Assembly (NCBI GenBank): GCA_963736545.1
Contig: CAVTPA010000001.1
Coordinates: 1,665,660-1,729,659, forward strand
Origin: an uncultured Chloroflexia bacterium
GTDB lineage: Bacteria > Chloroflexota > Limnocylindria > Limnocylindrales > CSP1-4
Reading direction: 5' to 3'
DNA length: 64,000 nt
Part shown: piece by piece, positions 1-64,000 of the stretch
Position numbering within the stretch: position 1 is the stretch's first letter
Layout: each line of letters starts with the position of its first letter
The notes under the pieces: generated by a model
Told to the model about the DNA's origin: nothing
Database searches by the model: none
Seen by the model: only the letters and a program-made list of their open reading frames with translations
Program-made: the position numbers and the translations under genes

Positions 1-141
1 CTCGGGACGCCGTGGGAGCTCGCCCGAGCCTGGCCGGACAGCGAGCTCATCATGGTCGACGATGCCGGCCACGGCTCCGGGGCCACCCTCGCCCGCGCCA
101 TCGTGGATGCGACAGACCGCTTCGCGTCCCGGCGCGCCTGA
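1..141 (+). CDS. proline iminopeptidase-like alpha/beta hydrolase, C-terminal fragment (gene starts upstream of the window)
   Basis: Frame 1 is open from nt 1 to TGA at 139-141 and reads LGTPWELARAWPDSELIMVDDAGHGSGATLARAIVDATDRFASRRA. The AGH catalytic-His segment and ATDRF tail resemble prolyl aminopeptidase C-termini as I recall them. Confidence 0.5.
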   Translation, partial: LGTPWELARAWPDSELIMVDDAGHGSGATLARAIVDATDRFASRRA

Positions 142-229
142 GGTGGCCGCCCGGCCGATGGTCCGCCGTACAATCGCGAGGCTCACCCGCTCGCGCCCCC
201 ACGCTTCGCACGTCGAAGGAGCCCCGCCC

Positions 230-1501
230 GTGCCACCCAGCCAGGACCCCGCCCGTCGCGCAGTCGTCACCGGCCTCGGCGCCGTCATGCCCAACGGCAA
301 TGACTTCGAGACGTACTGGCGGAACATGCAGGCCGGGGTCTCCGGCGTCGCGACGATCACCAGCTTCGACCCGACGGGCTTCGAGGTGCGGATCGCGGCC
401 GAGGTGAAGGGCTTCGACCCGGGCGTCGGCATGGATCCCAAGATGGCCCGCCGGATGAGCCGCTTCATCCACTTCGCGATGGCGGCCGGGAAGGAGGCCG
501 TGGCGCACGCCGGCCTCGACTTCGCGGCCATGACCCAGGAGCAGAAGGACCGTGTCGGCGTCGTCGTCAACACCGGCGGCGGCGGGATCGAGGAGATCAT
601 CGAGGGGACGCACACGGCCGACACCCGCGGGCCGCGCTTCGTCAGCCCGTTCGCGATCCCCGCCCTGTCGGGTTCGATGGCCGCCTGCATGCTGTCGATG
701 GAGTGGGGCCTCACCGGGCCGGTGATGGCCCAGACGGCGGCCTGCGCCACGTCGGTCATCGCCTTCCACGACGCCCTCCGGCTCATCCAGTCCGGCGAGG
801 TCGATGTCGTCCTGGCCGGCGGCAGCGAGGCGCCGGTGCTCCCGGTCGGGATCGCCGCGCTCGGCAACATGGGCGCCCTCAGCAAGCGCAACGACGAGCC
901 CGAGCGGGCGAGCCGGCCGTTCGACCGCGACCGCGACGGCTTCGTCCTCGGCGAGGGCGGGGGCGTCGTCGTCGTCGAGTCGCTGGCCCACGCGCTCGCG
1001 CGCGGCGCCACGCCGATCGCCGAGGTGCTCGGTGGCGCACTCACGGCCGATGCATTCCACATCTCCGCCCCGGAGCCGACGGGCCGCGGCGCGACCCGGG
1101 CGATGTCGCTTGCCCGGGAGCACGCCGGCGTGACCGCCGACGAGGTCGACTGGGTCGTCGCCCACGGCACGTCGACGCCGCTCAACGACGTGACCGAGAC
1201 GCGGGCGATCAAGGCCTCGTTCGGGCCGCACGCCGCGAAGGTCGCGGTGAGCTCGCCGAAGTCGATGGTCGGTCACCTCGTCGGCGCAGCGGGGATCGCC
1301 TCGGCGCTCGTGGCGATCGGCGGCATCCGCGACCAGGTCATCTCGCCGACGGCGAACCACGAGAACCCCGACCTGCCGGAATGCGACCTCGATTACGTGC
1401 CGCTCGTCGCCCGCAAGGCGAAGGTCGACACGGTCATGGTCAACGGCTTCGGCTTCGGCGGCCAGAACGCGGTCGCGATCTTCCGGCGCTACGTCGGATA
1501 G
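230..1501 (+). CDS. fabF: beta-ketoacyl-ACP synthase II
   Basis: RRAVVTGLGAVMPNGN start, active-site ACATS, HGTSTPLND and GFGFGGQN motifs. GTG at 230 lies 8 nt after GAAGGAG. The ORF-track start at 62 is an upstream shadow extension. Confidence 0.9.
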   Translation: MPPSQDPARRAVVTGLGAVMPNGNDFETYWRNMQAGVSGVATITSFDPTGFEVRIAAEVKGFDPGVGMDPKMARRMSRFIHFAMAAGKEAVAHAGLDFAAMTQEQKDRVGVVVNTGGGGIEEIIEGTHTADTRGPRFVSPFAIPALSGSMAACMLSMEWGLTGPVMAQTAACATSVIAFHDALRLIQSGEVDVVLAGGSEAPVLPVGIAALGNMGALSKRNDEPERASRPFDRDRDGFVLGEGGGVVVVESLAHALARGATPIAEVLGGALTADAFHISAPEPTGRGATRAMSLAREHAGVTADEVDWVVAHGTSTPLNDVTETRAIKASFGPHAAKVAVSSPKSMVGHLVGAAGIASALVAIGGIRDQVISPTANHENPDLPECDLDYVPLVARKAKVDTVMVNGFGFGGQNAVAIFRRYVG

Positions 1502-1568
1502 GCAAGGGGGCGCCGGGGCGCGCCACCGGTCGCCCGCTGCCGCGGCGACGCGGCGGTACGCTTCATCC

Positions 1569-2081
1569 GTGAGCGGCCTCCGCCTCCCTCCCTGGCTCCG
1601 GCGCGGCCTCGAGGCCGGAGTCTTCGCCGCCCTGCTGGGCTCGATCACGGTCGTCGTGCTGACCTGGGAGGAGCGCGTGCCCGGGCCGATCATCCTGCCC
1701 GGCGGGCTCGGCGCGGCGGTGACGCTCGCGCTCCCGGTGCTCTCGATCGGCGTCCTCGCGGTCGCCTACCCGGTCGTCTTCGCCGCCACGCGCGGCGACG
1801 CGATCCTCGGCGCCATCACCGGCTGGATCGTCGGCGCCGACCTCCTGGCGATCGTCACGGTCCTGATCGACCAGCGGATCCTCCTCCTGGGGCCGGGCAT
1901 CGCCGTGCCGCTCGGGATCGTGGCCGGGCTGCTGGCGGCGCCGGCTGCTCTCGCCGGGCTGCTCGCAGCCGAGCTCTTCACGCCGCTCGGATTCGGCCGG
2001 CGGGCCGGCCGGCTGGCGGCCGCGGTGGCCGGAATCGTGGGCGCGCTGATCCTCGTCGTGGTCGTGCCGGCGATCGCCTGA
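1569..2081 (+). CDS. hypothetical polytopic membrane protein
   Basis: 170-aa ORF, almost entirely hydrophobic helices (about 5 TM), high third-position G+C. No recognisable motif. Confidence 0.5.
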   Translation: MSGLRLPPWLRRGLEAGVFAALLGSITVVVLTWEERVPGPIILPGGLGAAVTLALPVLSIGVLAVAYPVVFAATRGDAILGAITGWIVGADLLAIVTVLIDQRILLLGPGIAVPLGIVAGLLAAPAALAGLLAAELFTPLGFGRRAGRLAAAVAGIVGALILVVVVPAIA

Positions 2082-2212
2082 GCAACACCCTTCGGGCGAG
2101 GTGGCGGGCGCTGGCCGCCACCAGCCCGCCACGCGTCGGTCACGCTGTCGACCATGCTGGCGGTCGGTGCGATACTCCCCGGGCGATCCGTTCGCGGATC
2201 GCAGGAGGTCCC

Positions 2213-3973
<1,761 letters not shown>

Positions 3974-4022
3974 CCGCAGCCGCGGCGAGCTCGCTGACCG
4001 CCCACGACCCGCGTCGCGATGC

Positions 4023-6854
4023 CTACTCGACCTCGAAGATCGCCGCCTCCAGCGCGCCGCCCATGCCGGGGTCCATGCCGTCCATCGGGTCGGCCGCAAG
4101 CGCCGTCCCCTCCGCGGGGACACACGAGAGCGCGTACGCGCCGGGCGTGTCGAGCGCGAAGCGGGCCGACTGCTCCTGGCCCGGGCGCGGGTTCAGCTCG
4201 ACCTTCGGAGCTCCCGGCAGCAGGCAGACGTACAGCGTGGCGGTGTCGTTCGTGAGGGTGACGAGCACCTGTTCGCCGGCCGCCACCCGGTAGGTGGGGG
4301 CGGGATCGCCCAGCGAGGAGGCGGCCACCGGCACCGGCACGGCGTTCGCGTCGAGCCAGCGGTTCACCCCGATGAAGCCCGCCGCGATCGCGACCGCGAT
4401 CCCCGCGATCACCGCGAGGTACGCCGCGTCCTTCACCCGCGTCCACGTCGCGTGGCGCGAGGCCGCCAGGACGGCTGCCGGCCGCGGGTCGTAGCCGCGA
4501 AGGCGGAGGGAGTTCGAGATGACCGACACCGACGAGAGGGCCATCGCCCCGGCGGCGAGCGCCGGGTTGAGCGTGATCCCGAAGGTCGGGTACAGGATCC
4601 CCATCGCGACCGGGATGAGGAGGACGTTGTAGGCGAAGGCCCAGAACAGGTTCTGGCGGATGACGGCCATCGTCCGCCGCGAGAGGGCGATCGCGGCGAC
4701 GACGCCGCGCGGATCGCCGCCGACGAGCGTGATGTCGGAGGCCTCGATGGCGACATCGGCGCCGGTCCCGATCGCCACGCCGAGATCGGCCGCGGCCAGC
4801 GCCGGTGCGTCGTTGATCCCGTCGCCGACCATGGCGACGACCTTGCCGCGGGCCCGCAGCTCCTCGACGACCGCCGCCTTGTCCCCGGGGAGCACCTGGG
4901 CCCGGACGCGCTCGACGGGGATCCCGACCTGGGCGGCGACGGACTCGGCGGTGGCCCGGTGGTCGCCGGTGACGAGCCAGGCTTCGATGCCGGCAGCTGC
5001 CAGCGCCCGCACGGCCTCGGCCGACTCCGCCTTGACGGGATCGGCGATCGCGAGCAGCCCGGCCGGCGCTCCGTCGACGGCGACGAAGACCGGGGTGTGG
5101 CCCTGCGCCGCATGGCCCTCGCCGGCGGCCCCCAGCTCGCCTAGGTCCACCCCGCGCTCGGCGAGGAAGCGGGCGCTGCCGACCAGGACGACACGGCCGT
5201 CGACGGTGGCCTCGGCGCCGCCGCCGGCCGTCGCCTCGAACGCGTCGCCGCCGGGGAACGCGAGGCCGCGGTCGCGTGCCGCCGCCAGGATCGCGCTCGC
5301 CAACGGGTGCTCCGAGCCGGCTTCGACGGCGGCGGCCAGGCGGAGGAGGTCGTCGGGGGCCAGCTCGCCGACGGGGACCACCTCGGCGACGGCCGGCTTG
5401 CCGCGCGTGAGCGTGCCCGTCTTGTCGAGGATCACCGCGGTCACGCGGTGGGCGTTCTCCAGGGCCTCGCCGCCGCGGACGAGGATCCCGGCCTCGGCGC
5501 CGCGCCCGGTGCCGACCATGATCGCGGTCGGCGTCGCGAGGCCCATCGCGCAGGGGCAGGCGATGATGACGACCGTGATGAAGGATGCGAGGGCGAGCGT
5601 GACCTTCGGCTCGGGCCCGAGGACGAACCAGAGCCCGAAGGTGAGCGCCGCGACGACGAGGACGATCGGCACGAAGATCCCGCTGATCCGGTCGGCCAGC
5701 CGCTGGATCGGGGCCTTGCTCCCCTGCGCGCGGCGGACCATCTCGACGATCTGGGCGAGGGCGGTCTCGCTCCCGACGCGGGTCGCCCGCATGACGAAGC
5801 TGCCGGTCGTGTTCAGGGTCGCCCCGATCACCTCGTCGCCCTTCGACTTCGTGACCGGCATCGCCTCGCCGGTGAGCATCGCCTCGTCGAGCGCGCTCGA
5901 GCCCTCGACGAGGACGCCGTCGACCGGCACCTTCTCGCCCGGGCGGACGCGCAGGAGGTCGCCCGGCTGGACCTGGTCGACCGGGATGTCGACGTCGCCG
6001 TCGGCCCGGACGACCCGGGCGGTCTTCGCCTGGAGCCCGACGAGCCGCCGGATCGCGCCGGTCGTGCGGCCCTTCGCCCGGCTTTCGAGCCACTTCCCGA
6101 GGAGGATGAGGCCGATGATGATCGTGGAGGAGTCGAAGTAGGTTTCGGCCGGGAGGCCGGCCCGCATGATCACCCCCGGGTACATCGTCACGAAGACCGA
6201 GTATCCCCAGGCCGCGCTCGTGCCGACGGCGACGAGCGTGCTCATGTTCGTGCCACCGTGGCGGGCCGTCCGCCAGGCCGCCTCGTAGAAGCGGCGCCCG
6301 GCCCAGAACTGGACGAACGTCGCCGGCCAGAGGGCCAGCCGGTTGACGTCGGCCATCGACAGCGGGAAGGGGCCGAACATCAGGACCATGATCCCGACCG
6401 CGACGCCGATGCTGACGGCCGACTGGATCCCGAGCTCGCGCTGCTCGCGGGCGCGCAGCCGCTCGGTCTCGTCGAGCTCCGAGTCGACGGCGGCGGTCCC
6501 GGTTGCGGCGGCCGCCGCTCGGCTGCCGCCGGCCGCCTGCGCCTCCGCCGCCTCGAGCGCGCCCGGGCGCACCTCGTAGCCCGCCTTCTCGATCGCCCCG
6601 ACGAGCTCGGCCCGCCCGACGGCGTCCGGCAGGAAGCGGATCGTGGCGACCTCGGTGGCGAGATTGACGTTCGCCTCGACGACGCCGTCCGTCTTGCGCA
6701 GGAATCGCTCGATCCGGTTGCTGCACGAGGCACACGTCATCCCGACGACCGGGAACGAGACCTCGGCCGGCTGCGCGGGGGACGCCGTGGCCGGGGCCGG
6801 CTCGACAGGCGGGCCCGGCTGGGCGAGTGGGGTGGTGGGGACGCTCGAGCTCAT
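4023..6854 (-). CDS. copA: copper-translocating P1B-type ATPase with an extra C-terminal TM helix and beta-sandwich (cupredoxin_1-like) domain
   Basis: N-terminal [18 protein letters not shown] motif ([13 protein letters not shown]), [15 protein letters not shown]. The last ~150 aa (nt 4023-4478) extend beyond the normal end of CopA. Confidence 0.9.
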
Positions 6855-6869
6855 ACTCCCCCGGAGTAT
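6853..6869. promoter_or_regulatory. perfect 7-3-7 palindrome ATACTCC-CCC-GGAGTAT overlapping the copA start codon; candidate CsoR-type operator
   Basis: Read directly. The arms are exact reverse complements, and the C/G-rich core flanked by ATAC/GTAT resembles CsoR operators (ATACCC..GGGTAT type) as I recall them. Confidence 0.35.
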
Positions 6870-6942
6870 ATCACCCGGCTGTCAAGAGGCAGTCGGTCGG
6901 ACGGGCCGGATGGACCTTGACGGCGTTCGTCGCCGGCGGACG

Positions 6943-7245
6943 ATGGTCACCATGGCCGAGAAGAAGACGGGCGACCCGAGGGACGGCGAGCAGCACGTCG
7001 GCGGTGCTCAATTCGTGCCGATCGCCGCCCCCATCTCGCACATCGCGATCATCGTTCCGGGACCGCTCACCGCCGGGCGGCCGAAGCCCGAGCCGGAAGA
7101 GCGCTGGACGCTCGCCCCGGGCCATCATCACGGGCCTGCGACCGACGCGAACGGCGAGGCACCCGCGGAGGCGGCGCCGGTCGAGCCGGTCCGGGGGATG
7201 GTGACCCGGCCGGCGGCGGAGGACTCCGAGCCCGAGCCGGCCTGA
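6943..7245 (+). CDS. hypothetical small His-containing protein divergent from copA
   Basis: High third-position G+C in this frame. Reads MVTMAEKKTGDPRDGEQH...APGHHHGP.... Alternative ATG at 6910. No known motif. Confidence 0.3.
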   Translation: MVTMAEKKTGDPRDGEQHVGGAQFVPIAAPISHIAIIVPGPLTAGRPKPEPEERWTLAPGHHHGPATDANGEAPAEAAPVEPVRGMVTRPAAEDSEPEPA

Positions 7246-7272
7246 CGCGCGGCCGAGCCACCGGCCGCAACC

Positions 7273-7965
7273 ATGCCCGCCCGGGCGTCCGCCCGACGAT
7301 ACACTCCGGCGATGCCGAGCCTCGCCGGTCTGCCCGCCGCCGCGCACCGATCCGCCACGCAGCGATCCGCCGCGCCGGAGCCGGCCGCGGTCGCAGTGCT
7401 CGCGACGCCCGTCGGGCCCCTCCACGCCGCCGCGACCGGCGAGGGGATCATCGGGCTCGAGCTCCGGACCACCGACGAGGCCTTCGCCGCCTCGATCCGT
7501 GCACGCACGCGCCGCGCCATCGTGCCGGCGGCCGATCCCGCCGCGTCGCCCGCCGCCCGCGCCCACCTGGCCGAGCTCGAACGCGAGGTCGCCGAGCACC
7601 TGGCCGGGTCGCGCGACGAGTTCGCGGTGCCGGTCGTCCTCGAGGGCTGCTCGGAGTGGGATCGCCGGGTCCTCGAGGGAGTCCGGACGATCCCGCGCGG
7701 TGGGACCGCCTCGTACGGGGAGATCGCGCGGCGGATCGGTCGGCCGGGGGCCGCGCGCGCCGTCGGCGGCGCCGTCGGGCGCAACCCGGTCGGACTCCTC
7801 GTCCCCTGCCACCGGGTGATCGCCGGCGATGGGACACTCGGCGGCTACGGCGGCAGCTGGTTCGGCAGCCGTGAGGAGTTGCTGGGCTTGAAGGAGCGGC
7901 TGCTCGAGCTCGAGGGCGTGGTGCCGCCGCCCCGTTCGGCGCCCCGGTCGGTCGGTCGGCCGTGA
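7273..7965 (+). CDS. ogt: methylated-DNA--protein-cysteine methyltransferase
   Basis: Active-site PCHRVI and GGYGG motifs. The stop overlaps the next start (GTGA at 7962-7965). The exact start is uncertain (ATG 7273 or 7312). Confidence 0.85.
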   Translation: MPARASARRYTPAMPSLAGLPAAAHRSATQRSAAPEPAAVAVLATPVGPLHAAATGEGIIGLELRTTDEAFAASIRARTRRAIVPAADPAASPAARAHLAELEREVAEHLAGSRDEFAVPVVLEGCSEWDRRVLEGVRTIPRGGTASYGEIARRIGRPGAARAVGGAVGRNPVGLLVPCHRVIAGDGTLGGYGGSWFGSREELLGLKERLLELEGVVPPPRSAPRSVGRP

Positions 7966-8558
7966 CGATCCTGCGGGCCTACCGGCAGCTGCTCGGCAAC
8001 GGGCCGCTGACCCGTCTCCTCGTCGGCGAGTTCGTCTCGTCGATCGGCGACTGGCTCTACCTCGTGGCGATCCTCATCCTGGTCTACCAGGTCACCGAGG
8101 ACCCCTTCGTGCTCGGGCTCGTCGGTGCTGCCCGCGTCCTCCCCTACCTCTTCCTGTCGATCCCGGCCGGCATCGTCGCGGACCGGTTCGACCGCCGCCT
8201 CGTCCTCCTCTCGACCGACGTCGCCCGCGGGATCCTCATGCTCGTCATTGCCGCGGTGGTCTTCGTCGACGGGCCGATCTGGATCGTGATCGCGCTGGCG
8301 ATCGGCGGGACCTGCTTCGCCACGTTCTTCGGGCCGGCGATCGGCGCCTATCTGCCGACGCTCGTCGCCGACGAGGAGCAGCTGGGGCCGGCCAACAGCG
8401 CCTGGTCGACGCTCGACAACCTCGCCTTCATGATCGGGCCGGCGGTGGCCGGCATCCTCATCGCCACCGGCGGGCTCGTCATTGCCTTCCTCCTCAACGC
8501 GGCGAGCTTCGCCGTCATCGCGGTCGTCCTCTGGGGGCTTCCTCGCAGCCGGCCGGCC

Positions 8559-8593
8559 GACGCGCGACGGCGGCAGACGCGCCGACGGCGGCC
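8559..8593 (+). repeat. 17 + 18 nt tandem duplication (GACGCG-CGACGGCGGCA / GACGCGCCGACGGCGGCC); the missing C causes the first frame change
   Basis: Read directly. Restoring one C gives an in-frame DAPTAA-DAPTAA-PSDAPTT loop. Confidence 0.8.
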
Positions 8594-9499
8594 CCGAGCG
8601 ACGCGCCGACGACGAACCCGACCCACGAGCCCGCAACGGCGATCGAGCCACCGACGCCGGCGGGGGCGCGGGCAGGTATCCCCACGGCCGTGCTCCTGCC
8701 GGTCGTCGGGCTCGGGATCGTCGACGTCGTGGGGGCGATGGCCGGCGGCGGCCTCTCGGTCCTCACCGTCGTCATCGCGACGACCGAGCTCGGCGGTGGC
8801 GAGGAGGCAACCGGCTTCCTCAACGCCGGGATCGGGCTCGGCGGCTTCATCGGGGCGATCATCGCCGGGGCGCTCGTGCTGCGGCCCAGCCTCGTCCCGG
8901 TGCTCGTCGCCGGGTCGGTGGTCTACGGGGCCGGGCTCGCCGCGCTGGGCTACGCGCCGGCGCTCGGGATCGCGTTCCTGGCGATCGCCGTGGCGGCGGC
9001 GGGGAGCCTGCTCGTCGAGGTGACGAGCACGACGGTCTTCCAACGCGCCGTACCGGACGTGATCCGCGGCCGCGCGATCGGCATCCTCGGGACGATCTCG
9101 ATGGCCGCCTTCGCCGGCGGGTCGTTCCTCCTCCCGGTCGCGAGCGGCTATGTCGGCGTCGGTCCGGTGCTGCTGGCGACCGGGATCGCGATCGCCGCCG
9201 CCGGCGTCGTCGGGGCGATGCTGGCGGCCCCGGCGGCGCGTCGGAGCACGGGCTCGACGGCCGACGTCCGCGTCACGCGCCTCGCAGGCCTGCCGCTCTT
9301 CGCCGGCGTCCCGGCCGCCACGCTGGAGGCGATCGCGGTGAAGCTGGCACCGGTGGCGGTCGCGGCGGGCGCGGTCGTGATCCGCCAGGGCGAACCGGCC
9401 GACCGCTTCTACATCATCGAGGAGGGCCGGTTCGAGGTGACGCAGGTGCCCGAAGCGGGAGCGGAGGCGGCACCCGGCGCCGGCACGGCCGCGGCGGCC

Positions 9500-9555
9500 G
9501 GCCGTCCCGAGGCGGCCAGGCCGTCCCGAGGCGCCAGGCCGTCCCGAGGCGGCCC
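9500..9555 (+). repeat. 19 + 18 + 19 nt tandem repeat (GGCCGTCCCGAGGCG(G)CCA) encoding GRPEA(A/P); an extra G causes the second frame change
   Basis: Read directly. Unit 1 has GGCGGCCA where unit 2 has GGCGCCA. Confidence 0.8.
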
Positions 9556-10111
9556 TGCACCTCCGGACGATGGGCCCGGGCGAGGTCTTCGGCGAGATCG
9601 GCCTCCTCCGCTCGGTCCCCCGGACGGCGACTGTCACGGCCGGCACGGCCGGTCGGCTTCTCGCGCTGAACGGATCGGACTTCCTGGAGCTCGTCAACGC
9701 CGGCCCGCTCGTGCGACCACGCCTCATCGACCTCCACCGCGGCGGGTCCGGCGCCGGGTACTGATGGCCCGGACCGGCGGCTCCGGGGCACCCGCTCCGG
9801 GGCACCCGGCCCGGGGAGCAAGCTCGCCGTTTATCAGTCGCACGACTACGAGGCGCCCTCCAGGGGATAGCGGCGCGGCTCGAACGGCGGCGGACCTCGC
9901 GCTTCGCCATGATCGACCCGGGCGCGGAGCACGGGCGGAGCGAGACGCACCCATCCCGGAGTCGCATCCCGCTCTCCGACGGCGGAGAGAACGGTCGCGA
10001 TGGCCGATCTGTCTGGTCGCTAGTCATGGGGCTGATATCGACGCACGTTTGTCCCGGCCGGCGCCACCCAGCTGGGAGCACAGCCGCTCGGCCGGTGGGA
10101 GGCGCCGGGTA

Positions 10112-10200
10112 CGACCGGCCCGAGCCGCGCGGCGACCGACCGGCCCGAGCCGCGCGGCGACCGAGCGGCCCGAGCCGCGCGGCGACCGAGCGGCCCGCTC
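10112..10200. repeat. 25-bp tandem repeat x3.5 (CGA(C/G)CGGCCCGAGCCGCGCGGCGAC); each unit contains the palindrome GCCGCGCGGC
   Basis: Read directly. It ends 7 nt from the S8 peptidase stop codon, in the convergent intergenic region. Confidence 0.85.
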
Positions 10201-10207
10201 GGCTCCC

Positions 10208-11041
10208 CTACCGCGCCGGCGGCTCCGAGGCCGTCGCCGCGAGGATCGCCTTCACCTCGAACGGCGAGGCGTGCGGGTGAGCGGCCCGGATGAGCGCCGC
10301 GTAGCCGGCGACGTGGGGTGCCGCGAACGAGTTCCCCGTCGCGACGATCCGTCCGCCGTCGCGCCAGGCGACGTTCACGTCGACGCCGTAGGCCCCGAAC
10401 TCCACGGGCGGGTCCGGGTTGTAGAACCAGGCGTCGGGGTCGGCGAGGTCGTGCGCGGCGACCGAGACGACGGAGGCGAACAGCGACGGGTAGCTGTTCC
10501 CGGGGACGTTGTTGGCGGCGCAGACGAGGAGGACGTTGGCGAAGTAGGCCCGGTCGGCGAGATCGTGGAAGAGCCCGAAGAGCGCGTCGCTCTTCGACGA
10601 CAGGCTGAGGTTGACGACGCTCGCCCCCTGCTCGATCGCCCAGTCGAGGCCGGCCGCGAAGACGATCCCTTTGCCGCGGTTGTCGGGGCCGAGCACGCGC
10701 ACCGACACGATGTCGGCCTCCGGAGCGATCGCGTGGATGATGCCCGCGCAGGCCGTGCCATGCCCGACGACGTCGAGGCCGTCCGGGTCGTCGCCGATGA
10801 CGGGGTCGTCGGCCGGGTCGGGGGCCAGCTCCACCCGGACGCTCCGAATGAGCTTGCCGCCCACGGCCGGGTGGTCGCGCTCCACGCCCGAGTCGATGAC
10901 GGCGACCGTGACGCCGCGCCCGGCCGTGGCGCCGAGCGCCCACTCCCGGGTGACGCCGCCGAACGGCGAGCTGCGGCGCAGGTCGGCGAGACGATCCCCG
11001 ACGAACGGCTCGCTCCAGGCCGGAAGCAGGTCCCCGCTCAT
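10208..11041 (-). CDS. S8 (subtilisin-family) serine peptidase with no signal peptide
   Basis: Catalytic triad contexts VAVIDSGV (Asp), GHGTACAG (His) and GNSFAAPHVAG (Ser). ATGA overlap with the upstream GAF gene. Confidence 0.85.
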   Translation of the reverse strand: MSGDLLPAWSEPFVGDRLADLRRSSPFGGVTREWALGATAGRGVTVAVIDSGVERDHPAVGGKLIRSVRVELAPDPADDPVIGDDPDGLDVVGHGTACAGIIHAIAPEADIVSVRVLGPDNRGKGIVFAAGLDWAIEQGASVVNLSLSSKSDALFGLFHDLADRAYFANVLLVCAANNVPGNSYPSLFASVVSVAAHDLADPDAWFYNPDPPVEFGAYGVDVNVAWRDGGRIVATGNSFAAPHVAGYAALIRAAHPHASPFEVKAILAATASEPPAR

Positions 11042-11865
11042 CGCTCCGCTGCGCGGCGCCGGAGACCTCGGGGTCCGCGGGCGCCGGCACCGCTCGCCCG
11101 CGGTCCGCCGTCGCGCTCGGCCTGGCGGACGAGCACCGCGAGAAGCGCGGTCACGAGCTCAACCTGCTCGGGCGCAGCCCGGCGGAGCGCGGCCACCTGC
11201 TCCACGAGCGGCCAGAGCGGGTCGTCCGGACCCCCCACGTCGGCGACGGCTGCCTCGACGAGCGCGTCCACGCCGGCGGCCGGCGCGTCGTCGCCGGCGA
11301 GCGCCCCGAGGACGGCGCCGAGGAGCCCGGCCACGTCGCGCTCGACCCGGCTGGCCCGGATCGCAACCGACGCCTGGCGGGCGAAGACCCCCGCCAGCTC
11401 GACGTCGCGGATCGAGAAGGTCGCCTCGCTGCGCTTGTCGAGCACCTCGAGGACACCGATCGTGCCCCGGTCGTCGACGAGCGGGACCGCGACGATCGAA
11501 CGCGGGACGTACTGCGTCTGCTCGGCGAAGCTCCGCCCGAAGCGCGGGTCGCGGGCGACGTCGGAGATCGCGAGCGCCTGGCCGGTCGAGAACACGTAGC
11601 CGACGAGGCCGCGGTCGGGCGGGATCTCGAGGCCGACGACGCCCTGCCCCTGGGCGCCGGCGGCGACGCGGAAGACGAGGACGTTGCGCGCCGCGTCGAA
11701 GAGGGCGAGCGAGGCTGCCTCGGCCTCGAACAGGCTGACCGCGGCCGCCACGATCGAGCGGAGGACCGCCTCCGTTCCGCCGAGCTCGAGCCGGCGGGCG
11801 ATCTCGGCCCGGCGACCGATCGCGGCGAGCGCTTCGCGGGCCGCCGCGTCCCGCTCGGCCGTCAC
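11038..11865 (-). CDS. GAF domain protein with a helical C-terminal extension
   Basis: GAF-like core LVGYVFSTGQALAISDVARDPRF...VAVPLVDDRGTIGVLEVLDK. GTGA overlap with the upstream crp-family gene. Confidence 0.8.
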   Translation of the reverse strand: MTAERDAAAREALAAIGRRAEIARRLELGGTEAVLRSIVAAAVSLFEAEAASLALFDAARNVLVFRVAAGAQGQGVVGLEIPPDRGLVGYVFSTGQALAISDVARDPRFGRSFAEQTQYVPRSIVAVPLVDDRGTIGVLEVLDKRSEATFSIRDVELAGVFARQASVAIRASRVERDVAGLLGAVLGALAGDDAPAAGVDALVEAAVADVGGPDDPLWPLVEQVAALRRAAPEQVELVTALLAVLVRQAERDGGPRASGAGARGPRGLRRRAAER

Positions 11866-12566
11866 CGCTCGGCCGCGCGCTCGAGGCGCTCGAGGTCGGG
11901 GACGACGAGCGTGTCCTTCTCGATGCGGATGAGCCCCTCGGCAGCGAAGTCGGCGAGGAGGCGGTTCACCGTCTGGCGCGTCCCGCCGATCATCGCCGCC
12001 AGCTCCGACTGCGAGAACGGCCAGGAAAGGCGGACCTCGCCCTGCGCAGCAGGGTCGGCGTCGCGGGCCATCCGGACGATCCGCTGCGCCAGCCGGCCGG
12101 GCAGGTTGAGGAAGTGGAGCTCGCCGACGTGGTGCGTGAGGCGGCGCAGCTCTCCGACGACGCCGGCGAAGAGTGCCCGCCGGAGGTTCGGGTCCTCGTC
12201 GACGAGACGGTCGAAGGCCTCGCGACGGAGAACGAGCGCCTCCGTCGGCTCGAGGGCGACCGCTGTCGCCGAATGCTCCTCGCCGTCGAGGAGGGCGAGC
12301 TCGCCGAAGAAGTCGCCGGGCCCGAGCGTCGCGATGATCGCCCCCTCCTCGCCCTCGGGGTCCGGGAGGACGATCTTGACGGCGCCGCTCTCGATCACGT
12401 AGAGCGAGTCGCCGGGGTCCCCCTGGTGGAAGATCGTCTCGTTCCGACGGTAGCGCCGTCCGCGCAGCGAGCCCAGGCAGCGGGCGAGCGAGTCGTCGTC
12501 GACGCGTGAAAAGAGCATGCAGCGCCTGAGCGCCGCCGCGGCGTCAGCCCGTTGATCGGCCGCCAC
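11862..12566 (-). CDS. Crp/Fnr-family transcriptional regulator
   Basis: cNMP-binding fold (IFHQGDPGDSLYVIESGAVKI, FGELALL) plus a C-terminal HTH (RQTVNRLLADFAAEGLI). AGGAGGG lies 5 nt upstream of GTG 12566. Confidence 0.85.
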   Translation of the reverse strand: MAADQRADAAAALRRCMLFSRVDDDSLARCLGSLRGRRYRRNETIFHQGDPGDSLYVIESGAVKIVLPDPEGEEGAIIATLGPGDFFGELALLDGEEHSATAVALEPTEALVLRREAFDRLVDEDPNLRRALFAGVVGELRRLTHHVGELHFLNLPGRLAQRIVRMARDADPAAQGEVRLSWPFSQSELAAMIGGTRQTVNRLLADFAAEGLIRIEKDTLVVPDLERLERAAER

Positions 12567-12726
12567 TCCAACCCTCCTGGGTCATCCGGGTCGCATCGAT
12601 GCGCCGAATGCTACGGGCGGCAGGTCCACATCGCAATGCGTGAACGGCAACGGACGCACGCGACGAGGGCGGGCCCCCCGACCCGCCCCCGTCCAGGTGC
12701 GTGCTCGATCGGCGAAGGGTCGGGGC

Positions 12727-13428
12727 TCAGCCCTTGCGGGGATCCGACTTCTTCGTGTCGTTGACCAGGTTGCTCCGGGAGGTGGCCCGACGGATGTCGG
12801 CCTCCTTCGCCCTGGCCAGGTCACGGGCCAGCACCGGGTTCATCGTCCCGATCATGTGGCCCTCGACGTCGTCCTCGGTGGCGCGCGAGCTGATGACGCC
12901 CTCGGGCGCCTTCGAGCTGATCACGCCTTCCGGAGCCTTCGAGCTGATGACGCCTTCCGGCGCCCTCGAGCTGATGACGTGGCCCTCGACGTCGTCCTCG
13001 GTGGCGCGCGAGCTGATGACGCCCTCGGGCGCCTTCGAGCTGATCACGCCTTCCGGAGCCTTCGAGCTGATGACGCCTTCCGGCGCCCTCGAGCTGATGA
13101 CGTGGCCCTCGACGTCGTCCTCGGTGGCGCGCGAGCTGATGACGCCCTCGGGCGCCTTCGAGCTGATCACGCCTTCCGGAGCCTTCGAGCTGATGACGCC
13201 TTCCGGCGCCCTCGAGCTGATGACGTGGCCCTCGACGTCGTCCTCGGTGGCGCGCGAGCTGATGACGCCCTCGGGCGCCTTCGAGCTGATCACGCCGTCG
13301 GGACCCTTCGAGCTGATGACGCCTTCCGGCGCCTTCGCCAGCCGATGGCCCTCGACGTCGTCCTCGATCGCCTTCGGGTCATACCGCTGGAACACCCCTT
13401 CGGTGTCCATCTTCTTGTTCGTCGCCAT
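12727..13428 (-). CDS. hypothetical tandem-repeat protein (41-aa units built from 9-aa APEGVISS[KR] sub-repeats and EDDVEGH motifs)
   Basis: AGGAGG lies 8 nt upstream of ATG 13428. Third-position G+C is near 100 % on this strand. No signal peptide or TM helix. Confidence 0.6.
   Translation of the reverse strand: MATNKKMDTEGVFQRYDPKAIEDDVEGHRLAKAPEGVISSKGPDGVISSKAPEGVISSRATEDDVEGHVISSRAPEGVISSKAPEGVISSKAPEGVISSRATEDDVEGHVISSRAPEGVISSKAPEGVISSKAPEGVISSRATEDDVEGHVISSRAPEGVISSKAPEGVISSKAPEGVISSRATEDDVEGHMIGTMNPVLARDLARAKEADIRRATSRSNLVNDTKKSDPRKG
12856..13347. repeat. 123-bp tandem repeat: three identical copies (12856, 12979, 13102) plus one 120-bp diverged copy (13225)
   Basis: Read directly. 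Each unit contains three 27-nt sub-repeats (GAGCTGAT[GC]ACGCC...). Confidence 0.95.
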
Positions 13429-13531
13429 GGGGACCGTCCTCCTGCAGATCGAGCCAACCGGTGCACGACCGGTCAAGGGATGATGAGCGCGCGGCGACGG
13501 AAGGTAAAGGGGACGGTGCGACCGGTGAGGT

Positions 13532-13548
13532 GTCGCCTGGGCGACAGC
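13532..13548. promoter_or_regulatory. 17-nt element GTCGCCTGGGCGACAGC (palindromic core) about 100 nt upstream of the repeat-protein gene; identical copy at 14713-14729
   Basis: Exact 17/17 match between the two sites, both upstream of minus-strand genes. Confidence 0.3.
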
Positions 13549-13626
13549 TTCCGCACGGCGGGCGGCACGGCGTCTCGGACCTGAGGTGCCGGGACGAGGG
13601 GCGGGCCCCACGGTCGGGGCCGGCGG

Positions 13627-14034
13627 TCAGGGTCGCTGAACGGGCCGGATCGGGAAGACCCCGATGATCGTGGGGCTCACCGGGTCGAGCAGCAGCTCGT
13701 AGCCGACGTCGCCCTGGCGAATGAGCTCGCCGAGAAGCCCGCCCTCGCGAGTCGGCAGCCCGACGAACAGGCGCTTGCCGTGCACGTCGACGGGCGAGAC
13801 GTCGTCATCGGCGCCATTCAGGCCGAACCGACGCCGCAGCTCGTGGAGCGGCACGTAGGGGCGGCTCTTGATGAACCGTCGCAGCTGCGCCTGCGTACAG
13901 ACCGGTTGGGCATCGCTCCCGTCGGCGCCGCCGGCTCGCGCCGGGTCGGTCGCCGGGGCGGTCGGCGGCAGTGGGCGGGCGCCTTCATCCCCCCCGATCG
14001 GGCGGGACTCTGGCTGCAGGGCGGGCTCGGTCAT
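13627..14034 (-). CDS. hypothetical protein (disordered N-terminus and a compact C-terminal domain, possibly winged-helix-like)
   Basis: ATG 14034. The C-terminal 90 aa (QLRRFIKSRPYVPLHELRRRFGL...) have clean codon bias. The fold assignment is a guess. Confidence 0.4.
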   Translation of the reverse strand: MTEPALQPESRPIGGDEGARPLPPTAPATDPARAGGADGSDAQPVCTQAQLRRFIKSRPYVPLHELRRRFGLNGADDDVSPVDVHGKRLFVGLPTREGGLLGELIRQGDVGYELLLDPVSPTIIGVFPIRPVQRP

Positions 14035-14251
14035 GGATGGCAGCTCCGCGGCCCATGGCCGCGCACGTTCGAGGTCGGATGGCGGGCCGGGGACCCGCCG
14101 GTTGCGATCGATCATACCCCCGGCCCAGCGACGGTGCCGCCCGGGCGTTCGACTGCCGGGAGGCCGGCTTCCGGGTGCCCACGCACGACGCCGCCGCCCC
14201 GGAGGGCGGCGGCGCTGGAGCGCGTCGGGAGGGGCGGCGACGAGCCGGATG

Positions 14252-14557
14252 TCAGGCCCGGTGATGGCCGATGGCCGCCCGGTGGAAGTGCGCGTGCCGG
14301 AGCTGAACCGCCGCCCCGGCAACCCGGTGACCGGCGGCGCGGACGCGGTTCGCGGCGGCATGGCCGGCGGCGGAGGCCGACCGGCGCACGGCGGCGACAC
14401 GCAGCGCTGCGGCCGCGCGCACCCGCCCGGCCAGGACCGCGGGCCAAGATGCGCGGGCACCGCGGGCGTCGGCCTCGAGCGCGTTGGCGCGAGCTTCGGC
14501 AAGGTGATCGTCGATTCGGCCGGTGTTCTGCATCTCGACCGTGTAGTTGTTCCACAT
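14252..14557 (-). CDS. small ORF A (101 aa), member of a 3-copy paralogous sORF family in this window
   Basis: AAGGGAGAG Shine-Dalgarno 6 nt upstream of ATG 14557. The N-terminus MWNNYTVEMQNTGRIDDHLAEARANALEADA aligns with sORF C. Confidence 0.35.
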   Translation of the reverse strand: MWNNYTVEMQNTGRIDDHLAEARANALEADARGARASWPAVLAGRVRAAAALRVAAVRRSASAAGHAAANRVRAAGHRVAGAAVQLRHAHFHRAAIGHHRA

Positions 14558-14712
14558 CGGAGTCTCTCCCTTCGCGCTCCGGGCCCCAGTGCGTCCCCAC
14601 CCGGAGGCGCGGCCATCGTGCGCCCGACGGACGATGGAGCGGTAGCAGGAACGAGACCCCCGCGATGCCGCTCTCACGCCCTCCGGTGGGTCGCCGGGTC
14701 GCCGCGCGGAGC

Positions 14713-14729
14713 GTCGCCTGGGCGACAGC
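14713..14729. promoter_or_regulatory. second copy of GTCGCCTGGGCGACAGC, about 155 nt upstream of sORF A
   Basis: Exact match to 13532-13548. Confidence 0.3.
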
Positions 14730-14808
14730 CCGAGGGTCGGGCGTGCGACGTCGGCAGCGGCGGTCCGCGGGGGCGCCGTGACAGGCAGCCCCGGTGCGCG
14801 GGCGATCG

Positions 14809-15297
14809 CTAGCCCCGGCGATCGGGCGGCCAGGTCCCCATCACCTGGCGGAGAATCGCGAACTCGCCGACGTGGTACGCGGTGTGGTCGGCGACGAGGC
14901 GGATCTCGCGGAGGAGGGTGTGCCCCGGCGTGCCGGGGATCGGAGCGAGGAGGTCCGTTGCCGGGTCGGCCACGATGGCGCGGAGTGCCTCCTGGTCTGC
15001 CCGGATCCCCTCCAGCGTGGCGGAGAGGTCGGCCGCCGTCGCCGTCGCGTCGGGCGCGGGCCAGTACTCCTCGGGCCAGCTCGGCTCCAGGTACGCTCGG
15101 TTCGTGACGTACTCGAGGATGTCGTGCTGGGCGATCCGGATGTGCTCGAGCAGGTGCCACGGGGTGTACGAGACGTTCGGCGGGCGCATGTTGATGGCGT
15201 TCTCCGGGAAGGCGGCGACTGCCTCCTCGAGCGGCATGTGGGCGCCGTTGCCTGCCAGCAGCTCGAGGACCTGTTCGCGAAGGTGATCGACGGTCAT
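14809..15297 (-). CDS. DinB-family (DinB_2-like) four-helix-bundle protein
   Basis: 162 aa with His-containing helices (WHLLEHIRIAQHD, ADHTAYHVGE). ATGA overlap with the upstream cyclase gene. Confidence 0.75.
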   Translation of the reverse strand: MTVDHLREQVLELLAGNGAHMPLEEAVAAFPENAINMRPPNVSYTPWHLLEHIRIAQHDILEYVTNRAYLEPSWPEEYWPAPDATATAADLSATLEGIRADQEALRAIVADPATDLLAPIPGTPGHTLLREIRLVADHTAYHVGEFAILRQVMGTWPPDRRG

Positions 15298-18200
15298 CGC
15301 GGGTGTACCTCCAGGAAGAGCGTCGCGCCGCACGATCGAAGGATCTCCGACCCGCGCGCGGCGAGCGTATCCCCGTCGTCGCCCAGGCGCCGTTCGACGG
15401 CCGCGAGGTCGAGCAGGCACCGGCCGAGATCCAGCCGCCGGCCGAGCGTCTCGAGCCGCACGGCGGCGTCCGCGAGGAGGGGCCGCGCCCGCGCGGGGTC
15501 GGGCTCGAGCAGGCCGTCGGCCCAGGCGAGGAACGCGCGCGGCGGGACGTTCGACGAGGCGAGCAGGGCGAGACGATCGCGCGCGAGATGAGCCTCTGCC
15601 GGCCGACCGGCCCGGACCGAGGCGGCCACGCACTCGAAGAGCAGGACCTGGCCGAACCAGACCGAGAGCCGCTCGTCGCGCACGCCGCGGTGCGCCGCCG
15701 CAAGGATCGCCGCAGCCTCGTCGTCGCGGCCCTCGCCCATCGCGACGTAGCCGTCGACGATCCCCGTCACCTCCTCCACGTACGGGACGGACGTGATGTC
15801 GACGTGCTCGAGGAGAGCCCGGTACTCGCCGATCTGCTTGCGTGCAGGTTGCACGTGGCCGCGCACGCAGGCTGCGATCGCCGCAACGGCCCAGGTCCAG
15901 GCCGCGTCGCGGGAGTCGCCGGAGGTGTCGGCGGCCTCGCGGGCCGCGAGCAGCGGGGCGTCGACCTCGTCGAGCCGGCCGATCTCCCGCAGCAGGTACC
16001 CCAGGTTGAGCTGCGCGCGCGCCAGCTTGACGAGATTCCCTGCCCGCCCGGCGACGTCGATCGCCTCGCGGTTCAGGGCCTCGGCGCGCGTGTAGTCGCC
16101 GCTCACCTCGACGGCGGCCGAGAGCACCGCCTCGAGAGCGTCGAGCAGCAACGCCAGATCGCCGGCCGCCCGCGCGATCGCGAGCGCCTCGTCGAAGAGG
16201 CGGATGGTCTCGTCGCCGCGCCGCCTGGCGTGGAGCGTCCAGCCCAGCGAGATCGCCGCCCGCGCCTCGGCGGGCCGGTCGCCGACGCGGCCCGCGATCG
16301 CCGTCGCGCGCCGCAGGAGCGGCTCGGCCCGGTCGAGGTCGCCGCGTTCGAGGTAATGGCGGCCGAGCACGTAGAGGGCGAACCCGAGGTCGGCGCCATC
16401 GCCGAGCGGCTCGAGCCGGGCGATCGCCCGCTTCGCCAGGCGCCGCGTCTCCGGGGCGCCCTCCTCCCAGGTGAGCGCGCTCGCGATCGAGGCCTCGACC
16501 CGCCCGACGTCCGCCTCCTGACCTGTCCGCTCGTACCGCAGGAGCGCCTCGTTCCAGGCACCGACGACGTCGGGGACCGTGGCGATCCCGTCGGACGCCA
16601 TCGCGTAGGACTCCCAGAGCGGCGCGAGCTCGGCGTCGTCCCGCCCGATCCGCGCACCGAGGTCGAGGGCCGATCGCAGCCAGCCGACTGCCTCGCGCTG
16701 CTGCCAGAGGCGTCGCGCCCGCTCCCCGGCCGTCCGCGTCCAGCGGAAGGCCTCTTGCTCGATCGCCGGCCGCTGACCGTTCGCTTCGCCGAGGTCGTCG
16801 AGCCATCGGAGTGCCTGGAGGTGGTGCGTCGCGAGCAGCTCGGCGATCTCGTCGCGGCGCTCCCCTACCTGGACCTCGGCCCAATGCGCGGTGACCACGT
16901 GCTTCGACGCCCGGAGCGCCTTCGGGAGCGAATCGTAGGCGACGTCCCGGACGAGGATGTGGTGGAACGCGAACTCGGCCTCGCCCGACAGGCGGGACTC
17001 GGCGTGGCGGGTGACGAGCCCCATCGTTTCGAGGACCCCGAGCACCGCCGGGATGCGGTCTCGGCCGTCCGCGCGAAGCTCCTCGAGCGCCCCGAGCCAG
17101 AACGTCCGGCCGACGACCGAGGCGTCCTGGAGGAGCGCCTTCTCCTCGGCCGTCAGCGCGTCGAGGCGGGCCGCAAGGAGACCCTGGATCGTGCGCGGCA
17201 CCTCGAGCGTCTCGATCGGCGCGTCGAGCTCGAGGCGCCCTTCCTCCCCATGCCGGACGACACCGCGGTCGACGAGCATCCGCACGATCTCCTCGCAATA
17301 GAGCGGGTTGCCGGCGCCGGCATCGAGGACGAGCCGGGACAGCGCGGAGGGCAGGTGAGCGGCCATGAGGTCGCGCACCAGCTCGTCCGCGTCCGCCTCG
17401 CTGAGTGGATCGAGACGTACGACCGTCGCCGGCCGACGTCGCCGGCCCCCGCCGGCGCCCCACGTCGCCCGTCGCTCGAGAAGGTCCGGCCGCGCGAGCG
17501 CGAGCAGGAGGATCGGTGCCGTCGCCCATGCCGCGACGTGCTCCAGGAAGTCGAGGAGGCCGTCGTCTCCCCAGTGAGCGTCCTCGACGACGAGCACCAG
17601 GGGCGCGGCCGTCGCCATCCGTTCCAGGATCCGGCGCCAGGCGTCGAAGAGATCCTCCCGGCCGAAGCGCTGCTCGCCGCCGGCCCCGACGAGCGCGAGG
17701 AGGTGCGGCAGGAGGTGCGAGCCGCCGAAGAGCCGGTGGAGGGCGTCGCGCGCGCGCAGCTCGACGATCGCCGGTGCGTCGTCGTCCCGCACCCCGCACT
17801 CCGCCTTCATCACCTCCGCGAGGGCCGAGTACGGGACGTTCCCGTACGCGACGCAGCGGCCCCGGCGGATGCTCACCCGACCGTCGCCGCGCAAGAGGCC
17901 TCCCAGGAACTCGTGGGCGAGGCGCGACTTGCCGATCCCCGCCGGACCGACGACCGTCACGAGCTGCGGCCGTCCGCTCGTCCGGGCGTCGGCGAGCGCC
18001 CCCGCCAGGATTGACAGCTCCGCGTCGCGGCCGACGAGGTGCGCCTGCAACCGCAGCGGAGTGCGCACTCCCCGGACCGTGGGGCGAGCCCGGACGGCGC
18101 GCCACGCCGGAACCGGAGCAGCCTTGCCCCGGAGGTCCAGCGGCGGCAGCGCGTCGTACTCGAACAGCTCCGCGGTCGCCGCGTGTGCCGAGGGGCCGAC

Positions 18201-18779
18201 GACGACCTGCCCCGGCCCGGCCGCCTGCTCCAGGCGGGCGGCCGTGTTGACCGCGTCCCCGGTCAGCATCCGGTGCCGCGCCCCTCCGACGCGGTCGACG
18301 TCCACGAGGATGGCGCCGGTCTCGATCCCGATCCGGAGTGCGAGCGGCGGCCGGCCCTCGCCCTCGAGCTCGCGGGCGAGGGCGCCGATCTCGGCCTGGA
18401 CGGCGAGCGCCGAGCGGATCGCCCGCTCGGGGTCGTCCTCGTGGGCGACGGGCACCCCGAAGACGGCGAGGATCGCGTCGCCGATGAACTTCTCCAGGAG
18501 CCCGCCGTGGCGCTCGATCTCGCGCTCCGCGCGCTCGAAGGCCCGCTCGAAGAGAGCCTGGACGACCTCCGGGTCCTCCCGCTCGGCGAGCGCCGTCGAG
18601 CCCGCGACGTCGGCAAACAGGGCGGTGGCGAGCTTGCGCTCCTTGCGGCTCGGGAGCCCGGGGCCGGTCGGCGCAACCGGGGCCGACCCCGACACCGCAC
18701 CGAGCGCGGCCCCGCAGGAGGCGCAGAAGCGTGCCGACTCCGGCGCCTCGATACCGCACGATCCGCAGGGGCGCGTCAC
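15294..18779 (-). CDS. zinc-ribbon + class III adenylate/guanylate cyclase + AAA/STAND ATPase + TPR multidomain protein
   Basis: N-terminal CGSCG..CASCG. Cyclase motifs ATALFADVAGST, FIGDAILAVFG, GDAVNTAARLE. Walker A GPAGIGKS. Long TPR-like C-terminus with no LuxR HTH. Confidence 0.9.
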   Translation of the reverse strand: MTRPCGSCGIEAPESARFCASCGAALGAVSGSAPVAPTGPGLPSRKERKLATALFADVAGSTALAEREDPEVVQALFERAFERAEREIERHGGLLEKFIGDAILAVFGVPVAHEDDPERAIRSALAVQAEIGALARELEGEGRPPLALRIGIETGAILVDVDRVGGARHRMLTGDAVNTAARLEQAAGPGQVVVGPSAHAATAELFEYDALPPLDLRGKAAPVPAWRAVRARPTVRGVRTPLRLQAHLVGRDAELSILAGALADARTSGRPQLVTVVGPAGIGKSRLAHEFLGGLLRGDGRVSIRRGRCVAYGNVPYSALAEVMKAECGVRDDDAPAIVELRARDALHRLFGGSHLLPHLLALVGAGGEQRFGREDLFDAWRRILERMATAAPLVLVVEDAHWGDDGLLDFLEHVAAWATAPILLLALARPDLLERRATWGAGGGRRRRPATVVRLDPLSEADADELVRDLMAAHLPSALSRLVLDAGAGNPLYCEEIVRMLVDRGVVRHGEEGRLELDAPIETLEVPRTIQGLLAARLDALTAEEKALLQDASVVGRTFWLGALEELRADGRDRIPAVLGVLETMGLVTRHAESRLSGEAEFAFHHILVRDVAYDSLPKALRASKHVVTAHWAEVQVGERRDEIAELLATHHLQALRWLDDLGEANGQRPAIEQEAFRWTRTAGERARRLWQQREAVGWLRSALDLGARIGRDDAELAPLWESYAMASDGIATVPDVVGAWNEALLRYERTGQEADVGRVEASIASALTWEEGAPETRRLAKRAIARLEPLGDGADLGFALYVLGRHYLERGDLDRAEPLLRRATAIAGRVGDRPAEARAAISLGWTLHARRRGDETIRLFDEALAIARAAGDLALLLDALEAVLSAAVEVSGDYTRAEALNREAIDVAGRAGNLVKLARAQLNLGYLLREIGRLDEVDAPLLAAREAADTSGDSRDAAWTWAVAAIAACVRGHVQPARKQIGEYRALLEHVDITSVPYVEEVTGIVDGYVAMGEGRDDEAAAILAAAHRGVRDERLSVWFGQVLLFECVAASVRAGRPAEAHLARDRLALLASSNVPPRAFLAWADGLLEPDPARARPLLADAAVRLETLGRRLDLGRCLLDLAAVERRLGDDGDTLAARGSEILRSCGATLFLEVHPR

Positions 18780-18804
18780 GCGGGTGGCCCCGGCGACCAG
18801 CGGG

Positions 18805-19263
18805 TCACCCCGCCGGGGCGGGTGCCATGGCTGGCGTCAGCACGCCCAAGGGCAGGAGCAGCTCGAGCTGGTCGAAGTACTCATGCACCTCCGTGGCGAG
18901 ATCATCGTCGCCGTATCTGTACGTGATGACGTACGGGAACGCGACCCGGGCGTTCGTCGGCGGGACGACGCCGCCGTCGGCGGTCGCCAGCGGCCCGGTG
19001 TGCGTGCCCGCGAACGTGAACTCGACACAGCCCCGGTCGCCGGCATGGAAGCTCCCGACGATCGTGACTCCGGCGTCGGGGAACGCGGCCAGGAGGCCGG
19101 CGACCCAGGCAACGCGAGCCGCGCGGCCGATGGCCGGGTCCGTCGAACCCGGCGAGTAGACGACGACGTCCGGGCTGAACATCCGGCCGTACGCCTCGAG
19201 GTCGCGGGCGTTCATCCCGTCGATCGCCTCGACGAGGAGCCGCTGCCGCCGCTCGATGCTCAT
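18805..19263 (-). CDS. SnoaL-like / NTF2-fold protein (ester-cyclase-like)
   Basis: 152 aa: MSIERRQRLLVEAIDGMNARDLEAYGRMFSPDVVVY.... Typical size and pattern. The rest of the track ORF (to 19845) is shadow. Confidence 0.65.
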   Translation of the reverse strand: MSIERRQRLLVEAIDGMNARDLEAYGRMFSPDVVVYSPGSTDPAIGRAARVAWVAGLLAAFPDAGVTIVGSFHAGDRGCVEFTFAGTHTGPLATADGGVVPPTNARVAFPYVITYRYGDDDLATEVHEYFDQLELLLPLGVLTPAMAPAPAG

Positions 19264-19292
19264 CTCCGGCCTCCCTTCGCGTGGGACAACGC

Positions 19293-19811
19293 CTACGGCC
19301 AGGGGTCGCCGCCGGCCTTGGCCATGAAGAGCTCCGTCCCGTAGGCCGTGCAGCCGACGTCGTCGCAGATCGTGACGCCCCGCTCGTAGTACCTGTGGCC
19401 GATCAGAGCCGCCCACTCGGGGGACGCCATCGTCACGAGGCCGCTGGCGCGGAACCCGCTGAACCTCGCCCAGTGGCCGACGTTGTAGCCGGCGAACCAG
19501 CCTCCCGTGTCCGGAAGGAACGTGAACTTCTCGAAGAAGTGCCAGGCCGCCGCCTTCGGGTTCCCGTAGCCGGGCGGATCCTCCCAGAAGGCGATCCGGC
19601 CGGGAACGTCGCCGGCAACGTGGCCGAACCAGCATCCGCTCGGGTCGACGACGGGCTGGGCTGAGTCGATCGGACATGGTCCGTACGTGGCCATGTCGAC
19701 GACGACGCCGCGGATCGGGGCAGCGGGGCTCGGGCTCGCGGCCACGACCGCTGGCGCGAGCGCCGTCAGCAGGAGCGCCGTGGAACACATGACGGCGATG
19801 GCTCGACGCAT
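19293..19811 (-). CDS. secreted hypothetical protein (signal peptide, 6 Cys, Trp/Gly-rich)
   Basis: GGAGGAGG Shine-Dalgarno upstream of ATG 19811. Signal peptide MRRAIAVMCSTALLLTALAPAVVAA. Confidence 0.6.
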   Translation of the reverse strand: MRRAIAVMCSTALLLTALAPAVVAASPSPAAPIRGVVVDMATYGPCPIDSAQPVVDPSGCWFGHVAGDVPGRIAFWEDPPGYGNPKAAAWHFFEKFTFLPDTGGWFAGYNVGHWARFSGFRASGLVTMASPEWAALIGHRYYERGVTICDDVGCTAYGTELFMAKAGGDPWP

Positions 19812-20021
19812 CTCGACCTCCTCCGGCGCAACGGCGCCGGTGCAACAGGTCGCGGGTCGGTCTCGCCAGTGGCTCGACGCGGTCCCGGCGGCCGGGTTCG
19901 GGCCGCGCATCATCGCCTCCCGTATGGCGCGAACCCTAGGCGCGCCCGAGCCGTGTGGCGAGAGTCGAACGGCCCCCAGCGCCGCCACCGGGGCCGAGGC
20001 CCATGGACGAGTCGTCCCGCC

Positions 20022-20252
20022 TCACGACCGGTGGCCCAGCCATGCGGGGCGGTGCGCGAGGCCGTGGCCGAGGGCGCGCAGCGCCAGGATCCCGGCATGC
20101 CCGATCGCCCCGGCCCGTGACGGACGCACCTCGGAGCGGCGCGGCTCGGCTTCGACGGACGGGCGCTCGGAGGTGCTGTCGCGGACGGCACGAGCGGCCT
20201 CGTGGCGATCCGCGATCAGGGAGTGAGCAAGCCTGGTCGTTCGGTCGTACAT
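20022..20252 (-). CDS. small ORF B (76 aa), paralogous sORF family
   Basis: GGAGA Shine-Dalgarno upstream of ATG 20252. N-terminus MYDRTTRLAHSLIADRHEAARA. Conserved CTGCTACCGC element upstream. Confidence 0.3.
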   Translation of the reverse strand: MYDRTTRLAHSLIADRHEAARAVRDSTSERPSVEAEPRRSEVRPSRAGAIGHAGILALRALGHGLAHRPAWLGHRS

Positions 20253-20826
20253 CGGACCATCTCCGCCCGGCTCGCGGCGCGGTGCCGGGCCTGAACGCCC
20301 CCGGTCGGAGGGCCTTCGGGCGTCCCAGCCGGGAACGCCATGACGATGCACCCTGCGACGCCTCATGCGGTAGCAGCCCGGCGACCTCCCGGGCAGCGAT
20401 TGCGCGCCCGGTCGGACGTCGCATCGCGGGCCATCGCGGTGTACGCGACCCGACAGGGGGCGGACCGCGTGAAGGTTGTCGGCCGCCACCCGGGTGGACG
20501 GCGGCATGACGCCAGCCTACGGGTCATGAACCGAGCGCACGTCCCGAAGAAGCCGTGCAGCGCCGCCGAGTCGCCACGCGCGCTGCGGGCATGGACGAGG
20601 ATCCCGTCCGCGTCGTGGCTCCGGTCGAGGAGCGCATCGCCGGTCGCCTGGTCGACGCGACAGCGCACGGGGTCGACGTTGCCGGCGATGACCGCCGGAT
20701 GCGTTCGTCACGATCCTGCGCTGCGGCGGGTCGCGCCCGGGTGGCACGTTGACGGCCGCCGCCCCGGTGGGGGCGGCGGCCGGAGGAGCGAGGAGTCGAG
20801 TGGAGGGCCGACGGGCGGCCGGCGGC

Positions 20827-21060
20827 TCAAGCTCGGTCGGCGGCCGCGTCAAGGCCGGTGCGCGGGCGAACGCTGAACCCATGGATGCGGGCGAGAACGG
20901 TGCCGCCCGACGCACGGACGGTCCGCAGGCGGTCGGTCAGCCAGAAGGTCCGCTCGACGTCGCTGGCGGCGGCCTCCGCGGCGAGGCGCCGGGCGCGGGC
21001 GTCGGCCTGGCGGTCGGCGATCCGGCCGGGAGCCTGGAGATGCGTCGTGTGGTCGATCAT
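20827..21060 (-). CDS. small ORF C (77 aa), paralogous sORF family
   Basis: AGGAGAGACTCTG-ATG, nearly identical to the sORF A ribosome-binding region. N-terminus MIDHTTHLQAPGRIADRQADARARRLAAEA. Confidence 0.35.
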   Translation of the reverse strand: MIDHTTHLQAPGRIADRQADARARRLAAEAAASDVERTFWLTDRLRTVRASGGTVLARIHGFSVRPRTGLDAAADRA

Positions 21061-21269
21061 CAGAGTCTCTCCTGTCGTCCCGGGCCCTCCATCGATCCCT
21101 TCCCGGAGACAGGCAGATCTTCGCCGCGCCCCAGCGACCGGCGGTAGCGGCGGCGCGACCCGCGGCGTGCCGTGCTCGCGTCGCCGGCCGCGTCGCGGCC
21201 CGGTCCGCCGGGACGTCGGCGACACGACAGGTCACCTCGGCGGGCGGCGCGGACGTTCGCGCAAGACGG

Positions 21270-21360
21270 GCTGTCGTTACGTGCACGTCCACGCACGACG
21301 TGCGGGCGAACCCCGCGGTTCGGCCGGGAAGTCGTGCGGCGACCGCCGTGTAACGACAGC
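21270..21360 (-). terminator. 91-nt nested hairpin (three coaxial stems) 49 nt downstream of the M24 peptidase stop
   Basis: GCTGTCGTTAC (21270-80) pairs with GTAACGACAGC (21350-60). GCACGAC (21293-99) pairs with GTCGTGC (21331-37). CGAACC (21307-12) pairs with GGTTCG (21317-22). No U-tract. Confidence 0.4.
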
Positions 21361-21408
21361 GGGGCTTGCGGCGCCCTCGGCGCCTGCGGAGCCGCCGAAG
21401 GCGGCCGT

Positions 21409-22578
21409 CTACCCGGTGACGACGTACAGGTCGCGGGGCGCCTCGTTGAGCACGATCGGGCCGTCCTCGCCGCAGACCACGATGTCCTCGATGCGCGCGC
21501 CGTAGCGGCCCTCGAGGTAGATGCCCGGCTCCACGCTGAAGGCCATCCCCGGCCGCAGCTCCTCGGCGTTGCCCGCGACCAGGTACGGATCCTCGTGGCC
21601 TTCGAGGCCGATGCCGTGCCCGGTCCGGTGGATGAAGTGGGGTCCGTGGCCGGCGGCCGAGATCAGCTCCCGCGCCACGAGGTCGATCCGCTCGGCCGCC
21701 ACCCCCGGGTGGACGGCGTGCGTCGCCTCGGCCTGGGCGGCGCGGAGGACGGCATAGAGGCGCAGGAACTCGTCGTCCGGGCCGCACGCCGGGTCGCCGC
21801 CGGTCACCCACAACGTGCGGGTGATGTCGCTGCCGTAGCCGCCGAGCGGCCCGCCGATGTCGAGCACGATCGGCTCGCCGGCCCGGATGACCCGCTCCGA
21901 GGCCTCGTGATGGGGCGAGGCGGAGTTCGGGCCCGAGCCGACGATCGCGAACTCGGCGCTGTCGTGGCCCTCGGCGAGGAGGCGGTCGCGGACCTCGCGA
22001 GCGACGTCCGTCTCGGTCCGCCCGACGAGCCGGCCGTAGGCGATCTCATGGACGACGCGGTCGGCGGCCTGGGCGGCGAGCCGGAGGAGCGCGATCTCGT
22101 CCGCGTCCTTCACGATCCGGAGCTCCCCCAGCGTGAGCGAGGCGGGCTCGAACGCCGCGCCGGGGAGCGCGGCCTGGAGCCGCAGGAGGTGCAGCGCCCA
22201 GAGCCGATCGGAGACGCCGAGGCGAGCCGGCGTCGCGGGGAGGAGGCCGCGGACGCAGGCCACCGCATCCTCCGTCTCCTCCCACGTCGCGACCGTCGCG
22301 GCGCCCGCGACGACGGCCGGGCAGCCGCGGGCCGGAGCCGCTTCGAGCCGCGGAACGAGGAGCGTCGCCGGACCGTCCGCCGGCACGACGAGCATCGTCA
22401 GGCGCTCGAGGGGCAGCGCCGCGTACCCGGCAAGGTAGACGAGGTCCGCACCGACACCGACGAGCAGCGCATCGAGGCCCCGACCGCGGGCGGCGGCCCG
22501 GGCGCGGGCGATCCGCTCGGCGAAGCGGGCGGCGGGGATGGTCGGCCGGCTCGATCCGGCCGAGGCGACGGCGTTCAT
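21409..22578 (-). CDS. M24-family Xaa-Pro aminopeptidase/dipeptidase
   Basis: Pita-bread metal ligand contexts (DIGG..GYGSDITRT, HRTGHGIGLEGHE, VEPGIY, IED). Confidence 0.85.
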   Translation of the reverse strand: MNAVASAGSSRPTIPAARFAERIARARAAARGRGLDALLVGVGADLVYLAGYAALPLERLTMLVVPADGPATLLVPRLEAAPARGCPAVVAGAATVATWEETEDAVACVRGLLPATPARLGVSDRLWALHLLRLQAALPGAAFEPASLTLGELRIVKDADEIALLRLAAQAADRVVHEIAYGRLVGRTETDVAREVRDRLLAEGHDSAEFAIVGSGPNSASPHHEASERVIRAGEPIVLDIGGPLGGYGSDITRTLWVTGGDPACGPDDEFLRLYAVLRAAQAEATHAVHPGVAAERIDLVARELISAAGHGPHFIHRTGHGIGLEGHEDPYLVAGNAEELRPGMAFSVEPGIYLEGRYGARIEDIVVCGEDGPIVLNEAPRDLYVVTG

Positions 22579-23021
22579 GCGGGCGGAGCCTCTCCTGGGC
22601 CGGCCGGGGCGGGAACGGCCCGGGAGCCCGGCGCCGGCACCGGGACCCCCAGCCAGGCCGCCAGCGCGGCGTGGCCGTCCTCGAAGAGCTTGCGGTAGGC
22701 GAAGACGCGCTCGGCGCCGGCGGCGCGGGCCGCGGAGCGAAGGGCCTGGTCGTCGTGCTGGCCGACGCAGAGGACGCGGAGCCCGGCGGCGGAGGCGCGC
22801 GCCGTCGCCTCGATCCCGTCGTAGGCGCGGGCGGTCAGGTCGACCACGGCCCGCGTCGCCTCTCCGGCCGCGAGGGCGTCCTCGAGGGCCGCCGCGGTTC
22901 CGGCCCGGCGCGGCGTCGCGCCGAGGGTTCGCAGCTGCCCGACGAGGCGGGTCGCCCAGATGAGGTCGTCGGCGAGGACGATCACGACCTCGCCGGTGGC
23001 GGGCTTCCCCGCCTCGCTCAC
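22575..23021 (-). CDS. hypothetical receiver (CheY)-like single-domain protein
   Basis: VVIVLADD..., ...AVVDLT..., ...VLCVG..., ...AYRKL pattern fits a REC fold. 4-nt overlaps on both sides. Confidence 0.45.
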   Translation of the reverse strand: MSEAGKPATGEVVIVLADDLIWATRLVGQLRTLGATPRRAGTAAALEDALAAGEATRAVVDLTARAYDGIEATARASAAGLRVLCVGQHDDQALRSAARAAGAERVFAYRKLFEDGHAALAAWLGVPVPAPGSRAVPAPAGPGEAPPA

Positions 23022-24052
23022 CCGACGGTCCAGGTGTCGCTACCGCCGAGGAGATCGGCCAGCTCGCCGGCGCCCTCCCTGGCGATCGCCTCGCTGATCT
23101 GGGCCTCGACGAGCTCGCCGTGGGTGGGTCGCGGGACGTTGCGGATGACGCCGATCGGGACCGGGAACTCCGGCCAGTAGATGCGGGCCAGCATGTTGTG
23201 GATCGTGGGGTCGTCGCTCGTCTCGTCGTGGACGAGGATGTCTGCCTCGCCGATCCCGTTCTCGCCGATCGTCACGATCTCCGGCCGGACGCCGTTGAGC
23301 CGGAGCCCCATGTTCCGGTCCTTGCCGAAGATCATCGGCTTGCCGTGCTCGAGGACGAGCATCCGGTCGTCCCGGACCTCGCGGTCGGTGAACTCGCGGT
23401 GGGCCCCGTCGTTGAAGATGTTGCAGTTCTGGAGGACCTCGACGAACGTCGAGCCCCGGTGCCGGCCCGCCTGCTCGACGACCTTCTGGATGTGGTCGAC
23501 CTGCGTGTCGACCGTCCGGGCCACGAAGCTCGCCTCCGCGGCGAGGGCGATCATGAGGGGATGGATCGGGTAGTCGATCGACCCGATCGGCGTCGACTTC
23601 GTCCGCTGCCCGAGCCCCGACGTCGGCGAGGCCTGGCCCTTCGTCAGCCCGTAGATCCGGTTGTTGAACATGACGACCTTGATGTCGACGTTCTTCCGCA
23701 TCGCGTGCAGGATGTGGTTGCCGCCGATGGAGAGAGCGTCGCCGTCGCCGGTGATGACCCAGACCATGAGGGCCGGGTTGGCGAGCTTGAGGCCGGTGGC
23801 AACGGTGGGCGCCCGCCCGTGGATCGAGTGGAACCCGTACGTGTTCATGTAGTACGGGAAGCGGCCGGAGCAGCCGATCCCGCTGATGAAGACGATGTTC
23901 TCCCTGGGGACCCCGAAGTCGGGCATCACCTTCTGGGTCTGGGCCAGGATCGAGTAGTCGCCGCAGCCGGGGCACCACTTGGGGTCGGCGGCGACGAAGT
24001 CCTTGCGGGTCAGCGCGGCGGGCGCGATGGCGGTCGTCGTCGGTTCGGTCAT
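23018..24052 (-). CDS. korB: 2-oxoacid:ferredoxin oxidoreductase beta subunit
   Basis: WCPGCGDY, GIGCSGR and GDGD TPP-binding motifs. The start at ATG 24052 fits the length. Confidence 0.9.
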   Translation of the reverse strand: MTEPTTTAIAPAALTRKDFVAADPKWCPGCGDYSILAQTQKVMPDFGVPRENIVFISGIGCSGRFPYYMNTYGFHSIHGRAPTVATGLKLANPALMVWVITGDGDALSIGGNHILHAMRKNVDIKVVMFNNRIYGLTKGQASPTSGLGQRTKSTPIGSIDYPIHPLMIALAAEASFVARTVDTQVDHIQKVVEQAGRHRGSTFVEVLQNCNIFNDGAHREFTDREVRDDRMLVLEHGKPMIFGKDRNMGLRLNGVRPEIVTIGENGIGEADILVHDETSDDPTIHNMLARIYWPEFPVPIGVIRNVPRPTHGELVEAQISEAIAREGAGELADLLGGSDTWTVG

Positions 24053-24062
24053 CGGGCCGGCC

Positions 24063-25916
<1,854 letters not shown>

Positions 25917-26146
25917 GGAACCTCGTGGCTCCTCCTGGGTCTCGAGGCCGGCGCACCGGCGGGAACGGTGCAGGCGCTGGCCGGTGCGAACAGCGTACCC
26001 CAGCGGGGGGAGGCCGTCAGGGTCGGGTACGGACGGGTCGACCGCGCGTGGGCCGTGCGGCGGCGTGCACCGAGGGCGTGGCGGCTCGGTGGGCCTCGGC
26101 TCGGCGAGCCGCAGCGGGCCCTCCCGCTCTGCTAGCCTCGCTCTCG

Positions 26147-27109
26147 ATGGACCGACGCCGGCTGCTGGGGTTCGCCCTGGCCGCCGCCTCCGCCTGCGGA
26201 TACGGGTCCGGCCCCCTCTTCGCCAAGAGCGTCTACGGGTCCGGGCTCGACTGGCTCGCCCTGCTCTACTGGCGGTTCCTCATCGGCGGGCTGCTCGTCT
26301 GGGCGTGGGCGCTCCTCTTTCGGGAGAACCGCGAGGCGTTCGCGACCCTGTCCCGGCGGCGCGTCGTCGCGCTGCTCGGCCTCGGGGCCTTCTTCGTGGG
26401 GAACGCGAGCACGTACTACGCCGCCCTCGAGTATGTGTCCGCCTCGCTCGCCGCGCTCATCGTCTACATGTACCCGGCGCTCGTCGCCGTCCTCTCGATC
26501 CGCTGGGGCCACGGGCTCCACGGGCGCAGGCCGTGGCTGGCCCTCGCGATCGTCACGACGGGCGTCGTCCTCACGATCGGGGGCATCGAGACCGCGGCCG
26601 AGCCGATCGGCATCGCCCTCATCGTCGTGTCGCCGATCATCTACTCCTTCTACATCATCCTCGCGGCTCGCCTCGCCGGGGAGCGGCGCGGCGAGACGGC
26701 GGCGTCGCGGACGGGCGGCGCCGGGGCGGAGACGCGGCCGGCCGTGGCCGCCTCGCTCATGCTCACGGGGACGTTCGCCATCGTCGGGACGCTCGCGGTC
26801 GCGGGCGGACGACCGGTCCTCCCGGGCGACGTCCCGCCCGACGCGTGGTTCGGCCTCACCGGGATCGCCGTCTTCTCGACCGCCCTCGCGATCTCCGCGT
26901 TCTACGCCGCGACCGCCCGGATCGGCGCCGCCCAGACGGCGCTCGTCTCCACGGTCGAGCCCGTCTGGACGATCACCCTCGCCGTCCTCCTGTTCGGCGA
27001 GACGCTCTCCCCGGTGCAGCTCGTCGGCGGTGCGCTCGTGCTCGGCGGCGTGATCCTGGCCCAGACGACGCCGGGCGCGACCCTGGACGTCGTCGTCGAA
27101 GAGGCGTGA
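26147..27109 (+). CDS. EamA/DMT-superfamily transporter
   Basis: 10-TM pattern with two EamA halves. ATG 26147; the track ORF start at 25925 is upstream shadow. Confidence 0.8.
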   Translation: MDRRRLLGFALAAASACGYGSGPLFAKSVYGSGLDWLALLYWRFLIGGLLVWAWALLFRENREAFATLSRRRVVALLGLGAFFVGNASTYYAALEYVSASLAALIVYMYPALVAVLSIRWGHGLHGRRPWLALAIVTTGVVLTIGGIETAAEPIGIALIVVSPIIYSFYIILAARLAGERRGETAASRTGGAGAETRPAVAASLMLTGTFAIVGTLAVAGGRPVLPGDVPPDAWFGLTGIAVFSTALAISAFYAATARIGAAQTALVSTVEPVWTITLAVLLFGETLSPVQLVGGALVLGGVILAQTTPGATLDVVVEEA

Positions 27110-27233
27110 GGTTGGGCGGCGCAGGCGGTGGCACCGGAACCGGTGGCGCGGCGGCAGGTGGCACCGGGACCACGATCGGGCGCGGGCGCTCGCGATCGGT
27201 GGCACCGAGGCCGCCCGGCGGTACGATCCGACC

Positions 27234-28070
27234 GTGACGTCGACCGTCGAGACCGTTGCGGCGCGCGACGGCACTCCCCTCCTGACCCGCACCTGGCCCA
27301 CCCACGGGGAGCCGTGGGGCAGCGTCCTCGTCGTCCACGGCCTGGGCGAGCACTCCGGGCGCCACGACGCCACGGGCGGGCGGTTCGCGGCGGCGGGACT
27401 GGTCGCGACCTCGTTCGACCACCGCGGGTTCGGCGCCTCGGGCGGGCGCCGGGCCTACGTCGACGCGTGGGACGAGTACCTCGACGACGTCGAGGACCGG
27501 TTCGCCGCGGGCCGGATCGACGGCCTCCCGACGGCGATCTACGCGCACTCGCTCGGCGGCCTCGTCGCCGCCGACTACCTCCTCTCCGACCGACCGCAGC
27601 CGGGCGTCGTCGTGCTGTCGGCGCCGGCGCTCGGCGGGGGCAGCGCGTTGCTGCGCGCGCTGGCGCGCGTGCTCGACCGCGCCTGGCCGACGTTCGAGTA
27701 CTCCAACCCGTGGGACGCGTCGAAGATCGCCCGCGAGCCCCGGCCGCCGGTCGTGGCCGACCCCGACCCGCTCGCCGTGTCCCGGACGACCGGGCGCCTC
27801 GGTCACCTCCTCTTCCGGGCCATGGACCGCGTGAACGAGCGGCTGGCGGCACGCGGCGGCTTCGGGCCGCCTGCGCTCGTGGTCCACGGCGGCGACGACA
27901 CGCTCGTGCCGACGGCCTCGACGGCCTCCCTCGGGCGGTTCCCCTCGATCGAGCGGCGGGTCTACCCGGGCGTCCGCCACGAGCCGCACCACGACCCGCT
28001 CGACGGGGCACGGGTCGTCGACGACATGACCGCGTGGCTGCGGGGGCGGATGGGCGGGCCGCTCACGTAG
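27234..28070 (+). CDS. alpha/beta hydrolase (lysophospholipase / monoacylglycerol-lipase-like)
   Basis: VVHGLGEHSGRH, nucleophile elbow AHSLGG, and C-terminal VHGGDD / HEP. Confidence 0.8.
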   Translation: MTSTVETVAARDGTPLLTRTWPTHGEPWGSVLVVHGLGEHSGRHDATGGRFAAAGLVATSFDHRGFGASGGRRAYVDAWDEYLDDVEDRFAAGRIDGLPTAIYAHSLGGLVAADYLLSDRPQPGVVVLSAPALGGGSALLRALARVLDRAWPTFEYSNPWDASKIAREPRPPVVADPDPLAVSRTTGRLGHLLFRAMDRVNERLAARGGFGPPALVVHGGDDTLVPTASTASLGRFPSIERRVYPGVRHEPHHDPLDGARVVDDMTAWLRGRMGGPLT

Positions 28071-28133
28071 GTAGTTGCGCGTGCAACTACAACGGTGCTA
28101 CGGTTGCGGAACGCACCGCTCGAAGGACACCCG

Positions 28134-28973
28134 ATGACCGACTCCATCTCGCCGCCACCCGCCCCCGACGCCGCCACGACGGCGCCGACGCCCGCCCCGG
28201 CCCGCCTCCCCGCCCTCTACATCGGCCACGGCGCTCCCACGCTCGTCGACGACCCGGTCTGGCCGGTCGAGCTCGCAGCCTGGGCTCGAGAGCTTCCGCG
28301 CCCGCGCGCGATCCTGATGGTGAGCGCCCACTGGGAGTCGCAGCCGCTGACGGTCGGCGCCACGACCGCCGTCCCGCTCGTCTACGACTTCTACGGCTTC
28401 CCGGAGCGCTACTACCGGACCCGCTACGAGGCGCCCGGCGCGCCAGAGCTGGCCGCGTCGGTGGCGAAGCTCGTCGGCGACCTCGAGCCGGTCGCCCAGG
28501 CCCCGACCCGCGGCCTCGACCACGGCGCCTACGTCCCGCTGACGGTGATGTACCCCGAGGCGGACGTCCCGGTCCTCCAGATGTCGATGCCCGATCTCGA
28601 CCCCGAGCACCTGTTCCAGATCGGGCAGCGCCTGGCGCCGCTCCGCGACGAGGGCGTGCTCGTCGTCGGCAGCGGCTTCCTCACGCACGGGCTCCCGTAC
28701 GTCCGCGAGTACATGGGCGGGCGGCCCGGCGCGCCCGCGTGGTCGATGGACTTCGACGCGTGGGCCACCGAGGCGCTGGGCCGCGGCGACCTCGACGCGC
28801 TGTTCGGCTTCCGCGACGGGGCGCCGGGGATGCCCTACGCCCACCCGACCGTGGAGCACTTCGCCCCGCTCTTCGTCACGCTCGGCGCGGCGACCGTCGC
28901 CGACGAGTCGCCCGACTTCCGCATCGACGGCTACTGGATGGGCCTCGCGAAGCGTTCGTTCGCGGTGCGCTGA
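28134..28973 (+). CDS. class III extradiol dioxygenase (YgiD / 4,5-DOPA-dioxygenase-like)
   Basis: YIGHGAP, VSAHWES, YDFYGFP, LDHGAYVPL, GSGFLTHGL. GAAGGA Shine-Dalgarno upstream of ATG 28134. Confidence 0.8.
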   Translation: MTDSISPPPAPDAATTAPTPAPARLPALYIGHGAPTLVDDPVWPVELAAWARELPRPRAILMVSAHWESQPLTVGATTAVPLVYDFYGFPERYYRTRYEAPGAPELAASVAKLVGDLEPVAQAPTRGLDHGAYVPLTVMYPEADVPVLQMSMPDLDPEHLFQIGQRLAPLRDEGVLVVGSGFLTHGLPYVREYMGGRPGAPAWSMDFDAWATEALGRGDLDALFGFRDGAPGMPYAHPTVEHFAPLFVTLGAATVADESPDFRIDGYWMGLAKRSFAVR

Positions 28974-29314
28974 TCGAGGCACCGCGCAAGCCACCCCCGG
29001 GCTCGCCTTCTCCGTCTCCAGCGACCCGATCCTCGCAGATGCTCGCGGAGCGGTCCTTACGGCACCTGGCCCCGGCCGGATGGCGCTCGGAGCGCGTGAC
29101 ACAGGCCGGCGATCCTGTCACCGATGCTGTTCGACGAGCATCTGATCGAGTCCGCCGTGGTCGCGGGCGCCATCGGCGGTGACGCGGGCGGGAAGACCAC
29201 GCTTACGGTTCGTCTGGAGCGCATCTGCGAGGATCGCCCGTCGGAACGGTGCGCGTGGCCGCGGGGCGCCAGGGTAGGCGCGGAACGCCGGGGTCGCCAG
29301 GCCCGTACGCGCCC

Positions 29315-30286
29315 TCAGCCCTTCGGGCCGCCCGTTCCCTCCTTCACGAGCGAGCGGAGCATGAATGTCACGTTGGCCGGCTTCTCGGCGAGGCGGCGCA
29401 TGAAGTACGGGTACCACTGCGTGCCGTACGGGACGTAGACGCGGACGCGGAACCCCTTCTCGAGGAGCTGCGCCTGGAGATCGCGGCGGATCCCGTGGAG
29501 CATCTGGAACTCATAGCGGTCGCGGGCGATCCCCTCCGCCTCCGCCCAGCGGATGAGCCGGCCGATGAGCCGGCCGTCGTGGGTCGCGAGCGCCGGATAG
29601 TTCCCGTCGGCCATGAGCCGCCGCGCCTGCAGCTCGTAGGCGGCGTCGATCTCCTCGCGGTCGCGCAGCGCCACCGACGCCGGCTCGTTGTAGGCCCCCT
29701 TGCAGAGGCGGACGCGGGCCTTCTCGACGATGAGCGTCTCGACATCGCCCGACGAACGTCGCAGGGCCGACTGGATGACGACCCCGCTGTTCGGGTTGAT
29801 CGGCCGCAGCTCGCGCCAGAGGTCGAGCGTGGCGTCCGTCTTCGTGTGGTCCTCCATGTCGATCCGGACGAAGGCGCCGTGCTCGGCCGCCTTGCGGAAG
29901 ACGGTGGCGACCGTGTCCCGGCAGAGGTCGCGATCGATGTCGAGGCCCATCTGGGTCAGCTTCAGGCTGACGTTCCGCTCCAGGCCGTGCGCGGCCAGCG
30001 CGTCGAGCGTCTCTTCGTAGCGGCCGGCCGCGGTTCCGCAGGCATCGGCGGAATCGACCGACTCGCCGAGGACGTCGACGGTCGTCAGGTAGCCGGCATC
30101 GCGGAGCCCCTCGAGCGCGGGCAGGACCTCCTCGAGCGACTCGCCGGCGATGAACCGGCGGACCATCGGCCGGGTGATCGGCACGCGGGTGGAGAGCCGG
30201 CCGAGCGCCTTGCGGTGCGAGAGCCAGATGAAGGTGGTCCGCAGGCTTCGCTCGGGGATCGAGCCGTTGGCGGCGTGGGTGGTCAT
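29315..30286 (-). CDS. proline dehydrogenase
   Basis: TIM-barrel PRODH motifs (VDVLGESV, VSLKLTQMG, VRIDMED, VRLCKGAY, QMLHG). GGAGGA Shine-Dalgarno upstream of ATG 30286. Confidence 0.85.
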   Translation of the reverse strand: MTTHAANGSIPERSLRTTFIWLSHRKALGRLSTRVPITRPMVRRFIAGESLEEVLPALEGLRDAGYLTTVDVLGESVDSADACGTAAGRYEETLDALAAHGLERNVSLKLTQMGLDIDRDLCRDTVATVFRKAAEHGAFVRIDMEDHTKTDATLDLWRELRPINPNSGVVIQSALRRSSGDVETLIVEKARVRLCKGAYNEPASVALRDREEIDAAYELQARRLMADGNYPALATHDGRLIGRLIRWAEAEGIARDRYEFQMLHGIRRDLQAQLLEKGFRVRVYVPYGTQWYPYFMRRLAEKPANVTFMLRSLVKEGTGGPKG

Positions 30287-31119
30287 CGATCCTCCGGTGA
30301 AGGAAGCGGTTCGGCCGAGGGGGCGTCGACCGGCTGGGTCGCGGACGCGGGAACGGGGGCGGGACCGGCGCTGCCGGGCTCGGGAGCAGCCGAGCGCTCG
30401 GGCAGGCGATACGACTCGCGCAGCACCGCGAGGAAGCGCTCCTCGTCGGGCCGGCGCAGGAAGGACCAGACGAGGTACGCGGCGATGACGGCAGTCCAGG
30501 CGATCGCGGCCGGGACGACGAGACCGACGAGGCCGCCGGCGAAGAGGCCGCCGCCCACGCTCTCGAGGTACGCGCTCGTGGAGACGAGGCCGGCCAGCCA
30601 CAGCAGCGCGGCGCCCACCGAGTAGCCGATCGTCATCGCGCCCATGAAGCCCAGCGGGTTGCCGAACGAGAGGGCGGCGATCTTCGGCGCGTCGGGCGGA
30701 TAGAAGTAGGCCGCCTCGAGGCGGTGGGCGACGAGGACGTCGCGGCCCAGGCGCTCGTTGATCGCCTGTTCGAGGCGCTCGGCGTGGCGCCGGGCGAAGA
30801 CCGTGTACCAGAAGAGGTAGCCGGTCTCGAGGAAGGCGAAGGGGACGATGAAGGGCACCGGGACGACGGCGGCCGGGAGCGCGCCGCTCCAGCCGAGGAC
30901 GAGGAGGCCGATCGACAGGAACGTCCAGTTGCGGATCGTGGAGAAGAAGAGGCTCGAGTACCCGAAGAGCATCCCCCGCATCCGCTCCAGCTGGGCCTCG
31001 AGGAGGCGCAGCTCGGCGGCGGCCGCCGCCTCGCGGGTGAGGCCGACGGGGGCGACGTCGCGCGGGGTGGCCGGCGGCTGCCCGGCCTCGCCGGGCCCGA
31101 TCGACATCGAGAAGCGCAT
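30283..31119 (-). CDS. hypothetical membrane protein translationally coupled to proline dehydrogenase
   Basis: About 6 TM helices. ATGA overlap at 30283-30286. Confidence 0.55.
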   Translation of the reverse strand: MRFSMSIGPGEAGQPPATPRDVAPVGLTREAAAAAELRLLEAQLERMRGMLFGYSSLFFSTIRNWTFLSIGLLVLGWSGALPAAVVPVPFIVPFAFLETGYLFWYTVFARRHAERLEQAINERLGRDVLVAHRLEAAYFYPPDAPKIAALSFGNPLGFMGAMTIGYSVGAALLWLAGLVSTSAYLESVGGGLFAGGLVGLVVPAAIAWTAVIAAYLVWSFLRRPDEERFLAVLRESYRLPERSAAPEPGSAGPAPVPASATQPVDAPSAEPLPSPEDR

Positions 31120-31280
31120 GCGAACCTCCGCGACCTCCTGGGGTCCCGTGCCGATGGTAGCGAAGCGCGCTCCCGGCGGGAGGCCGGTTGGGCCTGCCGC
31201 GGCGGCCCGGTGGTCACCCGAACGGCCCGGGGATCCGTGCGGTGGCCGGGCGCCGGGGCCTCCGGCGCGGAGGCGGTCCT

Positions 31281-31733
31281 TCAGGTCGCGGGCCGGTCCG
31301 TCACGCGCATGGCGAGCACCACGATCACGAGCGCCGCGACGAGGAGGACGAGCGGCGCCGCCAGCGCGAGCCCGGCGCCGAGCCAGGCGAGCCCGACGAG
31401 GGCCGGCGCGCCGAGCCTCCCACGGCCGGGCAGCGGGACGAGCGTCAGCAGTCCCGCGAGCGCGAGCAGGCCGATCCCGGCGAGCCGAAGCATCGCCGGG
31501 GCCACCTCCGCCCCGGTCCCGAACCCGATCCCCGCGGTCGCCGCGCCGCCCGCGACGACGATGAACGCCCCCAGCGCGACCTCGACGGCGCCGGTGACGG
31601 GGCGCGGTGACGGCGCCGACGTGGCCTCGGGGACCGGCACCGCCCGCGGCCGCGCGAGACGGACGTAGAGCGCCCCTGCGGCGACGGCGCAGGCGAGCAG
31701 GACCGCGAGACGCGCGGCGAGCTCCAGGGTCAT
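31281..31733 (-). CDS. hypothetical membrane protein (about 4 TM)
   Basis: 150-aa hydrophobic ORF with good codon bias. Confidence 0.45.
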   Translation of the reverse strand: MTLELAARLAVLLACAVAAGALYVRLARPRAVPVPEATSAPSPRPVTGAVEVALGAFIVVAGGAATAGIGFGTGAEVAPAMLRLAGIGLLALAGLLTLVPLPGRGRLGAPALVGLAWLGAGLALAAPLVLLVAALVIVVLAMRVTDRPAT

Positions 31734-31754
31734 GGGCGTGCCGGACCCGCGCGA

Positions 31755-34049
31755 TCAGCCGTCAGCCGGGGACGACTCCTCGAGCACGTACCGCCGCAGC
31801 CACTCGACGATCCGCCTGAACCCGTCGCGGCGGTTCTCGCGGCGCTCCCAGCCGTGGCCCTCGTCGTCATACCAGTGGAGCTCGTGGTGCTTGCCCTCGA
31901 TCTCGAGCGCCTCGACCATCTTCTCGGTCATGAGCGGCACGACCCGCCGGTCCTTGCGTCCGTGGAGGATGAGCAGCGGGGCTTCGATCCGCTCGGCGCG
32001 GTAGAGCGGCGACCCGCGGCGGAAGAGCTCCGCCTTCGCCGGGTCGTCCGGGGAGCCCATCATCCGCTCGAGGTCGATCCTGCCCGGGCGGTCGCCGTGG
32101 CGGTAGCTCTCGGCGATCTCGCTGTCGCCGTAGAGGTCGATCCCGGCCGCCCACAGGCCCGGCTCCTCGACGAGCGCGCAGAGCGTCAGGTAGCCGCCGT
32201 ACGAGCCGCCGTACATCGCGAGCTTCCCGTTCGACCACGGCTGGTCGGCCGCCCAATGCGCGGCGTCGATCACGTCGTGGACGTCGGCGTGGCCCCACTC
32301 GTCGCGGTTCGCCCAGCGGAACTCGCGCCCGTACCCGGTCGAGCCGCGGAAGTCGACCGAGACGAAGGCGAAGCCCTCCTGGGCGAGCAGCTGGCGAAAC
32401 GGCTGGAAGTCGCGATAGCTCTGCCACGTCGGGCCGCCGTGGGCGTGCACGACGGTCGGGACCGTGCGCCCGCCGCGCTTGCCGGTCGCGGCCTGCGGCC
32501 GCCACACCGTGATCGGGATCGGCAGGCCGTCGCGGGCGCGGATCGTGACCCGCTCCGGCTCCACGAACCCGCGCACCGGCACGACCGCCGGGAGGGAGCG
32601 GGTGAGGCGGCGGGGCCGACCGGCGGGCTCGCCGGGGGCGGCGTCCGGCGCAGGAACCGGCAGGACCCAGAGGTCCTCGGGCTCGCGCTCCGACTCGCCC
32701 ACGGCCACGATCCCGCTTCCGTCCGGCAGCCAGCCGACGGCCAGCCAGACCCCGTCGGCAGGGTTGACGCGGACCCCTGACCCGACTGGAGGCGTGGCCG
32801 CCGGGTGCTTCGGCGGGCGCCCGGGTCGGCGCTTCACCGGTCCGGCGGCCGCAAGGGGGGCCACGACGAGGTCGACGAGCCCGTCGCGGACGACCGGGTG
32901 GACGAAACGGGTCCCGTCCGGCGAGGGCAGGGGCGCGAGGCCGAAGCCCCCGTTGTAGTCGCCGTGCTCGACCGGGCCCGCGGTGAGGATCGTCCGGCCG
33001 CCGCCATCGAGCGGCACGCGCACGACCTGGAACCAGCCGTCCCGGTCGGACGCCACGAGGAGGCCGCTGCCGTCCGGCAGCCAGCGCGGGCTCGTCTCCC
33101 AGGCGCCGGCCCCGGCGACGAGGCGCTCCTCGCCCGACGCGACGTCGAGGACGGCGACCTGGATCGACAGGAGGTCGGGGTCGCGCTGGGCGAGATAGGC
33201 GATGCGGGTCCCGTCGGGCGACCAGGCGAGGTCCTCCACGTCGATCCCGACGGGGGTGAGCGCGCGCGGCACGGGCGGCTTCGCGCTGGCCGGCGGTCGG
33301 CCGCGCCGCGGCAGCGGCGCGTCGACGAGCCAGGCCTGGGTCCAGCCGCGGCGGCGCGAGAGGAAGGCGATGCGTCGCCCGTCGGGCGCCCAGCGCGGGG
33401 TGCGGCTGCCCGCCGGGTGGTCGGTGACGACGGTCGGCCGGCTCCCGTCGGCCCCGACGATCCAGACGGTCTTCTCGCGGACGAAGGCGACCCACGCGCC
33501 GTCCGGCGACCACTGCGGATCGGAGACCGCGTGCTCGGATGCGGTGAGCTGGCGGGCCAGGCCCGAGCGGATGTCGAGGATCGCGATCTGCCTAACCCCG
33601 CCGGCCTCGGTCGTGTACGCGATGCGGCGCCCGTCGGGCGAGAGGCGCGGTTCGCGAGGAGAGTCAACCGCGACGATCTGCTCGATCGTCAGCCGGTCGC
33701 GGCGCGCGAGGGCGGGCGGGACGGGGCGTGCGCCGCGGCCGGGCGGGCGGCCGCGGCGGCGCGCGGGCGGGTTCGGCACGGGCTCCGCGCCGGAGGCAGC
33801 ACCCGCGTCGGCGGTGGGCGGGGCCGCGTCGGGCGGCGGCGCCTTGGGCCGGTTCTTCGAACCCGGAGGCCGGCCGCGCCGGCGCGGTGCCGGTGGCGGA
33901 GGCGAGGCGTCAGACACGGAGTCCTCGTCCGGCGCCGAAGGGCCGGGGTCGGGTGCCGCGGCCTCGAGCGCGCTGGCTGCGTTGGGGAGGAGCGCCTCCT
34001 CGGCGCTGTCGACGCCGCTGGCGTCGTCGGAGCGGGCGGAGCGTGACAT
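31755..34049 (-). CDS. S9-family serine peptidase (beta-propeller plus prolyl-oligopeptidase/acylaminoacyl-peptidase catalytic domain) with a disordered basic N-terminus
   Basis: TolB-like propeller repeats (SPDG..IAY/F), nucleophile GGSYGGYL, C-terminal D...H. ATG 34049. Confidence 0.85.
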   Translation of the reverse strand: MSRSARSDDASGVDSAEEALLPNAASALEAAAPDPGPSAPDEDSVSDASPPPPAPRRRGRPPGSKNRPKAPPPDAAPPTADAGAASGAEPVPNPPARRRGRPPGRGARPVPPALARRDRLTIEQIVAVDSPREPRLSPDGRRIAYTTEAGGVRQIAILDIRSGLARQLTASEHAVSDPQWSPDGAWVAFVREKTVWIVGADGSRPTVVTDHPAGSRTPRWAPDGRRIAFLSRRRGWTQAWLVDAPLPRRGRPPASAKPPVPRALTPVGIDVEDLAWSPDGTRIAYLAQRDPDLLSIQVAVLDVASGEERLVAGAGAWETSPRWLPDGSGLLVASDRDGWFQVVRVPLDGGGRTILTAGPVEHGDYNGGFGLAPLPSPDGTRFVHPVVRDGLVDLVVAPLAAAGPVKRRPGRPPKHPAATPPVGSGVRVNPADGVWLAVGWLPDGSGIVAVGESEREPEDLWVLPVPAPDAAPGEPAGRPRRLTRSLPAVVPVRGFVEPERVTIRARDGLPIPITVWRPQAATGKRGGRTVPTVVHAHGGPTWQSYRDFQPFRQLLAQEGFAFVSVDFRGSTGYGREFRWANRDEWGHADVHDVIDAAHWAADQPWSNGKLAMYGGSYGGYLTLCALVEEPGLWAAGIDLYGDSEIAESYRHGDRPGRIDLERMMGSPDDPAKAELFRRGSPLYRAERIEAPLLILHGRKDRRVVPLMTEKMVEALEIEGKHHELHWYDDEGHGWERRENRRDGFRRIVEWLRRYVLEESSPADG

Positions 34050-34057
34050 CGCCGGCG

Positions 34058-34942
34058 TTATACCACGCCGCGGAGAGCCGTCTCCCGCTCTCCCGGCAGC
34101 GGCGGCGGCTCGACGCGGATGAACGTTTCGCGCCCCATCCACGCCTCGAGCATCTCCCGCGGCGCCGCGGACCAGTCCTGGCGTATCTGGCTGGCGTGAC
34201 AGGCAAAGGCCGCCAGCTTGCGGTCGAGCACCGGTCTGACGTCGATCTCGGTCGTGAAGTCGTCGTCCGGGCGGGCGAGCTCGACGAACCGCTGCTGCTG
34301 GAGGAGGTCGTCCGCCGTCGGCTCCTTCGGCTCGGTCGCCTCGTCGCCGGCCAACGCGGCCCACTGGGCCTGCATCTCGCCCCACTGCGCGAGATCGCCG
34401 CGGGCAAGCGCCTGGTGGTAGAGCGTCGTCGGACCGCCGGGCTCCGCGGTCGCGCGTCGAAAGGCGGCCGTCGCGTGCGCCGAGATCGCGACGTGGTCGG
34501 GATGCCCGTAGATCCCGCCTGGGTCGAACGTCACGATCGTCGCCGGTCGGAGGTCGCGAACGATCGCGACGAGCCGGCCGACGACCTCCTCGGGGTCGGC
34601 GAGGGCGAGGCATCCCTCGGGCTTGGCCCAGCCCTCCATGCCCGAGTCCCCGTAGCCGAGGAAGATCGGTTCCGCAACGCCGAGCGCGGCCATCGCACAG
34701 CGGAGCTCGCCGCGGCGGAGGTCGGGGTCGAGCTCGCGGGCGCCGTCTTCCCCGCCGAGGTCGCCGTCGGTGGCGCAGACGATCCAGGTCGGCACTCCGG
34801 CGGTCGCGACGAGGGCCATCGTGCCACCGGCCCCGAACGTCTCGTCGTCGGGATGAGCGAAGATCGCCAGCAGGCCGCGGGGCTCGTTGGGAGTGGGGCC
34901 GTCCGCGGCGGTCGCCGGCACGGCGCGATCGACGCCGCTCAC
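34058..34942 (-). CDS. PIG-L (LmbE-like) family deacetylase
   Basis: AHPDDE motif (LLAIFAHPDDETFGAGG) and HPDH motif. Confidence 0.8.
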   Translation of the reverse strand: MSGVDRAVPATAADGPTPNEPRGLLAIFAHPDDETFGAGGTMALVATAGVPTWIVCATDGDLGGEDGARELDPDLRRGELRCAMAALGVAEPIFLGYGDSGMEGWAKPEGCLALADPEEVVGRLVAIVRDLRPATIVTFDPGGIYGHPDHVAISAHATAAFRRATAEPGGPTTLYHQALARGDLAQWGEMQAQWAALAGDEATEPKEPTADDLLQQQRFVELARPDDDFTTEIDVRPVLDRKLAAFACHASQIRQDWSAAPREMLEAWMGRETFIRVEPPPLPGERETALRGVV

Positions 34943-35802
34943 CGCTTCCGTGTGGGAGGCGGCGCCGACGCGGCCGCCTCGAGCTGGTCACCGAGCTCGA
35001 CCGTGCGGCGGTAGGCGGCCCAGACGGCCTCCGAGAGGACCGTCCGAAGGCGGCCCGATTCCAGCTCGTGGAGTGCGGCCGCGCTCGTCCCGCCGGGCGA
35101 CGTGACCATGTTGCGGAGCACCGCGGGATGGGCCCCCGACTGCTTGGCGAAGAGCGCGCTCCCCTCGAGCGTCTCGACGACGAGGTCGTGGGCGACGTGG
35201 CGCGGGAAGCCGAGGTGGACGGCCGCGTCGACGAGCGCCTCCATGACGAGGAAGACGTAGGTCGGCCCCGTGCCGGAGACCGCCGTCGCCATCGCCACGA
35301 ACTTCTCGTCGTCGACCTCGATCTCGGCGCCGAGCGAGGAGAGCAGCGCCTTCGCCTGGGCCCGATGCTCCGCGGTCGTCTCCGGCGTGGCGTACCAGAC
35401 GGTCATTCCGCGGCCCAGCTGGGCCGGCGTGTTCGGCATGCTGCGGACGAGCTCGCGGTGGCCGAGGAGCCCCTCGAGCGCGGTCGTCGTCGCGCCGGCG
35501 ATGACGCTCAGGACGAGCTGGCCGGGAACCAGGTGCGGGCCGATCTCGCGGCCCACGCGGGCGACCATCTGCGGCTTGACGGCCAGGATGATGACGTCGG
35601 CTCCCGTGGCCGCCTCGACGTTGCTGGCCGTGACCCGAATGCCGTGCTCCCGGGCCAGTTCGTCGCGGCGCTCCGGGCGCGGGTGGCTGGCGACGACCTG
35701 GTCGGGGGTGACGAGGTTGCCGCGGATCAGGCCGGCGATGATCGACTCGGCCATGACCCCGGTGCCGACGGTGGCGAGCGAGCGTCCGGCGAGGGGAGAC
35801 AT
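34939..35802 (-). CDS. proC: pyrroline-5-carboxylate reductase
   Basis: Rossmann N-terminus and P5CR dimerisation-domain motifs (SPGGTSAAALHELE). 4-nt overlap with the downstream gene. Confidence 0.9.
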   Translation of the reverse strand: MSPLAGRSLATVGTGVMAESIIAGLIRGNLVTPDQVVASHPRPERRDELAREHGIRVTASNVEAATGADVIILAVKPQMVARVGREIGPHLVPGQLVLSVIAGATTTALEGLLGHRELVRSMPNTPAQLGRGMTVWYATPETTAEHRAQAKALLSSLGAEIEVDDEKFVAMATAVSGTGPTYVFLVMEALVDAAVHLGFPRHVAHDLVVETLEGSALFAKQSGAHPAVLRNMVTSPGGTSAAALHELESGRLRTVLSEAVWAAYRRTVELGDQLEAAASAPPPTRKR

Positions 35803-35865
35803 GGCCGGGAGTGTATCCCACCAGTGCGTCGCGCCCGGTCGTGCGTCGCGCCCGGTCGGGCGCGT

Positions 35866-36825
35866 TCAGCCGGCCGTCGCCGTCACCAGGACGAAGAAGC
35901 GGCCGCTCGTCCTCACGTCGACCCCCGCGAAGCCGGCCTCGACCAGCGCCGCCGCCAGCTCGTCGGGCGCGTGGTGGACCTTCGGGATCGTGAACTCGCG
36001 GCCGTCGGCGAGCCGGCACCGCGAGAGGTCCGGTCCCGGCGGAGGCAACCGGTCGACCGGCTCCGACGCCGGATCCCCCAGTGCGTCGATCGCGGCGAAC
36101 CTCCCCCCGGGCCGCAGCCAGCCGCGGGCGATGACGAGAAACGCGCCGAGGCGCGACCGGGGGACGTGGCTCAGCCAGAAGCCCATGAAGAGGGCGTCCA
36201 CGGCGCGGTCGGGCGCGGTCCAGGCATCGCGCACGTGGAGGTGCGCGCGCAGGCGGTGCGCGAGCAGGCGGTCGCGCGCGCGGTCGAGCGGCGCGCCGGC
36301 CGCGTCGTACGCGTGCAGCTCGCCCTTTGTCGCCAGCAGCGCCGACCACCAGCCGGTGCCCGCCGCCAGCTCGACGATCTCGCCGCCCAGCGGCAGCCGG
36401 TCGAGCCACGTCGTCGTGGCGTCGAGCTCCATCTGCCAGGCGAGGTCGTGGACGGGGCCGTGGTCGTAGCGGCCCCGGCGGAGATACCAGTCGTCGTACT
36501 CCGCGGCGCGGGCCTCGTAGTACGGCACGAGCTCGTCCTCGTGGGTCGCGGACGCGGCGGGCACGCTCGCGATCGGCTCGAGCGCCGCCGCGCCGGCCCG
36601 GGCCTCCACGCCCGCCCCGGCCCGCGCCTCCAGGCCCGCCCGCAGGCGGAACCGCAGGAACGGGTTGTCGCCGGCCCGAGCGAGGCAGTCCGGGCAAAGG
36701 CGGGCCGCGGCCTCGAGGTCGTCGACGGCGCGCGGCTGCCACGATCGTCCGCACCACAGGCAGTCGAACGGTCGCGGCGCGCCTCGCTCCCCGCCATCCC
36801 CCGGCCCGGCGTCGGAGCGCGTCAC
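35866..36825 (-). CDS. zinc-ribbon + class I SAM-dependent methyltransferase
   Basis: CLWCG...CPDC followed by the motif I-like IVELAAGTGWWS. GTGA overlap with the upstream binding-protein gene. Confidence 0.7.
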   Translation of the reverse strand: MTRSDAGPGDGGERGAPRPFDCLWCGRSWQPRAVDDLEAAARLCPDCLARAGDNPFLRFRLRAGLEARAGAGVEARAGAAALEPIASVPAASATHEDELVPYYEARAAEYDDWYLRRGRYDHGPVHDLAWQMELDATTTWLDRLPLGGEIVELAAGTGWWSALLATKGELHAYDAAGAPLDRARDRLLAHRLRAHLHVRDAWTAPDRAVDALFMGFWLSHVPRSRLGAFLVIARGWLRPGGRFAAIDALGDPASEPVDRLPPPGPDLSRCRLADGREFTIPKVHHAPDELAAALVEAGFAGVDVRTSGRFFVLVTATAG

Positions 36826-37703
36826 TGGACCGGCACCCAGCTTCCCGGCGGCGCGAGGTCGACGAACGCCGCGGGGTCGAAGAGCTCCGCGAGGAGCTCG
36901 ATGCCCTCGACGACCCGGGGTCCCGGCCGATCGAAGTACGCCGACGCGTCGAGGGCGACGACCTGCCCGCGCCGAACCGCCTGGAGGTTCTCCCAGCCGG
37001 CCGGACGCGGGAAGGCCCGCCAGGCTGCGACGGCCTCCGCGAGGTGCATCCCGCGCGGCACGAGCAGGAGCATCTCGGGATCGAGGTCCTCGACCGCGTC
37101 CCACGTCGTCGGAGCGGGCGGGCGCCCATCGGCGCCGAGGACATCCCAGCCGCCGGCTCGGCGGACCTGCTCGGGAACCCAGAGCCCGGGGGCGACGAGC
37201 GGCTCGAGCCACTCGAGGGCGACGACGCGGGGCGAGTGGTGGCCCTGCTCGCGGCGCTCCTCCACCACCTCCTCGACGTCGGCCAGCCGCTCCCGCAGGA
37301 TCTCGACGAGGCCGACCGCCTCATCCTCGGCGTCCGTCATCGCCCCGACGGTGGCGATCGCGTGGAAGATCCCTTCGATGCTGGCCGGCTCGAGCACGAC
37401 GACCGTCGCGTCCGGGTCGATGGCGGTCCGCAGCGCCCGGTCGCGGGCGCCCGCGGCGCCCCGAGCCTCGGGCGGGGCCGAACCGGCGAGGACGAGGTCG
37501 GGCCGCAGCGTCGCCAGCTCGTCGAGGATGATCTCGACCGGCTCCGGCGCCCCGGTACCGCCGGCCGGCGGCCGCGTGACGATCGGGCGACCGACGACGC
37601 CGGCGGGGTGGTCGCAGGCGTGCGACACGCCGACGAGGTCGTCGGCGAGCCCGAGGGCCCAGACGATCTCGGTGGCGGCCGGGAGGAGCGAGACGATGCG
37701 CAC
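36822..37703 (-). CDS. periplasmic-binding-protein fold (BtuF/FecB-type ABC substrate-binding-like) with no signal peptide
   Basis: MRIVSLLPAATEIVWALGLADDLVGVSH.. is typical of PF01497-type proteins. No adjacent permease or ATPase. Confidence 0.7.
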   Translation of the reverse strand: MRIVSLLPAATEIVWALGLADDLVGVSHACDHPAGVVGRPIVTRPPAGGTGAPEPVEIILDELATLRPDLVLAGSAPPEARGAAGARDRALRTAIDPDATVVVLEPASIEGIFHAIATVGAMTDAEDEAVGLVEILRERLADVEEVVEERREQGHHSPRVVALEWLEPLVAPGLWVPEQVRRAGGWDVLGADGRPPAPTTWDAVEDLDPEMLLLVPRGMHLAEAVAAWRAFPRPAGWENLQAVRRGQVVALDASAYFDRPGPRVVEGIELLAELFDPAAFVDLAPPGSWVPVQ

Positions 37704-37803
37704 GGGGACCTCGCCGCCGAAGAGCCGAACGACCGGCCACCCGGTGCGGGGGCCGGTCGTCAGAAGGTGCGCGCCGCGCGCCCAGGGGAGGCGCCGGCGG
37801 GGT

Positions 37804-38091
<288 letters not shown>

Positions 38092-38269
38092 CTCTGGAGG
38101 TCCTCCGTACCAGCTCCTCGCGGCCCCGGGGCCGCCCCGTTCCCGGGCGGCAGGCGGCGCTGCCCGCCTCGGCGAGGGTACCACCTTCGATCGGGCGCGG
38201 CGGGCCGTCCGGGCAGCCACCGTGAGGCCGGCCCGGGGCGCGATCTCGGAGTATCCGATCTCGCGCCCC

Positions 38270-38815
38270 CTACGGCGCGACGGACGGCGCGCCCTCGAGC
38301 GGCACGCCGCCCGGCCCGACGAAACGGACGGCGCCGGCCATGCCTCGCTCCCAGTGGTCGGAGATGTGGCAGCCGAGCAACAGCTGCTCGCCCACGTCGT
38401 CGGGCACCTCGTACGTCACGGTCTCCGTCCCGCCCGAGCCGACGACCACCCGCAGCCCCGCGAGGGCCGGCGGTACCGCGACGACCGGCGTGGGCCCCGG
38501 CGGCGGGTTCGCGGCCTGCTCCTCGGCCGCCTCCCAGGCGTCCTGCACGGCCTGCGGCCCCAGGATGAGCTCGTGGATGTCGAGGCCGCCGTTAACCACG
38601 TTCAGCGTGACCGTCTCGCCGGGGACGAGGTCGACGATCCCCGGCACGAAGAGGTAGTCCTTCAGGATGACGTTGACCTGGCGCGGCGTCGCCTTCGTCC
38701 CGGGCGTGATTGCCGGGGTCGCCGGGACCGATGCGTCGCCGCAGGCCGCCGCGATGGCGGCGAGCGAGAGGGCGACGGCGGCGGGGAGCGCGCGGCGGAC
38801 GATCGAGCGGAGCAC
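38270..38815 (-). CDS. cupredoxin-fold lipoprotein (type-1 copper-site-like)
   Basis: Lipobox LAAIAAAC-G. Candidate ligands H (GLDIHEL) and C-x4-H-x4-M ([12 protein letters not shown]). GTG start without a clear Shine-Dalgarno. Confidence 0.6.
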
Positions 38816-39180
38816 GCCCGGGAGTCTAGACGCGGGCGCCGTCGGGCGCCGTCGCGGGCGCCGCAGCTGATCCGCGTCCCTCGTCGCCGGCCGTGCCTCC
38901 TCCCCGGGTGAAGGCGCGGGCTGGGTGCCGCCGGTCGGCCGAGTTGCGTGCCACGCCATCCTTCCTGCGTGGCGAGCCCTCGATGACCGTGAGCGCTCCG
39001 CCACCGCGATAAACCGTGCGTGGCACGCGACGGAAGGCCGGGAGCGGGCTCGGGTTGCACCGCGGAACAGGAAGGATGGCGCCGCGCGCACTTCGGGCCC
39101 CGGGGCGAGCGTCGCGCGCACTTCGGGCCCCGCCCCGGGCGCCGAGATGCTGCCCCGGCGCTCGCCGGGATCGCTAGGAT

Positions 39181-39522
39181 GTGACGATGGACCCGAGCAT
39201 CGACCTCGACTCGGCCCGGACGCGCCTCCTCGACGAGCGTGCCCGCCTGCGCACGGAGCTCGGCGAGGAGATCGAGCCGCCGGGCCAGATGACGTACGGG
39301 TCGCAGGCTGCCGCCGCGGCGCAGGTCTTCGCCCAGCAGCGCGATCTCGCCTTCCGCGAGCAGGCCGAACGACGACTCCACGCGGTCGATCACGCGCTGG
39401 CCCGCCTCGACGCCGGGACGTACACGACCTGCGAGGCCTGCGGGGCCGCGATCTCGGCCGAGCGCCACGAGGTCGTCCCGTGGTCGGCCACGTGCGTCGA
39501 CTGCGGCCGGGCGCATCGCTGA
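39181..39522 (+). CDS. DksA/TraR-family C4 zinc-finger protein
   Basis: C-terminal CEACG...CVDCG. The start is either GTG 39181 or ATG 39187. Confidence 0.8.
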   Translation: MTMDPSIDLDSARTRLLDERARLRTELGEEIEPPGQMTYGSQAAAAAQVFAQQRDLAFREQAERRLHAVDHALARLDAGTYTTCEACGAAISAERHEVVPWSATCVDCGRAHR

Positions 39523-39529
39523 CGCTCGC

Positions 39530-40534
39530 GTGACCCGTCCCGACGCCGGGGAGCCGCTCGTCGGCCTCGACGCGATCCTCGCCGCGGCGGCGCGCCTTCG
39601 GGGCGTGGCCGCCCGGACGCCGCTCGTCGCGCTCGGCGACCCCGCGCGCGGCCACCTCCTCAAGGCCGAGTCGCTCCAGCCGATCGGCGCCTTCAAGATC
39701 CGGGGCGCGTACAACGCCGCGGCCCAGCTCGCGCCGGCAGAGCGGGCCCGCGGACTCATCACGTACTCCTCGGGGAACCACGCCCAGGGTGTCGCCCGCG
39801 CGGCTCGCCTCCTCGGCGTGCCCGCGGTCATCGTCATGCCGGAGAACGCCCCAGCGATCAAGCGCGCCCGCGTCCTCGCCGACGGCGCCGAGGTCGTCAC
39901 CGTCGGCAACGCCAGCGCCGAGCGCCAGGCGGTCGCGGAGCGGCTCGCCGCCGAGCGCGGCCTCGCGATGATCCCGCCGTACGACGACGACCGGATCATC
40001 GCCGGCCAGGGAACGTGCGGCCTCGAGATCGCCGAGGACCTGCCCGACCTCGCGGCGGTCCTGGTCCCGATCGGCGGCGGCGGGCTTGCCTCGGGCGTGG
40101 GCGCGGCCGTGAAGGCGCTCCGCCCGGCGGCGCGGGTCGTCGGCGTGGAACCGGAGCTGGCGGCCGACGCGCGGGAGTCGCTGGCCAGGGGCGAGATCGT
40201 CGAATGGTCCGCGGCCGACGTCTCGCGGACGATCGCCGACGGCACGCGGACGCAGGCCCTCGGGGTCCGGACGTTCGCCCACCTGCGGGCGCTCCTCGAC
40301 GACATCGTCACCGTGTCGGAAGAGGAGATCGCGGCGGCCGTCCGGATCGCGGCCGAGGAGGCGCGCCTCGTCGTCGAGCCGTCCGGCGCCCTGTCGATCG
40401 CCGCCCTCCGCTTCCGGGCGGCGGCAGCGGGCGTGGAGAGCGTGGACGGCCCGGTCGTCTGCGTCGTCTCCGGCGGCAACGTCGACCCGGTGCGCTACCT
40501 CGCCTACCTCGAGGCGCCCATCCCCTCGGCCTGA
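39530..40534 (+). CDS. PLP-dependent threonine/serine dehydratase
   Basis: PLP-lysine motif SLQPIGAFKIRGA and the GGGGL glycine loop. No regulatory ACT-like C-terminus. Confidence 0.85.
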   Translation: MTRPDAGEPLVGLDAILAAAARLRGVAARTPLVALGDPARGHLLKAESLQPIGAFKIRGAYNAAAQLAPAERARGLITYSSGNHAQGVARAARLLGVPAVIVMPENAPAIKRARVLADGAEVVTVGNASAERQAVAERLAAERGLAMIPPYDDDRIIAGQGTCGLEIAEDLPDLAAVLVPIGGGGLASGVGAAVKALRPAARVVGVEPELAADARESLARGEIVEWSAADVSRTIADGTRTQALGVRTFAHLRALLDDIVTVSEEEIAAAVRIAAEEARLVVEPSGALSIAALRFRAAAAGVESVDGPVVCVVSGGNVDPVRYLAYLEAPIPSA

Positions 40535-41616
40535 CCGTCGGCCGTCGACAGGGCCGGAGCAGGCGGGTCGTCGGCGTGCGCCTGGCGGGCCGCGCGCGCA
40601 TCCTCGGCTGCCTCGCGCCGTCGCGTTGACGCCTCCTCGGCCCGCATCCAGGCGGCGATCACGATGAAGATGGCCACGATGAACACCAGGTCGCCGATGC
40701 CCCACATGAGGGCGCCCGCGAGCTGCTGGTCCTCGAGCGGCGTCGGCGGCCAGGCGCGTCCGGTGGTCACGTAGTGCGGGTAGAGCACCGTGCCGGAGAA
40801 GAGGATGAGGACGCCGAGCAGCGACATGAGCGGCATCTGGAGGAACAGGTAGCCGATCCGCGCCGGATACGGCAGCCGCCAGGGGCTCGGGTCGCGCCCG
40901 ACGACCGGCCACCAGAAGAGCATCGAGGACGCGAGGTACAGCCCGTGCTCGAGATCGTGGACGAGGGCGTCCTCGAGCGCGGCGTCGAAGAGCGACGACA
41001 GGTGGCTGCCCCAGGTCACCGCCGTGAACAGGAGCCAGGCCACCAGCGGGTGGGCGACGACCTTCACGACCCGCGAGCGCAGCACCGGGAGGATCCAGCG
41101 GTTGCGGACGTCGGGCGTCGCGACACGCAGGAGCAGGGTGATCGGGGCGGCGAGGACGAGCGCCGGACCCGCCCCGAACACGATGAGGGTGTGCTGGACC
41201 ATGTGGACCGAGAACAGCTCCGTATCGTAGCGCTCGATCCCGGAGAGCAGGGCGACCGCGAGGCAGGCGAGACCGATGAGCCAGAAGACCGGGCGGTCGC
41301 GTGGCACGGGATTGGCGGGGTGGGCGGCGTCGACCCGGTGGACGGCCCACAGGTACGCCACCGCGGCGACGACGAGCCCGAGGACGACCTGGGGGTGGAA
41401 CGACCAGCCCAGGACGAAGATCGCGAGGTCGGGCGGTGGCGGCACCTCGCCGCCGTGGGCGAGGGCCGGGCCGGCCGCGGCGAGGGCGACGACCCCGAGC
41501 GCGGGCACCAGCGCGAGGACGCGGGTCGCGCGCGCGAAGCCGCTCGCCGCGGAGCGGCGCGGGGCGCGGCCGGGGGCCTGGCGCGGGGCGCGGCCGGGGG
41601 CTCGCAGGCGGATCAC
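40504..41616 (-). CDS. ctaG: cytochrome c oxidase assembly factor CtaG (caa3-type membrane family)
   Basis: Polytopic membrane protein with SVHMVQH and WWP motifs. Start is GTG 41616 or ATG 41700. Its 3' end overlaps the convergent dehydratase gene by 31 nt. Confidence 0.75.
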   Translation of the reverse strand: MIRLRAPGRAPRQAPGRAPRRSAASGFARATRVLALVPALGVVALAAAGPALAHGGEVPPPPDLAIFVLGWSFHPQVVLGLVVAAVAYLWAVHRVDAAHPANPVPRDRPVFWLIGLACLAVALLSGIERYDTELFSVHMVQHTLIVFGAGPALVLAAPITLLLRVATPDVRNRWILPVLRSRVVKVVAHPLVAWLLFTAVTWGSHLSSLFDAALEDALVHDLEHGLYLASSMLFWWPVVGRDPSPWRLPYPARIGYLFLQMPLMSLLGVLILFSGTVLYPHYVTTGRAWPPTPLEDQQLAGALMWGIGDLVFIVAIFIVIAAWMRAEEASTRRREAAEDARAARQAHADDPPAPALSTADGQAEGMGASR

Positions 41617-41829
41617 GGCGCCATTCTCGCGCGTCCGCCCCGAAGCGGCGCGCGTGCTCGGGCGCGCCTGCTGTTGCGCTCCCAGCAACGCCTGCGACAT
41701 ATGCGCACTCTTGCACGAGGTTCGGGTATCATGCGCGGGCTCTCGTCCGCAGCGTCCCGGCGGAGAGCGGCCAGGAGACGGCCGCCCGCGCGGGCGGAGC
41801 ACGGCAGCATGCACTGTCGAGGGAGGCAG

Positions 41830-43017
41830 ATGACGTTCACCCCGAAGGGTCCCCGCCGCCGCACGGCGATCGTGCTGCTGCTGGCGGCCGTGGCACTCGT
41901 CGTGTCCGCGTGCTCGGACTTCGACATCCGCACGGGGCTCCCGCCGGACGCCGCGACGACGCAGGGCCAGGCGGTCCGCGACCTGTACGACATCGTCTTC
42001 CTCATCGGGGCCGCGGTCTTCATCTTCGTCGAGGGCCTGATCCTCTTCGCCGTCATCCGCTACCGCCGGCGCAAGGGCGACGACGAGCTGCCGCCGCAGA
42101 TCCACGGCAACAACAAGCTCGAGATCATCTGGACGGCGATCCCGATCGCGATCGTCCTCGCCCTCTTCGTCATCTCCTGGAACACTCTCAACGTCATCGA
42201 CGCGGTGAAGCCGAACCCGCCGGTCCGCATCGGGGTCGTCGCCTACCAGTGGCAGTGGCAGTTCGTGTACGCACCCGAGGGGATCGCGTGGGAGGACTGC
42301 GGCGCCCCCGAGAACGCCGGCACGTGCGTCACCGTCATCGGCGTCGGCCCGCCGAACGGCGACCGGACGAACTGGACGCCGCCGCAGATGCACGTGCCCG
42401 TCAACGAGACCGTCGAGCTCCAGATGCACGCGGTGGACGTGATCCACTCGTTCTACGTCCCGGCGTTCCTGTACCAGCGCGACATCACCCCGCGGAAGGA
42501 CCAGGTGATCCAGTTCTTCGCCGACCGCGAGGGGACGTACCGCGGCCAGTGCACCCAGTTCTGCGGCCTCAAGCACCACGAGATGGAGTTCGAGGTCGTC
42601 GTCGAGAGCCGCGAGGACTTCAACGCCTGGCTCGCCGAGGAGCTCACGCCGCCGGCCACGCCGTCGCCCGCGCCGACCACGAGCGCGGCGCCCGGGGGAG
42701 CGCGGCGCCGGGAGAGCGCGGCGCCCGGGGAGGCGGTGACGCTCGAGATCAGCGCCCAGGGCATCGCCTTCGACACCGACACGCTCGAGGTGCCGGCGAA
42801 CACGCCGTTCACGATCGTCTTCGCCAACAACGACGCGGGGATCCCCCACAACGTCGCCATCCACGAGGGGGGCCCGACCGGGCCCGAGGTCTGGGCCGGC
42901 GAGATCTTCAACGGCGTGGAGACCCGGACGTACGAGGTCCCGGCCCTGCCCGCCGGCACGTACGGCTTCATCTGCACGGTCCACCCGAACATGACCGGCA
43001 CGCTCACGGCCCGGTAG
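41830..43017 (+). CDS. ctaC: cytochrome c oxidase subunit II fused to a C-terminal amicyanin/plastocyanin-like cupredoxin domain
   Basis: Lipobox VVSAC, two TM helices, CuA site H...CTQFCGLKHHEM. A linker leads to a 95-aa domain with PHNVAIH and CTVHPNM (C-x2-H-x2-M). GGGAGG Shine-Dalgarno. Confidence 0.9.
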   Translation: MTFTPKGPRRRTAIVLLLAAVALVVSACSDFDIRTGLPPDAATTQGQAVRDLYDIVFLIGAAVFIFVEGLILFAVIRYRRRKGDDELPPQIHGNNKLEIIWTAIPIAIVLALFVISWNTLNVIDAVKPNPPVRIGVVAYQWQWQFVYAPEGIAWEDCGAPENAGTCVTVIGVGPPNGDRTNWTPPQMHVPVNETVELQMHAVDVIHSFYVPAFLYQRDITPRKDQVIQFFADREGTYRGQCTQFCGLKHHEMEFEVVVESREDFNAWLAEELTPPATPSPAPTTSAAPGGARRRESAAPGEAVTLEISAQGIAFDTDTLEVPANTPFTIVFANNDAGIPHNVAIHEGGPTGPEVWAGEIFNGVETRTYEVPALPAGTYGFICTVHPNMTGTLTAR

Positions 43018-43020
43018 GAG
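42714..43020 (+). repeat. copy 1 of a 307-bp segment 100 % identical to 46411-46717 (cupredoxin module plus stop plus 3 nt)
   Basis: Compared base by base by eye; no mismatch seen. Confidence 0.9.
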
Positions 43021-43026
43021 AGGACG

Positions 43027-44664
43027 ATGGCTACCACCGCGCTCCGGCCCACCGCGACGTACCGCTCGGGCATCTACGACTGGCTGACGACCACCGATCA
43101 CAAGAAGATCGGGATCCTCTACACGTTCAACTCGCTGCTGCTCTTCCTCGTCGGCGGCACGCTCGCCCTCGCCGTCCGCACCGAGCTGGCCATGCCGGGC
43201 CTCCAGGTGATGGACGAGACGACGTACAACCAGATGTTCACGATGCACGCCTCGGTGATGATCTTCTGGGTCGTCATCCCGTTCCTGGCGGGCTTCGGCA
43301 ACTACCTGGTCCCGCTCATGATCGGGGCGCCGGACATGGCGTTCCCCCGGATCAACGCCCTCTCGTTCTGGCTCCTGCCGCTCTCCGCGATGATCGCGAT
43401 GCTGGGCTTCCCGCTCGGCGGCGCGGCGCAGGAGGGCTGGACCTCCTACAGCCCGCTCGCGCAGGACCAGTACGCCGCGGGCGTGGGCACCGACCTCTGG
43501 ATCATCGCCCTGCTCCTCGTGGGAACGAGCTCGATCCTCGGGGCGGTCAACTTCCTCGTCACGATCTTCAAGATGCGGGCGCCCGGGATGACCCTCTTCC
43601 GGATGCCGATCTTCGTCTGGACGATCCTCGTGACGAGCGTCCTCGTCCTCATGGGAACGCCGGTCCTGACCTCCGCCCTCGTGATGCTGTACATCGACCG
43701 CAACTTCGGCGGCGCCTTCTTCAACACGGCGCTCGAGGGCGGCAACGCGATCCTGTGGCAGAACGTGTTCTGGTTCTACAGCCACCCGGCCGTCTACATC
43801 ATGATCCTGCCGGCGATGGGGATCATCTCGGAGGTCCTCCCGACCTTCAGCCGGAAGCCGCTCTTCGGCTACAAGGCGTTCGTCTTCGCCACGGCCGCGA
43901 TCGGGGCCCTCGGCTTCTCGGTGTGGGCCCACCACATGTTCACGACCGGCGCCGTGTACCTCCCGTTCTTCAGCTTCATGACGTTCCTCATCGCCGTCCC
44001 GACCGGCGTGAAGATGTTCAACTGGATCGCCACGATGTTCCGGGGGAAGCTGTCGTTCACGACCTCGATGCTGTTCGCGGTCGGGTTCCTGGCGATGTTC
44101 CTCATCGGCGGCATCAACGGTGCCTTCCTGGCGTCCGTCCCGGTGGACTACCACGTTCACGCGACGTACTGGATCGTGGCCCACATCCACTACGTCCTCT
44201 TCGGCGGCTCGATCATCGGCATCTTCGCCGGGCTCTACTACTGGTGGCCGAAGATGTTCGGGCGCCGGCTCAACGAGAGCCTCGGCAAGATCCACTTCGT
44301 CCTCATCTTCATCGGCATGAACCTGACGTTCTTCCCGATGCACCTCCTGGGGACGTCAGGGATGACCCGCCGGATCGCCGACTACAGCGCGACCGCCGGC
44401 TGGAACGACCTGAACCTGTGGGCGACGATCGGCGGCTTCACGATCGCGGTGGGGATGCTGCCGTTCCTGTGGAACATCTTCATCACCCTCCGCCACGGCG
44501 AGCCGGCCGGCGACGACCCGTGGGAGGGCAGCACGCTGGAGTGGGCGACCTCCTCGCCGCCGCCCGCCTGGAACTTCGACCACCTGCCGCCGATCCGCTC
44601 CGAGCGGCCGGTCTTCGACCGCCGCCGGGCGTCCGAGGCAGCCCAGCTTCCCGCGGGGCACTGA
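43027..44664 (+). CDS. ctaD: cytochrome c oxidase subunit I
   Basis: Canonical heme-copper oxidase subunit I sequence (WFYSHPAVYIMILP, HHMF, etc.). Confidence 0.95.
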   Translation: MATTALRPTATYRSGIYDWLTTTDHKKIGILYTFNSLLLFLVGGTLALAVRTELAMPGLQVMDETTYNQMFTMHASVMIFWVVIPFLAGFGNYLVPLMIGAPDMAFPRINALSFWLLPLSAMIAMLGFPLGGAAQEGWTSYSPLAQDQYAAGVGTDLWIIALLLVGTSSILGAVNFLVTIFKMRAPGMTLFRMPIFVWTILVTSVLVLMGTPVLTSALVMLYIDRNFGGAFFNTALEGGNAILWQNVFWFYSHPAVYIMILPAMGIISEVLPTFSRKPLFGYKAFVFATAAIGALGFSVWAHHMFTTGAVYLPFFSFMTFLIAVPTGVKMFNWIATMFRGKLSFTTSMLFAVGFLAMFLIGGINGAFLASVPVDYHVHATYWIVAHIHYVLFGGSIIGIFAGLYYWWPKMFGRRLNESLGKIHFVLIFIGMNLTFFPMHLLGTSGMTRRIADYSATAGWNDLNLWATIGGFTIAVGMLPFLWNIFITLRHGEPAGDDPWEGSTLEWATSSPPPAWNFDHLPPIRSERPVFDRRRASEAAQLPAGH

Positions 44665-44667
44665 CCG

Positions 44668-45300
44668 ATGACCGCCAGCCCGTCCACCGTCACGCCGCAC
44701 GCCGGGGCTCCCGGGGCGCACGTCCAGCACCGGAGCGGGATCAGCAACCCGATCCTGGGGATGATCCTCTTCATCGCCTCGGAGGTGATGTTCTTCGCCG
44801 GCCTCTTCGCGGCCTACTACAACGTCCGGCTGACCGCGCCGCACTGGCCGCCCCTCGTCAACGAGGCCGAGTACGAACCCTTCCTCATCGGCAACGAGAT
44901 CCTCCTGCCGGGGATCCTCACGTTCATTCTCGTCATGAGCTCGGTGACGATGCAGCTGGCCGTGTGGGCGATCCGCCGCGGCGATCGGACGGCGTTCCTG
45001 CGGAACACGGCCGTCACCCTCGTCCTGGGGGTGATCTTCCTCGCCGGGCAGCTCTACGACTACCTGCACCTCGGCTTCGGGATCACCGACACCGCGTTCG
45101 GCAGCACGTTCTACACGCTGACCGGCTTCCACGGCGCCCACGTCCTCGGCGGCGCGGTCATGCTGGGGGTGATCCTCTACCGGGGGCTGGCCGGCCAGTT
45201 CTCGGCCCGTCACCACGACGCGGTGGAGGCGACGTCGCTCTACTGGCACTTCGTCGACGTCGTCTGGATCGTCCTCTTCTCCACGCTCTATCTGCTGTAG
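44668..45300 (+). CDS. ctaE: cytochrome c oxidase subunit III
   Basis: 210 aa, 5 TM, with FHGAHV and YWHFVD motifs. Confidence 0.9.
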   Translation: MTASPSTVTPHAGAPGAHVQHRSGISNPILGMILFIASEVMFFAGLFAAYYNVRLTAPHWPPLVNEAEYEPFLIGNEILLPGILTFILVMSSVTMQLAVWAIRRGDRTAFLRNTAVTLVLGVIFLAGQLYDYLHLGFGITDTAFGSTFYTLTGFHGAHVLGGAVMLGVILYRGLAGQFSARHHDAVEATSLYWHFVDVVWIVLFSTLYLL

Positions 45301-45315
45301 CGTTCGGAGGGACCG

Positions 45316-45495
45316 ATGATCATCAAGCCGCGCTACACGCTCCTGGCGGCCGTCCTGTTCATCACCGTCGCCATCGTCTACGGCGTCCTCAGCCGCGACT
45401 GGGCGGGGGTGACGATGCTGTTCGCGCTCGGGATCGCGACGTCCCTCATGGCCTACGTCCTCGTCGTGGGATCGCCCCGCGGCGACGAGCAGTAG
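45316..45495 (+). CDS. 59-aa two-TM protein resembling the N-terminal half of actinobacterial oxidase subunit IV (CtaF-like); absent from the ORF track
   Basis: GGAGGG Shine-Dalgarno 4 nt upstream of ATG 45316. Reads MIIKPRYTLLAAVLFITVAIVYGVLSRDWAGVTMLFALGIATSLMAYVLVVGSPRGDEQ*. Similarity to CtaF is from memory. Confidence 0.55.
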   Translation: MIIKPRYTLLAAVLFITVAIVYGVLSRDWAGVTMLFALGIATSLMAYVLVVGSPRGDEQ

Positions 45496-45517
45496 CCCCG
45501 GCGGCGACGGGCCACCG

Positions 45518-46714
45518 ATGACGCCCTGGGAGACGTTCCTCGAGGCCGTCGGCTCCCTCGTTGCCCCCGACTGGGGCGCACTCATCCTGCTCATCCCGCT
45601 CGGCGTCCTGCTCGCGGTCGCGGCCTATCTCGTCTGGGTCGTGCGGCGATTTGCGACGGCCGGGCCCCAGGTCACCCGCCCGCTCCCGGTCGCCCCGCCG
45701 CCCGCGGGCGTCCACCTGCCGGGACCGAGCCTGGCCCCGTTCCTCGTCGCCGGCGGCGCCCTCGCCCTCTTCGCCTCGCTCCTCTTCGTCCGGATCGGGC
45801 CGGCGGCGGACCCGACCACGGGTGAGCCGATCCCCGGCAGCACGACGATCGCGATCGAGGCGCTCGGGATCGTCGCCATCGTCCTGGGGGTCGGGGCACT
45901 CGTGGGGGCGCTCCTCTACTGGGGCCGCGAGGCGATGCGCGACTACGACGCGCTCGAGGCGCCCACCGCGCTCGTGGCGGCGGGGCACGCCGGGCCGCCG
46001 GCCGGCGTCCACGTCCCCGGGCCGTCGTTCCGCCCGCTGCTCGCCGCGATCGCGTCCGGGGCCATGCTCCTCGGCCTCGTCATCGACCCGATCGTCTTCC
46101 TTGCCGGCCTGCTCATGACCGTGATCGGGCTCCTCGGCTGGCTCAACGACGCCCGCAAGGAGTACCGCGAGGTCGTCAAGGCGGACGCCACGGGACACCT
46201 TGAGAACATCCCGGCGCCGCGCTTCCCGACCGGGACGCTCGTGGCGTTCGCCGTCATCTTCGTGGGCTCACTGCTCATCGCCGGCGGCATCTTCCCGCCC
46301 CGCGAGGGCACGACCGGCGGGGGCGGCGGCGCACCTCCGCCCGCCACCCAGGCCCCCGGCGGCGGAGGCGGCGCCACCGCGGCACCGGCGCCGAGCGACG
46401 CGCCGACCACGAGCGCGGCGCCCGGGGAGGCGGTGACGCTCGAGATCAGCGCCCAGGGCATCGCCTTCGACACCGACACGCTCGAGGTGCCGGCGAACAC
46501 GCCGTTCACGATCGTCTTCGCCAACAACGACGCGGGGATCCCCCACAACGTCGCCATCCACGAGGGGGGCCCGACCGGGCCCGAGGTCTGGGCCGGCGAG
46601 ATCTTCAACGGCGTGGAGACCCGGACGTACGAGGTCCCGGCCCTGCCCGCCGGCACGTACGGCTTCATCTGCACGGTCCACCCGAACATGACCGGCACGC
46701 TCACGGCCCGGTAG
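45518..46714 (+). CDS. membrane protein with two CtaF-C-like [GVH(L/V)PGPS..P + TM] repeats and the same C-terminal cupredoxin module as CoxII
   Basis: PPAGVHLPGPSLAPF... and PPAGVHVPGPSFRPL... each precede a TM helix. A Gly/Pro linker leads to a 95-aa domain identical to the CoxII C-terminus. Confidence 0.7.
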   Translation: MTPWETFLEAVGSLVAPDWGALILLIPLGVLLAVAAYLVWVVRRFATAGPQVTRPLPVAPPPAGVHLPGPSLAPFLVAGGALALFASLLFVRIGPAADPTTGEPIPGSTTIAIEALGIVAIVLGVGALVGALLYWGREAMRDYDALEAPTALVAAGHAGPPAGVHVPGPSFRPLLAAIASGAMLLGLVIDPIVFLAGLLMTVIGLLGWLNDARKEYREVVKADATGHLENIPAPRFPTGTLVAFAVIFVGSLLIAGGIFPPREGTTGGGGGAPPPATQAPGGGGGATAAPAPSDAPTTSAAPGEAVTLEISAQGIAFDTDTLEVPANTPFTIVFANNDAGIPHNVAIHEGGPTGPEVWAGEIFNGVETRTYEVPALPAGTYGFICTVHPNMTGTLTAR

Positions 46715-46717
46715 GAG
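46411..46717 (+). repeat. copy 2 of the 307-bp identical segment
   Basis: See 42714-43020. Confidence 0.9.
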
Positions 46718-46768
46718 CGCCGCTACGGCCCCGGGCGCGCTGTCCGTCGCGCGCCTAGAATCGGTCCC

Positions 46769-47326
46769 ATGAGTCGCCCGGCCCGCCGCCGCCCATCCGA
46801 CCTGCTCGTCGCCGCCATCGTCCTCGCGCTTGCCGCCGCCGTGGCCGCGTGCAGCGGCGGTTCGGCGGGGACCCCTGCCGGCAGCGTCGTCACGATCGGC
46901 TCGCCGCTCATCGGCCAGCCCGCACCGCAGCTCGTCGGCGAGACGCTCGACGGTTCGACGTTCGACCTCGCCGCCGAGCGCGGGAAGCCGGTCCTCGTCA
47001 ACTTCTGGGCGAGCTGGTGCGGGCCCTGCCGCGAGGAGTTCCCGCTGCTCGAGGATGCCGCCGCCCGCCACGCCGACGAGGGCCTCGTCGTCGTCGGCGC
47101 CCTCTTCAAGGACGACGCCGACCCGGCCCGGACGTTCGTGGAAGAGCAGGGAGCGACGTGGCCGACCGTCGCCGACCCCGACCGCGTCGTCGGCCCGGCG
47201 TGGAAGGTCCTCGCCCCGCCCCAGTCGTTCTTCGTCGATCGCGAGGGGATCATCCGCGAGGTGCAGGTCGGCCAGGTCCGCGACGCCGCGGAGCTCGACC
47301 GGCTGCTCGCGTCCATCCTCGAGTGA
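46769..47326 (+). CDS. TlpA/ResA-type thiol:disulfide oxidoreductase lipoprotein
   Basis: Lipobox AAVAAC-S and thioredoxin motif WASWCGPC. Confidence 0.85.
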   Translation: MSRPARRRPSDLLVAAIVLALAAAVAACSGGSAGTPAGSVVTIGSPLIGQPAPQLVGETLDGSTFDLAAERGKPVLVNFWASWCGPCREEFPLLEDAAARHADEGLVVVGALFKDDADPARTFVEEQGATWPTVADPDRVVGPAWKVLAPPQSFFVDREGIIREVQVGQVRDAAELDRLLASILE

Positions 47327-48312
47327 CCCTGCCGGCCGACCCGACGCTCTCTCCGGCGCAGGCGCCCGCCACGGGATCCGGCGCCAGCGCGGCCGTCGTC
47401 CTTCGCGGCCTCCGCAAGCGCTACGGCGGCCTCGTGGTTCTCGACGGGCTCGACCTCGAGGTCCAGCAGGGCGAGCTGTTCGCCCTGCTCGGGCCGAACG
47501 GAGCCGGAAAGACGACGACGGTCGAGATCCTCGAGGGGTACCGCCGGGCGGACGCCGGCGAGGTGAGCGTCCTCGGCCTCGACCCGCGCCGCGACGCCGC
47601 GGCCCTGCGGCCGCGACTGGGGCTCATGCTCCAGGGCGGCGGGATCGCGCCCCAGGTGCGGCCGCGCGAGCTCCTCCGCCTCCACGCCGCCTTCTTCGCC
47701 GACCCGGCCGACCCGGACGCGCTCCTCGACCTGGTCGGGCTCACGACCGCCGCCGACCGGCGCTACCGACTTCTCTCCGGCGGCGAGCGCCAGCGTCTCT
47801 CGCTCGCGCTCGCCCTCGTCGGCCGCCCGGAGCTCCTCGTGCTCGACGAGCCGACGGCGGGCATGGACCCGGCGGCCAAGGTCCTGGTGCGCGAGCTCAT
47901 CGGGGAGCTCCGGAGCGGCGGACGCACGATCATCCTCACGACCCACGAGCTCGTCGACGCCGAGCGACTCGCCGACCGCGTCGGCGTCCTCGACCGCGGC
48001 CGACTCGTCGCCCTCGGCACGCCGGCCGAGGTGATCGCCGGCGGCCCGCCGGTCCTGCGCTTCCGGTCGCGCGGCGCGCTCGGTCCGGACGACGCGGCCG
48101 AGCTGGCCGGTGTCCTGGGCGCAACGCTCGTCGACGACGGGGCGCCCGGCGCGTATCGCGTGGCGGGCCGCGCCCCCGACCCGGACCTCGTCGCCGCCCT
48201 CGCGGCGTGGGCCGCGGGGCGCGGCCTCCTCCTCGACGAGGTGCGGACGGCGAGCGGCACGCTCGAGGAGCGGTTCCTGGAGCTCGTGCGTGCCCAGGAG
48301 GACGAGCCGTGA
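47323..48312 (+). CDS. ABC transporter ATP-binding protein (ABC-2 / DrrA-type)
   Basis: Walker A GPNGAGKTT, signature LSGGERQR, Walker B LLVLDEP. GTGA overlaps on both sides. Confidence 0.85.
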   Translation: MTLPADPTLSPAQAPATGSGASAAVVLRGLRKRYGGLVVLDGLDLEVQQGELFALLGPNGAGKTTTVEILEGYRRADAGEVSVLGLDPRRDAAALRPRLGLMLQGGGIAPQVRPRELLRLHAAFFADPADPDALLDLVGLTTAADRRYRLLSGGERQRLSLALALVGRPELLVLDEPTAGMDPAAKVLVRELIGELRSGGRTIILTTHELVDAERLADRVGVLDRGRLVALGTPAEVIAGGPPVLRFRSRGALGPDDAAELAGVLGATLVDDGAPGAYRVAGRAPDPDLVAALAAWAAGRGLLLDEVRTASGTLEERFLELVRAQEDEP

Positions 48313-49146
48313 GCGCGGGCGACGGAGCGAGCCGCCCGGCTGCGGGACGCGACGCGCTGCTGCGGCCCGGCGGGTCCGGGGGCGGCACCGCCGCGCCCAT
48401 CGGGCGGATGGTGGCCGCCCAGCTGGGGATGGAGCTGCGCCTGACCGCGCGGCGCGGAGAGAACCTGCTTGCGACCCTGGTCCTGCCCGTCGTGCTGCTC
48501 GTGTTCTTCGCAACGGTTCCCGTCCTGGCTCCGGCGCGGGGCCTCGGAGGGCGCGTCGGCCGTCACGTCGCTCCTGCCGGGCGTCCTCGCGATCGCCATC
48601 GTCGCGGCCGGCCTCGTGAACCTCGGCATCGCGACCGCCTTCGAGCGCGGCTACGGCGTGCTCAAGCGCCTCGGCGGCTCGCCGCTGCCGCGCGGCGGAC
48701 TGCTGGCCGCGAAGGTCGGGGCCGTGCTCGTCGTCGAAGCGCTCCAGGTCGCGCTCCTCGTCGGGATCGCCACCGCAGGGCTCGGTTGGAGCCCGGGCGC
48801 CGGGTGGAGCCCGGCGATCGTGGTCGCGGCGGTGGCCCTCGGCACCCTGGCGTTCGCGGCGCTCGGGCTCCTTCTCGCGGGGACGCTCCGTCCCGAGGCG
48901 ACACTCGCCGTCGCGAACGGGCTGTTCGTCGTCGGCATGCTCCTCGGCGGGATGCTCGTCCCAGCCGCCGACCTTCCCGGGGTCCTCGGCGACCTTGCGG
49001 CCCTCACGCCGACGGCGGCCCTGGCCGACGCCCTCCGGATCGGGCTCGGGGCGACGACGGGCGACGCGACGGGCCCGCTCGCGCTCCTCGCGGCGTGGGG
49101 GCTCGGCGCCGCCGTCGCCGCCGCGCGCTGGTTCCGCTGGGAGTAG
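48309..49146 (+). pseudogene. ABC-2-type permease with one apparent frameshift near 48530-48545
   Basis: Frame of 48309 encodes the N-terminus and TM1 (..LLATLVLPVVLLVFFATVPVLAPA). The frame of the 48469 ORF then encodes ..SAVTSLLPGVLAIAIVAAGLVNLGIATAFERGYGVLKRLGGSPL... to the stop. The change falls at a GGGG run (48538-48541). Confidence 0.7.
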
Positions 49147-49194
49147 GCCGGCGGCCGGGGGCGGCGGGCACGCGGGCGCCGCCCCCGATCGAGA

Positions 49195-51436
49195 TCAGGC
49201 CGCTCCGCCCTCGGTGCCGGCCGACGGCTCGGGGGCCGACGGCTCGGGGGCCGACGGCTCGGGGGCCGTTCCGCCGCTCGGGCCGGCCGACGGCTCGGGG
49301 GCCAGCGGCTGCTCGCTCGCGGCCGCAGGCTCGGTGACGACGTCGGGCTCCGGCAGGGTCCCGGGCGCAGGGGCGGGCACTGCCTCCGGACCTGCGGCGG
49401 CGCCGTCATCGGGCGCGACCGCATCAACACCGGCAATCGCCGCGGCGGCGCCCGATGTGTCGTCGCCCGGCTCGACAGTCGCGACGTCGGGCTCGACGGC
49501 GCCGGCCGCCGCGCCCGGGGCAGCGCCGCCCGTGGCGTCCCCGCCCGGGGCGTCCCCGCCCGGTTCGTCCCCGCCCGGGGCCGTCGGCGGCGGCTGGGCG
49601 CCCCGCCGGGCCATGACGACGGCGCCGACGATCCCCACGACCATGACGAGCACGAGGAGCAGGAGCCAGGGGATCCCGCCCTCGTCCTCGGCCGGCTCGG
49701 GCGTCGGCGTCGGGGTCGGCTCCGGGGTCGCCGTCGGCTCCGGCGTCGGCGCCACGACGGCAACCAGCGGAACGACGACGTCGGCGAAGGGGTTGCCGTC
49801 GGTGACGACCGGCGGCGGATTCTGTGTCTCCCACGAGCGGTCGCCGTCCGTCACGTCGGACACGACGACATAGGTCGCCTCCGGGTCGACGTCGGCGACG
49901 TTGAACGGCACCGAGAACGGGATCGGCGCACTCGCGCCGCCCTGCGGCCGGGCGTCGAAGCCGAGCACGCTCCCGGTCTCCGGCTGGACGACCATCGTCA
50001 CCGACGAGGCGTCGGCGCCGAGGGCGCCGTCGATCCCGGCGAGCGTGCCGGTGACCTCGCCCAGCAACAGGTCCGGACGGTACGTGAGGCGGACCACGAC
50101 GCCCGATGCCGGGGCACCGCCGGTGAGCACGGCGACGCCGTCCTCGGAGACCCAGGCGTTGTCGCCGTCGACGATCGCGCCGCGGACCGTGTAGGCCCGG
50201 TCGGGATCCACGTCGGCCGTGGCGTACGTGATCGAGAAGCTGATGGGCTGCTGGCCGGGCGTCGGGATCACCTGCGTCGCGACCACCCCGACGGACGACG
50301 CGTTGCCCTCGTCGAGGAGGGCGACGACCGCCCTGGCGGCGCCGGAGAGCTTGGCGCCCTCCGAGTAGACGAGCGTGCCCGTCACCGTGCCCTCCGTCGG
50401 CCCGGGCGTCGGCGTTGGCGTCGCGGTGGGGCCGGCCGTCGGGCTGGCCGTCGGCGTGGCGGTTGGGCTAGCCGTCGGGCTGGCCGTCGCCGTCGGTGCC
50501 GGCGTGGCGGTCGGGGCCGCGGTCGGCTTCGGAGTCGGGGTCGGCGCCGCGGTCGGCTTCGCGGTCGGGGCCTCCGTCGGCTCGGCAGTCGGCACCTCGG
50601 TGGGGGCCGCGGTCGGCTTCGGTGTCGGCGCCTCGGTGGGGGCCGCAGTCGGCGGAACCGGGGTCGGCGCCGGGGTCGGCTCGACGACCGGGAGCCTGGT
50701 CGAGAGGAGCGTGACGTCGAGCGTCAGGCCGGCGGTTCCCGAACCGGGCGGGAGGTCGACCGCCGTCGGGCTCTCCCACACGGCCGCACCATCCACGATC
50801 GCGGCCCTCGCCACGTAGCGGGCAGCGGGGTCGATGAGCGCCGGGTCGTAGGGCACCGCCACGGTGATCGGCACCTGCCCGGGCGTCACGGTGATCCCGC
50901 TGCCGGCCAGGCGGCCGCCGGTGGCGTTGACGATGGCAACCTGGGCGACGGCCGACGCGCTGAGCGCGGTCCGGTCCTTCTTCGTGATGGTGACGGTGAG
51001 GGTCGCGGGCGCGGGCGGGCGCACGGCGAGCGGCACCTTGACACCCGTCTCGGGACCGCCGGTGATCACCGGCACCGGCGCGGTGCTCCGGAGGACCGCG
51101 CTGCCGTCGACGACCGACGCGTACACGGCGTACGACCGGCTCGTGTCGATGCGGGCCGGGTCGTAGCGCACGGCGAACGCCAACGCTCCGCTGCCCTGGG
51201 CGGGGAGACGCTGCTGGCCGACGATCAGCGGATCGCTGGCGGTCGCCGACTGGTCGACGATCGTGACGACGGCCACGGCGGCCGCGGATCGCGCCCACGT
51301 CCATCGTGAGCTGTCCGCTGACCTGGCCCGACGGCGCGGCCGTCCCGGCCGGCACGAGCGGGAGCAGCAGGGCGATGGTCGCGATGAGAGCCGGGACGAC
51401 CCGGCGGGCCAGGCGTCCGCGCCGACGAACCTGCAC
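49195..51436 (-). pseudogene. type-I membrane protein with four YbaY-like lipoprotein-fold repeats, PT linkers, a TM helix and an acidic Ala/Pro tail; apparent frameshift after the signal peptide
   Basis: GAGGAG Shine-Dalgarno, then GTG 51436 encoding VQVRRRGRLARRVVPALIATIALLLPLVPAGTAAPSGQVSGQLTMDVGAI. The rest (..AVVTIVDQSATASDP...) is in the +1 frame from about 51290 downward. Confidence 0.65.
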
Positions 51437-51639
51437 GATCAATCTCCTCTGCCGCCGCGGCGCCGCCGTTCTGCGGGCCGCGGCTCGGCCCCCAACGTGC
51501 GGCATCCTACCGGCCACCCGGGTCGCCCGAGTCCTCCCGTTGGGGTGACCGGCCGTCTCGGCCGATGGCCCCATCGTCCCGCGGGGCCTCCCCGATCGGC
51601 CGGTTGCGCCCGGGGGCCCGTTCGGCCACCCTTCCCGCC

Positions 51640-53259
51640 ATGCCGTCCTTCCCCCGCCGACCCACCTTCGTCTCGGCCGCCCTCGCGGTCGCCCTGCTCG
51701 CCGGGCTCGTCCCCGGCGCCGCGGCGGCGGAGCCCGACTATCCCGCCTACGACAGCGGCTACCACTCCAACGCCGAGATGGTCGCGGAGATCCACGCCGC
51801 CCAGGCGGCCTACCCGGAGCTCGTCCAGGTCAGCTCGATCGGCACGAGCTACCGCGGCCGCGACATCTGGGTCGCCAAGATCTCCGACAACGTCGCCGAG
51901 GACGAGAACGAGCCCGAGATCCTCGTCGACGCCCTTCATCACGCCCGCGAGCGGCTGACCGTCGAGCAGGCGCTGTACCTGCTGCGGGTCCTGACCGAGG
52001 ACTACGCGACCGACGAGACGGTCCGCGCGCTCGTCGACGAGCGCGAGACCTGGATCATCTTCTCGGTGAACCCGGACGGCCACGTGTACGACGTCCGCAA
52101 CTTCCCGAACGGGCTCTGGCGGAAGAACCGCCAGCCGACGTCCGGCTCCACGTACACCGGCACCGACCTCAACCGCAACTACGACTACCGGTGGGGTTGC
52201 TGCGGCGGCTCGTCGAAGAACCCGGCGGCCTGGAACTACCGCGGGCCGCGCGCGTTCTCCGCGCCGGAGACCCGCGTCGTGCGCGACTTCGTTCAGGGCC
52301 GGGTCGTCGGCGGGATCCAGCAGCTGCGGGTCCACGTCACGCTCCACACGAACGGCGAGCAGGTCCTCTGGCCCTACGGCTACACGAAGACGAACCTGCC
52401 GCCCGACATGACCCGCGACGACCACCGCACCTTCGTCGCCCTGGGCCGGGCGATGGCCGCCCGCAACGGCTACACGCCGATGCAGTCGAGCGACCTCTAC
52501 GTCACCGACGGCGACCAGATCGACTGGATGTACGGGCGCCACCGGATCTTCTCGTTCACGTGGGAGCTCTACCCGACGGAGCAGTCGAGCGCCGACAAGG
52601 ACCACTACAACCCCGACGAGATCATCGGGCGCGAGACGACCCGCAACCGCTCCGCGCTGCTATACACGCTGCGCATGGCCGAGTGCCCGTACGCGGCGAT
52701 CGACAAGTCGGCCGCGAACTGCGGGCCGTTCTACGACGACCTCGAGGGCTCGAAGGGCTGGCGGGTGAACCCCGACGGCACCGACACGTCGAGGGGCGGG
52801 CGCTGGCAGCGGGCCAACCCGCAGCCCACGGCGGCGAAGGGGCCGAAGCAGCTCGACGTGACGGTCTCCGGGTCGCGCGCGCTCGTCACGGGCGCACTCG
52901 CCGGTGCGAAGCCCGGGTCGAACGATCTCGACGGTGGGGTCACGACCGTCCGTTCAACCCGGATCGCGCTCCCGGACGCGGTCGGGCGCCTCACCTTCCG
53001 CTACTACCTGGCCCACGGCGCCGCGAGCTCGGCGGACGACTGGCTGCGCGTGTGGGTGGAAGCCGAGGACGGGACGCGAACGCTCGTCCTCGAGGAGCTC
53101 GGCGCGTCGAACGACGACGACGCGGCCTGGGCATCGGCGAGCGTCGCGTTGGACGCGTGGGCCGGGCAGTCGATCCGGCTCGTCGTCGGCGCCGCCGACG
53201 GCGGCCGGGGCAACCTCGTCGAGGCCGCGATCGACGACGTGAGGATCCGCCGCCCGTAG
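51640..53259 (+). CDS. secreted M14-family zinc carboxypeptidase with a C-terminal beta-rich domain
   Basis: Signal peptide, then YHSNAEM..., zinc-ligand context ALHHARE, FSVNPDG, NRNY. Confidence 0.85.
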   Translation: MPSFPRRPTFVSAALAVALLAGLVPGAAAAEPDYPAYDSGYHSNAEMVAEIHAAQAAYPELVQVSSIGTSYRGRDIWVAKISDNVAEDENEPEILVDALHHARERLTVEQALYLLRVLTEDYATDETVRALVDERETWIIFSVNPDGHVYDVRNFPNGLWRKNRQPTSGSTYTGTDLNRNYDYRWGCCGGSSKNPAAWNYRGPRAFSAPETRVVRDFVQGRVVGGIQQLRVHVTLHTNGEQVLWPYGYTKTNLPPDMTRDDHRTFVALGRAMAARNGYTPMQSSDLYVTDGDQIDWMYGRHRIFSFTWELYPTEQSSADKDHYNPDEIIGRETTRNRSALLYTLRMAECPYAAIDKSAANCGPFYDDLEGSKGWRVNPDGTDTSRGGRWQRANPQPTAAKGPKQLDVTVSGSRALVTGALAGAKPGSNDLDGGVTTVRSTRIALPDAVGRLTFRYYLAHGAASSADDWLRVWVEAEDGTRTLVLEELGASNDDDAAWASASVALDAWAGQSIRLVVGAADGGRGNLVEAAIDDVRIRRP

Positions 53260-53330
53260 GTCGCAGCGCGCCCACTCGACCGCCGGCGGCGGCGTCGCGG
53301 ACCCGCGCCTGGCGGCGTCAGCCGCATCCG

Positions 53331-53365
53331 GAAAAGCAAGAACCCCGGCGGGCGGACCGGGGTTC
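53331..53365 (-). terminator. intrinsic terminator downstream of tRNA-fMet
   Basis: 9-bp stem GAACCCCGG/CCGGGGTTC (53340-53365) followed on the minus strand by CTTGCTTTTCC. Confidence 0.55.
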
Positions 53366-53384
53366 TCGACGTCGATATGCGGCT

Positions 53385-53459
53385 TGGTTGCGGGGAAGGG
53401 ATTCGAACCCTTGACCTTTGGGTTATGAGCCCAACGAGCTGCCGCTGCTCCACCCCGCA
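53385..53459 (-). tRNA. initiator tRNA-Met (CAT anticodon, encoded CCA)
   Basis: Cloverleaf folded by hand: acceptor TGCGGGG/CCCCGCA, D stem GAGC/GCTC (A11:U24), anticodon stem TTGGG/CCCAA with three G:C pairs next to the loop CTCATAA, T arm AAGGG-TTCGAAT-CCCTT, ACCA end. Confidence 0.9.
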
Positions 53460-53743
53460 GGCGAAGTATGAGCCGGATAGGCCAATTCCGTCAAACGCCC
53501 GTCCACCCATCCGGGCGTACGCCGTCCCAGCGCCACCCGCGAGCCGACGAGGCGTGCGGGCGCGTCGTGGCGTGCGGTCCGGCCGAGGCCGGGGCGCGAA
53601 TTCGGATACTCCGATCTCGCGCCCCGCGGCGAACGCCTCCTGCGCCCCGCGGCGAACGCCTCCTGTCCGCCGGCGTCCTGCCGCGCTACAGTGAGGGCCC
53701 TCTTCGGGCCGAAGCGCCGCGAGCGAACCGGGAGCGCCTGCCG

Positions 53744-54157
53744 ATGTCCGCCGACGACCTCTACCCCGCCGCCCTGGCCGTCCGGGAGCGCGCCTACGCC
53801 CCCTACTCCGGGTACCTCGTGGGGGCGGCGCTGCGGGACGAGCGCGGAGCCGTCCACGTCGCCGCGAACGTCGAGAACGCCGCCTACCCGCAGAGCCAGT
53901 GCGCCGAGGCCTCGGCGATCGGGGTCCTGGTGGCGGCTGGCGGCCGCAAGATCGTCGAGGTCTGCGTGGTCGCCGACGAGCGGAACGGGCTCCCCACGCC
54001 CTGCGGCGCCTGCCGCCAGCGCCTGCGGGAGTTCGCCGCGCTCGACGTCCCCGTTCACCTCGCCGGCCTCGGCGGGGTGATTCGCAGCGTGACGCTTTCC
54101 GACCTGCTCCCCTACAGCTTCGGGCCCGAGTTCCTCGGCAAGGAGGCCGTCCGATGA
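53744..54157 (+). CDS. cdd: cytidine deaminase
   Basis: Zinc motifs CAEASAI and PCGACRQ. GGGAG Shine-Dalgarno. ATGA overlap with the next gene. Confidence 0.85.
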   Translation: MSADDLYPAALAVRERAYAPYSGYLVGAALRDERGAVHVAANVENAAYPQSQCAEASAIGVLVAAGGRKIVEVCVVADERNGLPTPCGACRQRLREFAALDVPVHLAGLGGVIRSVTLSDLLPYSFGPEFLGKEAVR

Positions 54158-55045
54158 CGCACCCCGGGATCGACCCTGCCCGTCTCGCCGCCGACGTGCT
54201 CCGCGAGCACGCTCCCGGCTTCGCGCCGCGGCTCGGGATCGTGCTGGGCTCCGGCCTCGGCGGCCTCGCCGACACCCTCGACGACGCCGTCCGCCGTCCC
54301 CTACGCCGAGATCCCCGGCTTCCCGCCGTCCACGGTCCCCGGTCACGCCGGCCGGTTCGTCCTCGGCACGCTCGAGGGGGTGCCGGTCGCGTGCATGCAG
54401 GGCCGCTTCCACCTCTACGAGGGCCATCCACCGGCCGTCATCAAGCTGCCGATCCGGACGTTCGCCGCCCTTGGTGTCGAGGCGCTGCTGCTGACGAACG
54501 CGGCCGGCTCGCTCCGCGCCGAAGCGAAGCCGGGCAGCCTCATGCTCATCACCGACCACATCAACGCCATGTGGACGAACCCGCTGCTCGGGGCCAACGA
54601 CGACGAGTGGGGCGAGCGCTTCGTCGGCCTCGAGGACGCCTACGACCCGGCGCTGCGGGCACGGCTCGCGCGGATTGCCGGCGACCTGGGGATCCGGCTC
54701 CACGAGGGCGTCTACTGCGCACTCCTGGGACCGCTTTTCGAGACCCCGGCCGAGATCCGCGCGTACCGGGTGCTCGGCGCCGATGCCGTCGGGATGTCGA
54801 CCGTGCCCGAGGTCATCGTCGCCCGCCACGCCGGGATCCCGGTCGCCGCGATCAGCGCGATCACGAACCTCGCCGTCGGGATGAGCGACGAGCCGATCGA
54901 CCACGAGCAGACGCTCCGCGGCGCGGCGATGGCGGCGGCCGACCTCACTCGCCTCGTGCGGGCGTTCGTCGCCTCGTTCGCGGCGGAGGGCGAGCCCGCC
55001 GGCGCGCGAGACGCCGGCGCCGCGGGCGCCGCCGGGGAGGCCTGA
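54154..55045 (+). pseudogene. purine nucleoside phosphorylase (PNP/MTAP family) with one apparent +1 frameshift near 54291-54297
   Basis: N-terminus ..RLGIVLGSGLGGLADTLDDAV is in one frame. ..VPYAEIPGFPPSTVPGHAGRFVLGTLEGVPVACMQGRFHLYEGH... to the stop is in the next frame. Removing one C from GTCCGCCGTCCCC restores DDAVRVPYAEIPGF. Confidence 0.8.
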
Positions 55046-55048
55046 CCG

Positions 55049-56380
<1,332 letters not shown>

Positions 56381-56808
56381 CCGCCGGGCGTCCCGGCCGA
56401 GCTGCCGCCCCTGCGCACTCGGGGCGCAGCCGCGGCGCACTCGGCGCGCAGCCGCGGCGCACTCGGCGCGATCCTGTCAGAAGCGTGCCAGGCGAACCGT
56501 ACGGACGATCGCTGCGCGGCGATCCGGTACGGGTTCGATCGGATGCTCCGCCGGCGAAGCCGGTGAGAGGATGCGTGGCCCCGTGGAGCCCGGCATGGGG
56601 GTTCGGCGGCGCCTGGAGCGGCGTTCGCGTGCGGCCACCCGCCGTACGGCTCGCTGGGCAAGCTTCTGAGATGGTCGGGGCGCCACCCGAGACTCGGGAT
56701 CGCCGCTGCCACGAGCAGGTGCTCAGGACGCGTCGCACGCGTTCCGGAGCGGTTCAGGATCGGCAAGGACGATCCGTCGCCCGAAACCGAACGACATGCA
56801 GCCAACGA

Positions 56809-57585
56809 ATGGGGGGCATGAACAACCGACGCCTCGCCGCAATCGTCGTCGCCGTCGTCGCCGTCCTGGCGATCGGCGGCCTCGTCCTCGCCCAGGGGTT
56901 CCTGCGCGGGGACGACGTCCCCGAGCTCGGGCTCGACACGCCCGGGCCGACCGCGGTCGCGACGCCGACCCCGTCCGAGGTCCCGGCCGCGACGCCCGCG
57001 CCGACGGACGGCGGCGTCGCGACGCCGGAGACGCCGGTCGCCGGCGGCCTCGTCGGCACCTGGGCGGTCACCGAGGGCGAGGCGGGCTATCGGGTCCGCG
57101 AGACGTTCCTCCAGCAGCAGGCCGACACGGACGCCGTGGGTCGAACGGGCGACGTCACCGGCGGCCTCGTTGTCGAGGGCACGGACGGCGCGCTGACGCT
57201 CACCGAGGGCTCGATCGAGGTCGACATGACGACCCTGCAGAGCAACGAGGGTCGCCGCGACAACCAGCTTCGCGGCCGCGGCATCCAGACCGACACGTTC
57301 CCGACCTCGACGTTCGTCCTCGCCGGCCCGGTGGCACTCGCGCCGGAGTTCGGCAGCGCCGATGTCGACGTGACGCTGCCGGGCCAGCTCACGCTCCACG
57401 GCGTGACCCGGGACGTCGAGATCGCGGCCCAGGCCCGTGTCCAGGACGACGGCAGCGTCGTCGTCGCCGGCTCGCTCCCGATCCTGTTCGCCGACTACGA
57501 CATCGAGGCGCCGAACGTCGCCGGCCTCATCGCCGTCCAGGACAACGGCACGATGGAGTTCCGGGTCGTCCTCGCGAAGGGGTAG
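56809..57585 (+). CDS. YceI-like domain protein with an N-terminal membrane anchor
   Basis: TM helix LAAIVVAVVAVLAIGGLVL, PT-rich linker, and a YceI-like beta-barrel (..SIEVDMTTLQSNEGRRDNQLRG..LTLHGVTRDV..). Confidence 0.8.
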   Translation: MGGMNNRRLAAIVVAVVAVLAIGGLVLAQGFLRGDDVPELGLDTPGPTAVATPTPSEVPAATPAPTDGGVATPETPVAGGLVGTWAVTEGEAGYRVRETFLQQQADTDAVGRTGDVTGGLVVEGTDGALTLTEGSIEVDMTTLQSNEGRRDNQLRGRGIQTDTFPTSTFVLAGPVALAPEFGSADVDVTLPGQLTLHGVTRDVEIAAQARVQDDGSVVVAGSLPILFADYDIEAPNVAGLIAVQDNGTMEFRVVLAKG

Positions 57586-57785
57586 TCGATCGGCGGCCGA
57601 CCCTCGCACGCCGCTCCGGCGGCCGACCCTCGCACACCGCTCCGGCGGCCGACTGCCGGCGCGAGCACCCACCACGGCCCCATCCTCGTCCCGGCTGAAA
57701 CGACGCGAGCCTCTCGTGCGTCTCACCGGCGGTTGAACGAGATGCGCGCACGCCGCCGTCCCCGTGCTCGCGCAGGGAGGCCCCC

Positions 57786-60422
57786 ATGCAACGCCTCGAC
57801 CCGCCGCGAACGCTCGCCGCCCTCGCCCTCTCGATGACGCTGGCGGCATGCGGCACGGCCGCGACGCCCGCCGTGCCGACGACGCCCCCACCCCCGGCGT
57901 CACCGCCTGCGACGCCGGCCGCGCCGGAGACGCCGGCGGCCGACGGCGCGACCTGGGCTCCGGCCGGCGCCCTGGCGCTCGGCCGGGCAAGCACACACGT
58001 CGCGCTCCTCGGGGACGGCCGCGTTCTCGTCGTCGGCAATGACAACCTGTGCGAGCCGGGCGGCGCGTGGGAGAGCAGCGTCCTCGCCGAGCTCTACGAT
58101 CCGGCGACCGGGACGTGGGCCCCGGCCGGCAGCCTCAATGCGCCGCGCACCGACTTCGCCGCCGTGGCCCTGCCCGACGGCCGGGTGCTCGTGGCCGGGG
58201 GGATGACGTCGGCGGACCCGGTGGAGGGCGCGTTCGGCTCGTACTCGAGCGCGAAGCTCTACGACCCGGCGACGGGCACCTGGTCGGCGACGGGCCTGAT
58301 GGGCACGGCCCGCACCGAGCCCGTCGCGGCGCTCCTCCCCGACGGCACCGTCCTCGTCGCGGGCGGGGCGTACGTCGACGCGGCCGGAAACCGCGACCTG
58401 GCGAGCGCGGAGATCTACGACCCCGAGAGCGGCACGTGGTCGCCGACGGGCGACATGAGCACGGCGCGCCGGGGAGCCGAGTCGGTCACCCTCGCCGACG
58501 GGCGCGTCCTGGTCGTCGGGGCCGCCCACGGCAGCATCGCGTCGGCCGAGATCTACGACCCGGCGGCGGGCGCCTGGTCGCCGGCCGGCTCGCTCGCGCA
58601 GGCTCGGGATGACTTCGCCCTGACCGCGCTTCCCGACGGTGGCGCGCTCGTCGCGGGTGGCGCGGTCGAGGGCAGCGACATCCCGCAGGCGACGGCCACC
58701 GCCGAGCGCCTCGATCCGGTGACGCTGCGCTGGTCGCCCACCGCCGACATGAGCACGGCGGCCGCGAACCGGTCGGCGGTCCTCCTCGGCGATGGCCGCG
58801 TCCTCGTTGCCGGCGGCGTCACGATCACCGACGCCCGGGCGACGGGAGGCAGCACCGAGCGCCCGCCGCTTGCCGACGCGGAGCTGTACGACCCGGCGAC
58901 GGGCAGGTGGACCCCGGCGCCGTCGCTGCCGACGGCCCGCGAGGGCGGCACCTTCGTGACGCTGGCGGACCGGACGGTGCTCCTCGTCGGCGGCGACGGG
59001 GGCTACGTCGGGGAACCGATGATGCCCTGGTGCCCCGAGCCGGTCGCCGCGGCGGTCCGGTACGTGCCGGGCAACCTCGCCGACTTCCCGGAGGTGGCCC
59101 CGCCGGCCACGGTCGCGGTCGCCCGGTCGGACGTCCCCCGGGCCGAGGCGAAGCCGGCCCAGGCGAAGCGCGTCGCCGCGTCGATCACCGCGTTCGGCGT
59201 CGACCTCTACAAGCGCATGCTCGAGGACGGCACGATCGACGCGAAGGCGAATGCCGTCTTCTCGCCGACGAGCATCGCCCTCGCCCTCGGGATGGCGCGA
59301 GCCGGCGCGAACGGCGAGACCGCCGCCCAGATGGACGCCGTCCTGCACGTGGCCGGCTGGGAGGCCCTCGGCGTCGGGCTCAACGCCCTGGACCAGGCGC
59401 TGGCGTCGCGCGACGCGACGTGGAAGGACGGCGAGGGAACCACTCACGAGCTCGCCCTTCGGATCGCGAACGCCGCGTTCGCCCAGGAGGGCTGGCCGAT
59501 CCTGCAGCCCTACCTCGACCGGATCGCCGCGACATTCGGCTCGGGCCTGCGCCTCGTCGACTACGTCGGCGACACGGACGGTGCCCGAAGGACGATCAAC
59601 GCCTGGGTCAGCCGGAAGACCGAGAAGCGCATCCCCGAGCTCCTGACACCCCCCGATGTCACCGTCTACAGTCGCCTCTTCCTCGTCAACGCGATCTACC
59701 TCAAGGCGGGCTGGGCGAACCCGTTCCCGGCGGCGGCGACCCGGGCTCGGGCGTTCACCCGGCTGAACGGGTCGACCGTGAAGGTGCCGACGATGGTCCA
59801 GCAGGACACGATCCCGCTGGCGAGCGGCGCCGGCTGGACGGCGACCGAGCTCCGCTACGAGGCCGGCGACGCGAACTGGCGCACGCCCCTCGCGATGACC
59901 CTCATCCTCCCCGACGACCTCCGCTCGTTCGAGAGGGAGCTCGCCGCGGGTCGCCTGGCGACCGTCGTGCGAAAGCTCGACACCGCCCGCGATCACCTGG
60001 ACGACGAGGTCGCCTGCGTTCAGTACCCCGAGATGGCGTGCTGCGATCACCCGTACGACGTCCGCCTCTTCCTCCCCCGCTTCGCGGCGGAGACGAAGGC
60101 GGACCTGCTCCCGGAGCTGGCGTCCCTCGGCATGACGCTCGCCACCGACCCGCTCCAAGCGGACTTCTCCGGCATCACCTCGCCGAGCGAGCTCTACATC
60201 GCGAAGGTCATTCACCAGGCCAACATCGACGTCGACGAGAAGGGGACGGAGGCGGCCGCGGCGACCGCCGTCGGCATGTCCACGACCGGGGGCTGCGGGC
60301 CGAGCAACCCGCACCGGGTGATCACGGTCCGCTTCGACCGGCCGTTCTTCTTCGTCCTCCGCGACGTCCAGACGGGCGCGATCCTGTTCATGGGTCGCGT
60401 CGTCGATCCGTCGGCGACGTAG
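57786..60422 (+). CDS. lipoprotein fusing a 7-bladed Kelch-type beta-propeller to a full serpin domain
   Basis: Lipobox LTLAAC-G. Seven D/G-R-V-L-V-x-G-G blades with YDPxxGxW. Serpin motifs FSPTSIALALGMARAGANGETAAQM, hinge EKGTEAAAATAV, and C-terminal FDRPFFFVLRD..TGAILFMGRVVDP. Confidence 0.8.
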   Translation: MQRLDPPRTLAALALSMTLAACGTAATPAVPTTPPPPASPPATPAAPETPAADGATWAPAGALALGRASTHVALLGDGRVLVVGNDNLCEPGGAWESSVLAELYDPATGTWAPAGSLNAPRTDFAAVALPDGRVLVAGGMTSADPVEGAFGSYSSAKLYDPATGTWSATGLMGTARTEPVAALLPDGTVLVAGGAYVDAAGNRDLASAEIYDPESGTWSPTGDMSTARRGAESVTLADGRVLVVGAAHGSIASAEIYDPAAGAWSPAGSLAQARDDFALTALPDGGALVAGGAVEGSDIPQATATAERLDPVTLRWSPTADMSTAAANRSAVLLGDGRVLVAGGVTITDARATGGSTERPPLADAELYDPATGRWTPAPSLPTAREGGTFVTLADRTVLLVGGDGGYVGEPMMPWCPEPVAAAVRYVPGNLADFPEVAPPATVAVARSDVPRAEAKPAQAKRVAASITAFGVDLYKRMLEDGTIDAKANAVFSPTSIALALGMARAGANGETAAQMDAVLHVAGWEALGVGLNALDQALASRDATWKDGEGTTHELALRIANAAFAQEGWPILQPYLDRIAATFGSGLRLVDYVGDTDGARRTINAWVSRKTEKRIPELLTPPDVTVYSRLFLVNAIYLKAGWANPFPAAATRARAFTRLNGSTVKVPTMVQQDTIPLASGAGWTATELRYEAGDANWRTPLAMTLILPDDLRSFERELAAGRLATVVRKLDTARDHLDDEVACVQYPEMACCDHPYDVRLFLPRFAAETKADLLPELASLGMTLATDPLQADFSGITSPSELYIAKVIHQANIDVDEKGTEAAAATAVGMSTTGGCGPSNPHRVITVRFDRPFFFVLRDVQTGAILFMGRVVDPSAT

Positions 60423-60505
60423 CAGCGCACGCCACCGGGCGCCACGCCCACCGGGCCCGCCGGCGTCAGGGGCCCGCCGGCGCCCCGCCCACATGGCCGC
60501 CGGCG

Positions 60506-62008
60506 TCAGGCCCCCGGCCGGCGGGCCACCACCGAGAAGAGCCGCTCCCCGTCCCGGAGCGGCTCTCGCGTGAACTCGCGGTAGAAGGCGAGGTCGACGA
60601 AGCCGGCCGTCTCGAGGGCCGCGCGGGCGTCGTCGGGCGCGTACCCGCGGACCGCCGGCGAGCGGACCTGGTGCTGCGTCGCGACGACGGTACCGTCGCG
60701 CCGGAGCTCGTACGTCTCCTCGGTGTGCTCGAGGCGCGTCCCGGCCTCGACCCACGACCGGCTGATCCGGCGGATCCGCGACCCGTCGGGCAGGTCGGCC
60801 TCCTCGGTCCACGACTCGTCGGCAGCCTCGGCGAGCGAGTAGAACGGCAGGGCGAGCGTGCCGCCGGGGACGAGGTGGTCGTGGAAGCGGCGAAGGGCCT
60901 CGGCGGCCGCCTCCGGCTCGATCACGAGCTGGAACGAGGACGAGGGCACGATGATCGTCCGGTAGCGGCGCGGCAGGTCCATCGCCTCCATCGCCTGCTC
61001 GAAGAGGCGGCCCTCGACGTCGAGGCCGGCCGCCGCCGCCTTCGAGCGGCAGATCGCGAGCATCTCCCCGGAGATCTCCACGCCGTCGACGTCGATGCCG
61101 AGCCCGCGGTAGTCGAGGAGGAGCCGGCCGGTCCCGCAGCCGACGTCGAGGACGGGCTCGCCGCGCTCGCGGACGAGGTCGAAGTAGAAGGAGCGGTCCT
61201 CCCAGCCCGACGTGTCGCCGCGCAGCGGGTCCCAGGCGAGGGCCATGAGGCCGACGTACTCGAGGCCGGCGGCGTCGCCGGTCATGCGCTCGTGCCCCCC
61301 AGGTGCCCGGGCGCTGCCCGAGCCCCTCGCGGGCCGCGGCCGGAGCGCCGTCGCGGCGCCCCACGCGGCGAGAGCCATGCCGGCGGCGAAGATCGGCCAC
61401 GGGAAGTCGGTCGGGACGCCTCCCTCCGTCAGCAGGGGCGCGTTCCAGCAGAAGGCGGCGACGACGATCACGCCGCCGCCGATCCCAGCCGCCAGCTGGG
61501 CGGGCCCCGCCCGCACCGGCCGCCCCGCCCGCAGGCGCGCCGCAGCCGCGAGGCCGAACCCGATGAGCGCCACGCTCACCGCGACGGGCGACCAGACCGG
61601 CCCCGCCCACGGCACCGGGATGAGGAAGAGGAGGTCCCACGTCGCGAGCGAGGGCGGCCAGCCGACGAACACCCACAGCCAGGCGTAGTAGAGGATGTCC
61701 CAGGTCCCGAAGGCGACCGCCGTCCAGGCCAGCCGCTCGAGCGGGCTCCGCCCGGCGAGCCACCCGACGGCCGCCAGCATCGCGAGCGTCGCCGCCTCGC
61801 GACCGACCTCGATCGCGGCGAGGTCCCCCACGCCGGCCGGGTCCCGGAGGGGGAAGAGCACGCCGGTCTCCATCCCGAGGGCGCGCTGCAGGTAGACGAC
61901 GACGGCCGACTCGAGGTACGCCATCGCCACGGCGAACGCGATGACGACGACGGCCGTCGCGACGAGCCCGGCGCCGCGCCGGGGCATCTCAGGTGCCGGG
62001 GACCTCAC
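60506..62008 (-). CDS. polytopic membrane domain (Trp-rich, about 6 TM) in frame with a class I SAM-dependent methyltransferase
   Basis: One uninterrupted 500-aa ORF. Methyltransferase motif I VLDVGCGTGRL. An internal ATG at 61285 could give a separate 259-aa methyltransferase. Confidence 0.6.
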   Translation of the reverse strand: MRSPAPEMPRRGAGLVATAVVVIAFAVAMAYLESAVVVYLQRALGMETGVLFPLRDPAGVGDLAAIEVGREAATLAMLAAVGWLAGRSPLERLAWTAVAFGTWDILYYAWLWVFVGWPPSLATWDLLFLIPVPWAGPVWSPVAVSVALIGFGLAAAARLRAGRPVRAGPAQLAAGIGGGVIVVAAFCWNAPLLTEGGVPTDFPWPIFAAGMALAAWGAATALRPRPARGSGSARAPGGHERMTGDAAGLEYVGLMALAWDPLRGDTSGWEDRSFYFDLVRERGEPVLDVGCGTGRLLLDYRGLGIDVDGVEISGEMLAICRSKAAAAGLDVEGRLFEQAMEAMDLPRRYRTIIVPSSSFQLVIEPEAAAEALRRFHDHLVPGGTLALPFYSLAEAADESWTEEADLPDGSRIRRISRSWVEAGTRLEHTEETYELRRDGTVVATQHQVRSPAVRGYAPDDARAALETAGFVDLAFYREFTREPLRDGERLFSVVARRPGA

Positions 62009-62070
62009 TCCGTCAGTATGCCGCCGGCGGTCGACGAGAAGCGTCGGCGTCCGGGCCGCGAGGATGCGTC

Positions 62071-62541
62071 CTAGCCGGTCGGGGCGACCTCGCTCGGGGC
62101 TGGGCCGATCTCCTGCTCGACCTCCCGGTCGAGGCGGCGGAAGGTGAGGGGGGTCGTGCTGCCGCCCGCGGCGAGGAGCGCCTTCGCCAGGTCCTCGGTC
62201 GTCGACTCCAGGAGCTGCATGAACTGCGTCTCCGCGAACTCCCGCTTCGGATCCGTGGCGTCCGTCCCGAACACCGCGTCGAGCAGCTGGACGAGCATCT
62301 GGTCCATCGCGTAGAGGCGGAGGTGGACGAGCTCGTGGACGACGACCTCCTCGAGATGAGCCGGCTCCTGGCTCGCCCGGAGGAGGAGCACCGCCTTGCG
62401 GTCGTCGAGGTCGACCTTGACGTCTCCTGTCTTCCGCCAGGGCGTGTCGACGAGCCGGAGCTCGATGTCCCAGTCGGCGAGGCGGAGGGTCGGCTGCCAG
62501 CGCGCGAGGACCGCGCGCGCCTCGTCAGCGGTGATCGCCAT
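62071..62541 (-). CDS. hypothetical 156-aa protein with an HExxH motif
   Basis: VVVHELVHL. The start overlaps the end of the upstream BMC-P gene by 17 nt. Confidence 0.5.
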   Translation of the reverse strand: MAITADEARAVLARWQPTLRLADWDIELRLVDTPWRKTGDVKVDLDDRKAVLLLRASQEPAHLEEVVVHELVHLRLYAMDQMLVQLLDAVFGTDATDPKREFAETQFMQLLESTTEDLAKALLAAGGSTTPLTFRRLDREVEQEIGPAPSEVAPTG

Positions 62542-62806
62542 CGTCAGTCACCTCGTCGACGATGCCGACGACGACCGTGCGGATCGGGGCGCCGGGGGCC
62601 GCGAGGACCTGCCGCGCCCCGTTTCCCTCGTCGAGGAGGAGGACCATCTCCCCCGCCCCGGCGCCGACCGAGTCCACGGCGATCATGTAGCCGCCGGCGG
62701 GGTTGCCGCTCGCGTCGAGCAAGTCGCACAGGAGGAGCGTCCGCTCGTCGAAGGCGGGGTGGTCGATCGTCGAGACGACGGTCCCGACGACCCGGGCGAG
62801 CTTCAC
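62525..62806 (-). CDS. bacterial microcompartment vertex protein (BMC-P, EutN/CcmL family)
   Basis: MKLARVVGTVVSTIDHP...AVDSVGAGAGEMVLL..G.GAR...VVGIVD pattern. ATGA overlap with the upstream gene. Confidence 0.85.
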   Translation of the reverse strand: MKLARVVGTVVSTIDHPAFDERTLLLCDLLDASGNPAGGYMIAVDSVGAGAGEMVLLLDEGNGARQVLAAPGAPIRTVVVGIVDEVTDDGDHR

Positions 62807-63162
62807 GGCTTCGCCCTACGGCTGCGACGCCTGGGTGCCGGCGGCGCGGACGAGGCGGTCGCGGCCGGCGGTGCCACCACGGGATCGTCACCCGCCAGTG
62901 ACCGAACGGCGTCCACGATTCCGACGATCGCATGGTCGACCGGGACGAACGGATCGGGCATCGCCTGGGCGGCCTCGCGCGCGGCGACGAAGTAGACGAG
63001 CTCCCCGGGCCCGGCCATGTGGACGGCGTCGGCGGCGACGACCTGGCTGCCGATCGGGCGCAGCCGGCGGTCCAGCGGCTGGACGATGAGCAGCTTGATC
63101 CCGGTCAGGCCGGGCACCTTGACCGTGGCGACGACCGTGCCGGTGACGCGTCCGAGCTGCAT
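62803..63162 (-). CDS. bacterial microcompartment vertex protein (BMC-P) with a basic Pro/Ala-rich C-terminal tail
   Basis: MQLGRVTGTVVATVKVPGLTGIKLLIVQPLD...AADAVHMAGPGELV...AIVGIVD, followed by a 30-aa tail ..APPAPRRRSRRAKP. Confidence 0.85.
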   Translation of the reverse strand: MQLGRVTGTVVATVKVPGLTGIKLLIVQPLDRRLRPIGSQVVAADAVHMAGPGELVYFVAAREAAQAMPDPFVPVDHAIVGIVDAVRSLAGDDPVVAPPAATASSAPPAPRRRSRRAKP

Positions 63163-63164
63163 CG

Positions 63165-63863
63165 CTACCTCGTCGGCTTCACTGGGCGCGGCCGCGGGAC
63201 GATCGCGGCCGGCCCGCCGGGCTCGCGAACACGCACCGAGAACCGGGCGTCGGCGGCCAGGTTCTCCGCCATCTCGCCGTGGAGCTGGGGGATGACCCGC
63301 GAGACGAGGCCGGGCGTGCCGGCGATCCGCCCGGTCCCGGCCTCGACGGCCGCCTGCACCTCGGCGACGGGGCCGTCGAACAGGAGGTAGCCCTTGCCGC
63401 CGAGGTCGTCGGCGAGGCGCAGCTCGAGGAGCCGGACCCGGGCGCCCTTCACGCCTGCGTCGGCGGCCTCGATCGTCGCCGCGACCGTCGCGGTCTCGAT
63501 GATCCCGAGCGCCTCGCCGGCCGGCTCCGCCCGGGCGCCCCGCAGGGCCGCCACGACGTCGGTGTGGACGTTCGGCAGGAAGACGACCCCACGGACGGCC
63601 GCCGCTCCCACGTCTCGCCCCGCGTTGAGCGCCTCTTCGACGTCGGCGACGGCACCGCCGACGAGGACGAGGTACTTGCCGGGGTGGACCGTCCCGGCGC
63701 GGATGACGTCGATCGGGGCCTTCTTTGCCATCGCGTCGCCGGCCTCGATGCCCGCCGCGATCGAGTCGAGCTCCAGCAGCCCGAGGGCCGGCTCCAGCCC
63801 ACCGGCACCCGCCCGCGCCGCGGCGGGGATGGAGCGGTGGGCGGGAGGCCGGCCGGTCGGCAT
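63165..63863 (-). CDS. tandem-BMC-domain shell protein (BMC-T, PduT-like architecture)
   Basis: Two BMC-domain signatures (ALGLLELDSIAAGIEAGDAMAKKA.. and ALGIIETATVAATIEAADAGVKGA..). ATGA overlap with the upstream aldehyde dehydrogenase. Confidence 0.8.
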   Translation of the reverse strand: MPTGRPPAHRSIPAAARAGAGGLEPALGLLELDSIAAGIEAGDAMAKKAPIDVIRAGTVHPGKYLVLVGGAVADVEEALNAGRDVGAAAVRGVVFLPNVHTDVVAALRGARAEPAGEALGIIETATVAATIEAADAGVKGARVRLLELRLADDLGGKGYLLFDGPVAEVQAAVEAGTGRIAGTPGLVSRVIPQLHGEMAENLAADARFSVRVREPGGPAAIVPRPRPVKPTR

Positions 63864-64000
63864 CAGACGATCCGGAGGGCGCCGACGACCGTCACGCGCC
63901 GCTCGCGCGAGAACGTGCGCGGGCGGGTGAGGCCGTCGCCGGTCGGGCTGGCGATCGAGAACGAGGTGAAGCCCTCGCCGCCCTCGCCGAGCCCGGCGAC
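63863..64000 (-). CDS. acylating aldehyde dehydrogenase (EutE/PduP-like), C-terminal 45 aa only (gene continues beyond the window)
   Basis: Reads ..[43 protein letters not shown], matching my recollection of the GGEG.T.F.IA.PTGEG.T..R.F.R.RR..L...FRI tail of BMC aldehyde dehydrogenases. Confidence 0.6.

What the first reader, a model, noticed from the sequence alone, without database searches (positions are those of the whole stretch)
10208..12566. Translationally coupled crp - GAF - cytoplasmic subtilase operon
A Crp/Fnr regulator, a GAF-domain protein and an S8 peptidase lacking any signal peptide are joined by GTGA and ATGA overlaps. The arrangement suggests a small-molecule- (possibly cNMP-) gated intracellular protease module. 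I know of no characterised system with this composition. The GAF protein has a ~100-aa helical C-terminal extension that could dock or inhibit the protease.
Basis: inference. Interest (0 to 1): 0.62.

Follow-up and report, generated by a model that had tools for sequence, protein, structure and literature searches.

The report
Repeat-peptide processing module with GAF-subtilase
A signal-less subtilisin-type protease and its GAF-domain partner are always encoded together in many soil and sediment bacteria, beside a Crp regulator, a cyclic-nucleotide-domain exporter and a tandem-repeat protein whose repeats end in one conserved acidic motif; this looks like an undescribed system for cutting out and exporting small peptides.

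Summary
Three minus-strand genes are joined by GTGA and ATGA overlaps: Crp 12566..11862, GAF 11865..11038 and S8 peptidase 11041..10208. The S8 has no signal peptide or prodomain.

The trio is only part of the unit. In 78 of 78 related genome loci with upstream DNA, a GAF gene lies directly upstream of the S8 gene. These loci come from Chloroflexota, Actinomycetota, Acidobacteriota and one spirochaete MAG. GAF-S8 fusion proteins also exist.

- an MFS_3 transporter fused to a cNMP-binding domain (59 of 81 loci; window 7962..9764, apparently frameshifted);
- a tandem-repeat protein (window 13428..12727) whose repeats each end in [DE][DE][VT][EA][GA][HQN].

The repeat spacers are hypervariable. 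The motif is absent from controls. Searching metagenomes for the motif alone recovers the same module.

My best reading, which is an inference, is that GAF-S8 is a two-subunit cytoplasmic processing protease. It would cut the repeat precursor after the motif, and the transporter would export the peptides under cAMP control. I found no described family or paper covering this. Cleavage, ligand and export are untested.

The parts
12727..13428 (-). Tandem-repeat precursor-like protein of 233 aa, starting MATNKK. It has a 41-aa unit in 4.2 copies with a nested 9-aa sub-repeat (APEGVISSK). There are five copies of the motif EDDVEGH. A conserved 42-aa basic C-terminal tail (MIGTMNPVLARDLARAKEADIRR...) follows the last motif.
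   Evidence: TRF finds period 123 nt, 4.2 copies, 97% matches. GC3 is 0.92, against 0.66 for the upstream ORF extension, and GGAGGA lies 8 nt before the ATG at 13428. There is no Pfam or NCBIfam family. Motif-bearing ORFs occur in 50 of 81 related loci against 0-1 in controls. The tail is conserved in 12 Limnocylindria loci.
11862..12566 (-). Crp/Fnr-family regulator of 234 aa. Its stop overlaps the GAF start (GTGA). The phosphate-binding cassette reads FGELALLDGEEHSATA, with His where Arg is expected.
   Evidence: Pfam cNMP_binding plus HTH_Crp_2. A Crp cluster is present in 62 of 81 loci. The cassette residue is His in 18, Arg in 27 and Ala in 6 matched cassette segments.
11038..11865 (-). 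GAF-domain partner subunit of 275 aa. The GAF domain covers residues 32-169 and is followed by a helical tail of about 100 aa. Its stop overlaps the S8 start (ATGA).
   Evidence: Pfam GAF, GAF_2 and GAF_3. The closest solved sequences are a GAF-containing 'metal dependent phosphohydrolase' (4mcw), PDE2A GAF-B, a cyanobacterial adenylate-cyclase GAF (1ykd) and PDE5/10/6 GAFs. It lies directly upstream of S8 in 78 of 78 loci that have upstream DNA. The tail pattern is conserved across phyla. Fusions to S8 exist.
10208..11041 (-). Compact cytoplasmic S8 subtilase of 277 aa with Asp50, His94, Ser238 and oxyanion Asn178. It has no signal peptide and no I9 prodomain. An 18-residue N-terminal extension carries a 'PAW' motif that is highly conserved across the family (invariant Pro7 in the 21-sequence alignment).
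   Evidence: Pfam PF00082 is the only hit. Pro7 is invariant in the 21-sequence family alignment, and PAW occurs in 64 of 73 loci, 43 residues before the catalytic Asp in 52 of them. The AF2 model has pLDDT 76.5 and pTM 0.83, with a subtilisin fold. The profile aligns position 35 to BPN' residue 17. Hydropathy is given.
7962..9764 (+). MFS_3-type transporter fused to a C-terminal cNMP-binding domain, convergent with S8. In this window it reads in three frames (7962-8558, 8690-9445, 9558-9755). It is therefore either a pseudogene or carries assembly indels.
   Evidence: tblastn of the intact 578-aa orthologue from L002 gives three pieces in frames 1, 3 and 1. The orthologue's Pfam hits are MFS_3, MFS_1 and cNMP_binding. 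The gene cluster is present in 59 of 81 loci. Short-read contigs did not cover the frame junctions.
15294..18779 (-). Class III nucleotidyl cyclase with AAA_16 and TPR domains, 1161 aa, with an N-terminal zinc ribbon. It is a likely local source of cAMP. It is an associated gene, not a core one.
   Evidence: Pfam Guanylate_cyc, AAA_16 and TPR_12. Relatives lie within 6 kb of the module in about 22 of 81 loci. Anaerolineae loci instead carry a receiver-cyclase and a cNMP-binding PP2C phosphatase.
10112..10197 (.). A 25-nt tandem repeat in 3.4 copies, in the convergent S8/MFS intergenic region. Many relatives carry a second, small motif-bearing gene at this position.
   Evidence: TRF, 98% matches. 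Small convergent genes ending ...DVEGHFGxLRSPxSRGE lie at this position in other loci. No motif ORF is present here in the window.

Best explanation
The Crp-GAF-S8 trio belongs to a conserved five-gene module: Crp regulator, tandem-repeat precursor, GAF subunit, S8 peptidase and MFS-cNMP transporter.

Shown:
- The GAF and S8 genes are an obligate, translationally coupled pair, sometimes fused.
- The S8 is cytoplasmic by sequence and has an intact catalytic triad.
- A repeat protein with a conserved acidic motif [DE][DE][VT][EA][GA][HQN], and a transporter with a cytosolic cNMP-binding domain, co-occur with the pair across phyla.

Inferred:
- The GAF-S8 complex is a dedicated processing protease. 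It recognises the motif on the P side (P4 Val/Thr, P2 Gly/Ala, P1 His/Gln/Asn) and cuts after it.
- Cutting releases several copies of a short, species-specific peptide. In the window's class it also releases a conserved basic peptide of about 42 aa from the C-terminus.
- The acidic stretch acts as a spacer or recognition sequence.
- The MFS_3-type transporter exports the products.
- Cyclic nucleotide, probably cAMP from nearby class III cyclases, licenses the system at up to three levels: transcription through Crp, proteolysis through GAF and export through the transporter's cNMP domain.
- The GAF helical tail docks GAF onto S8.
- The conserved N-terminal PAW extension of S8 may act as an ISP-like active-site lid.
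For: Synteny anchored on S8:
- 80 genome loci with S8 identity of 51-88% were examined, from Chloroflexota (Limnocylindria, Anaerolineae), Actinomycetota, Acidobacteriota and one spirochaete MAG.
- GAF lies directly upstream on the same strand in all 78 loci with upstream DNA.
- Gene clusters: S8 in 76 loci, GAF in 71, Crp in 62, MFS-cNMP in 59.
- NTGA overlap in 40 of 66 loci.

Fusions:
- GAF-S8 fusions P0250, P0253, P0275 and P0283 score 104-136 bits on the module-specific GAF HMM.

Repeat gene:
- ORFs with at least two core motifs number 64, in 50 of 81 loci. Reversed or codon-shuffled DNA gives 0-1. The rest of the 64-kb window gives 0.
- Variant motifs (DDTEGQ, DVEGN, DEVKLQ, DEVIAH) raise the count to about 60 of 81 loci.
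- The logo shows acidic residues at -7 to -4, V/T/A at -3, E at -2, G/A at -1 and H at 0, followed by a small residue and then M/R/L/F.

Reverse test:
- A metagenome scan for the DNA of two DVEGH motifs returned 80 loci. 56 carry S8, GAF, Crp or MFS-cNMP on the same contig, and most contigs are only 1-3 kb. In L138 the order is MFS>Crp>repeat>GAF>S8 on one strand.

Signs of a processed precursor:
- The spacers are hypervariable. The repeat protein is 37% identical between the window and L004, against 86-89% for Crp, GAF and S8.
- In actinobacterial genes the ORF ends 4-6 residues after the last motif, with the same basic peptide that follows every internal motif: LRAPGR, IRHRDR, KMGRK, AKQR, GHKVK.
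- Limnocylindria and Anaerolineae versions have conserved leader or tail segments flanking the variable repeats.
- The repeat protein has no hydrophobic segment, so any export needs a dedicated carrier.

Covariation:
- Loci whose motif ends in Gln carry S8 with ASN[YH]PG in place of AANNVPG, next to the oxyanion Asn. This is the S1-pocket wall by analogy with BPN' 154-156.

cNMP theme:
- The GAF is nearest to cNMP-binding GAFs.
- The transporter's domain has the canonical PRTATV cassette.
- Cyclases lie nearby.
Against: - There is no direct evidence that S8 cleaves the repeat protein, where it would cut, or that anything is exported.
- About 20 of 81 loci show no recognisable repeat gene within 6 kb. 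Eight of these are truncated contigs.
- No modifying enzyme is conserved, so the products would be plain peptides, and their function is unknown.
- The S1-pocket covariation rests on one or two lineages and is confounded by phylogeny.
- The GAF ligand is unknown. The NKFDE-type motif is only partly kept (DK...F...D.E).
- This window's Crp has His for the cassette Arg, and its transporter gene is frameshifted. The module may therefore be partly decayed or differently regulated in this organism.
- The GAF model was too poor to analyse, and no complex could be modelled.
Confidence: 0.5

Rival explanations
1. Regulated degradation switch. The repeat protein is itself the functional molecule, for example a disordered acidic/His-rich buffer, a chaperone-like protein or a regulator. 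GAF-S8 destroys it on a cNMP signal. Nothing is exported, and the transporter is a separately regulated neighbour.
For: The synteny is the same as for the best explanation. The repeat proteins are low-complexity and predicted soluble. No modifying enzymes are conserved.
Against: The spacers are hypervariable while the motif is strictly conserved. ORFs end right after a 'core' peptide. This is the signature of a processed multi-copy precursor rather than a protein with a function of its own. The cNMP-domain MFS_3 transporter co-occurs in 59 of 81 loci and sits in the same operon in several, such as L077 and L138.
Confidence: 0.17
2. This would be a self-contained, small-molecule-gated general intracellular protease (ISP-like bulk or quality-control proteolysis) with Crp as its regulator. 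The repeat gene would be incidental.
For: There is no signal peptide or prodomain. The short N-terminal extension is reminiscent of the ISP propeptide (PMC6220982). The GAF is closest to cNMP-binding GAFs.
Against: The association with the repeat gene is strong in both directions and spans phyla. The S8 is very conserved: 74-90% identity across 120 clusters. It is always paired with one specific GAF, which argues for a specific job.
Confidence: 0.1
3. GAF is not a ligand sensor. It would be a protein partner that substitutes for the missing I9 prodomain as a foldase or inhibitor, as PopD holds the signal-less subtilase PopC inactive in Myxococcus. Activation would follow from removal of GAF, not from cNMP binding. 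This is compatible with the precursor-processing model.
For: Strict 1:1 translational coupling. The S8 lacks a prodomain. The tail is lost in the fusions. The PopC/PopD precedent is described in PMC6434023.
Against: The GAF domain stays close in sequence to ligand-binding cNMP GAFs. Two other cNMP sensors and cyclases are conserved around it.
Confidence: 0.15
4. Anti-phage or conflict system in which a nucleotide signal triggers a protease effector (abortive infection).
For: The S8 hits a PADLOC 'subtilase' model at 1.8e-20. The Crp cNMP domain resembles Pycsar effector sensor domains at about 1e-10.
Against: The hits cover only the generic domains, and the GAF hits nothing in PADLOC. Within Limnocylindria the module sits in a conserved housekeeping neighbourhood (M24 peptidase, 2-oxoacid oxidoreductase, MGMT, fatty-acid synthesis genes), not in a variable island. 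No phage or mobile genes are adjacent.
Confidence: 0.04

Closest known systems
Cyanobactin pathway: PatA/PatG S8 proteases acting on the multi-core precursor PatE
   Same: An S8 protease without a classical secretion route acts on a precursor that carries several cores. Each core is preceded by a short conserved recognition sequence. From my own knowledge, the PatA site G(L/V)E(A/P)S resembles [VT]E[GA]H at P4-P1. The cores are hypervariable between conserved sites.
   Different: TIGR03895 scores 30.8 bits against a cut-off of 421. There is no macrocyclase/DUF domain, no heterocyclase and no modification genes. Here the partner is a GAF protein, and the unit includes Crp and a cNMP-domain MFS transporter.
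Yeast alpha-factor precursor processed by Kex2 (kexin, S8)
   Same: Tandem copies of a short peptide are separated by acidic spacers. They are released by a subtilase that cuts at a fixed motif, and the last copy ends the ORF (my knowledge).
   Different: That system is eukaryotic, works in the secretory pathway and uses a dibasic site. Here the site is acidic-x-G-H, the location is cytoplasmic and the organism is bacterial.
Bacillus intracellular subtilisin proteases (ISPs)
   Same: These are cytoplasmic subtilases with no signal peptide or I9 prodomain. They have a short N-terminal extension of about 18 residues with a conserved Pro-aromatic motif (LIPY/F) that blocks the active site (PMC6220982). 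Here an 18-residue extension carries a family-conserved PAW motif.
   Different: The motif differs. The ISP chain 7y6m ranks below BPN' in profile score. ISPs have no GAF partner and no dedicated repeat substrate.
Myxococcus PopC/PopD
   Same: A signal-less subtilisin-like protease is co-transcribed with a cytoplasmic partner that binds and restrains it. It generates an intercellular signal by proteolysis (PMC6434023).
   Different: PopC is itself secreted and cuts a surface protein. I did not test sequence relatedness of PopD to this GAF protein. That system has no repeat precursor and no cNMP domains.
Actinobacterial zincin/FxSxx-COOH peptide-processing systems (Kaur et al. 2020, PMC7159879, section 24)
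   Same: A small, rapidly diverging precursor is cut by a dedicated peptidase. The system is sometimes linked to a CRP-like cNMP-sensing regulator and is proposed to give a signal or toxin peptide.
   Different: The peptidase belongs to a different class (zincin metallopeptidase). There is a single C-terminal peptide, not tandem repeats. Radical-SAM and AP-ATPase partners are present. There is no GAF, S8 or MFS-cNMP.

Membership tests
Peptidase family S8 (subtilases) | Asp-His-Ser triad in that order, with the DSG, HGT and GxSxA motifs and the oxyanion Asn. Pfam PF00082 above its gathering score. | tested here: met
   PF00082 scores 107.4 bits against 21.8. D50, H94, N178 and S238 are conserved in the family. 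The AF2 model has a subtilisin fold, Foldseek probability 1.00.
Secreted subtilases | N-terminal signal peptide and an I9 (or equivalent) prodomain. | tested here: not met
   There is no I9 hit. Only 49 residues precede the catalytic Asp, which is 18 more than in mature BPN'. There is no hydrophobic N-terminal segment in the window protein or in 73 relatives.
Intracellular subtilisin proteases (ISP) | Short N-terminal propeptide with the LIPY/F motif. | tested here: not met
   The extension carries the conserved motif PAW instead of LIPY/F. A lid function cannot be tested with these tools.
Type VII secretion mycosin | Match to TIGR03921 above its cut-off, a C-terminal membrane anchor, and an ESX locus. 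| tested here: not met
   120.4 bits against a cut-off of 278.75. There is no hydrophobic C-terminus and no ESX genes in the neighbourhood.
QhpE (quinohemoprotein amine dehydrogenase maturation protease) | Match to NF049966 above its cut-off, with qhpC and a radical-SAM qhpD nearby. | tested here: not met
   104.6 bits against 165. No such neighbours are present.
Cyanobactin PatA/PatG proteases | Match to TIGR03895, a C-terminal DUF/macrocyclase domain, and a PatE-type precursor with heterocyclase. | tested here: not met
   30.8 bits against 421. The protein is single-domain, 277 aa. No heterocyclase is conserved nearby.
Crp/Fnr transcription factors | N-terminal cNMP-binding beta-barrel plus a C-terminal HTH_Crp_2 domain. 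| tested here: met
   Pfam 3.3e-30 and 3.2e-17.
cAMP-binding Crp (CRP/GlxR type) | Phosphate-binding cassette G-E-x-A-L-x(n)-R-[ST]-A, with the conserved Arg that contacts the cyclic phosphate (E. coli CRP Arg82, from my knowledge). | tested here: not met
   The window reads FGELALLDGEEHSATA, with His for Arg. Across the matched cassette segments of module-linked Crp genes the residue is Arg in 27, His in 18 and Ala in 6. Whether the His form still binds cAMP cannot be tested here.
cNMP-binding GAF domains (PDE2/5/6/10, CyaB1/2) | GAF fold, the NKFDE signature, and demonstrated cNMP binding. | tested here: inconclusive
   Pfam GAF 6.4e-21. The best solved relatives include PDE2A GAF-B at 3.8e-13 and the adenylate-cyclase GAF 1ykd at 1.3e-11. 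The signature is partly kept: VLDK-x6-F-x3-D-x-E. Ligand binding cannot be tested here.
RiPP biosynthetic gene clusters | A precursor peptide plus at least one conserved post-translational modification enzyme. | tested here: not met
   A precursor-like gene is present. The only conserved partners are Crp, GAF, S8 and MFS-cNMP, with no modifying enzyme.
Known anti-phage defence systems (PADLOC) | A full set of system-specific components. | tested here: not met
   Only generic domain hits were found: subtilase 1.8e-20, and the cNMP domain to Pycsar effectors. The GAF protein has no hit.

The most novel reading that the evidence does not exclude
This would be a second-messenger-licensed peptide communication system. 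cAMP would switch on transcription (Crp), cytoplasmic excision (GAF-S8) and export (cNMP-domain MFS transporter) of multiple copies of a short, species-specific peptide from a tandem-repeat precursor. It would be a bacterial counterpart of the alpha-factor/Kex2 logic, widespread in Chloroflexota and Actinomycetota and so far undescribed.
Probability: 0.35. Interest if true: 0.85.

Novelty: new variant of a known kind. Interest (0 to 1): 0.72.

Why it matters
If the reading is right, it defines three things: a new and easily recognisable family of ribosomal peptide precursors, the protease that processes them, and a cNMP-controlled export route. These would occur in phyla (Chloroflexota, soil Actinomycetota, Acidobacteriota) where peptide signalling is almost unexplored.

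It would also give the first example of a subtilase whose obligate partner is a GAF-domain protein. That would be a new way of coupling a second messenger to proteolysis.

The motif [DE][DE][VT][EA][GA][HQN] and the GAF-S8 gene pair are simple handles for genome mining. The predicted peptides can be synthesised and tested directly.

Tried and rejected
- **GAF structure.** AF2 on a 30-sequence alignment gave mean pLDDT 50, so I did not use it for fold search.
- **S8 fold search.** It returned only generic subtilisins and gave no clue to a special function.
- **Family libraries for the repeat proteins.** Pfam and NCBIfam gave only spurious low-complexity hits such as TubC_N and OorD. A homologue search gave 28 'hypothetical' proteins.
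- **Literature.** Searches for the motif strings, the gene combination and tandem-repeat precursors with subtilases found nothing relevant.
- **Transcription evidence.** Only DNA metagenomes hold this sequence, so co-transcription could not be checked.
- **Transporter frameshifts.** Short-read contigs laid on the MFS gene did not cover the two frame junctions, so pseudogene and assembly error remain undecided.
- **Metal-binding idea.** I considered that cleavage before E-G-H would create an N-terminal X-X-His copper site. I dropped it because the His is replaced by Gln or Asn in several lineages.
- **Antisense ORFs.** Several apparent conserved clusters (c12, c15, c17, c18, c19 and others) were antisense or off-frame ORFs of the transporter and were discarded.
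- **Promoter and terminator scan.** It gave nothing above shuffled expectation.
- **Defence-system reading.** I rejected this as the main explanation (and the conserved housekeeping context).
Full report
**1. The observation**

The window is about 74% G+C. Its closest protein relatives are labelled Chloroflexota or Candidatus Limnocylindrales MAGs.

On the minus strand, one search lists three ORFs:
- 12566..11862, GTG start, 234 aa;
- 11865..11038, GTG start, 275 aa;
- 11041..10208, ATG start, 277 aa.

Pfam assigns the following:
- first ORF: cNMP_binding plus HTH_Crp_2;
- second ORF: GAF over residues 32-169, followed by a tail of about 100 residues;
- third ORF: Peptidase_S8 only, over residues 41-271.

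GC3 of 0.92-0.96 supports all three as real genes. The S8 has Asp50, His94 and Ser238. It has no I9 prodomain hit and no hydrophobic N-terminal stretch.

**2. Conservation of the trio**

The S8 protein has thousands of relatives, and the top 120 clusters are 74-100% identical. The GAF protein behaves the same way. An exhaustive search of representatives found 237 proteins at E<=1e-30.

Some of these are fusions:
- GAF-S8: P0250, P0253, P0275;
- S8-Ser/Thr kinase: P0254, P0256;
- LuxR-S8: P0284;
- ABC exporter-S8: P0282.

The GAF part of the fusions scores 104-136 bits on an HMM built only from the module's GAF proteins. In P0275 and P0283 the conserved S8 N-terminal 'PAW' motif follows the GAF domain within a few residues, so the helical tail is missing.

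A scan of one genome per GTDB species returned 80 loci with 51-88% S8 identity. They come from Limnocylindria, Anaerolineae, Actinomycetota, an Acidobacteriota MAG and a Spirochaetaceae MAG.
- Every locus that has DNA upstream of S8 (78 of 78) has a GAF gene ending at or just before the S8 start, on the same strand.
- The stop and start overlap by 4 nt (NTGA) in 40 of 66 loci. Most of the rest are within 32 nt.
- All-against-all clustering of ORFs gave S8 in 76 loci, GAF in 71, a Crp-family gene in 62 and a 566-aa protein in 59.
- That 566-aa protein is an MFS_3/MFS_1 transporter with a C-terminal cNMP-binding domain.

The genes are syntenic elsewhere, and no secretion signal or prodomain was found.

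**3.

Directly upstream of Crp on the same strand lies ORF 13428..12727, 233 aa. It has GC3 of 0.92, and GGAGGA lies 8 nt before the ATG. The longer ORF extension upstream has GC3 of 0.66 and is not coding.

It is a tandem array with a 123-nt unit in 4.2 copies at 97% identity, and a nested 27-nt sub-repeat. Its protein sequence reads ...AIEDDVEGH / RLAKAPEGVISSKGPDGVISSKAPEGVISSRATEDDVEGH / VISSRAPEGVISSKAPEGVISSKAPEGVISSRATEDDVEGH ... MIGTMNPVLARDLARAKEADIRR...

Related loci carry genes with quite different repeat sequences, but every unit ends in the same motif. Examples:
- GFKARSAVEPDGHIQRKAVEDDVEGH (L002);
- GHKVKAVEDEDVEGH (L015);
- LRAPGRLVEDEDVEGH (Nocardioides MAG, L077);
- GHHHKNFADAEDDDTEGH (L051);
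- SMTTRPTSRPTARPSAAADEVEAH (L047);
- AMNVGAISKGKTPIHTPAEDEAAAH (Acidobacteriota MAG, L059).

From 174 distinct contexts, the logo has these features:
- positions -7 to -4: acidic;
- -3: V/T/A;
- -2: E;
- -1: G/A;
- 0: H;
- +1: small residue;
- +2: M/R/L/F.

Positions -4 to 0 were imposed by the search pattern. Positions -7 to -5 and +1/+2 were not. Unit lengths are mostly 13-48 residues.

ORFs with at least two core motifs number 64, in 50 of 81 loci. The same DNA reversed gives 0, three codon shuffles give 0-1, and the rest of this 64-kb window gives 0.

Loci that failed the strict pattern often carry variants in which the last residue is Gln or Asn:
- DDTEGQ in 10 copies (L034);
- DDTAGQ in 7 copies (L036);
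- DDTEGQ (L040, L042);
- DVEGN (L078);
- DEVKLQ in 17 copies (L055).

Counting these, about 60 of 81 loci have such a gene. Eight of the remainder are truncated contigs.

**4. Reverse test**

I searched metagenome contigs for DNA encoding DVEGH, then 9-19 codons, then DDVEGH, with no reference to the other genes.

Of the 80 loci returned, 56 carry S8, GAF, Crp or the MFS-cNMP transporter on the same contig. Scoring used HMMs built from the genome loci. Most of these contigs are only 1-3 kb.

Several show the whole unit on one strand:
- L138: MFS (1-1737), Crp (1658-2443), repeat gene (2593-2931), GAF (2950-3723), S8 (3647-4567);
- L077: Crp, repeat gene, MFS, GAF, S8.

The link between the motif gene and the module therefore holds in both directions.

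**5. Features pointing to processing after the motif (inference)**

(a) The repeats evolve very fast while the motif is fixed. Between the window and L004 the repeat protein is 37% identical, against 86-89% for Crp, GAF and S8.

(b) In actinobacterial genes the ORF stops 4-6 residues after the last motif. The final residues are the same short basic peptide that follows each internal motif: LRAPGR, IRHRDR, KMGRK, AKQR, GHKVK. This is what is expected if the peptide after the motif is the product and the acidic stretch is a spacer or recognition sequence.

(c) Other lineages have conserved ends around the variable middle:
- Limnocylindria genes upstream of Crp end in a conserved basic tail of 37-48 aa;
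- a second, small convergent gene downstream of S8 ends in FGxLRSPxSRGE;
- Anaerolineae and Acidobacteriota genes lie between Crp and GAF, and have a conserved leader (LKKLSALRATLxxDE) and a conserved C-terminus (FDPxxEEY).

(d) A pattern of hydrophobic P4, small P2 and fixed P1 is the usual way subtilases read substrates. From my own knowledge, the PatA site G(L/V)E(A/P)S is similar.

(e) S8 proteins from loci with a Gln-ending motif have ASN[YH]PG where the others have AANNVPG, next to the oxyanion Asn178. By motif alignment these residues correspond to BPN' 154-156 on the S1 pocket wall. That correspondence is my inference. The covariation rests on one or two lineages, so it is only suggestive.

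(f) The repeat protein has no hydrophobic segment at all. If its products leave the cell, a dedicated carrier is needed. The conserved neighbour is an MFS_3-type transporter, a family Pfam names 'transmembrane secretion effector'.

**6. The cyclic-nucleotide theme**

Three sensor-type domains are conserved in the module.
- The Crp cNMP domain.
- The transporter's cNMP domain, which has the canonical cassette (GEVFGEIGLLRSVPRTATV in the window).
- The GAF domain. Its nearest solved relatives are a GAF-containing 'metal dependent phosphohydrolase' (4mcw, 3.2e-19), PDE2A GAF-B (3.8e-13), a cyanobacterial adenylate-cyclase GAF (1ykd, 1.3e-11) and PDE5/10/6 GAFs.

Class III cyclases lie within 6 kb in about 22 of 81 loci, including the window (15294..18779: cyclase, AAA_16 and TPR). 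Anaerolineae loci carry a receiver-cyclase and a cNMP-binding PP2C phosphatase instead.

Two caveats apply to this window:
- Its Crp has His in place of the cassette Arg (FGELALLDGEEHSATA). Among the 51 cassette segments matched in module-linked Crp genes, 18 have this His (all from Limnocylindria-type loci), 27 have Arg and 6 have Ala.
- Its transporter gene reads in three frames relative to the intact L002 orthologue.

A second assembly of the same organism (L001) is 99.8% identical over 20.8 kb, with 8 gap openings. Indel errors are therefore plausible. The short-read contigs I could lay on the region did not cover the junctions.

**7. The S8 and GAF proteins themselves**

The S8 model has pLDDT 76.5 and pTM 0.83, and is an ordinary subtilisin fold.

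The family profile scores best against the 266-residue engineered BPN' chains. One of these (1gnv) is titled a calcium-independent mutant. Wild-type 275-residue chains score lower. I read this as absence of the calcium-A loop, which would fit a cytoplasmic enzyme; this is an inference.

Profile position 35 aligns to BPN' residue 17. The protein therefore has an 18-residue N-terminal extension. It contains Pro7-Ala8-Trp9: Pro7 is invariant in a 21-sequence alignment that reaches down to 36% identity. PAW is present in 64 of 73 loci, at a fixed distance of 43 residues before the catalytic Asp in 52 of them.

Bacillus ISPs have a similar-length extension whose LIPY/F motif blocks the active site (PMC6220982). 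A comparable lid function here is a lead, not a result.

The GAF tail keeps a recognisable helical pattern from Limnocylindria to Actinomycetota (...L..LA..F.EL..LG..ER......L....Y.RR.R). It is dropped in the fusions.

**8. Comparison with what is known**

NCBIfam places the S8 below the cut-offs of all three of these families:
- mycosin: 120 bits against 279;
- QhpE: 105 against 165;
- PatA/PatG: 31 against 421.

PADLOC hits are generic. No Pfam or NCBIfam model matches the repeat proteins, and all 28 database relatives are 'hypothetical'.

Full-text searches for the motif, the gene combination and tandem-repeat precursors with subtilases found nothing that describes this unit.

The nearest concepts are:
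- cyanobactin PatA/PatE;
- yeast alpha-factor/Kex2;
- Bacillus ISPs (PMC6220982);
- Myxococcus PopC/PopD (PMC6434023);
- the zincin/FxSxx peptide-processing systems sometimes linked to CRP-like regulators (PMC7159879, section 24).

None of these shares the component set. I therefore rate this a new variant of a known kind: protease-processed multi-copy peptide precursor with a dedicated exporter. The components are new (a GAF-partnered cytoplasmic subtilase, a cNMP-domain MFS transporter and a new precursor family), and the products are untested.

**9. Verdict**

- That GAF-S8, Crp, the MFS-cNMP transporter and the motif-repeat gene form one functional unit I hold at about 0.85.
- That S8 cuts the repeat protein after the motif and the products are exported I hold at about 0.5.
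- cNMP control of the protease through GAF is plausible but untested.

Noticed in passing
window 7962-9764 (+): The MFS_3 transporter with a cNMP-binding domain reads in three frames (7962-8558, 8690-9445, 9558-9755) compared with the intact 578-aa orthologue in L002. It is either a pseudogene or carries long-read indel errors.
   Followed up: partly
window 12292-12342 (-), Crp residues 76-91: The Crp phosphate-binding cassette reads FGELALLDGEEHSATA. His replaces the Arg that normally contacts the cyclic phosphate. Eighteen of the 51 matched cassette segments, all from Limnocylindria-type loci, share this His. The close relatives L002, L008 and L009 keep Arg.
   Followed up: partly
window 10112-10197: A 25-nt tandem repeat in 3.4 copies at 98% identity lies in the convergent S8/transporter intergenic region. 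Many relatives carry a second small motif gene ending ...DVEGHFGxLRSPxSRGE at this position. No such ORF is present here.
   Followed up: partly
window 19846-19929 (-): A c-di-GMP-II-GAG riboswitch aptamer (Rfam RF03169, 70.7 bits against a gathering score of 40) lies upstream of a small protein with no Pfam hit. A SnoaL-like gene and the cyclase-AAA-TPR gene follow on the same strand.
   Followed up: no
window 13627-14040 (-): A conserved small protein with no Pfam hit (C-terminal ...LRRFIKSRPYVPLHELRRRF...VGYELLLDPVSP...) sits just upstream of the repeat gene. It recurs at the same place in 11 Limnocylindria loci (cluster c25).
   Followed up: no
P0254, P0256, P0284, P0282, P0386 (relatives of the S8): The same compact S8 clade is also found fused to a Ser/Thr kinase, a LuxR-type HTH, an ABC exporter (membrane plus ATPase domains) and a DUF1611 P-loop protein. 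This suggests a broader use of this subtilase as a signalling or processing domain.
   Followed up: partly
L046, L047, L055, L056, L059 (Anaerolineae and Acidobacteriota loci), about 1.3-3.6 kb on the Crp side of the module: A receiver-domain adenylate cyclase and a cNMP-binding PP2C (SpoIIE-type) phosphatase precede Crp in these loci. An M3 oligoendopeptidase F-like gene follows S8 in several of them.
   Followed up: no
L036, L042, L057, L014 repeat genes: The repeat genes in several MAG loci are broken by frame changes or runs of N inside the array. This probably comes from assembly trouble in the tandem repeats, and it means repeat-gene counts are underestimates.
   Followed up: no
window 53385-53459 (-): A single tRNA-Met (CAT) gene. 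It is the only tRNA in the window.
   Followed up: no

What the first reader, a model, noticed from the sequence alone, without database searches (positions are those of the whole stretch)
12727..13428. Hierarchical perfect tandem repeats encode an EDDVEGH / APEGVISS[KR] repeat protein
Three 123-bp units are identical to the base and a fourth (120 bp) is diverged. Each unit is itself three 27-nt sub-repeats. The product (233 aa, cytoplasmic by sequence, with a good Shine-Dalgarno) is [EDDVEGH-VISSR-(APEGVISSK)x2-APEGVISSR]n, flanked by unique ends. The unique C-terminus (NPVLARDLARAKEADIRRATSR) resembles the N-terminal motif of the three small ORFs in this window. Perfect copies imply recent expansion or contraction, so the copy number is probably variable. 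I do not recognise the repeat as a described family.
Basis: seen in the sequence. Interest (0 to 1): 0.62.

Follow-up and report, generated by a model that had tools for sequence, protein, structure and literature searches.

The report
Crp-linked DDVEGH tandem-repeat disordered protein
The repeat is real and encodes an undescribed, probably disordered protein found so far almost only in soil and freshwater Chloroflexota (Limnocylindria); it displays an invariant seven-residue motif (DDVEGH) several times on fast-changing spacers and always sits beside a Crp-type regulator, a GAF protein and a cytoplasmic subtilisin-like protease.

Summary
The minus-strand ORF 13428->12727 (233 aa) contains three base-identical 123-bp units and one diverged 120-bp unit, each built of 27-nt sub-repeats.

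It is a genuine gene. The heptapeptide [E/D]DDVEGH is encoded by 51 different 21-mers in relatives, and metatranscriptome contigs cover this gene but not its neighbours. It has its own conserved promoter, Shine-Dalgarno site and terminator hairpin.

It belongs to a small undescribed family with no Pfam, NCBIfam or PDB match and only 128 representatives among 1.84 billion. Nearly all members come from Candidatus Limnocylindrales. The basic form is about 70 aa: a variable N-terminus, DDVEGH, then a basic helix. Many species have independently expanded the spacer-plus-motif unit, giving 1-14 copies, periods of 14-43 aa and often DNA-perfect units.

The gene almost always lies next to a Crp-GAF-subtilase (S8) cluster. 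A conserved palindrome, TGTCG-N6-CGACA, precedes DDVEGH genes.

My best reading is a Crp-controlled disordered protein whose DDVEGH motif is a docking or cleavage site, most likely for the co-encoded protease. That mechanism is inferred, not shown.

The claimed resemblance to three small ORFs has no statistical support. The exact copy number is not verified by reads.

The parts
13531..13546 (.). CRP/FNR-type palindrome TGTCGCCTGGGCGACA (TGTCG-N6-CGACA). It is centred about 30 nt upstream of the -35-like hexamer, roughly position -65.
   Evidence: It is conserved in the alignment of 24 upstream regions. It is the only exact match in the window. The loci hold 48 exact copies in 720 kb against 0-1 for control patterns, and 37 of the 48 lie 145-325 nt upstream of the first DxEGH motif of an ORF.
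13503..13508 (-). -35-like hexamer TTTACC
   Evidence: The conserved block CTTTACC appears in the upstream alignment.
13480..13485 (-). -10-like hexamer CATCAT, 17 nt after the -35-like hexamer
   Evidence: The conserved CA...T block appears at the same spacing in relatives. The generic sigma-70 scan did not call it, so it is an inference.
13438..13443 (-). Shine-Dalgarno AGGAGG, 9 nt before the ATG
   Evidence: A GGAG-type block is present in most relatives.
12727..13428 (-). ORF of the repeat protein (233 aa plus stop)
   Evidence: Homologues were found.
13366..13428 (-). Unique Lys-rich N-terminus, MATNKKMDTEGVFQRYDPKAI
   Evidence: The M-x-x-K-K type start is shared by relatives.
13345..13365 (-). 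First EDDVEGH motif. The other four are at 13225-13245, 13102-13122, 12979-12999 and 12856-12876.
   Evidence: D, V, E, G and H are invariant in the family alignment. The motif is encoded by 51 different 21-mers.
13225..13344 (-). Diverged 120-nt unit, RLAK-(APEGVISSK)(GPDGVISSK)(APEGVISSR)-ATEDDVEGH
12856..13224 (-). Three base-identical 123-nt units. Each reads VISSR-(APEGVISSK)x2-APEGVISSR-ATEDDVEGH.
   Evidence: The perfect tandem junction is seen as a 153-nt unitig in runs X1, X3 and X4.
12730..12855 (-). Conserved basic C-terminal domain (42 aa, pI 10.9). The predicted helix is encoded by 12748-12837.
   Evidence: It is conserved across the family. AlphaFold2 predicts a helix at residues 198-227 with pLDDT about 60-73.
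12662..12693 (-). Terminator-like hairpin with a 14-bp G+C-rich stem, 34 nt after the stop codon
   Evidence: A comparable perfect hairpin follows the stop in 57 of 59 family members, with different stem sequences. One metatranscriptome contig ends at 12691.
11862..12566 (-). Crp/FNR-family regulator (cNMP_binding + HTH_Crp_2), next gene downstream
   Evidence: Pfam. It is adjacent to the repeat gene in about 55 of 59 genome loci.
11038..11865 (-). GAF-domain protein. Its start overlaps the Crp stop.
   Evidence: Pfam. Synteny.
10208..11041 (-). Subtilisin-like S8 peptidase (277 aa) with no signal peptide or prodomain. Its start overlaps the GAF stop.
   Evidence: Pfam. NCBIfam gives only sub-threshold hits to mycosin and QhpE. 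It aligns to mature subtilisin BPN' residues 22-246. The sequence read shows D, H and S in the subtilase motifs.
13627..14034 (-). Upstream gene ('up', 135 aa): a disordered N-terminus plus a nearly invariant 90-aa domain with a winged-helix-like fold
   Evidence: 2951 homologue clusters and no Pfam match. AlphaFold2 gives pLDDT about 90 for residues 45-130. The Foldseek hits are all winged-helix regulators but weak, with E >= 0.3. It lies upstream of the repeat gene in most loci.

Best explanation
Shown. The region is a real, separately transcribed gene for a 233-aa cytoplasmic protein of an undescribed family almost confined to Limnocylindria. The protein is predicted to be disordered except for a basic C-terminal helix. 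Its only conserved elements are the short linear motif [D/E]DDVEGH and that helix. The spacers, here (APEGVISS[KR])n, are species-specific. They have been duplicated together with the motif recently and independently in many lineages.

Strongly inferred. The gene is a direct target of the neighbouring Crp/FNR-family regulator through the conserved TGTCG-N6-CGACA site upstream of its promoter.

Inferred, weaker. DDVEGH is a docking or cleavage motif for a partner encoded in the same conserved cluster, most probably the prodomain-less cytoplasmic subtilase that is translationally coupled to a GAF sensor protein. On this reading the array is a multivalent substrate or decoy. The number of motifs sets how many sites, and how much C-terminal helix or peptide, each molecule offers. 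Slippage or unequal recombination between the perfect units changes that number quickly.
For: - Coding and selection: GC3 is 0.92. Fifty-one synonymous DNA versions encode the heptapeptide. The C-terminal domain shows the highest synonymous share in this frame.
- Family anatomy. About 25% of recovered members have one motif, and the median length is 94 aa.
- Disorder plus one helix.
- Rapid, independent expansions: DNA-perfect units with periods of 14-43 aa in many species. The unit pattern differs in a relative at 97% identity and in run X2.
- Own transcription unit: a conserved promoter block and operator and a terminator hairpin in 57 of 59 members. Metatranscriptome contigs from four runs cover only 12691-13419 and not the neighbours.
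- Linkage to Crp-GAF-S8: it holds in about 55 of 59 genome loci, in several gene orders and orientations, including a distant single-motif member transcribed divergently from Crp.
- Other DDVEGH-bearing proteins (types B and C) occur in the same clusters behind the same palindrome.
- Protease: a complete subtilisin catalytic domain with no signal peptide or prodomain. Its nearest curated models are peptide-processing or dedicated proteases, namely mycosin, QhpE and more weakly PatA/G.
- Precedent: QhpE is a cytoplasmic subtilisin-like enzyme encoded with its single substrate (PMC7876137). Cyanobactin precursors carry repeated short protease recognition sequences around hypervariable cassettes (PMC4663559).
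Against: - No experiment or structure links DDVEGH to the protease. The link rests on conserved neighbourhood and analogy.
- The protease scores below every curated family cut-off.
- The GAF protein, the winged-helix 'up' protein or Crp itself could equally be the partner.
- Crp binding to the palindrome is inferred only from its 5-6-5 architecture and its position.
- In the window's lineage the canonical phosphate-binding Arg of the cNMP pocket is His, so the ligand is uncertain.
- The transcript strand could not be read from contigs.
- The number of identical units is not verified.
Confidence: 0.4

Rival explanations
1. The basic C-terminal helix is the effector, for example a binder of nucleic acid, the ribosome or a regulator. 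The acidic DDVEGH/spacer region acts only as an intramolecular mask or entropic tail. On this reading the motif is not a protease site, and repeat number tunes the masking.
For: The acidic region (pI 4.8) and the basic helix (pI 10.9) have opposite charge. The helix is conserved and DDVEGH always abuts it directly. Single-motif, 70-aa forms are common.
Against: It does not explain why seven residues are invariant when any acidic stretch would mask. It also does not explain why type B and C proteins keep DDVEGH without the helix, or why the motif together with its spacer is the unit that gets amplified.
Confidence: 0.2
2. Metal binding. The Asp/Glu/His motif chelates a divalent cation, and the array acts as a cytoplasmic metal buffer or chaperone.
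For: The invariant residues are acidic side chains plus His. A heavy-metal P-type ATPase gene lies about 6 kb away (4023-6854) and also in L001.
Against: There is only one His per motif, no Cys, and one motif per 14-43 residues. Known His-rich chaperones use dense His or Cys clusters (my own knowledge). The ATPase is not seen within the fetched flank of the more distant locus L003. The conserved neighbours are regulatory and proteolytic, not metal-handling.
Confidence: 0.12
3. A RiPP-like multi-cassette precursor, analogous to cyanobactins. DDVEGH would be the protease recognition sequence, and the variable spacers would be released as peptide products.
For: Conserved short motifs flank hypervariable cassettes in tandem, next to a subtilisin-like protease. 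This matches the PatE logic (PMC4663559). There is a weak PatA/G-family hit with E = 1e-7.
Against: No modifying enzyme, macrocyclase domain or exporter is conserved in the cluster. The spacers are hydrophilic low-complexity sub-repeats. About a quarter of recovered members have one motif and therefore no cassette between motifs. The conserved 'follower' helix is unlike known leaders. The PatA/G score is 31 bits against a cut-off of 421.
Confidence: 0.08
4. A hydrophilin or LEA-like stress protectant. The repeats provide a bulk hydrophilic, disordered polymer, and the neighbourhood is only a regulatory context.
For: The protein is disordered, hydrophilic and repetitive. It appears in metatranscriptome contigs from sediment, river and soil samples.
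Against: An invariant heptapeptide, and a strict link to a protease/GAF cluster across several gene orders, are not expected for a bulk protectant. There is no LEA or KGG-type Pfam match.
Confidence: 0.08
5. An artefact or the wrong strand. The array would be an assembly expansion or non-coding, or the plus-strand ORFs (12640-13584, 12701-13483) would be the real products.
For: The repeat unitig depth is only 1.1-2.6 times the flanks where 3.4 times is expected. The window's MFS gene is split over three frames, so the assembly may carry indel errors. Antisense frames are open, as is usual at 74% G+C.
Against: The perfect tandem junction is present in three independent runs. The same gene type occurs in 59 other genomes. 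Variation in the motif codons is synonymous only. Promoter, SD and terminator are oriented for the minus strand. The plus-strand frame with high GC3 has GC1 < GC2.
Confidence: 0.02

Closest known systems
Cyanobactin precursor peptides (PatE) processed by the subtilisin-like proteases PatA and PatG
   Same: Both have short conserved acidic recognition sequences repeated in tandem around hypervariable cassettes. Both are encoded beside a subtilisin-family protease. In both, the cassettes turn over quickly between strains (PMC4663559).
   Different: This cluster has no heterocyclase, prenyltransferase, macrocyclase/DUF domains or N-terminal leader. The conserved part here is one motif plus a C-terminal helix. 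The spacers are hydrophilic sub-repeats. Many members have a single motif. The protease scores far below the PatA/G model.
QhpE and QhpC (a dedicated cytoplasmic subtilisin-like protease and its co-encoded substrate)
   Same: Both involve a small, prodomain-less, cytoplasmic S8 enzyme encoded with a presumed dedicated substrate under one regulator (PMC7876137). QhpE is the second-best curated model for the window's protease.
   Different: The score of 104.6 bits is below the 165-bit cut-off. There is no radical-SAM QhpD, no QhpG and no dehydrogenase subunits. The candidate substrate here is a repeat protein, not a Cys-rich subunit.
Multivalent disordered linker proteins with tandem short motifs (for example EPYC1 and CsoS2) - from my own knowledge, not tested here
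   Same: These are near-identical tandem repeats that each carry one short binding motif in an otherwise disordered chain.
   Different: There is no sequence relation, and no carboxysome, Rubisco or compartment genes lie nearby. The context here is regulatory and proteolytic.
CRP/FNR regulons with 5-6-5 palindromic operators (E. coli CRP site TGTGA-N6-TCACA) - from my own knowledge
   Same: The operator is a 16-bp palindrome with 5-bp arms and a 6-bp spacer. It lies upstream of the -35 region, next to a Crp-family gene.
   Different: The half-site is TGTCG, not TGTGA. Binding, effector and the sign of regulation are untested. In the window's regulator the pocket Arg is replaced by His.

Membership tests
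TubC_N docking domain (Pfam PF18563) | One contiguous match to the ~52-residue docking domain, significant on its own and shared by homologues | tested here: not met
   The whole-protein score is 34.4 bits, but no single stretch is significant and only profile positions 22-43 match. Only 1 of 23 family members hits the model. The score is a sum over the species-specific PEGVISS spacer.
Cyanobactin precursor / PatA-PatG system | Protease reaching the PatA/PatG family score (TIGR03895 cut-off 421 bits) | tested here: not met
   30.8 bits.
Cyanobactin precursor / PatA-PatG system | Cluster encodes two proteases plus tailoring enzymes, and the precursor has an N-terminal leader with RSI-RSIII | tested here: not met
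   The conserved neighbours are only 'up', Crp, GAF and one S8. The conserved part of the protein is C-terminal.
QhpE-type dedicated subtilisin-like protease | NCBIfam NF049966 score of at least 165 bits, and a qhp operon with the radical-SAM QhpD and QhpC | tested here: not met
   104.6 bits. No radical-SAM gene or QHNDH subunits were found among the neighbours that were scanned.
Subtilase (Peptidase_S8), neighbour gene | Pfam PF00082 above cut-off, with Asp, His and Ser catalytic motifs present | tested here: met
   107.4 bits against a cut-off of 21.8. VIDSGV, GHGTACAG and GNSFAAPH are visible in the sequence. It aligns to subtilisin BPN' residues 22-246.
CRP/FNR-regulated promoter | A palindromic 5-6-5 operator conserved upstream of the promoter, and enriched upstream of the co-regulated genes | tested here: met
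   48 exact sites in 720 kb against 0-1 for controls, and 37 of them lie upstream of DxEGH ORFs.
CRP/FNR-regulated promoter | The regulator binds the site and changes transcription | not testable with these tools
   This needs EMSA, footprinting and reporter assays.
Intrinsically disordered tandem-repeat protein carrying a short linear motif | No predicted fold in the repeat region, with conservation limited to a short motif while the spacers vary | tested here: met
   pLDDT is below 50 over most of residues 1-190. Only D, V, E, G and H are invariant in the repeats. The spacers differ in every species.
LEA / hydrophilin / KGG stress proteins | Match to the corresponding Pfam repeat families | tested here: not met
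   No such hit for the window protein or for 46 relatives.
Known RNA family on either strand | An Rfam match | tested here: not met
   No match at E <= 1 in 12300-14800.

The most novel reading that the evidence does not exclude
DDVEGH arrays could be bacterial polyprotein-like substrates of a signal-gated cytoplasmic subtilase, under GAF and Crp control. Cleavage at each motif would release many copies of a short peptide and one basic helix. Repeat number would then be an evolvable dose control. This would be a prokaryotic counterpart of prohormone or alpha-factor processing, used for intracellular regulation.
Probability: 0.15. Interest if true: 0.8.

Novelty: new variant of a known kind. 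Interest (0 to 1): 0.55.

Why it matters
Limnocylindria are abundant in soils and fresh waters, are uncultured, and have almost no characterised genes. This work defines a lineage-wide module that has not been described:
- a Crp-family regulator with a recognisable operator;
- a GAF protein;
- a prodomain-less cytoplasmic subtilase;
- a winged-helix-like protein;
- one to three proteins that share an invariant heptapeptide.

If the motif is the handle of the protease, the module would be a clear case of regulated cytoplasmic proteolysis by a subtilase with a built-in, rapidly evolving multivalent substrate. It could be tested directly with recombinant proteins.

The arrays also offer a natural series, from 1 to 14 copies with DNA-perfect units, for studying how the copy number of a short linear motif evolves by slippage in bacteria. 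They are a practical warning for assemblies and gene callers as well: many MAG copies are frameshifted.

Tried and rejected
- Pfam, NCBIfam, PADLOC and PDB sequence searches with the protein and with family alignments gave nothing real. The TubC_N, OorD and GMP-synthase hits are repeat-summed noise.
- Rfam found no RNA family in the region.
- A full-text literature search for DDVEGH, DVEGH and EDDVEGH found only unrelated peptides.
- A search for paralogues of the C-terminal domain in the six-frame window found none. The three small ORFs form their own family.
- The EF-hand idea (my own reading of the sequence): the D-x-D-x-D-G spacing and the hydrophobic position 8 do not fit and are not conserved. 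I dropped it.
- Resemblances to the translational-GTPase D-x-x-G-H motif and to the subtilase DxxGHGT catalytic-His motif are too short to mean anything. I did not pursue them.
- The Pup/UBact idea for the '...S[RK]GE' C-termini of type B relatives: the literature search was uninformative, no ligase genes were seen, and the window lacks type B. I left it as a lead.
- Nanopore runs holding the locus: none could be listed. Other short-read runs do not resolve the array.
- The generic sigma-70 scan finds no promoter. The promoter proposal rests on conservation.
- The 5'-UTR fold is not more stable than shuffles.
Full report

Yes. Tandem Repeats Finder reports a 123-bp period over 12856-13366 (4.2 copies, 97% matches, score 945), with nested 27-bp periods. 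Comparing the minus-strand ORF with itself at lag 123 gives a perfect match over about 444 nt.

In protein terms the product reads as follows:
- a unique N-terminus, MATNKKMDTEGVFQRYDPKAI;
- EDDVEGH;
- one diverged 40-aa unit (13225-13344);
- three units of 41 aa that are identical at every base (13102-13224, 12979-13101, 12856-12978), each VISSR-(APEGVISSK)x2-APEGVISSR-ATEDDVEGH;
- a unique 42-aa C-terminus.

The ORF 13428->12727 is 233 aa, and AGGAGG lies 9 nt upstream of the ATG.

Independent short-read assemblies from three runs contain a 153-nt unitig, which equals 123 + k-1. They also contain flank contigs that stop 30 nt into the array. Together these are the signature of a perfect tandem junction.

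The exact number of identical units is not verified. The unitig depth is 1.1-2.6 times the flanks, whereas a 444-nt periodic tract predicts about 3.4 times. No long-read run could be listed.

**2. Is it a gene, and on which strand?**

The window has 74% G+C, so every frame is open and ORF length proves nothing. Several independent observations point to the minus-strand frame.
- GC by codon position is 0.61/0.50/0.92 in this frame. The competing plus-strand frame has GC1 < GC2.
- In 62 related loci the heptapeptide [E/D]DDVEGH is encoded by 51 different 21-mers that differ only at synonymous sites.
- In the non-repetitive C-terminal domain of 25 orthologues, the share of synonymous codon differences is highest in this frame: 0.33, against 0.08-0.29 in the other five.
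- A conserved promoter block, Shine-Dalgarno site and terminator hairpin are all oriented for this strand.
- Metatranscriptome contigs from four runs of three studies cover 12691-13419 and none of the neighbouring genes. Contigs do not give the strand.
- Rfam finds nothing on either strand.

**3. What family is it?**

Nothing described. The Pfam TubC_N hit (34 bits) has no individually significant stretch and occurs in only 1 of 23 relatives, so it is a sum over the PEGVISS spacer. NCBIfam, PADLOC and PDB give nothing. The motif does not appear in the literature library in any relevant context.

Database searches recover a small family:
- 28 proteins with the window protein as query;
- 232 with a profile;
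- 128 representatives among 1.84 billion in an exhaustive HMM search.

Every source calls them 'hypothetical'.

A scan of one genome per species found 59 loci. Nearly all are in Chloroflexota MAGs labelled Candidatus Limnocylindrales or uncultured Chloroflexia.

The common plan is:
- a Lys-rich start;
- one or more modules of variable spacer plus [A/V][T/V][E/D]DDVEGH;
- then x-I-G-x-M-N-P-x-L-A-R-[D/E]-L-A-R-A-[K/R]-E-R-D-[I/V]-Q-R...R-K, a basic helix.

The simplest and most widespread form is a 62-90-aa protein with a single motif. Among 248 recovered proteins, 63 have one motif, 100 have two and only 4 have five or more. The window protein is therefore an expanded member.

AlphaFold2 with the family alignment predicts no structure for residues 1-197 (pLDDT about 45-50) and one helix at 198-227. 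The repeat part is acidic (pI 4.8) and the tail basic (pI 10.9). There is no Cys or Trp and only five His, all of them in the motif.

**4. Dynamics of the array**

PEGVISS is not a family feature. Each species has its own spacer and period (14-43 aa) and between 1 and 14 motifs. In many species the units are 99-100% identical at the DNA level (L006, L007, L009, L014, L015, L017, L018, L020, L024, L026, L027, L039, L044). So the spacer-plus-motif unit has been amplified or homogenised recently and independently in many lineages, while the heptapeptide stays fixed.

Locus L063 is 97% identical to the window over 6.2 kb. It carries six motifs spaced 120, 123, 123, 69 and 66 nt, whereas the window has five motifs spaced 120, 123, 123 and 123 nt. 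Run X2 also holds a 69-nt unit, which is two 27-nt sub-repeats shorter.

The mechanism, slippage or unequal recombination between perfect units, is an inference.

**5. Genomic context**

In the window the gene is followed on the same strand by three translationally coupled genes:
- a Crp/FNR-family regulator (11862-12566);
- a GAF protein (11038-11865);
- a 277-aa subtilisin-like S8 peptidase (10208-11041). It has intact catalytic motifs and no signal peptide or prodomain.

It is preceded by a 135-aa gene (13627-14034). The C-terminal 90 residues of that protein are nearly invariant in 2951 homologue clusters and fold with high confidence into a winged-helix-like domain. The Foldseek hits are only weak.

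tblastn of these neighbours against the fetched loci shows the repeat gene next to Crp-GAF-S8 in about 55 of the 59 genome loci. The neighbours are 75-94% identical while the repeat protein is only 30-55% identical.

The gene order varies:
- the repeat gene upstream on the same strand;
- between Crp and GAF;
- convergent with S8;
- divergent from Crp in a distant single-motif member.

That variation argues for functional linkage rather than inherited linkage.

Many clusters carry further DDVEGH proteins just beyond S8. Type B has repeats ending in '...RSPSS[RK]GE'. Type C has DDDVSGH plus EDDVEGH. The window has neither.

**6. Regulation**

Aligning 24 upstream regions reveals three conserved elements:
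- a palindrome TGTCG-N6-CGACA (window 13531-13546);
- a block CTTTACC about 22 nt after the palindrome (its TTTACC at 13503-13508);
- a CAT-type -10-like element (CATCAT in the window, 13480-13485), 17 nt further on.

The exact palindrome occurs 48 times in 720 kb of fetched loci, against 0-1 times for five control patterns. Thirty-seven of the 48 lie 145-325 nt upstream of the first DxEGH motif of an ORF, including type B and C genes. Most of the others precede the small-ORF/'up' operon.

The 5-6-5 architecture is that of CRP/FNR operators (my own knowledge), and a Crp-family gene is always adjacent. I therefore infer that the DDVEGH genes form the local regulon of this regulator. The site is centred near -65, a position more typical of activation than of repression. 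That reading is inferred, not shown.

In the window's regulator the canonical phosphate-binding Arg of the cNMP pocket is His, whereas roughly half of the orthologous sequences keep Arg. The effector is therefore uncertain.

A perfect G+C-rich hairpin follows the stop codon in 57 of 59 members, with different stem sequences. In the window it lies at 12662-12693. Together with the metatranscriptome coverage, this indicates a monocistronic unit, possibly more strongly expressed than its neighbours.

**7. How it most likely works**

Shown:
- a predicted-disordered, cytoplasmic protein;
- one invariant short linear motif displayed 1-14 times;
- a conserved basic helix;
- strict linkage to Crp, GAF, S8 and 'up'.

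Inferred: the motif is recognised by a cluster-encoded partner. I favour the subtilase, for four reasons.
- It is the only enzyme in the cluster.
- It is cytoplasmic and lacks a prodomain.
- Its nearest curated models are dedicated processing proteases: mycosin, QhpE and, weakly, PatA/G.
- Two precedents fit. QhpE is encoded with its single substrate (PMC7876137). Cyanobactin precursors repeat short protease recognition sequences around hypervariable cassettes (PMC4663559).

On this view the array is a multivalent substrate or decoy whose valency evolves quickly, and the GAF protein gates the protease. My confidence in this mechanism is about 0.3. Confidence in the descriptive and regulatory parts is much higher.

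Rivals:
- The helix is the effector and the acidic part a mask (0.2).
- Metal binding (0.12).
- A RiPP-like precursor (0.08).
- A bulk hydrophilin (0.08).
- An artefact or the wrong strand (0.02).

**8.

The 'three small ORFs' are 14252-14557, 20827-21060 and perhaps 20025-20516, all on the minus strand. They share an N-terminal xxTTxxQxxGRIxDxxAEARAxxLxAEA motif. Their similarity to the C-terminus of the repeat protein is only compositional; phmmer gives nothing below E = 0.7.

Two of them do have one-mismatch copies of the palindrome upstream of their starts: 14712-14727 about 155 nt upstream, and 21214-21229 about 154 nt upstream. Homologues in other loci have exact copies. They may therefore belong to the same regulon.

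**9. Novelty and verdict**

The repeat is real and coding. It belongs to an undescribed, lineage-restricted family embedded in an undescribed conserved module. The function is unknown, but the module yields sharp predictions that can be tested cheaply. I rate interest at 0.55. I file it as a new variant of a known kind: a tandem short-linear-motif protein, possibly a dedicated protease substrate, under a CRP-type regulator.

Noticed in passing
L023 9487-10221(-), L026 9058-9573(-), L034 9465-9929(-), L040 8991-9503(-), L044 6985-7491(-), L051 8874-9608(-), L060 5166-5579(-): A second class of DDVEGH repeat proteins ('type B') sits convergent to the S8 gene. These proteins lack the basic helix and end in a conserved C-terminus '...[RK]SPSS[RK]GE'. 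A conserved terminal Gly-Glu recalls the C-terminus of Pup-like modifiers (my own knowledge). No ligase genes were seen, and the window has no type B gene.
   Followed up: partly
L014 9198-9767(-), L015 8977-9255(-), L013 9217-9876(-), and similar places in L010, L016, L017, L020, L021, L025, L028, L030, L031: A third class ('type C') reads M-x-DRDE-x-RPDGL...DDDVSGHGMPEIPG...TEDDVEGH. Some members carry a longer helical C-terminal extension. These genes are also just beyond S8, and in several loci an exact TGTCG-N6-CGACA palindrome lies beside them.
   Followed up: partly
window 13627-14034 (-): This gene encodes a 135-aa protein. Its C-terminal 90 residues (CTQAQLRRFIKSRPYVPLHELRRRFGLNG.DDDV...GVFP.RPVQRP) are nearly invariant across 2951 homologue clusters and have no Pfam family. 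The predicted fold is winged-helix-like, but the Foldseek matches are weak.
   Followed up: partly
window 14252-14557 (-), 20827-21060 (-), 20025-20516 (-); near-palindromes at 14712-14727 and 21214-21229: These small ORFs share an N-terminal motif xxTTxxQxxGRIxDxxAEARAxxLxAEA. Two of them have a one-mismatch copy of the Crp-like palindrome about 155 nt upstream of their start, and homologues in L001, L004, L005, L007 and L008 have exact copies. They may belong to the same regulon.
   Followed up: partly
window 7962-9761 (+): The MFS_3 + cNMP-binding transporter gene is one 580-aa ORF in L001. In the window it is split over three frames (7962-8552, 8687-9445, 9534-9761). Either it is a pseudogene or the window's assembly contains indel errors, which matters for trusting exact repeat counts.
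   Followed up: partly
window 10112-10197: A 25-bp tandem repeat (CGACCGGCCCGAGCCGCGCGGCGAC, 3.4 copies, 98% identical) lies in the intergenic region just downstream of the S8 stop codon.
   Followed up: no
window 15294-18779 (-): A large adenylate/guanylate cyclase-AAA-TPR protein with an N-terminal zinc ribbon lies about 2 kb upstream of the repeat gene. Paralogous cyclase genes turn up at varying positions in several related loci. It is a possible source of the nucleotide signal for the Crp and GAF proteins.
   Followed up: no
L004, L008, L016, L018, L030, L035, L036, L051, L052, L063 (repeat genes): In many long-read MAGs the DDVEGH gene is broken by frameshifts inside the array: EDDVEGH reads as PRTTSRAT in the shifted frame. 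Gene callers therefore report truncated or chimeric proteins for this family.
   Followed up: partly
window 11862-12566 (-), residue His in 'DGEEHSATAV': The Crp-family regulator of the window's lineage has His where the canonical phosphate-binding Arg of the cNMP pocket lies. Roughly half of the orthologous sequences keep Arg. This raises the question of whether the ligand is still a cyclic nucleotide.
   Followed up: partly

Follow-up and report, generated by a model that had tools for sequence, protein, structure and literature searches.

Concerted evolution of a cupredoxin module carried by two proteins of an aa3 oxidase operon in Chloroflexota

Non-reciprocal conversion of the RecA type keeps dispersed duplicates such as tufA/tufB and the rrn operons near-identical. 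In those cases the homogenised units are whole genes of identical function. Here, we describe paralogs that are likewise near-identical within genomes, in which the unit is a domain of ~300 nt lying within different genes. A related case is found in the mtr operons of methanogens, where mtrA-1 and mtrA-2 evolve in concert (Wang et al. 2015, PMC4632066). There, as in the locus considered here, two paralogs of one operon contribute to a membrane energy-converting complex and differ in their membrane parts, their shared soluble domain appears to have long been homogenised by gene conversion, and the paralogs group by genome. The present locus differs in that CoxII and the CtaF-like protein, which host the module, are encoded by non-homologous genes, in that relatives have up to four carriers, some of them ~40 kb off or on other contigs, in that the module is a predicted copper electron carrier, and in the existence of a sister clade without homogenisation.

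Several respiratory systems offer a functional comparison. In caa3 oxidases (e.g., those of Thermus and Bacillus), CoxII bears a C-terminal cytochrome c domain. Our locus resembles these in that the CuA subunit ends in a tethered putative donor domain and a caa3-type CtaG adjoins the operon; however, CoxII here lacks CxxCH and carries a tethered type-1 copper cupredoxin on a linker of ~35 aa, and a second, identical module resides on another subunit. In the Sulfolobus SoxM supercomplex, which contains the sulfocyanin SoxE, and in the actinobacterial bcc-aa3 supercomplex, which contains CtaF, a built-in blue copper protein or dihaem cytochrome c links the Rieske/b complex to the CuA oxidase in place of soluble cytochrome c. 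A built-in carrier and an extra small membrane subunit (CtaF) would be features in common; in our case, the match to the CtaF model falls below threshold. Auracyanins of Chloroflexus and Roseiflexus have a presumed role between quinol oxidoreductase and terminal acceptor. They give the best structural matches to the module, come from the same phylum and share its presumed role, but they are free-standing, lipid- or helix-anchored proteins of ~140 aa with 23–30% identity to the module, whose ligand loop (C-x2-H-x2-M) is of the short amicyanin type. Finally, AcoP of Acidithiobacillus ferrooxidans is, like the modules described here, a membrane-anchored cupredoxin encoded in an oxidase gene cluster (PMC4059628, PMC10804444). 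Unlike them, it is a single-helix protein of an unrelated cupredoxin subfamily, has an atypical green copper site, and is neither duplicated nor fused to CoxII.

The oxidase operon and its repeated segment

The window analysed here is a 64-kb stretch of the genome of an uncultured member of the Chloroflexota (Limnocylindria-type; 74% G+C, GC3 ~100%). It contains an operon for an A-type haem-copper (aa3) oxidase, in which CoxI, CoxII with its CuA ligands (H...CTQFCGLKHHEM) and CoxIII are encoded together. The features of interest are as follows.

40504..41598, minus strand: CtaG, caa3-type oxidase assembly factor (PF09678 Caa3_CtaG, 252.9 bits; start codon approximate)
41830..43017, plus strand: coxII (ctaC) (PF02790, PF00116 and PF13473, the last at 62.7 bits; TIGR02866 CoxB)
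42681..42730, plus strand: tandem repeat in the CoxII linker, three units of 16–17 nt, GAGCGCGGCGCC(C)GGG(G/A)
42714..43020, plus strand: identical segment, copy A (linker end, cupredoxin module, TAG, then GAG)
43027..44664, plus strand: coxI (ctaD), haem-copper oxidase subunit I (PF00115, 544 bits)
44668..45300, plus strand: coxIII (ctaE), short form (PF00510, 146.9 bits)
45316..45495, plus strand: conserved two-helix open reading frame of 59 aa (PF12270, E 4.4e-4, 20.8 bits, below cut-off)
45518..46714, plus strand: second module carrier, a membrane protein (PF12270, 26.0 bits; PF13473, 43.6 bits)
46411..46717, plus strand: identical segment, copy B (last 3 nt, GAG, past the stop)
46769..47326, plus strand: TlpA/ResA/DsbE-like membrane-anchored thiol-disulfide oxidoreductase (PF00578, PF08534)

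CoxII (395 aa; 168 bits against TIGR02866, cut-off 147.7) has a lipoprotein-type signal (VSAC), two TM helices and a CuA domain (DVIHSF...CTQFCGLKHHEM), followed by a Pro/Ala/Ser-rich linker of ~35 aa and a C-terminal type-1-copper cupredoxin module. CxxCH is absent from its 395 residues, which also give no cytochrome c Pfam match. This oxidase is thus not a member of the caa3 type, a cupredoxin taking the place of the haem c domain. CoxIII matches only positions 78–255 of the 258 in PF00510, so that the first two helices found in the long form are missing. The adjacent 59-aa frame weakly resembles the CtaF N-terminus, and a gene of 59–60 aa is called at its place in three related contigs (L047, L048, L049). 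Divergent from the operon is the CtaG gene, called at the same position in L047 and L048. The TlpA/ResA/DsbE-like protein reaches 91 bits against TIGR00385 (dsbE), below the cut-off, and may be a helper in CuA or cytochrome maturation.

The second carrier (398 aa) has six hydrophobic segments by hydropathy and two internal PAGxH(L/V)PGPSxxP repeats, then a disordered linker of ~40 aa and the same cupredoxin module. In its AF2 model, linker residues 262–302 have pLDDT<50 and the module has pLDDT 90–96. Its score against PF12270 (CtaF, actinobacterial oxidase subunit IV) lies just under the gathering cut-off of 26.9, and the family comprises 1339 homologs at E<=1e-3, many with a precomputed PF12270 match. 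Profile searches also touch the N-terminal helices of CoxIII (1m56_C, E 0.0017; 2yev_A, E 0.016), and the best 50 Foldseek matches include none to the membrane part.

The module itself exceeds the cut-off of PF13473 (27 bits) in both proteins and that of PF00127 (27.1 and 26.6 bits for the two copies; cut-off 21.2). A profile search of the PDB finds amicyanin (3c75, E 5.5e-10), while the TIGR02657 amicyanin equivalog is not reached (30 bits versus 110), so the module is not amicyanin proper. The predicted fold is a Greek-key beta-sandwich of eight strands (residues 307–397). Foldseek matches this model to auracyanin, amicyanin and plastocyanin with probability 1.00; in the PDB, auracyanin A/B and amicyanin match best (E 3e-8 to 1e-6), the auracyanin entries being 2aan (2.9e-8), 6kol (4.3e-8) and 1qhq (1.2e-7). 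Across 45 homologs, 20 module columns are invariant, and so are the copper ligands H343 (PHNV), C385, H388 and M391 (CTVHPNM). The module is therefore classed, from sequence and model, as a type-1-copper (amicyanin/auracyanin-like) cupredoxin with a full predicted ligand set.

Base-by-base extension bears out the preliminary description of a 307-nt identity that includes the stop codon and three further bases: positions 42714–43020 and 46411–46717 agree without a difference, no base matches to the left, and nt 308 is mismatched on the right. The segment consists of 100 codons followed by the TAG stop and a further 3 nt (GAG). It lies in frame within each open reading frame (41830–43017 and 45518–46714), and both encode PHNVAIH...CTVHPNM. 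The start-to-start distance is 3697 nt. Also correct was the earlier account that CoxII and a second protein of the oxidase operon bear one and the same cupredoxin module and that the flanks are unrelated. Chance was considered as a source of the match and excluded; the surrounding 7.5 kb has no comparable repeat, the only others being of up to ~50 nt at 60–85% identity.

Three details of that description need adjustment. One is the spacing, given there as 3.4 kb. Homology also extends further to the left than the exact 307-nt unit: if 33 nt in the CoxII copy are treated as inserted, each unit has the 12 nt CGCGCCGACCAC ahead of it. Also, the local triplication reported upstream of the CoxII copy is present but spans 42681–42730 rather than 42698–42730. 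Its units of 17, 16 and 17 nt start at 42681, 42698 and 42714; the middle one is read out of frame (ARRRE), and the third is the start of the 307-nt segment. Relative to the second-protein copy, the CoxII linker has a net gain of 33 nt (11 codons), and the 12-mer GAGCGCGGCGCC occurs 4 times against 0.53 expected.

Module copies across related genomes

The window's clade comprises 14 genomes with 33 module copies, which were compared over a gap-free core of 267 nt. Copies within a genome have a median DNA identity of 98.5% (27 pairs, nine at 100%), whereas copies from different genomes have a median of 85.4%, whether the host gene is the same or different. For 28 of the 33 copies, the nearest neighbour lies within the same genome. 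Between CoxII copies from different genomes, the median number of differing codons is 15 synonymous and 17 nonsynonymous out of 89; the window's two copies differ at none of either kind. The GC3 of ~100% limits the synonymous change that is possible, and between-genome synonymous differences are still many. Wherever a related operon is complete at both positions, it contains both fusions, which are therefore old.

Among the explanations offered in the preliminary description, these comparative data select ongoing gene conversion. We propose, with a probability of about 0.88, that paralogous cupredoxin modules, anciently fused to two oxidase subunits, evolve in concert through recurrent gene conversion. 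Each module copy is joined by a flexible linker to the C-terminus of a different aa3 subunit, either CoxII or a membrane subunit resembling CtaF and the CoxIII N-terminus. Homologous recombination would repeatedly copy a tract of ~200–350 nt over another copy, non-reciprocally, and the copies would therefore be near-identical in each genome even though the module differs from genome to genome. With 0 differences in 307 nt, the window would represent the state directly after such an event.

Tract structure in the relatives is informative here. In eight other species and in metagenome contig L047, the copies are at least 98% identical within each, and module sequence and tract ends vary by species. 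The tracts measure 278–354 nt at 98–100% identity, and L047 has a mismatch-free run of ~286 nt. In contig L048, a 213-nt identical core lies inside a diverged domain, its 17 differences being confined to the two ends (permutation P<5e-5). Non-coding bases have been copied along: the coxI ribosome-binding-site spacer contributes 3–8 nt to five second-carrier (IV) copies; in CAVRZZ, the second-carrier (IV) copy shares 15 nt, of which 12 lie beyond the stop, with the flank 3′ of the lipoprotein copy, and these include the next gene's start codon; and three CAVXLA copies have 12 nt past the stop in common. Altogether, the co-copied bases extend 3–12 nt beyond the stop codon (3–15 nt with the stop counted). 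In the window, the GAG after the stop of copy A opens the coxI ribosome-binding site GGAGAGGA, while that of copy B matches the CoxII-coxI junction and not any local ribosome-binding site; the donor in the window's conversion event was therefore probably the CoxII copy. Directly seen in the data are concerted evolution as a pattern, tracts that vary in extent or form mosaics, non-coding bases copied together with the module, and a copper-ligand set that is intact.

A single recent tandem or segmental duplication, in which the second protein newly gained its module and no process is ongoing, would also produce 0 differences in 307 nt and an identity that ends at the linker and just past the stop, like a fresh insertion. 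This explanation, which had been put forward earlier as a very recent duplication, is highly improbable: every relative with a complete gene has the module on the second protein, including distant, diverged ones; both fusions occur in all complete related operons, those of the diverged sister clade among them; and the second-carrier family has >1300 members. In addition, near-identical copies occur in nine other genomes, which differ from one another in module sequence and in tract ends, and L048 shows a mosaic tract. Where an existing module is overwritten by a paralog copy, the process is by definition gene conversion.

It is very unlikely, too, that diverged copies were homogenised by consensus during assembly or polishing, or that the contig is chimeric or collapsed, as had been considered earlier. 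The window does come from a metagenome-derived contig; its sister contig L049 is noisy (89 indels in 21 kb, fragmented genes); and the two assemblies differ exactly at the CoxII linker repeat, where L049 is 13 nt shorter. Yet L049, an independent ENA contig of 97.5% identity, has the same 307-nt tract, and gene order and reading frames in the window are intact and collinear with >30 related operons. GTDB species representatives and a JGI assembly show the same pattern, with 0–5 scattered differences; homogenisation by polishing would not yield these together with the variable ends and the one mosaic. Moreover, a 307-nt repeat 3.7 kb apart is short against long reads.

It is also highly improbable that extreme purifying or convergent selection on protein and codon usage, with no copying of DNA, produced the identity. 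The GC3 of ~100% and a constrained module, with its 20 invariant columns, would favour such an effect, but orthologs from different genomes differ at many codons (the medians given above), the identity reaches the linker and non-coding 3′ bases, including a neighbour's start codon moved to another locus, and sister-clade modules, equally functional, are only 53–75% identical.

That sister clade provides a reference for recurrent gene conversion in the window's clade. Its two modules have only 53–75% protein identity, the closest sequence is the ortholog for 31 of 32 copies, and the two are ordinary diverged paralogs by sequence, the pattern expected in the absence of conversion. The preliminary description had envisaged, as a refutation, relatives whose modules have plainly diverged and bear no conversion tracts; such relatives occur in the distant clade only and not in that of the window. 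In two relatives, L002 and L006, the CoxII copy has escaped homogenisation, so selection for identity is not universal and neutral conversion is sufficient.

Possible role of the tethered modules

The same module is found beyond the oxidase operon. In relatives, it ends a monohaem cytochrome c whose gene directly follows those for cytochrome b and the Rieske protein, and it also ends a lipoprotein. Homogenisation with the oxidase copies extends to both of these. Relatives have up to four module carriers, some at loci ~40 kb distant and oppositely oriented, others on separate contigs. The 64-kb window contains neither the complex III copy nor the lipoprotein copy, and neither was recovered for its genome.

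From domain identity, ligands, topology prediction and gene context, we infer that the modules may lie on the membrane's outer face as tethered electron carriers feeding CuA, much as the cytochrome c domain does in caa3 oxidases. Their homogenised counterparts on complex III and on a lipoprotein in relatives suggest a possible relay of tethered cupredoxins leading from complex III to CuA. If docking partners are shared, homogenisation may therefore be tolerated or even favoured. It is also possible that conversion is real and the modules are not carriers, acting instead in copper delivery, CuA assembly or oxidase stabilisation, as proposed for AcoP. The neighbouring genes encode the assembly factors CtaG and a TlpA/ResA-like oxidoreductase, PF13473 includes members with no redox role, and AcoP, membrane-anchored and oxidase-bound in A. 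ferrooxidans, maintains oxidase activity (PMC4059628). We consider this unlikely, since the His-Cys-His-Met type-1 ligand set is complete and invariant, the closest structural matches (auracyanin, amicyanin and plastocyanin) are electron carriers, and the same module is fused to the cytochrome c subunit of complex III, on the natural electron donor side.

Homogenisation of respiratory modules by gene conversion is a mechanistically familiar type of genome evolution. More tentatively, identical modules on the complex III cytochrome c subunit, a lipoprotein shuttle, CoxII and the CtaF-like subunit might form a relay, a possibility that we still hold to be doubtful. If true, self-exchange of electrons between identical cupredoxins would replace soluble cytochrome c, and gene conversion would co-evolve four docking surfaces and their redox potentials as one unit. 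Homogenisation of a domain across non-homologous genes would then be selected, not merely tolerated.

The oxidase operon and its repeated segment

The region is an aa3-type oxidase operon comprising the following genes.

Genes of the oxidase operon (window coordinates)
about 40504-41598, divergent: CtaG (PF09678, 253 bits)
41830-43017: CoxII (TIGR02866 above cut-off; CuA motif CTQFCGLKHHEM)
43027-44664: CoxI
44668-45300: CoxIII, short form
45316-45495, + strand: conserved 59-aa ORF with two helices, between coxIII and the second-carrier gene
45518-46714: second module carrier, 398 aa
46769-47326: TlpA/ResA-like thiol-disulfide oxidoreductase

CoxII lacks a CxxCH motif, and the oxidase is therefore not of the caa3 type, yet the layout is analogous to that of caa3 oxidases, as a donor domain is tethered to the CuA subunit. 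The 59-aa ORF resembles the N-terminal part of CtaF below threshold (PF12270, E 4.4e-4), and the gene is also called in metagenome loci L047 and L048 and in sister contig L049. Elsewhere in the window, Rfam matches comprise only a c-di-GMP-II-GAG riboswitch aptamer at 19846-19929 on the minus strand (RF03169, 70.7 bits; gathering score 40) and a tRNA. The latter, a tRNA-Met (CAT) at 53385-53459 on the minus strand, is the sole tRNA in the 64 kb.

The ends of the CoxII and second-carrier genes are the same. Positions 42714-43020 and 46411-46717 share exactly 307 identical nucleotides, bounded by a differing base directly to the left and a mismatch at position 308. Thus a repeat finder and base-by-base extension bear out the preliminary description, which reported identity through the stop codon and 3 nt beyond. 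Each copy is read in frame as the 3′ end of a long ORF (41830-43017 and 45518-46714, respectively) and encodes ...SAAPGEAVTLEISAQGIAFDTD...PHNVAIH...CTVHPNMTGTLTAR, followed by TAG and then GAG. To the left of the segment, 12 more nucleotides are common to both (CGCGCCGACCAC) once a 33-nt insertion is allowed in the first copy. This insertion is part of three tandem units of 16–17 nt starting at 42681, 42698 and 42714, such that the CoxII linker carries two extra units (+33 nt, GGARRRESAAP) immediately where the identical tract begins on its 5′ side. The triplication described earlier at 42698-42730 is thus present, but those coordinates take in only two of its three units. L049 is 13 nt shorter than the window exactly at this repeat. 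The repeat could reflect true slippage of a G+C-rich sequence, a scar that the latest conversion left at the junction, or noise in the consensus. Near the 307-nt segment, the repeat finder detected no second repeat approaching it in length or identity. Other short repeats (D2-D20, I1-I25) were dismissed as low-identity matches, typical for a coding region of 74% G+C, which is the G+C content of the window.

The module and its second carrier

The module passes Pfam cupredoxin models, and its His/Cys/His/Met type-1 copper ligands are invariant among 45 homologs. By sequence alone its best matches are plastocyanin, auracyanin and amicyanin; by fold, the best PDB matches are auracyanin A/B and amicyanin. 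Auracyanins, the blue-copper carriers of Chloroflexota, are thus its best structural match.

The second carrier has six hydrophobic segments and two internal repeats, in each of which a helix follows the invariant motif PAGxH(L/V)PGPSxxP; the histidines H66 and H165 of these repeats are invariant in the same number of homologs (45). The repeat-bearing part spans residues 1-274 (window 45518-46340). Profile matches are weak: the protein scores 26.0 bits against the actinobacterial subunit IV model PF12270, below the cut-off of 26.9, and it matches the N-terminal helices of long CoxIII proteins (1m56_C, E 0.0017; 2yev_A, E 0.016). The operon's own CoxIII is a short form without the first helices of long CoxIII. 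The second carrier may stand in for these absent helices, with two sets of them. AlphaFold models the C-terminal module confidently (pLDDT 90-96), preceded by a disordered stretch at residues 262-302 (pLDDT<50). The top 50 Foldseek matches to the whole 398-aa model are to cupredoxins, with none for the membrane part, which can be called CtaF-like only tentatively. Homologs of the second carrier number 1339 at E<=1e-3, from MAGs of Chloroflexota / Candidatus Limnocylindrales, and are named at most "plastocyanin" or "cupredoxin domain-containing protein".

Recurrent homogenisation of the module among relatives

To the 46 loci obtained by a scan of one genome per GTDB species we added L047 and L048, found via the two closest second-carrier proteins (86% and 80% identity), and L049 (97.5% identical), found via a 100%-identical second-carrier protein. 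L049 (ENA ERZ25039503 contig_62784, 191,963 nt) is an independent, noisier assembly, with 298 mismatches and 89 indels in 21 kb against window 35583-56696, and probably represents a close strain in a consensus of low accuracy. Frameshifts break up its coxII and coxI; its second-carrier protein is 100% identical despite the noise. In all related operons with both positions complete, tblastn detects one cupredoxin module following the CoxII CuA domain and another ending the second carrier. A very recent duplication creating the second fusion, one of the origins offered in the preliminary description, is therefore excluded. The second-carrier module of L010 (8901-9180), split over two frames by a frameshift near 9040, is either a pseudogene or the product of an indel in the assembly; the identity statistics do not include it. 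Multi-cupredoxin proteins also lie beside oxidases in a phylum other than Chloroflexota: L043 (Actinomycetes MAG CAWGFO) encodes three tandem cupredoxin domains, 44–52% identical to the module, at 8001-8921, about 1.6 kb downstream of the cox operon, and L045 encodes two such domains.

Across 14 genomes of the window's clade, we compared 33 copies of the module over a gap-free core of 267 nt. DNA identity has a median of 98.5% within genomes versus 85.4% between genomes, the latter regardless of whether the copies belong to the same host gene (174 pairs) or to different ones (323 pairs), and for 28 of the 33 copies the closest other copy lies in the same genome. CoxII and second-carrier copies are 100% identical in the window, L049, L047, L005 and L007, and 99.6% identical in L001, L003, L004 and L008. 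Values are lower in L009 (95.5%), L048 (93.6%), L002 (87.6%) and L006 (80.9%). Comparing CoxII copies between genomes gives medians of 15 synonymous and 17 nonsynonymous codon differences out of 89, versus none of either kind for the window's own pair. The pattern is reversed in a distant clade of 16 genomes, where 31 of 32 copies are closest to the same-host-gene ortholog in another genome and own-genome paralogs are 53–75% identical in protein. Hence, near-identity is a property neither of the fold nor of the assemblies. Relatives with clearly diverged modules and no conversion tracts, which the preliminary description named as evidence against its reading, do occur, but in this distant clade and not in the window's own. 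One distant-clade genome, L019, is alone there in having modules (5075-5344 and 8775-9038) with common lineage-specific features (DTxGTPHDVDIFD, KVITAPA, KFQCSVHPTMTG). Over 201 nt these modules are 82.6% DNA-identical, and they may record a separate conversion event of greater age. GC-biased conversion was also considered, but GC3 in the module (100%) is too near that in the rest of the operon (95–99%) for a usable contrast.

The identical or near-identical tract varies from 278 to 354 nt between genomes. Its 5′ end lies mostly in the low-complexity linker and its 3′ end a few bases past the stop codon. In L047, the mismatch-free tract is about 286 nt, with ends that differ from the window's. 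In L048, all 17 differences lie within 45 nt of the domain's start or 12 nt of its end, leaving a 213-nt identical core, a run length reached in none of 20,000 random placements of 17 differences. Non-coding bases were copied as well. The CoxII-coxI junction, TAGGAGAG..., contains the coxI ribosome-binding site and is found in 12 of 13 genomes examined (L007 has TAAGAGAG). Between 3 and 8 nt of it also follow the second-carrier copies of the window, L047, L001, L004 and L009, where no gene starts. In CAVRZZ, a relative MAG, the second-carrier copy is followed by TAGCCCGGATGGTGC, the flank of a lipoprotein locus, including the ATG of the next gene; and TAGGCAGGGCGTCCC is common to three copies in another MAG, CAVXLA. 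Variable, mosaic tracts together with co-copied non-coding bases imply DNA copying with a definable donor. For the window, the CoxII copy is the probable donor, a call based on 3 nt and supported by the longer cases elsewhere.

Four MAGs carry the module at additional loci. In L036 and L039 it ends a monoheme cytochrome c (CARCH) whose gene comes right behind those for cytochrome b and the Rieske protein, a cluster that is complex III, and it is also found on a lipoprotein of 165–190 aa (L033, L034, L035, L038). These copies are homogenised too. The cytochrome c and CoxII copies are 100% identical in the MAG CAVQLA; the second-carrier and lipoprotein copies of CAVRZZ are 100% identical in DNA, and its cytochrome c copy (P0242) is identical to both in protein sequence. 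In CAVXLA, the second-carrier, lipoprotein and cytochrome c copies are 95.5–97% identical pairwise. About 40–50 kb separate the complex III locus from the oxidase operon, to which it runs in the opposite direction; the lipoprotein gene is on a separate contig. Right behind the homogenised lipoprotein comes a second lipoprotein cupredoxin of 151 aa (L033 8363-8818; L034 about 8396-8806). This protein, 44–47% identical to the module and first lipoprotein, is free of homogenisation, which makes it a control inside the same locus; it may be a carrier that serves another partner. In the Rieske/cytochrome b cluster, the next gene after that for cytochrome c-cupredoxin encodes a 490-aa Kelch-repeat beta-propeller protein with hydrophobic segments at its ends (L036 8367-9839; L039 8380-9843; 75% identity between the two species). 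Its ribosome-binding site and start in L036 (TAGGGAGGCACGATGGCG) resemble the CoxII-coxI junction; the L039 junction differs.

A search with the cytochrome c-cupredoxin protein gave 2881 proteins at E<=1e-30, which may include matches to the cupredoxin part only; among the best 120, nearly all are full-length. Neither protein search yielded an additional 100%-identical module. Exact 48-nt window-specific and degenerate coding patterns gave 0 matches in JGI metagenome contigs. When the window was searched by tblastn with the genes that relatives have for cytochrome b, the Rieske protein, cytochrome c-cupredoxin and the lipoprotein, the two module copies already known were the sole matches. Gene order in L008/L036 and L006/L039 predicts the complex III locus of the window's genome about 20–25 kb past the window's 3′ end.

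Mechanism, function and significance

The ~300-nt module thus undergoes recurrent, non-reciprocal homogenisation among two to four loci, and we regard concerted evolution by gene conversion as very likely (probability roughly 0.9). We infer that the conversion is of the RecA type, because the module is far longer than the minimal pairing length. Identity is not obligatory, as the CoxII copy has escaped homogenisation in L002 and L006.

With regard to function, the modules would lie on the outer face of the membrane, given that the CoxII C-terminus follows the periplasmic CuA domain and that, in the second carrier, the helices are even in number, the cytoplasmic loops basic and the tail acidic. 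There they would act as tethered electron carriers from complex III cytochrome c to CuA, and common docking partners would render homogenisation harmless or advantageous. We favor this carrier role, albeit with less assurance than the conversion itself. The functional layout is similar to that of auracyanins and of SoxM-type and actinobacterial supercomplexes, which have built-in carriers. It is similar, too, to that of AcoP, a membrane cupredoxin bound to aa3 oxidase (PMC4059628), and by analogy with AcoP the main functional rival is that the module may instead be a chaperone or stabiliser. The closest evolutionary precedent for homogenisation of the cupredoxin module is mtrA-1/mtrA-2 of methanogen mtr operons, in which long-lasting conversion has homogenised the soluble domain of proteins with different membrane parts (PMC4632066). 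The literature searched contained nothing on Limnocylindria oxidases, a cupredoxin-CoxII fusion, or cupredoxin gene conversion.

Finally, these operons offer a clean natural example of domain-level concerted evolution, in which a module in up to four non-homologous respiratory genes is identical within a genome while diverging between species, and the distant sister clade provides a built-in negative control. The system should be useful for studying the tract length, direction and limits of bacterial gene conversion. It is also relevant to domain phylogenies and to assembly-error calling in metagenome-assembled genomes, because such repeats resemble artefacts yet are real. For bioenergetics, the data point to a respiratory layout undescribed in the literature searched, in an abundant, uncultured lineage of soil and freshwater Chloroflexota: complex III and complex IV would share one type of tethered blue-copper carrier, as a copper-based analogue of caa3 oxidases and built-in cytochrome c relays.
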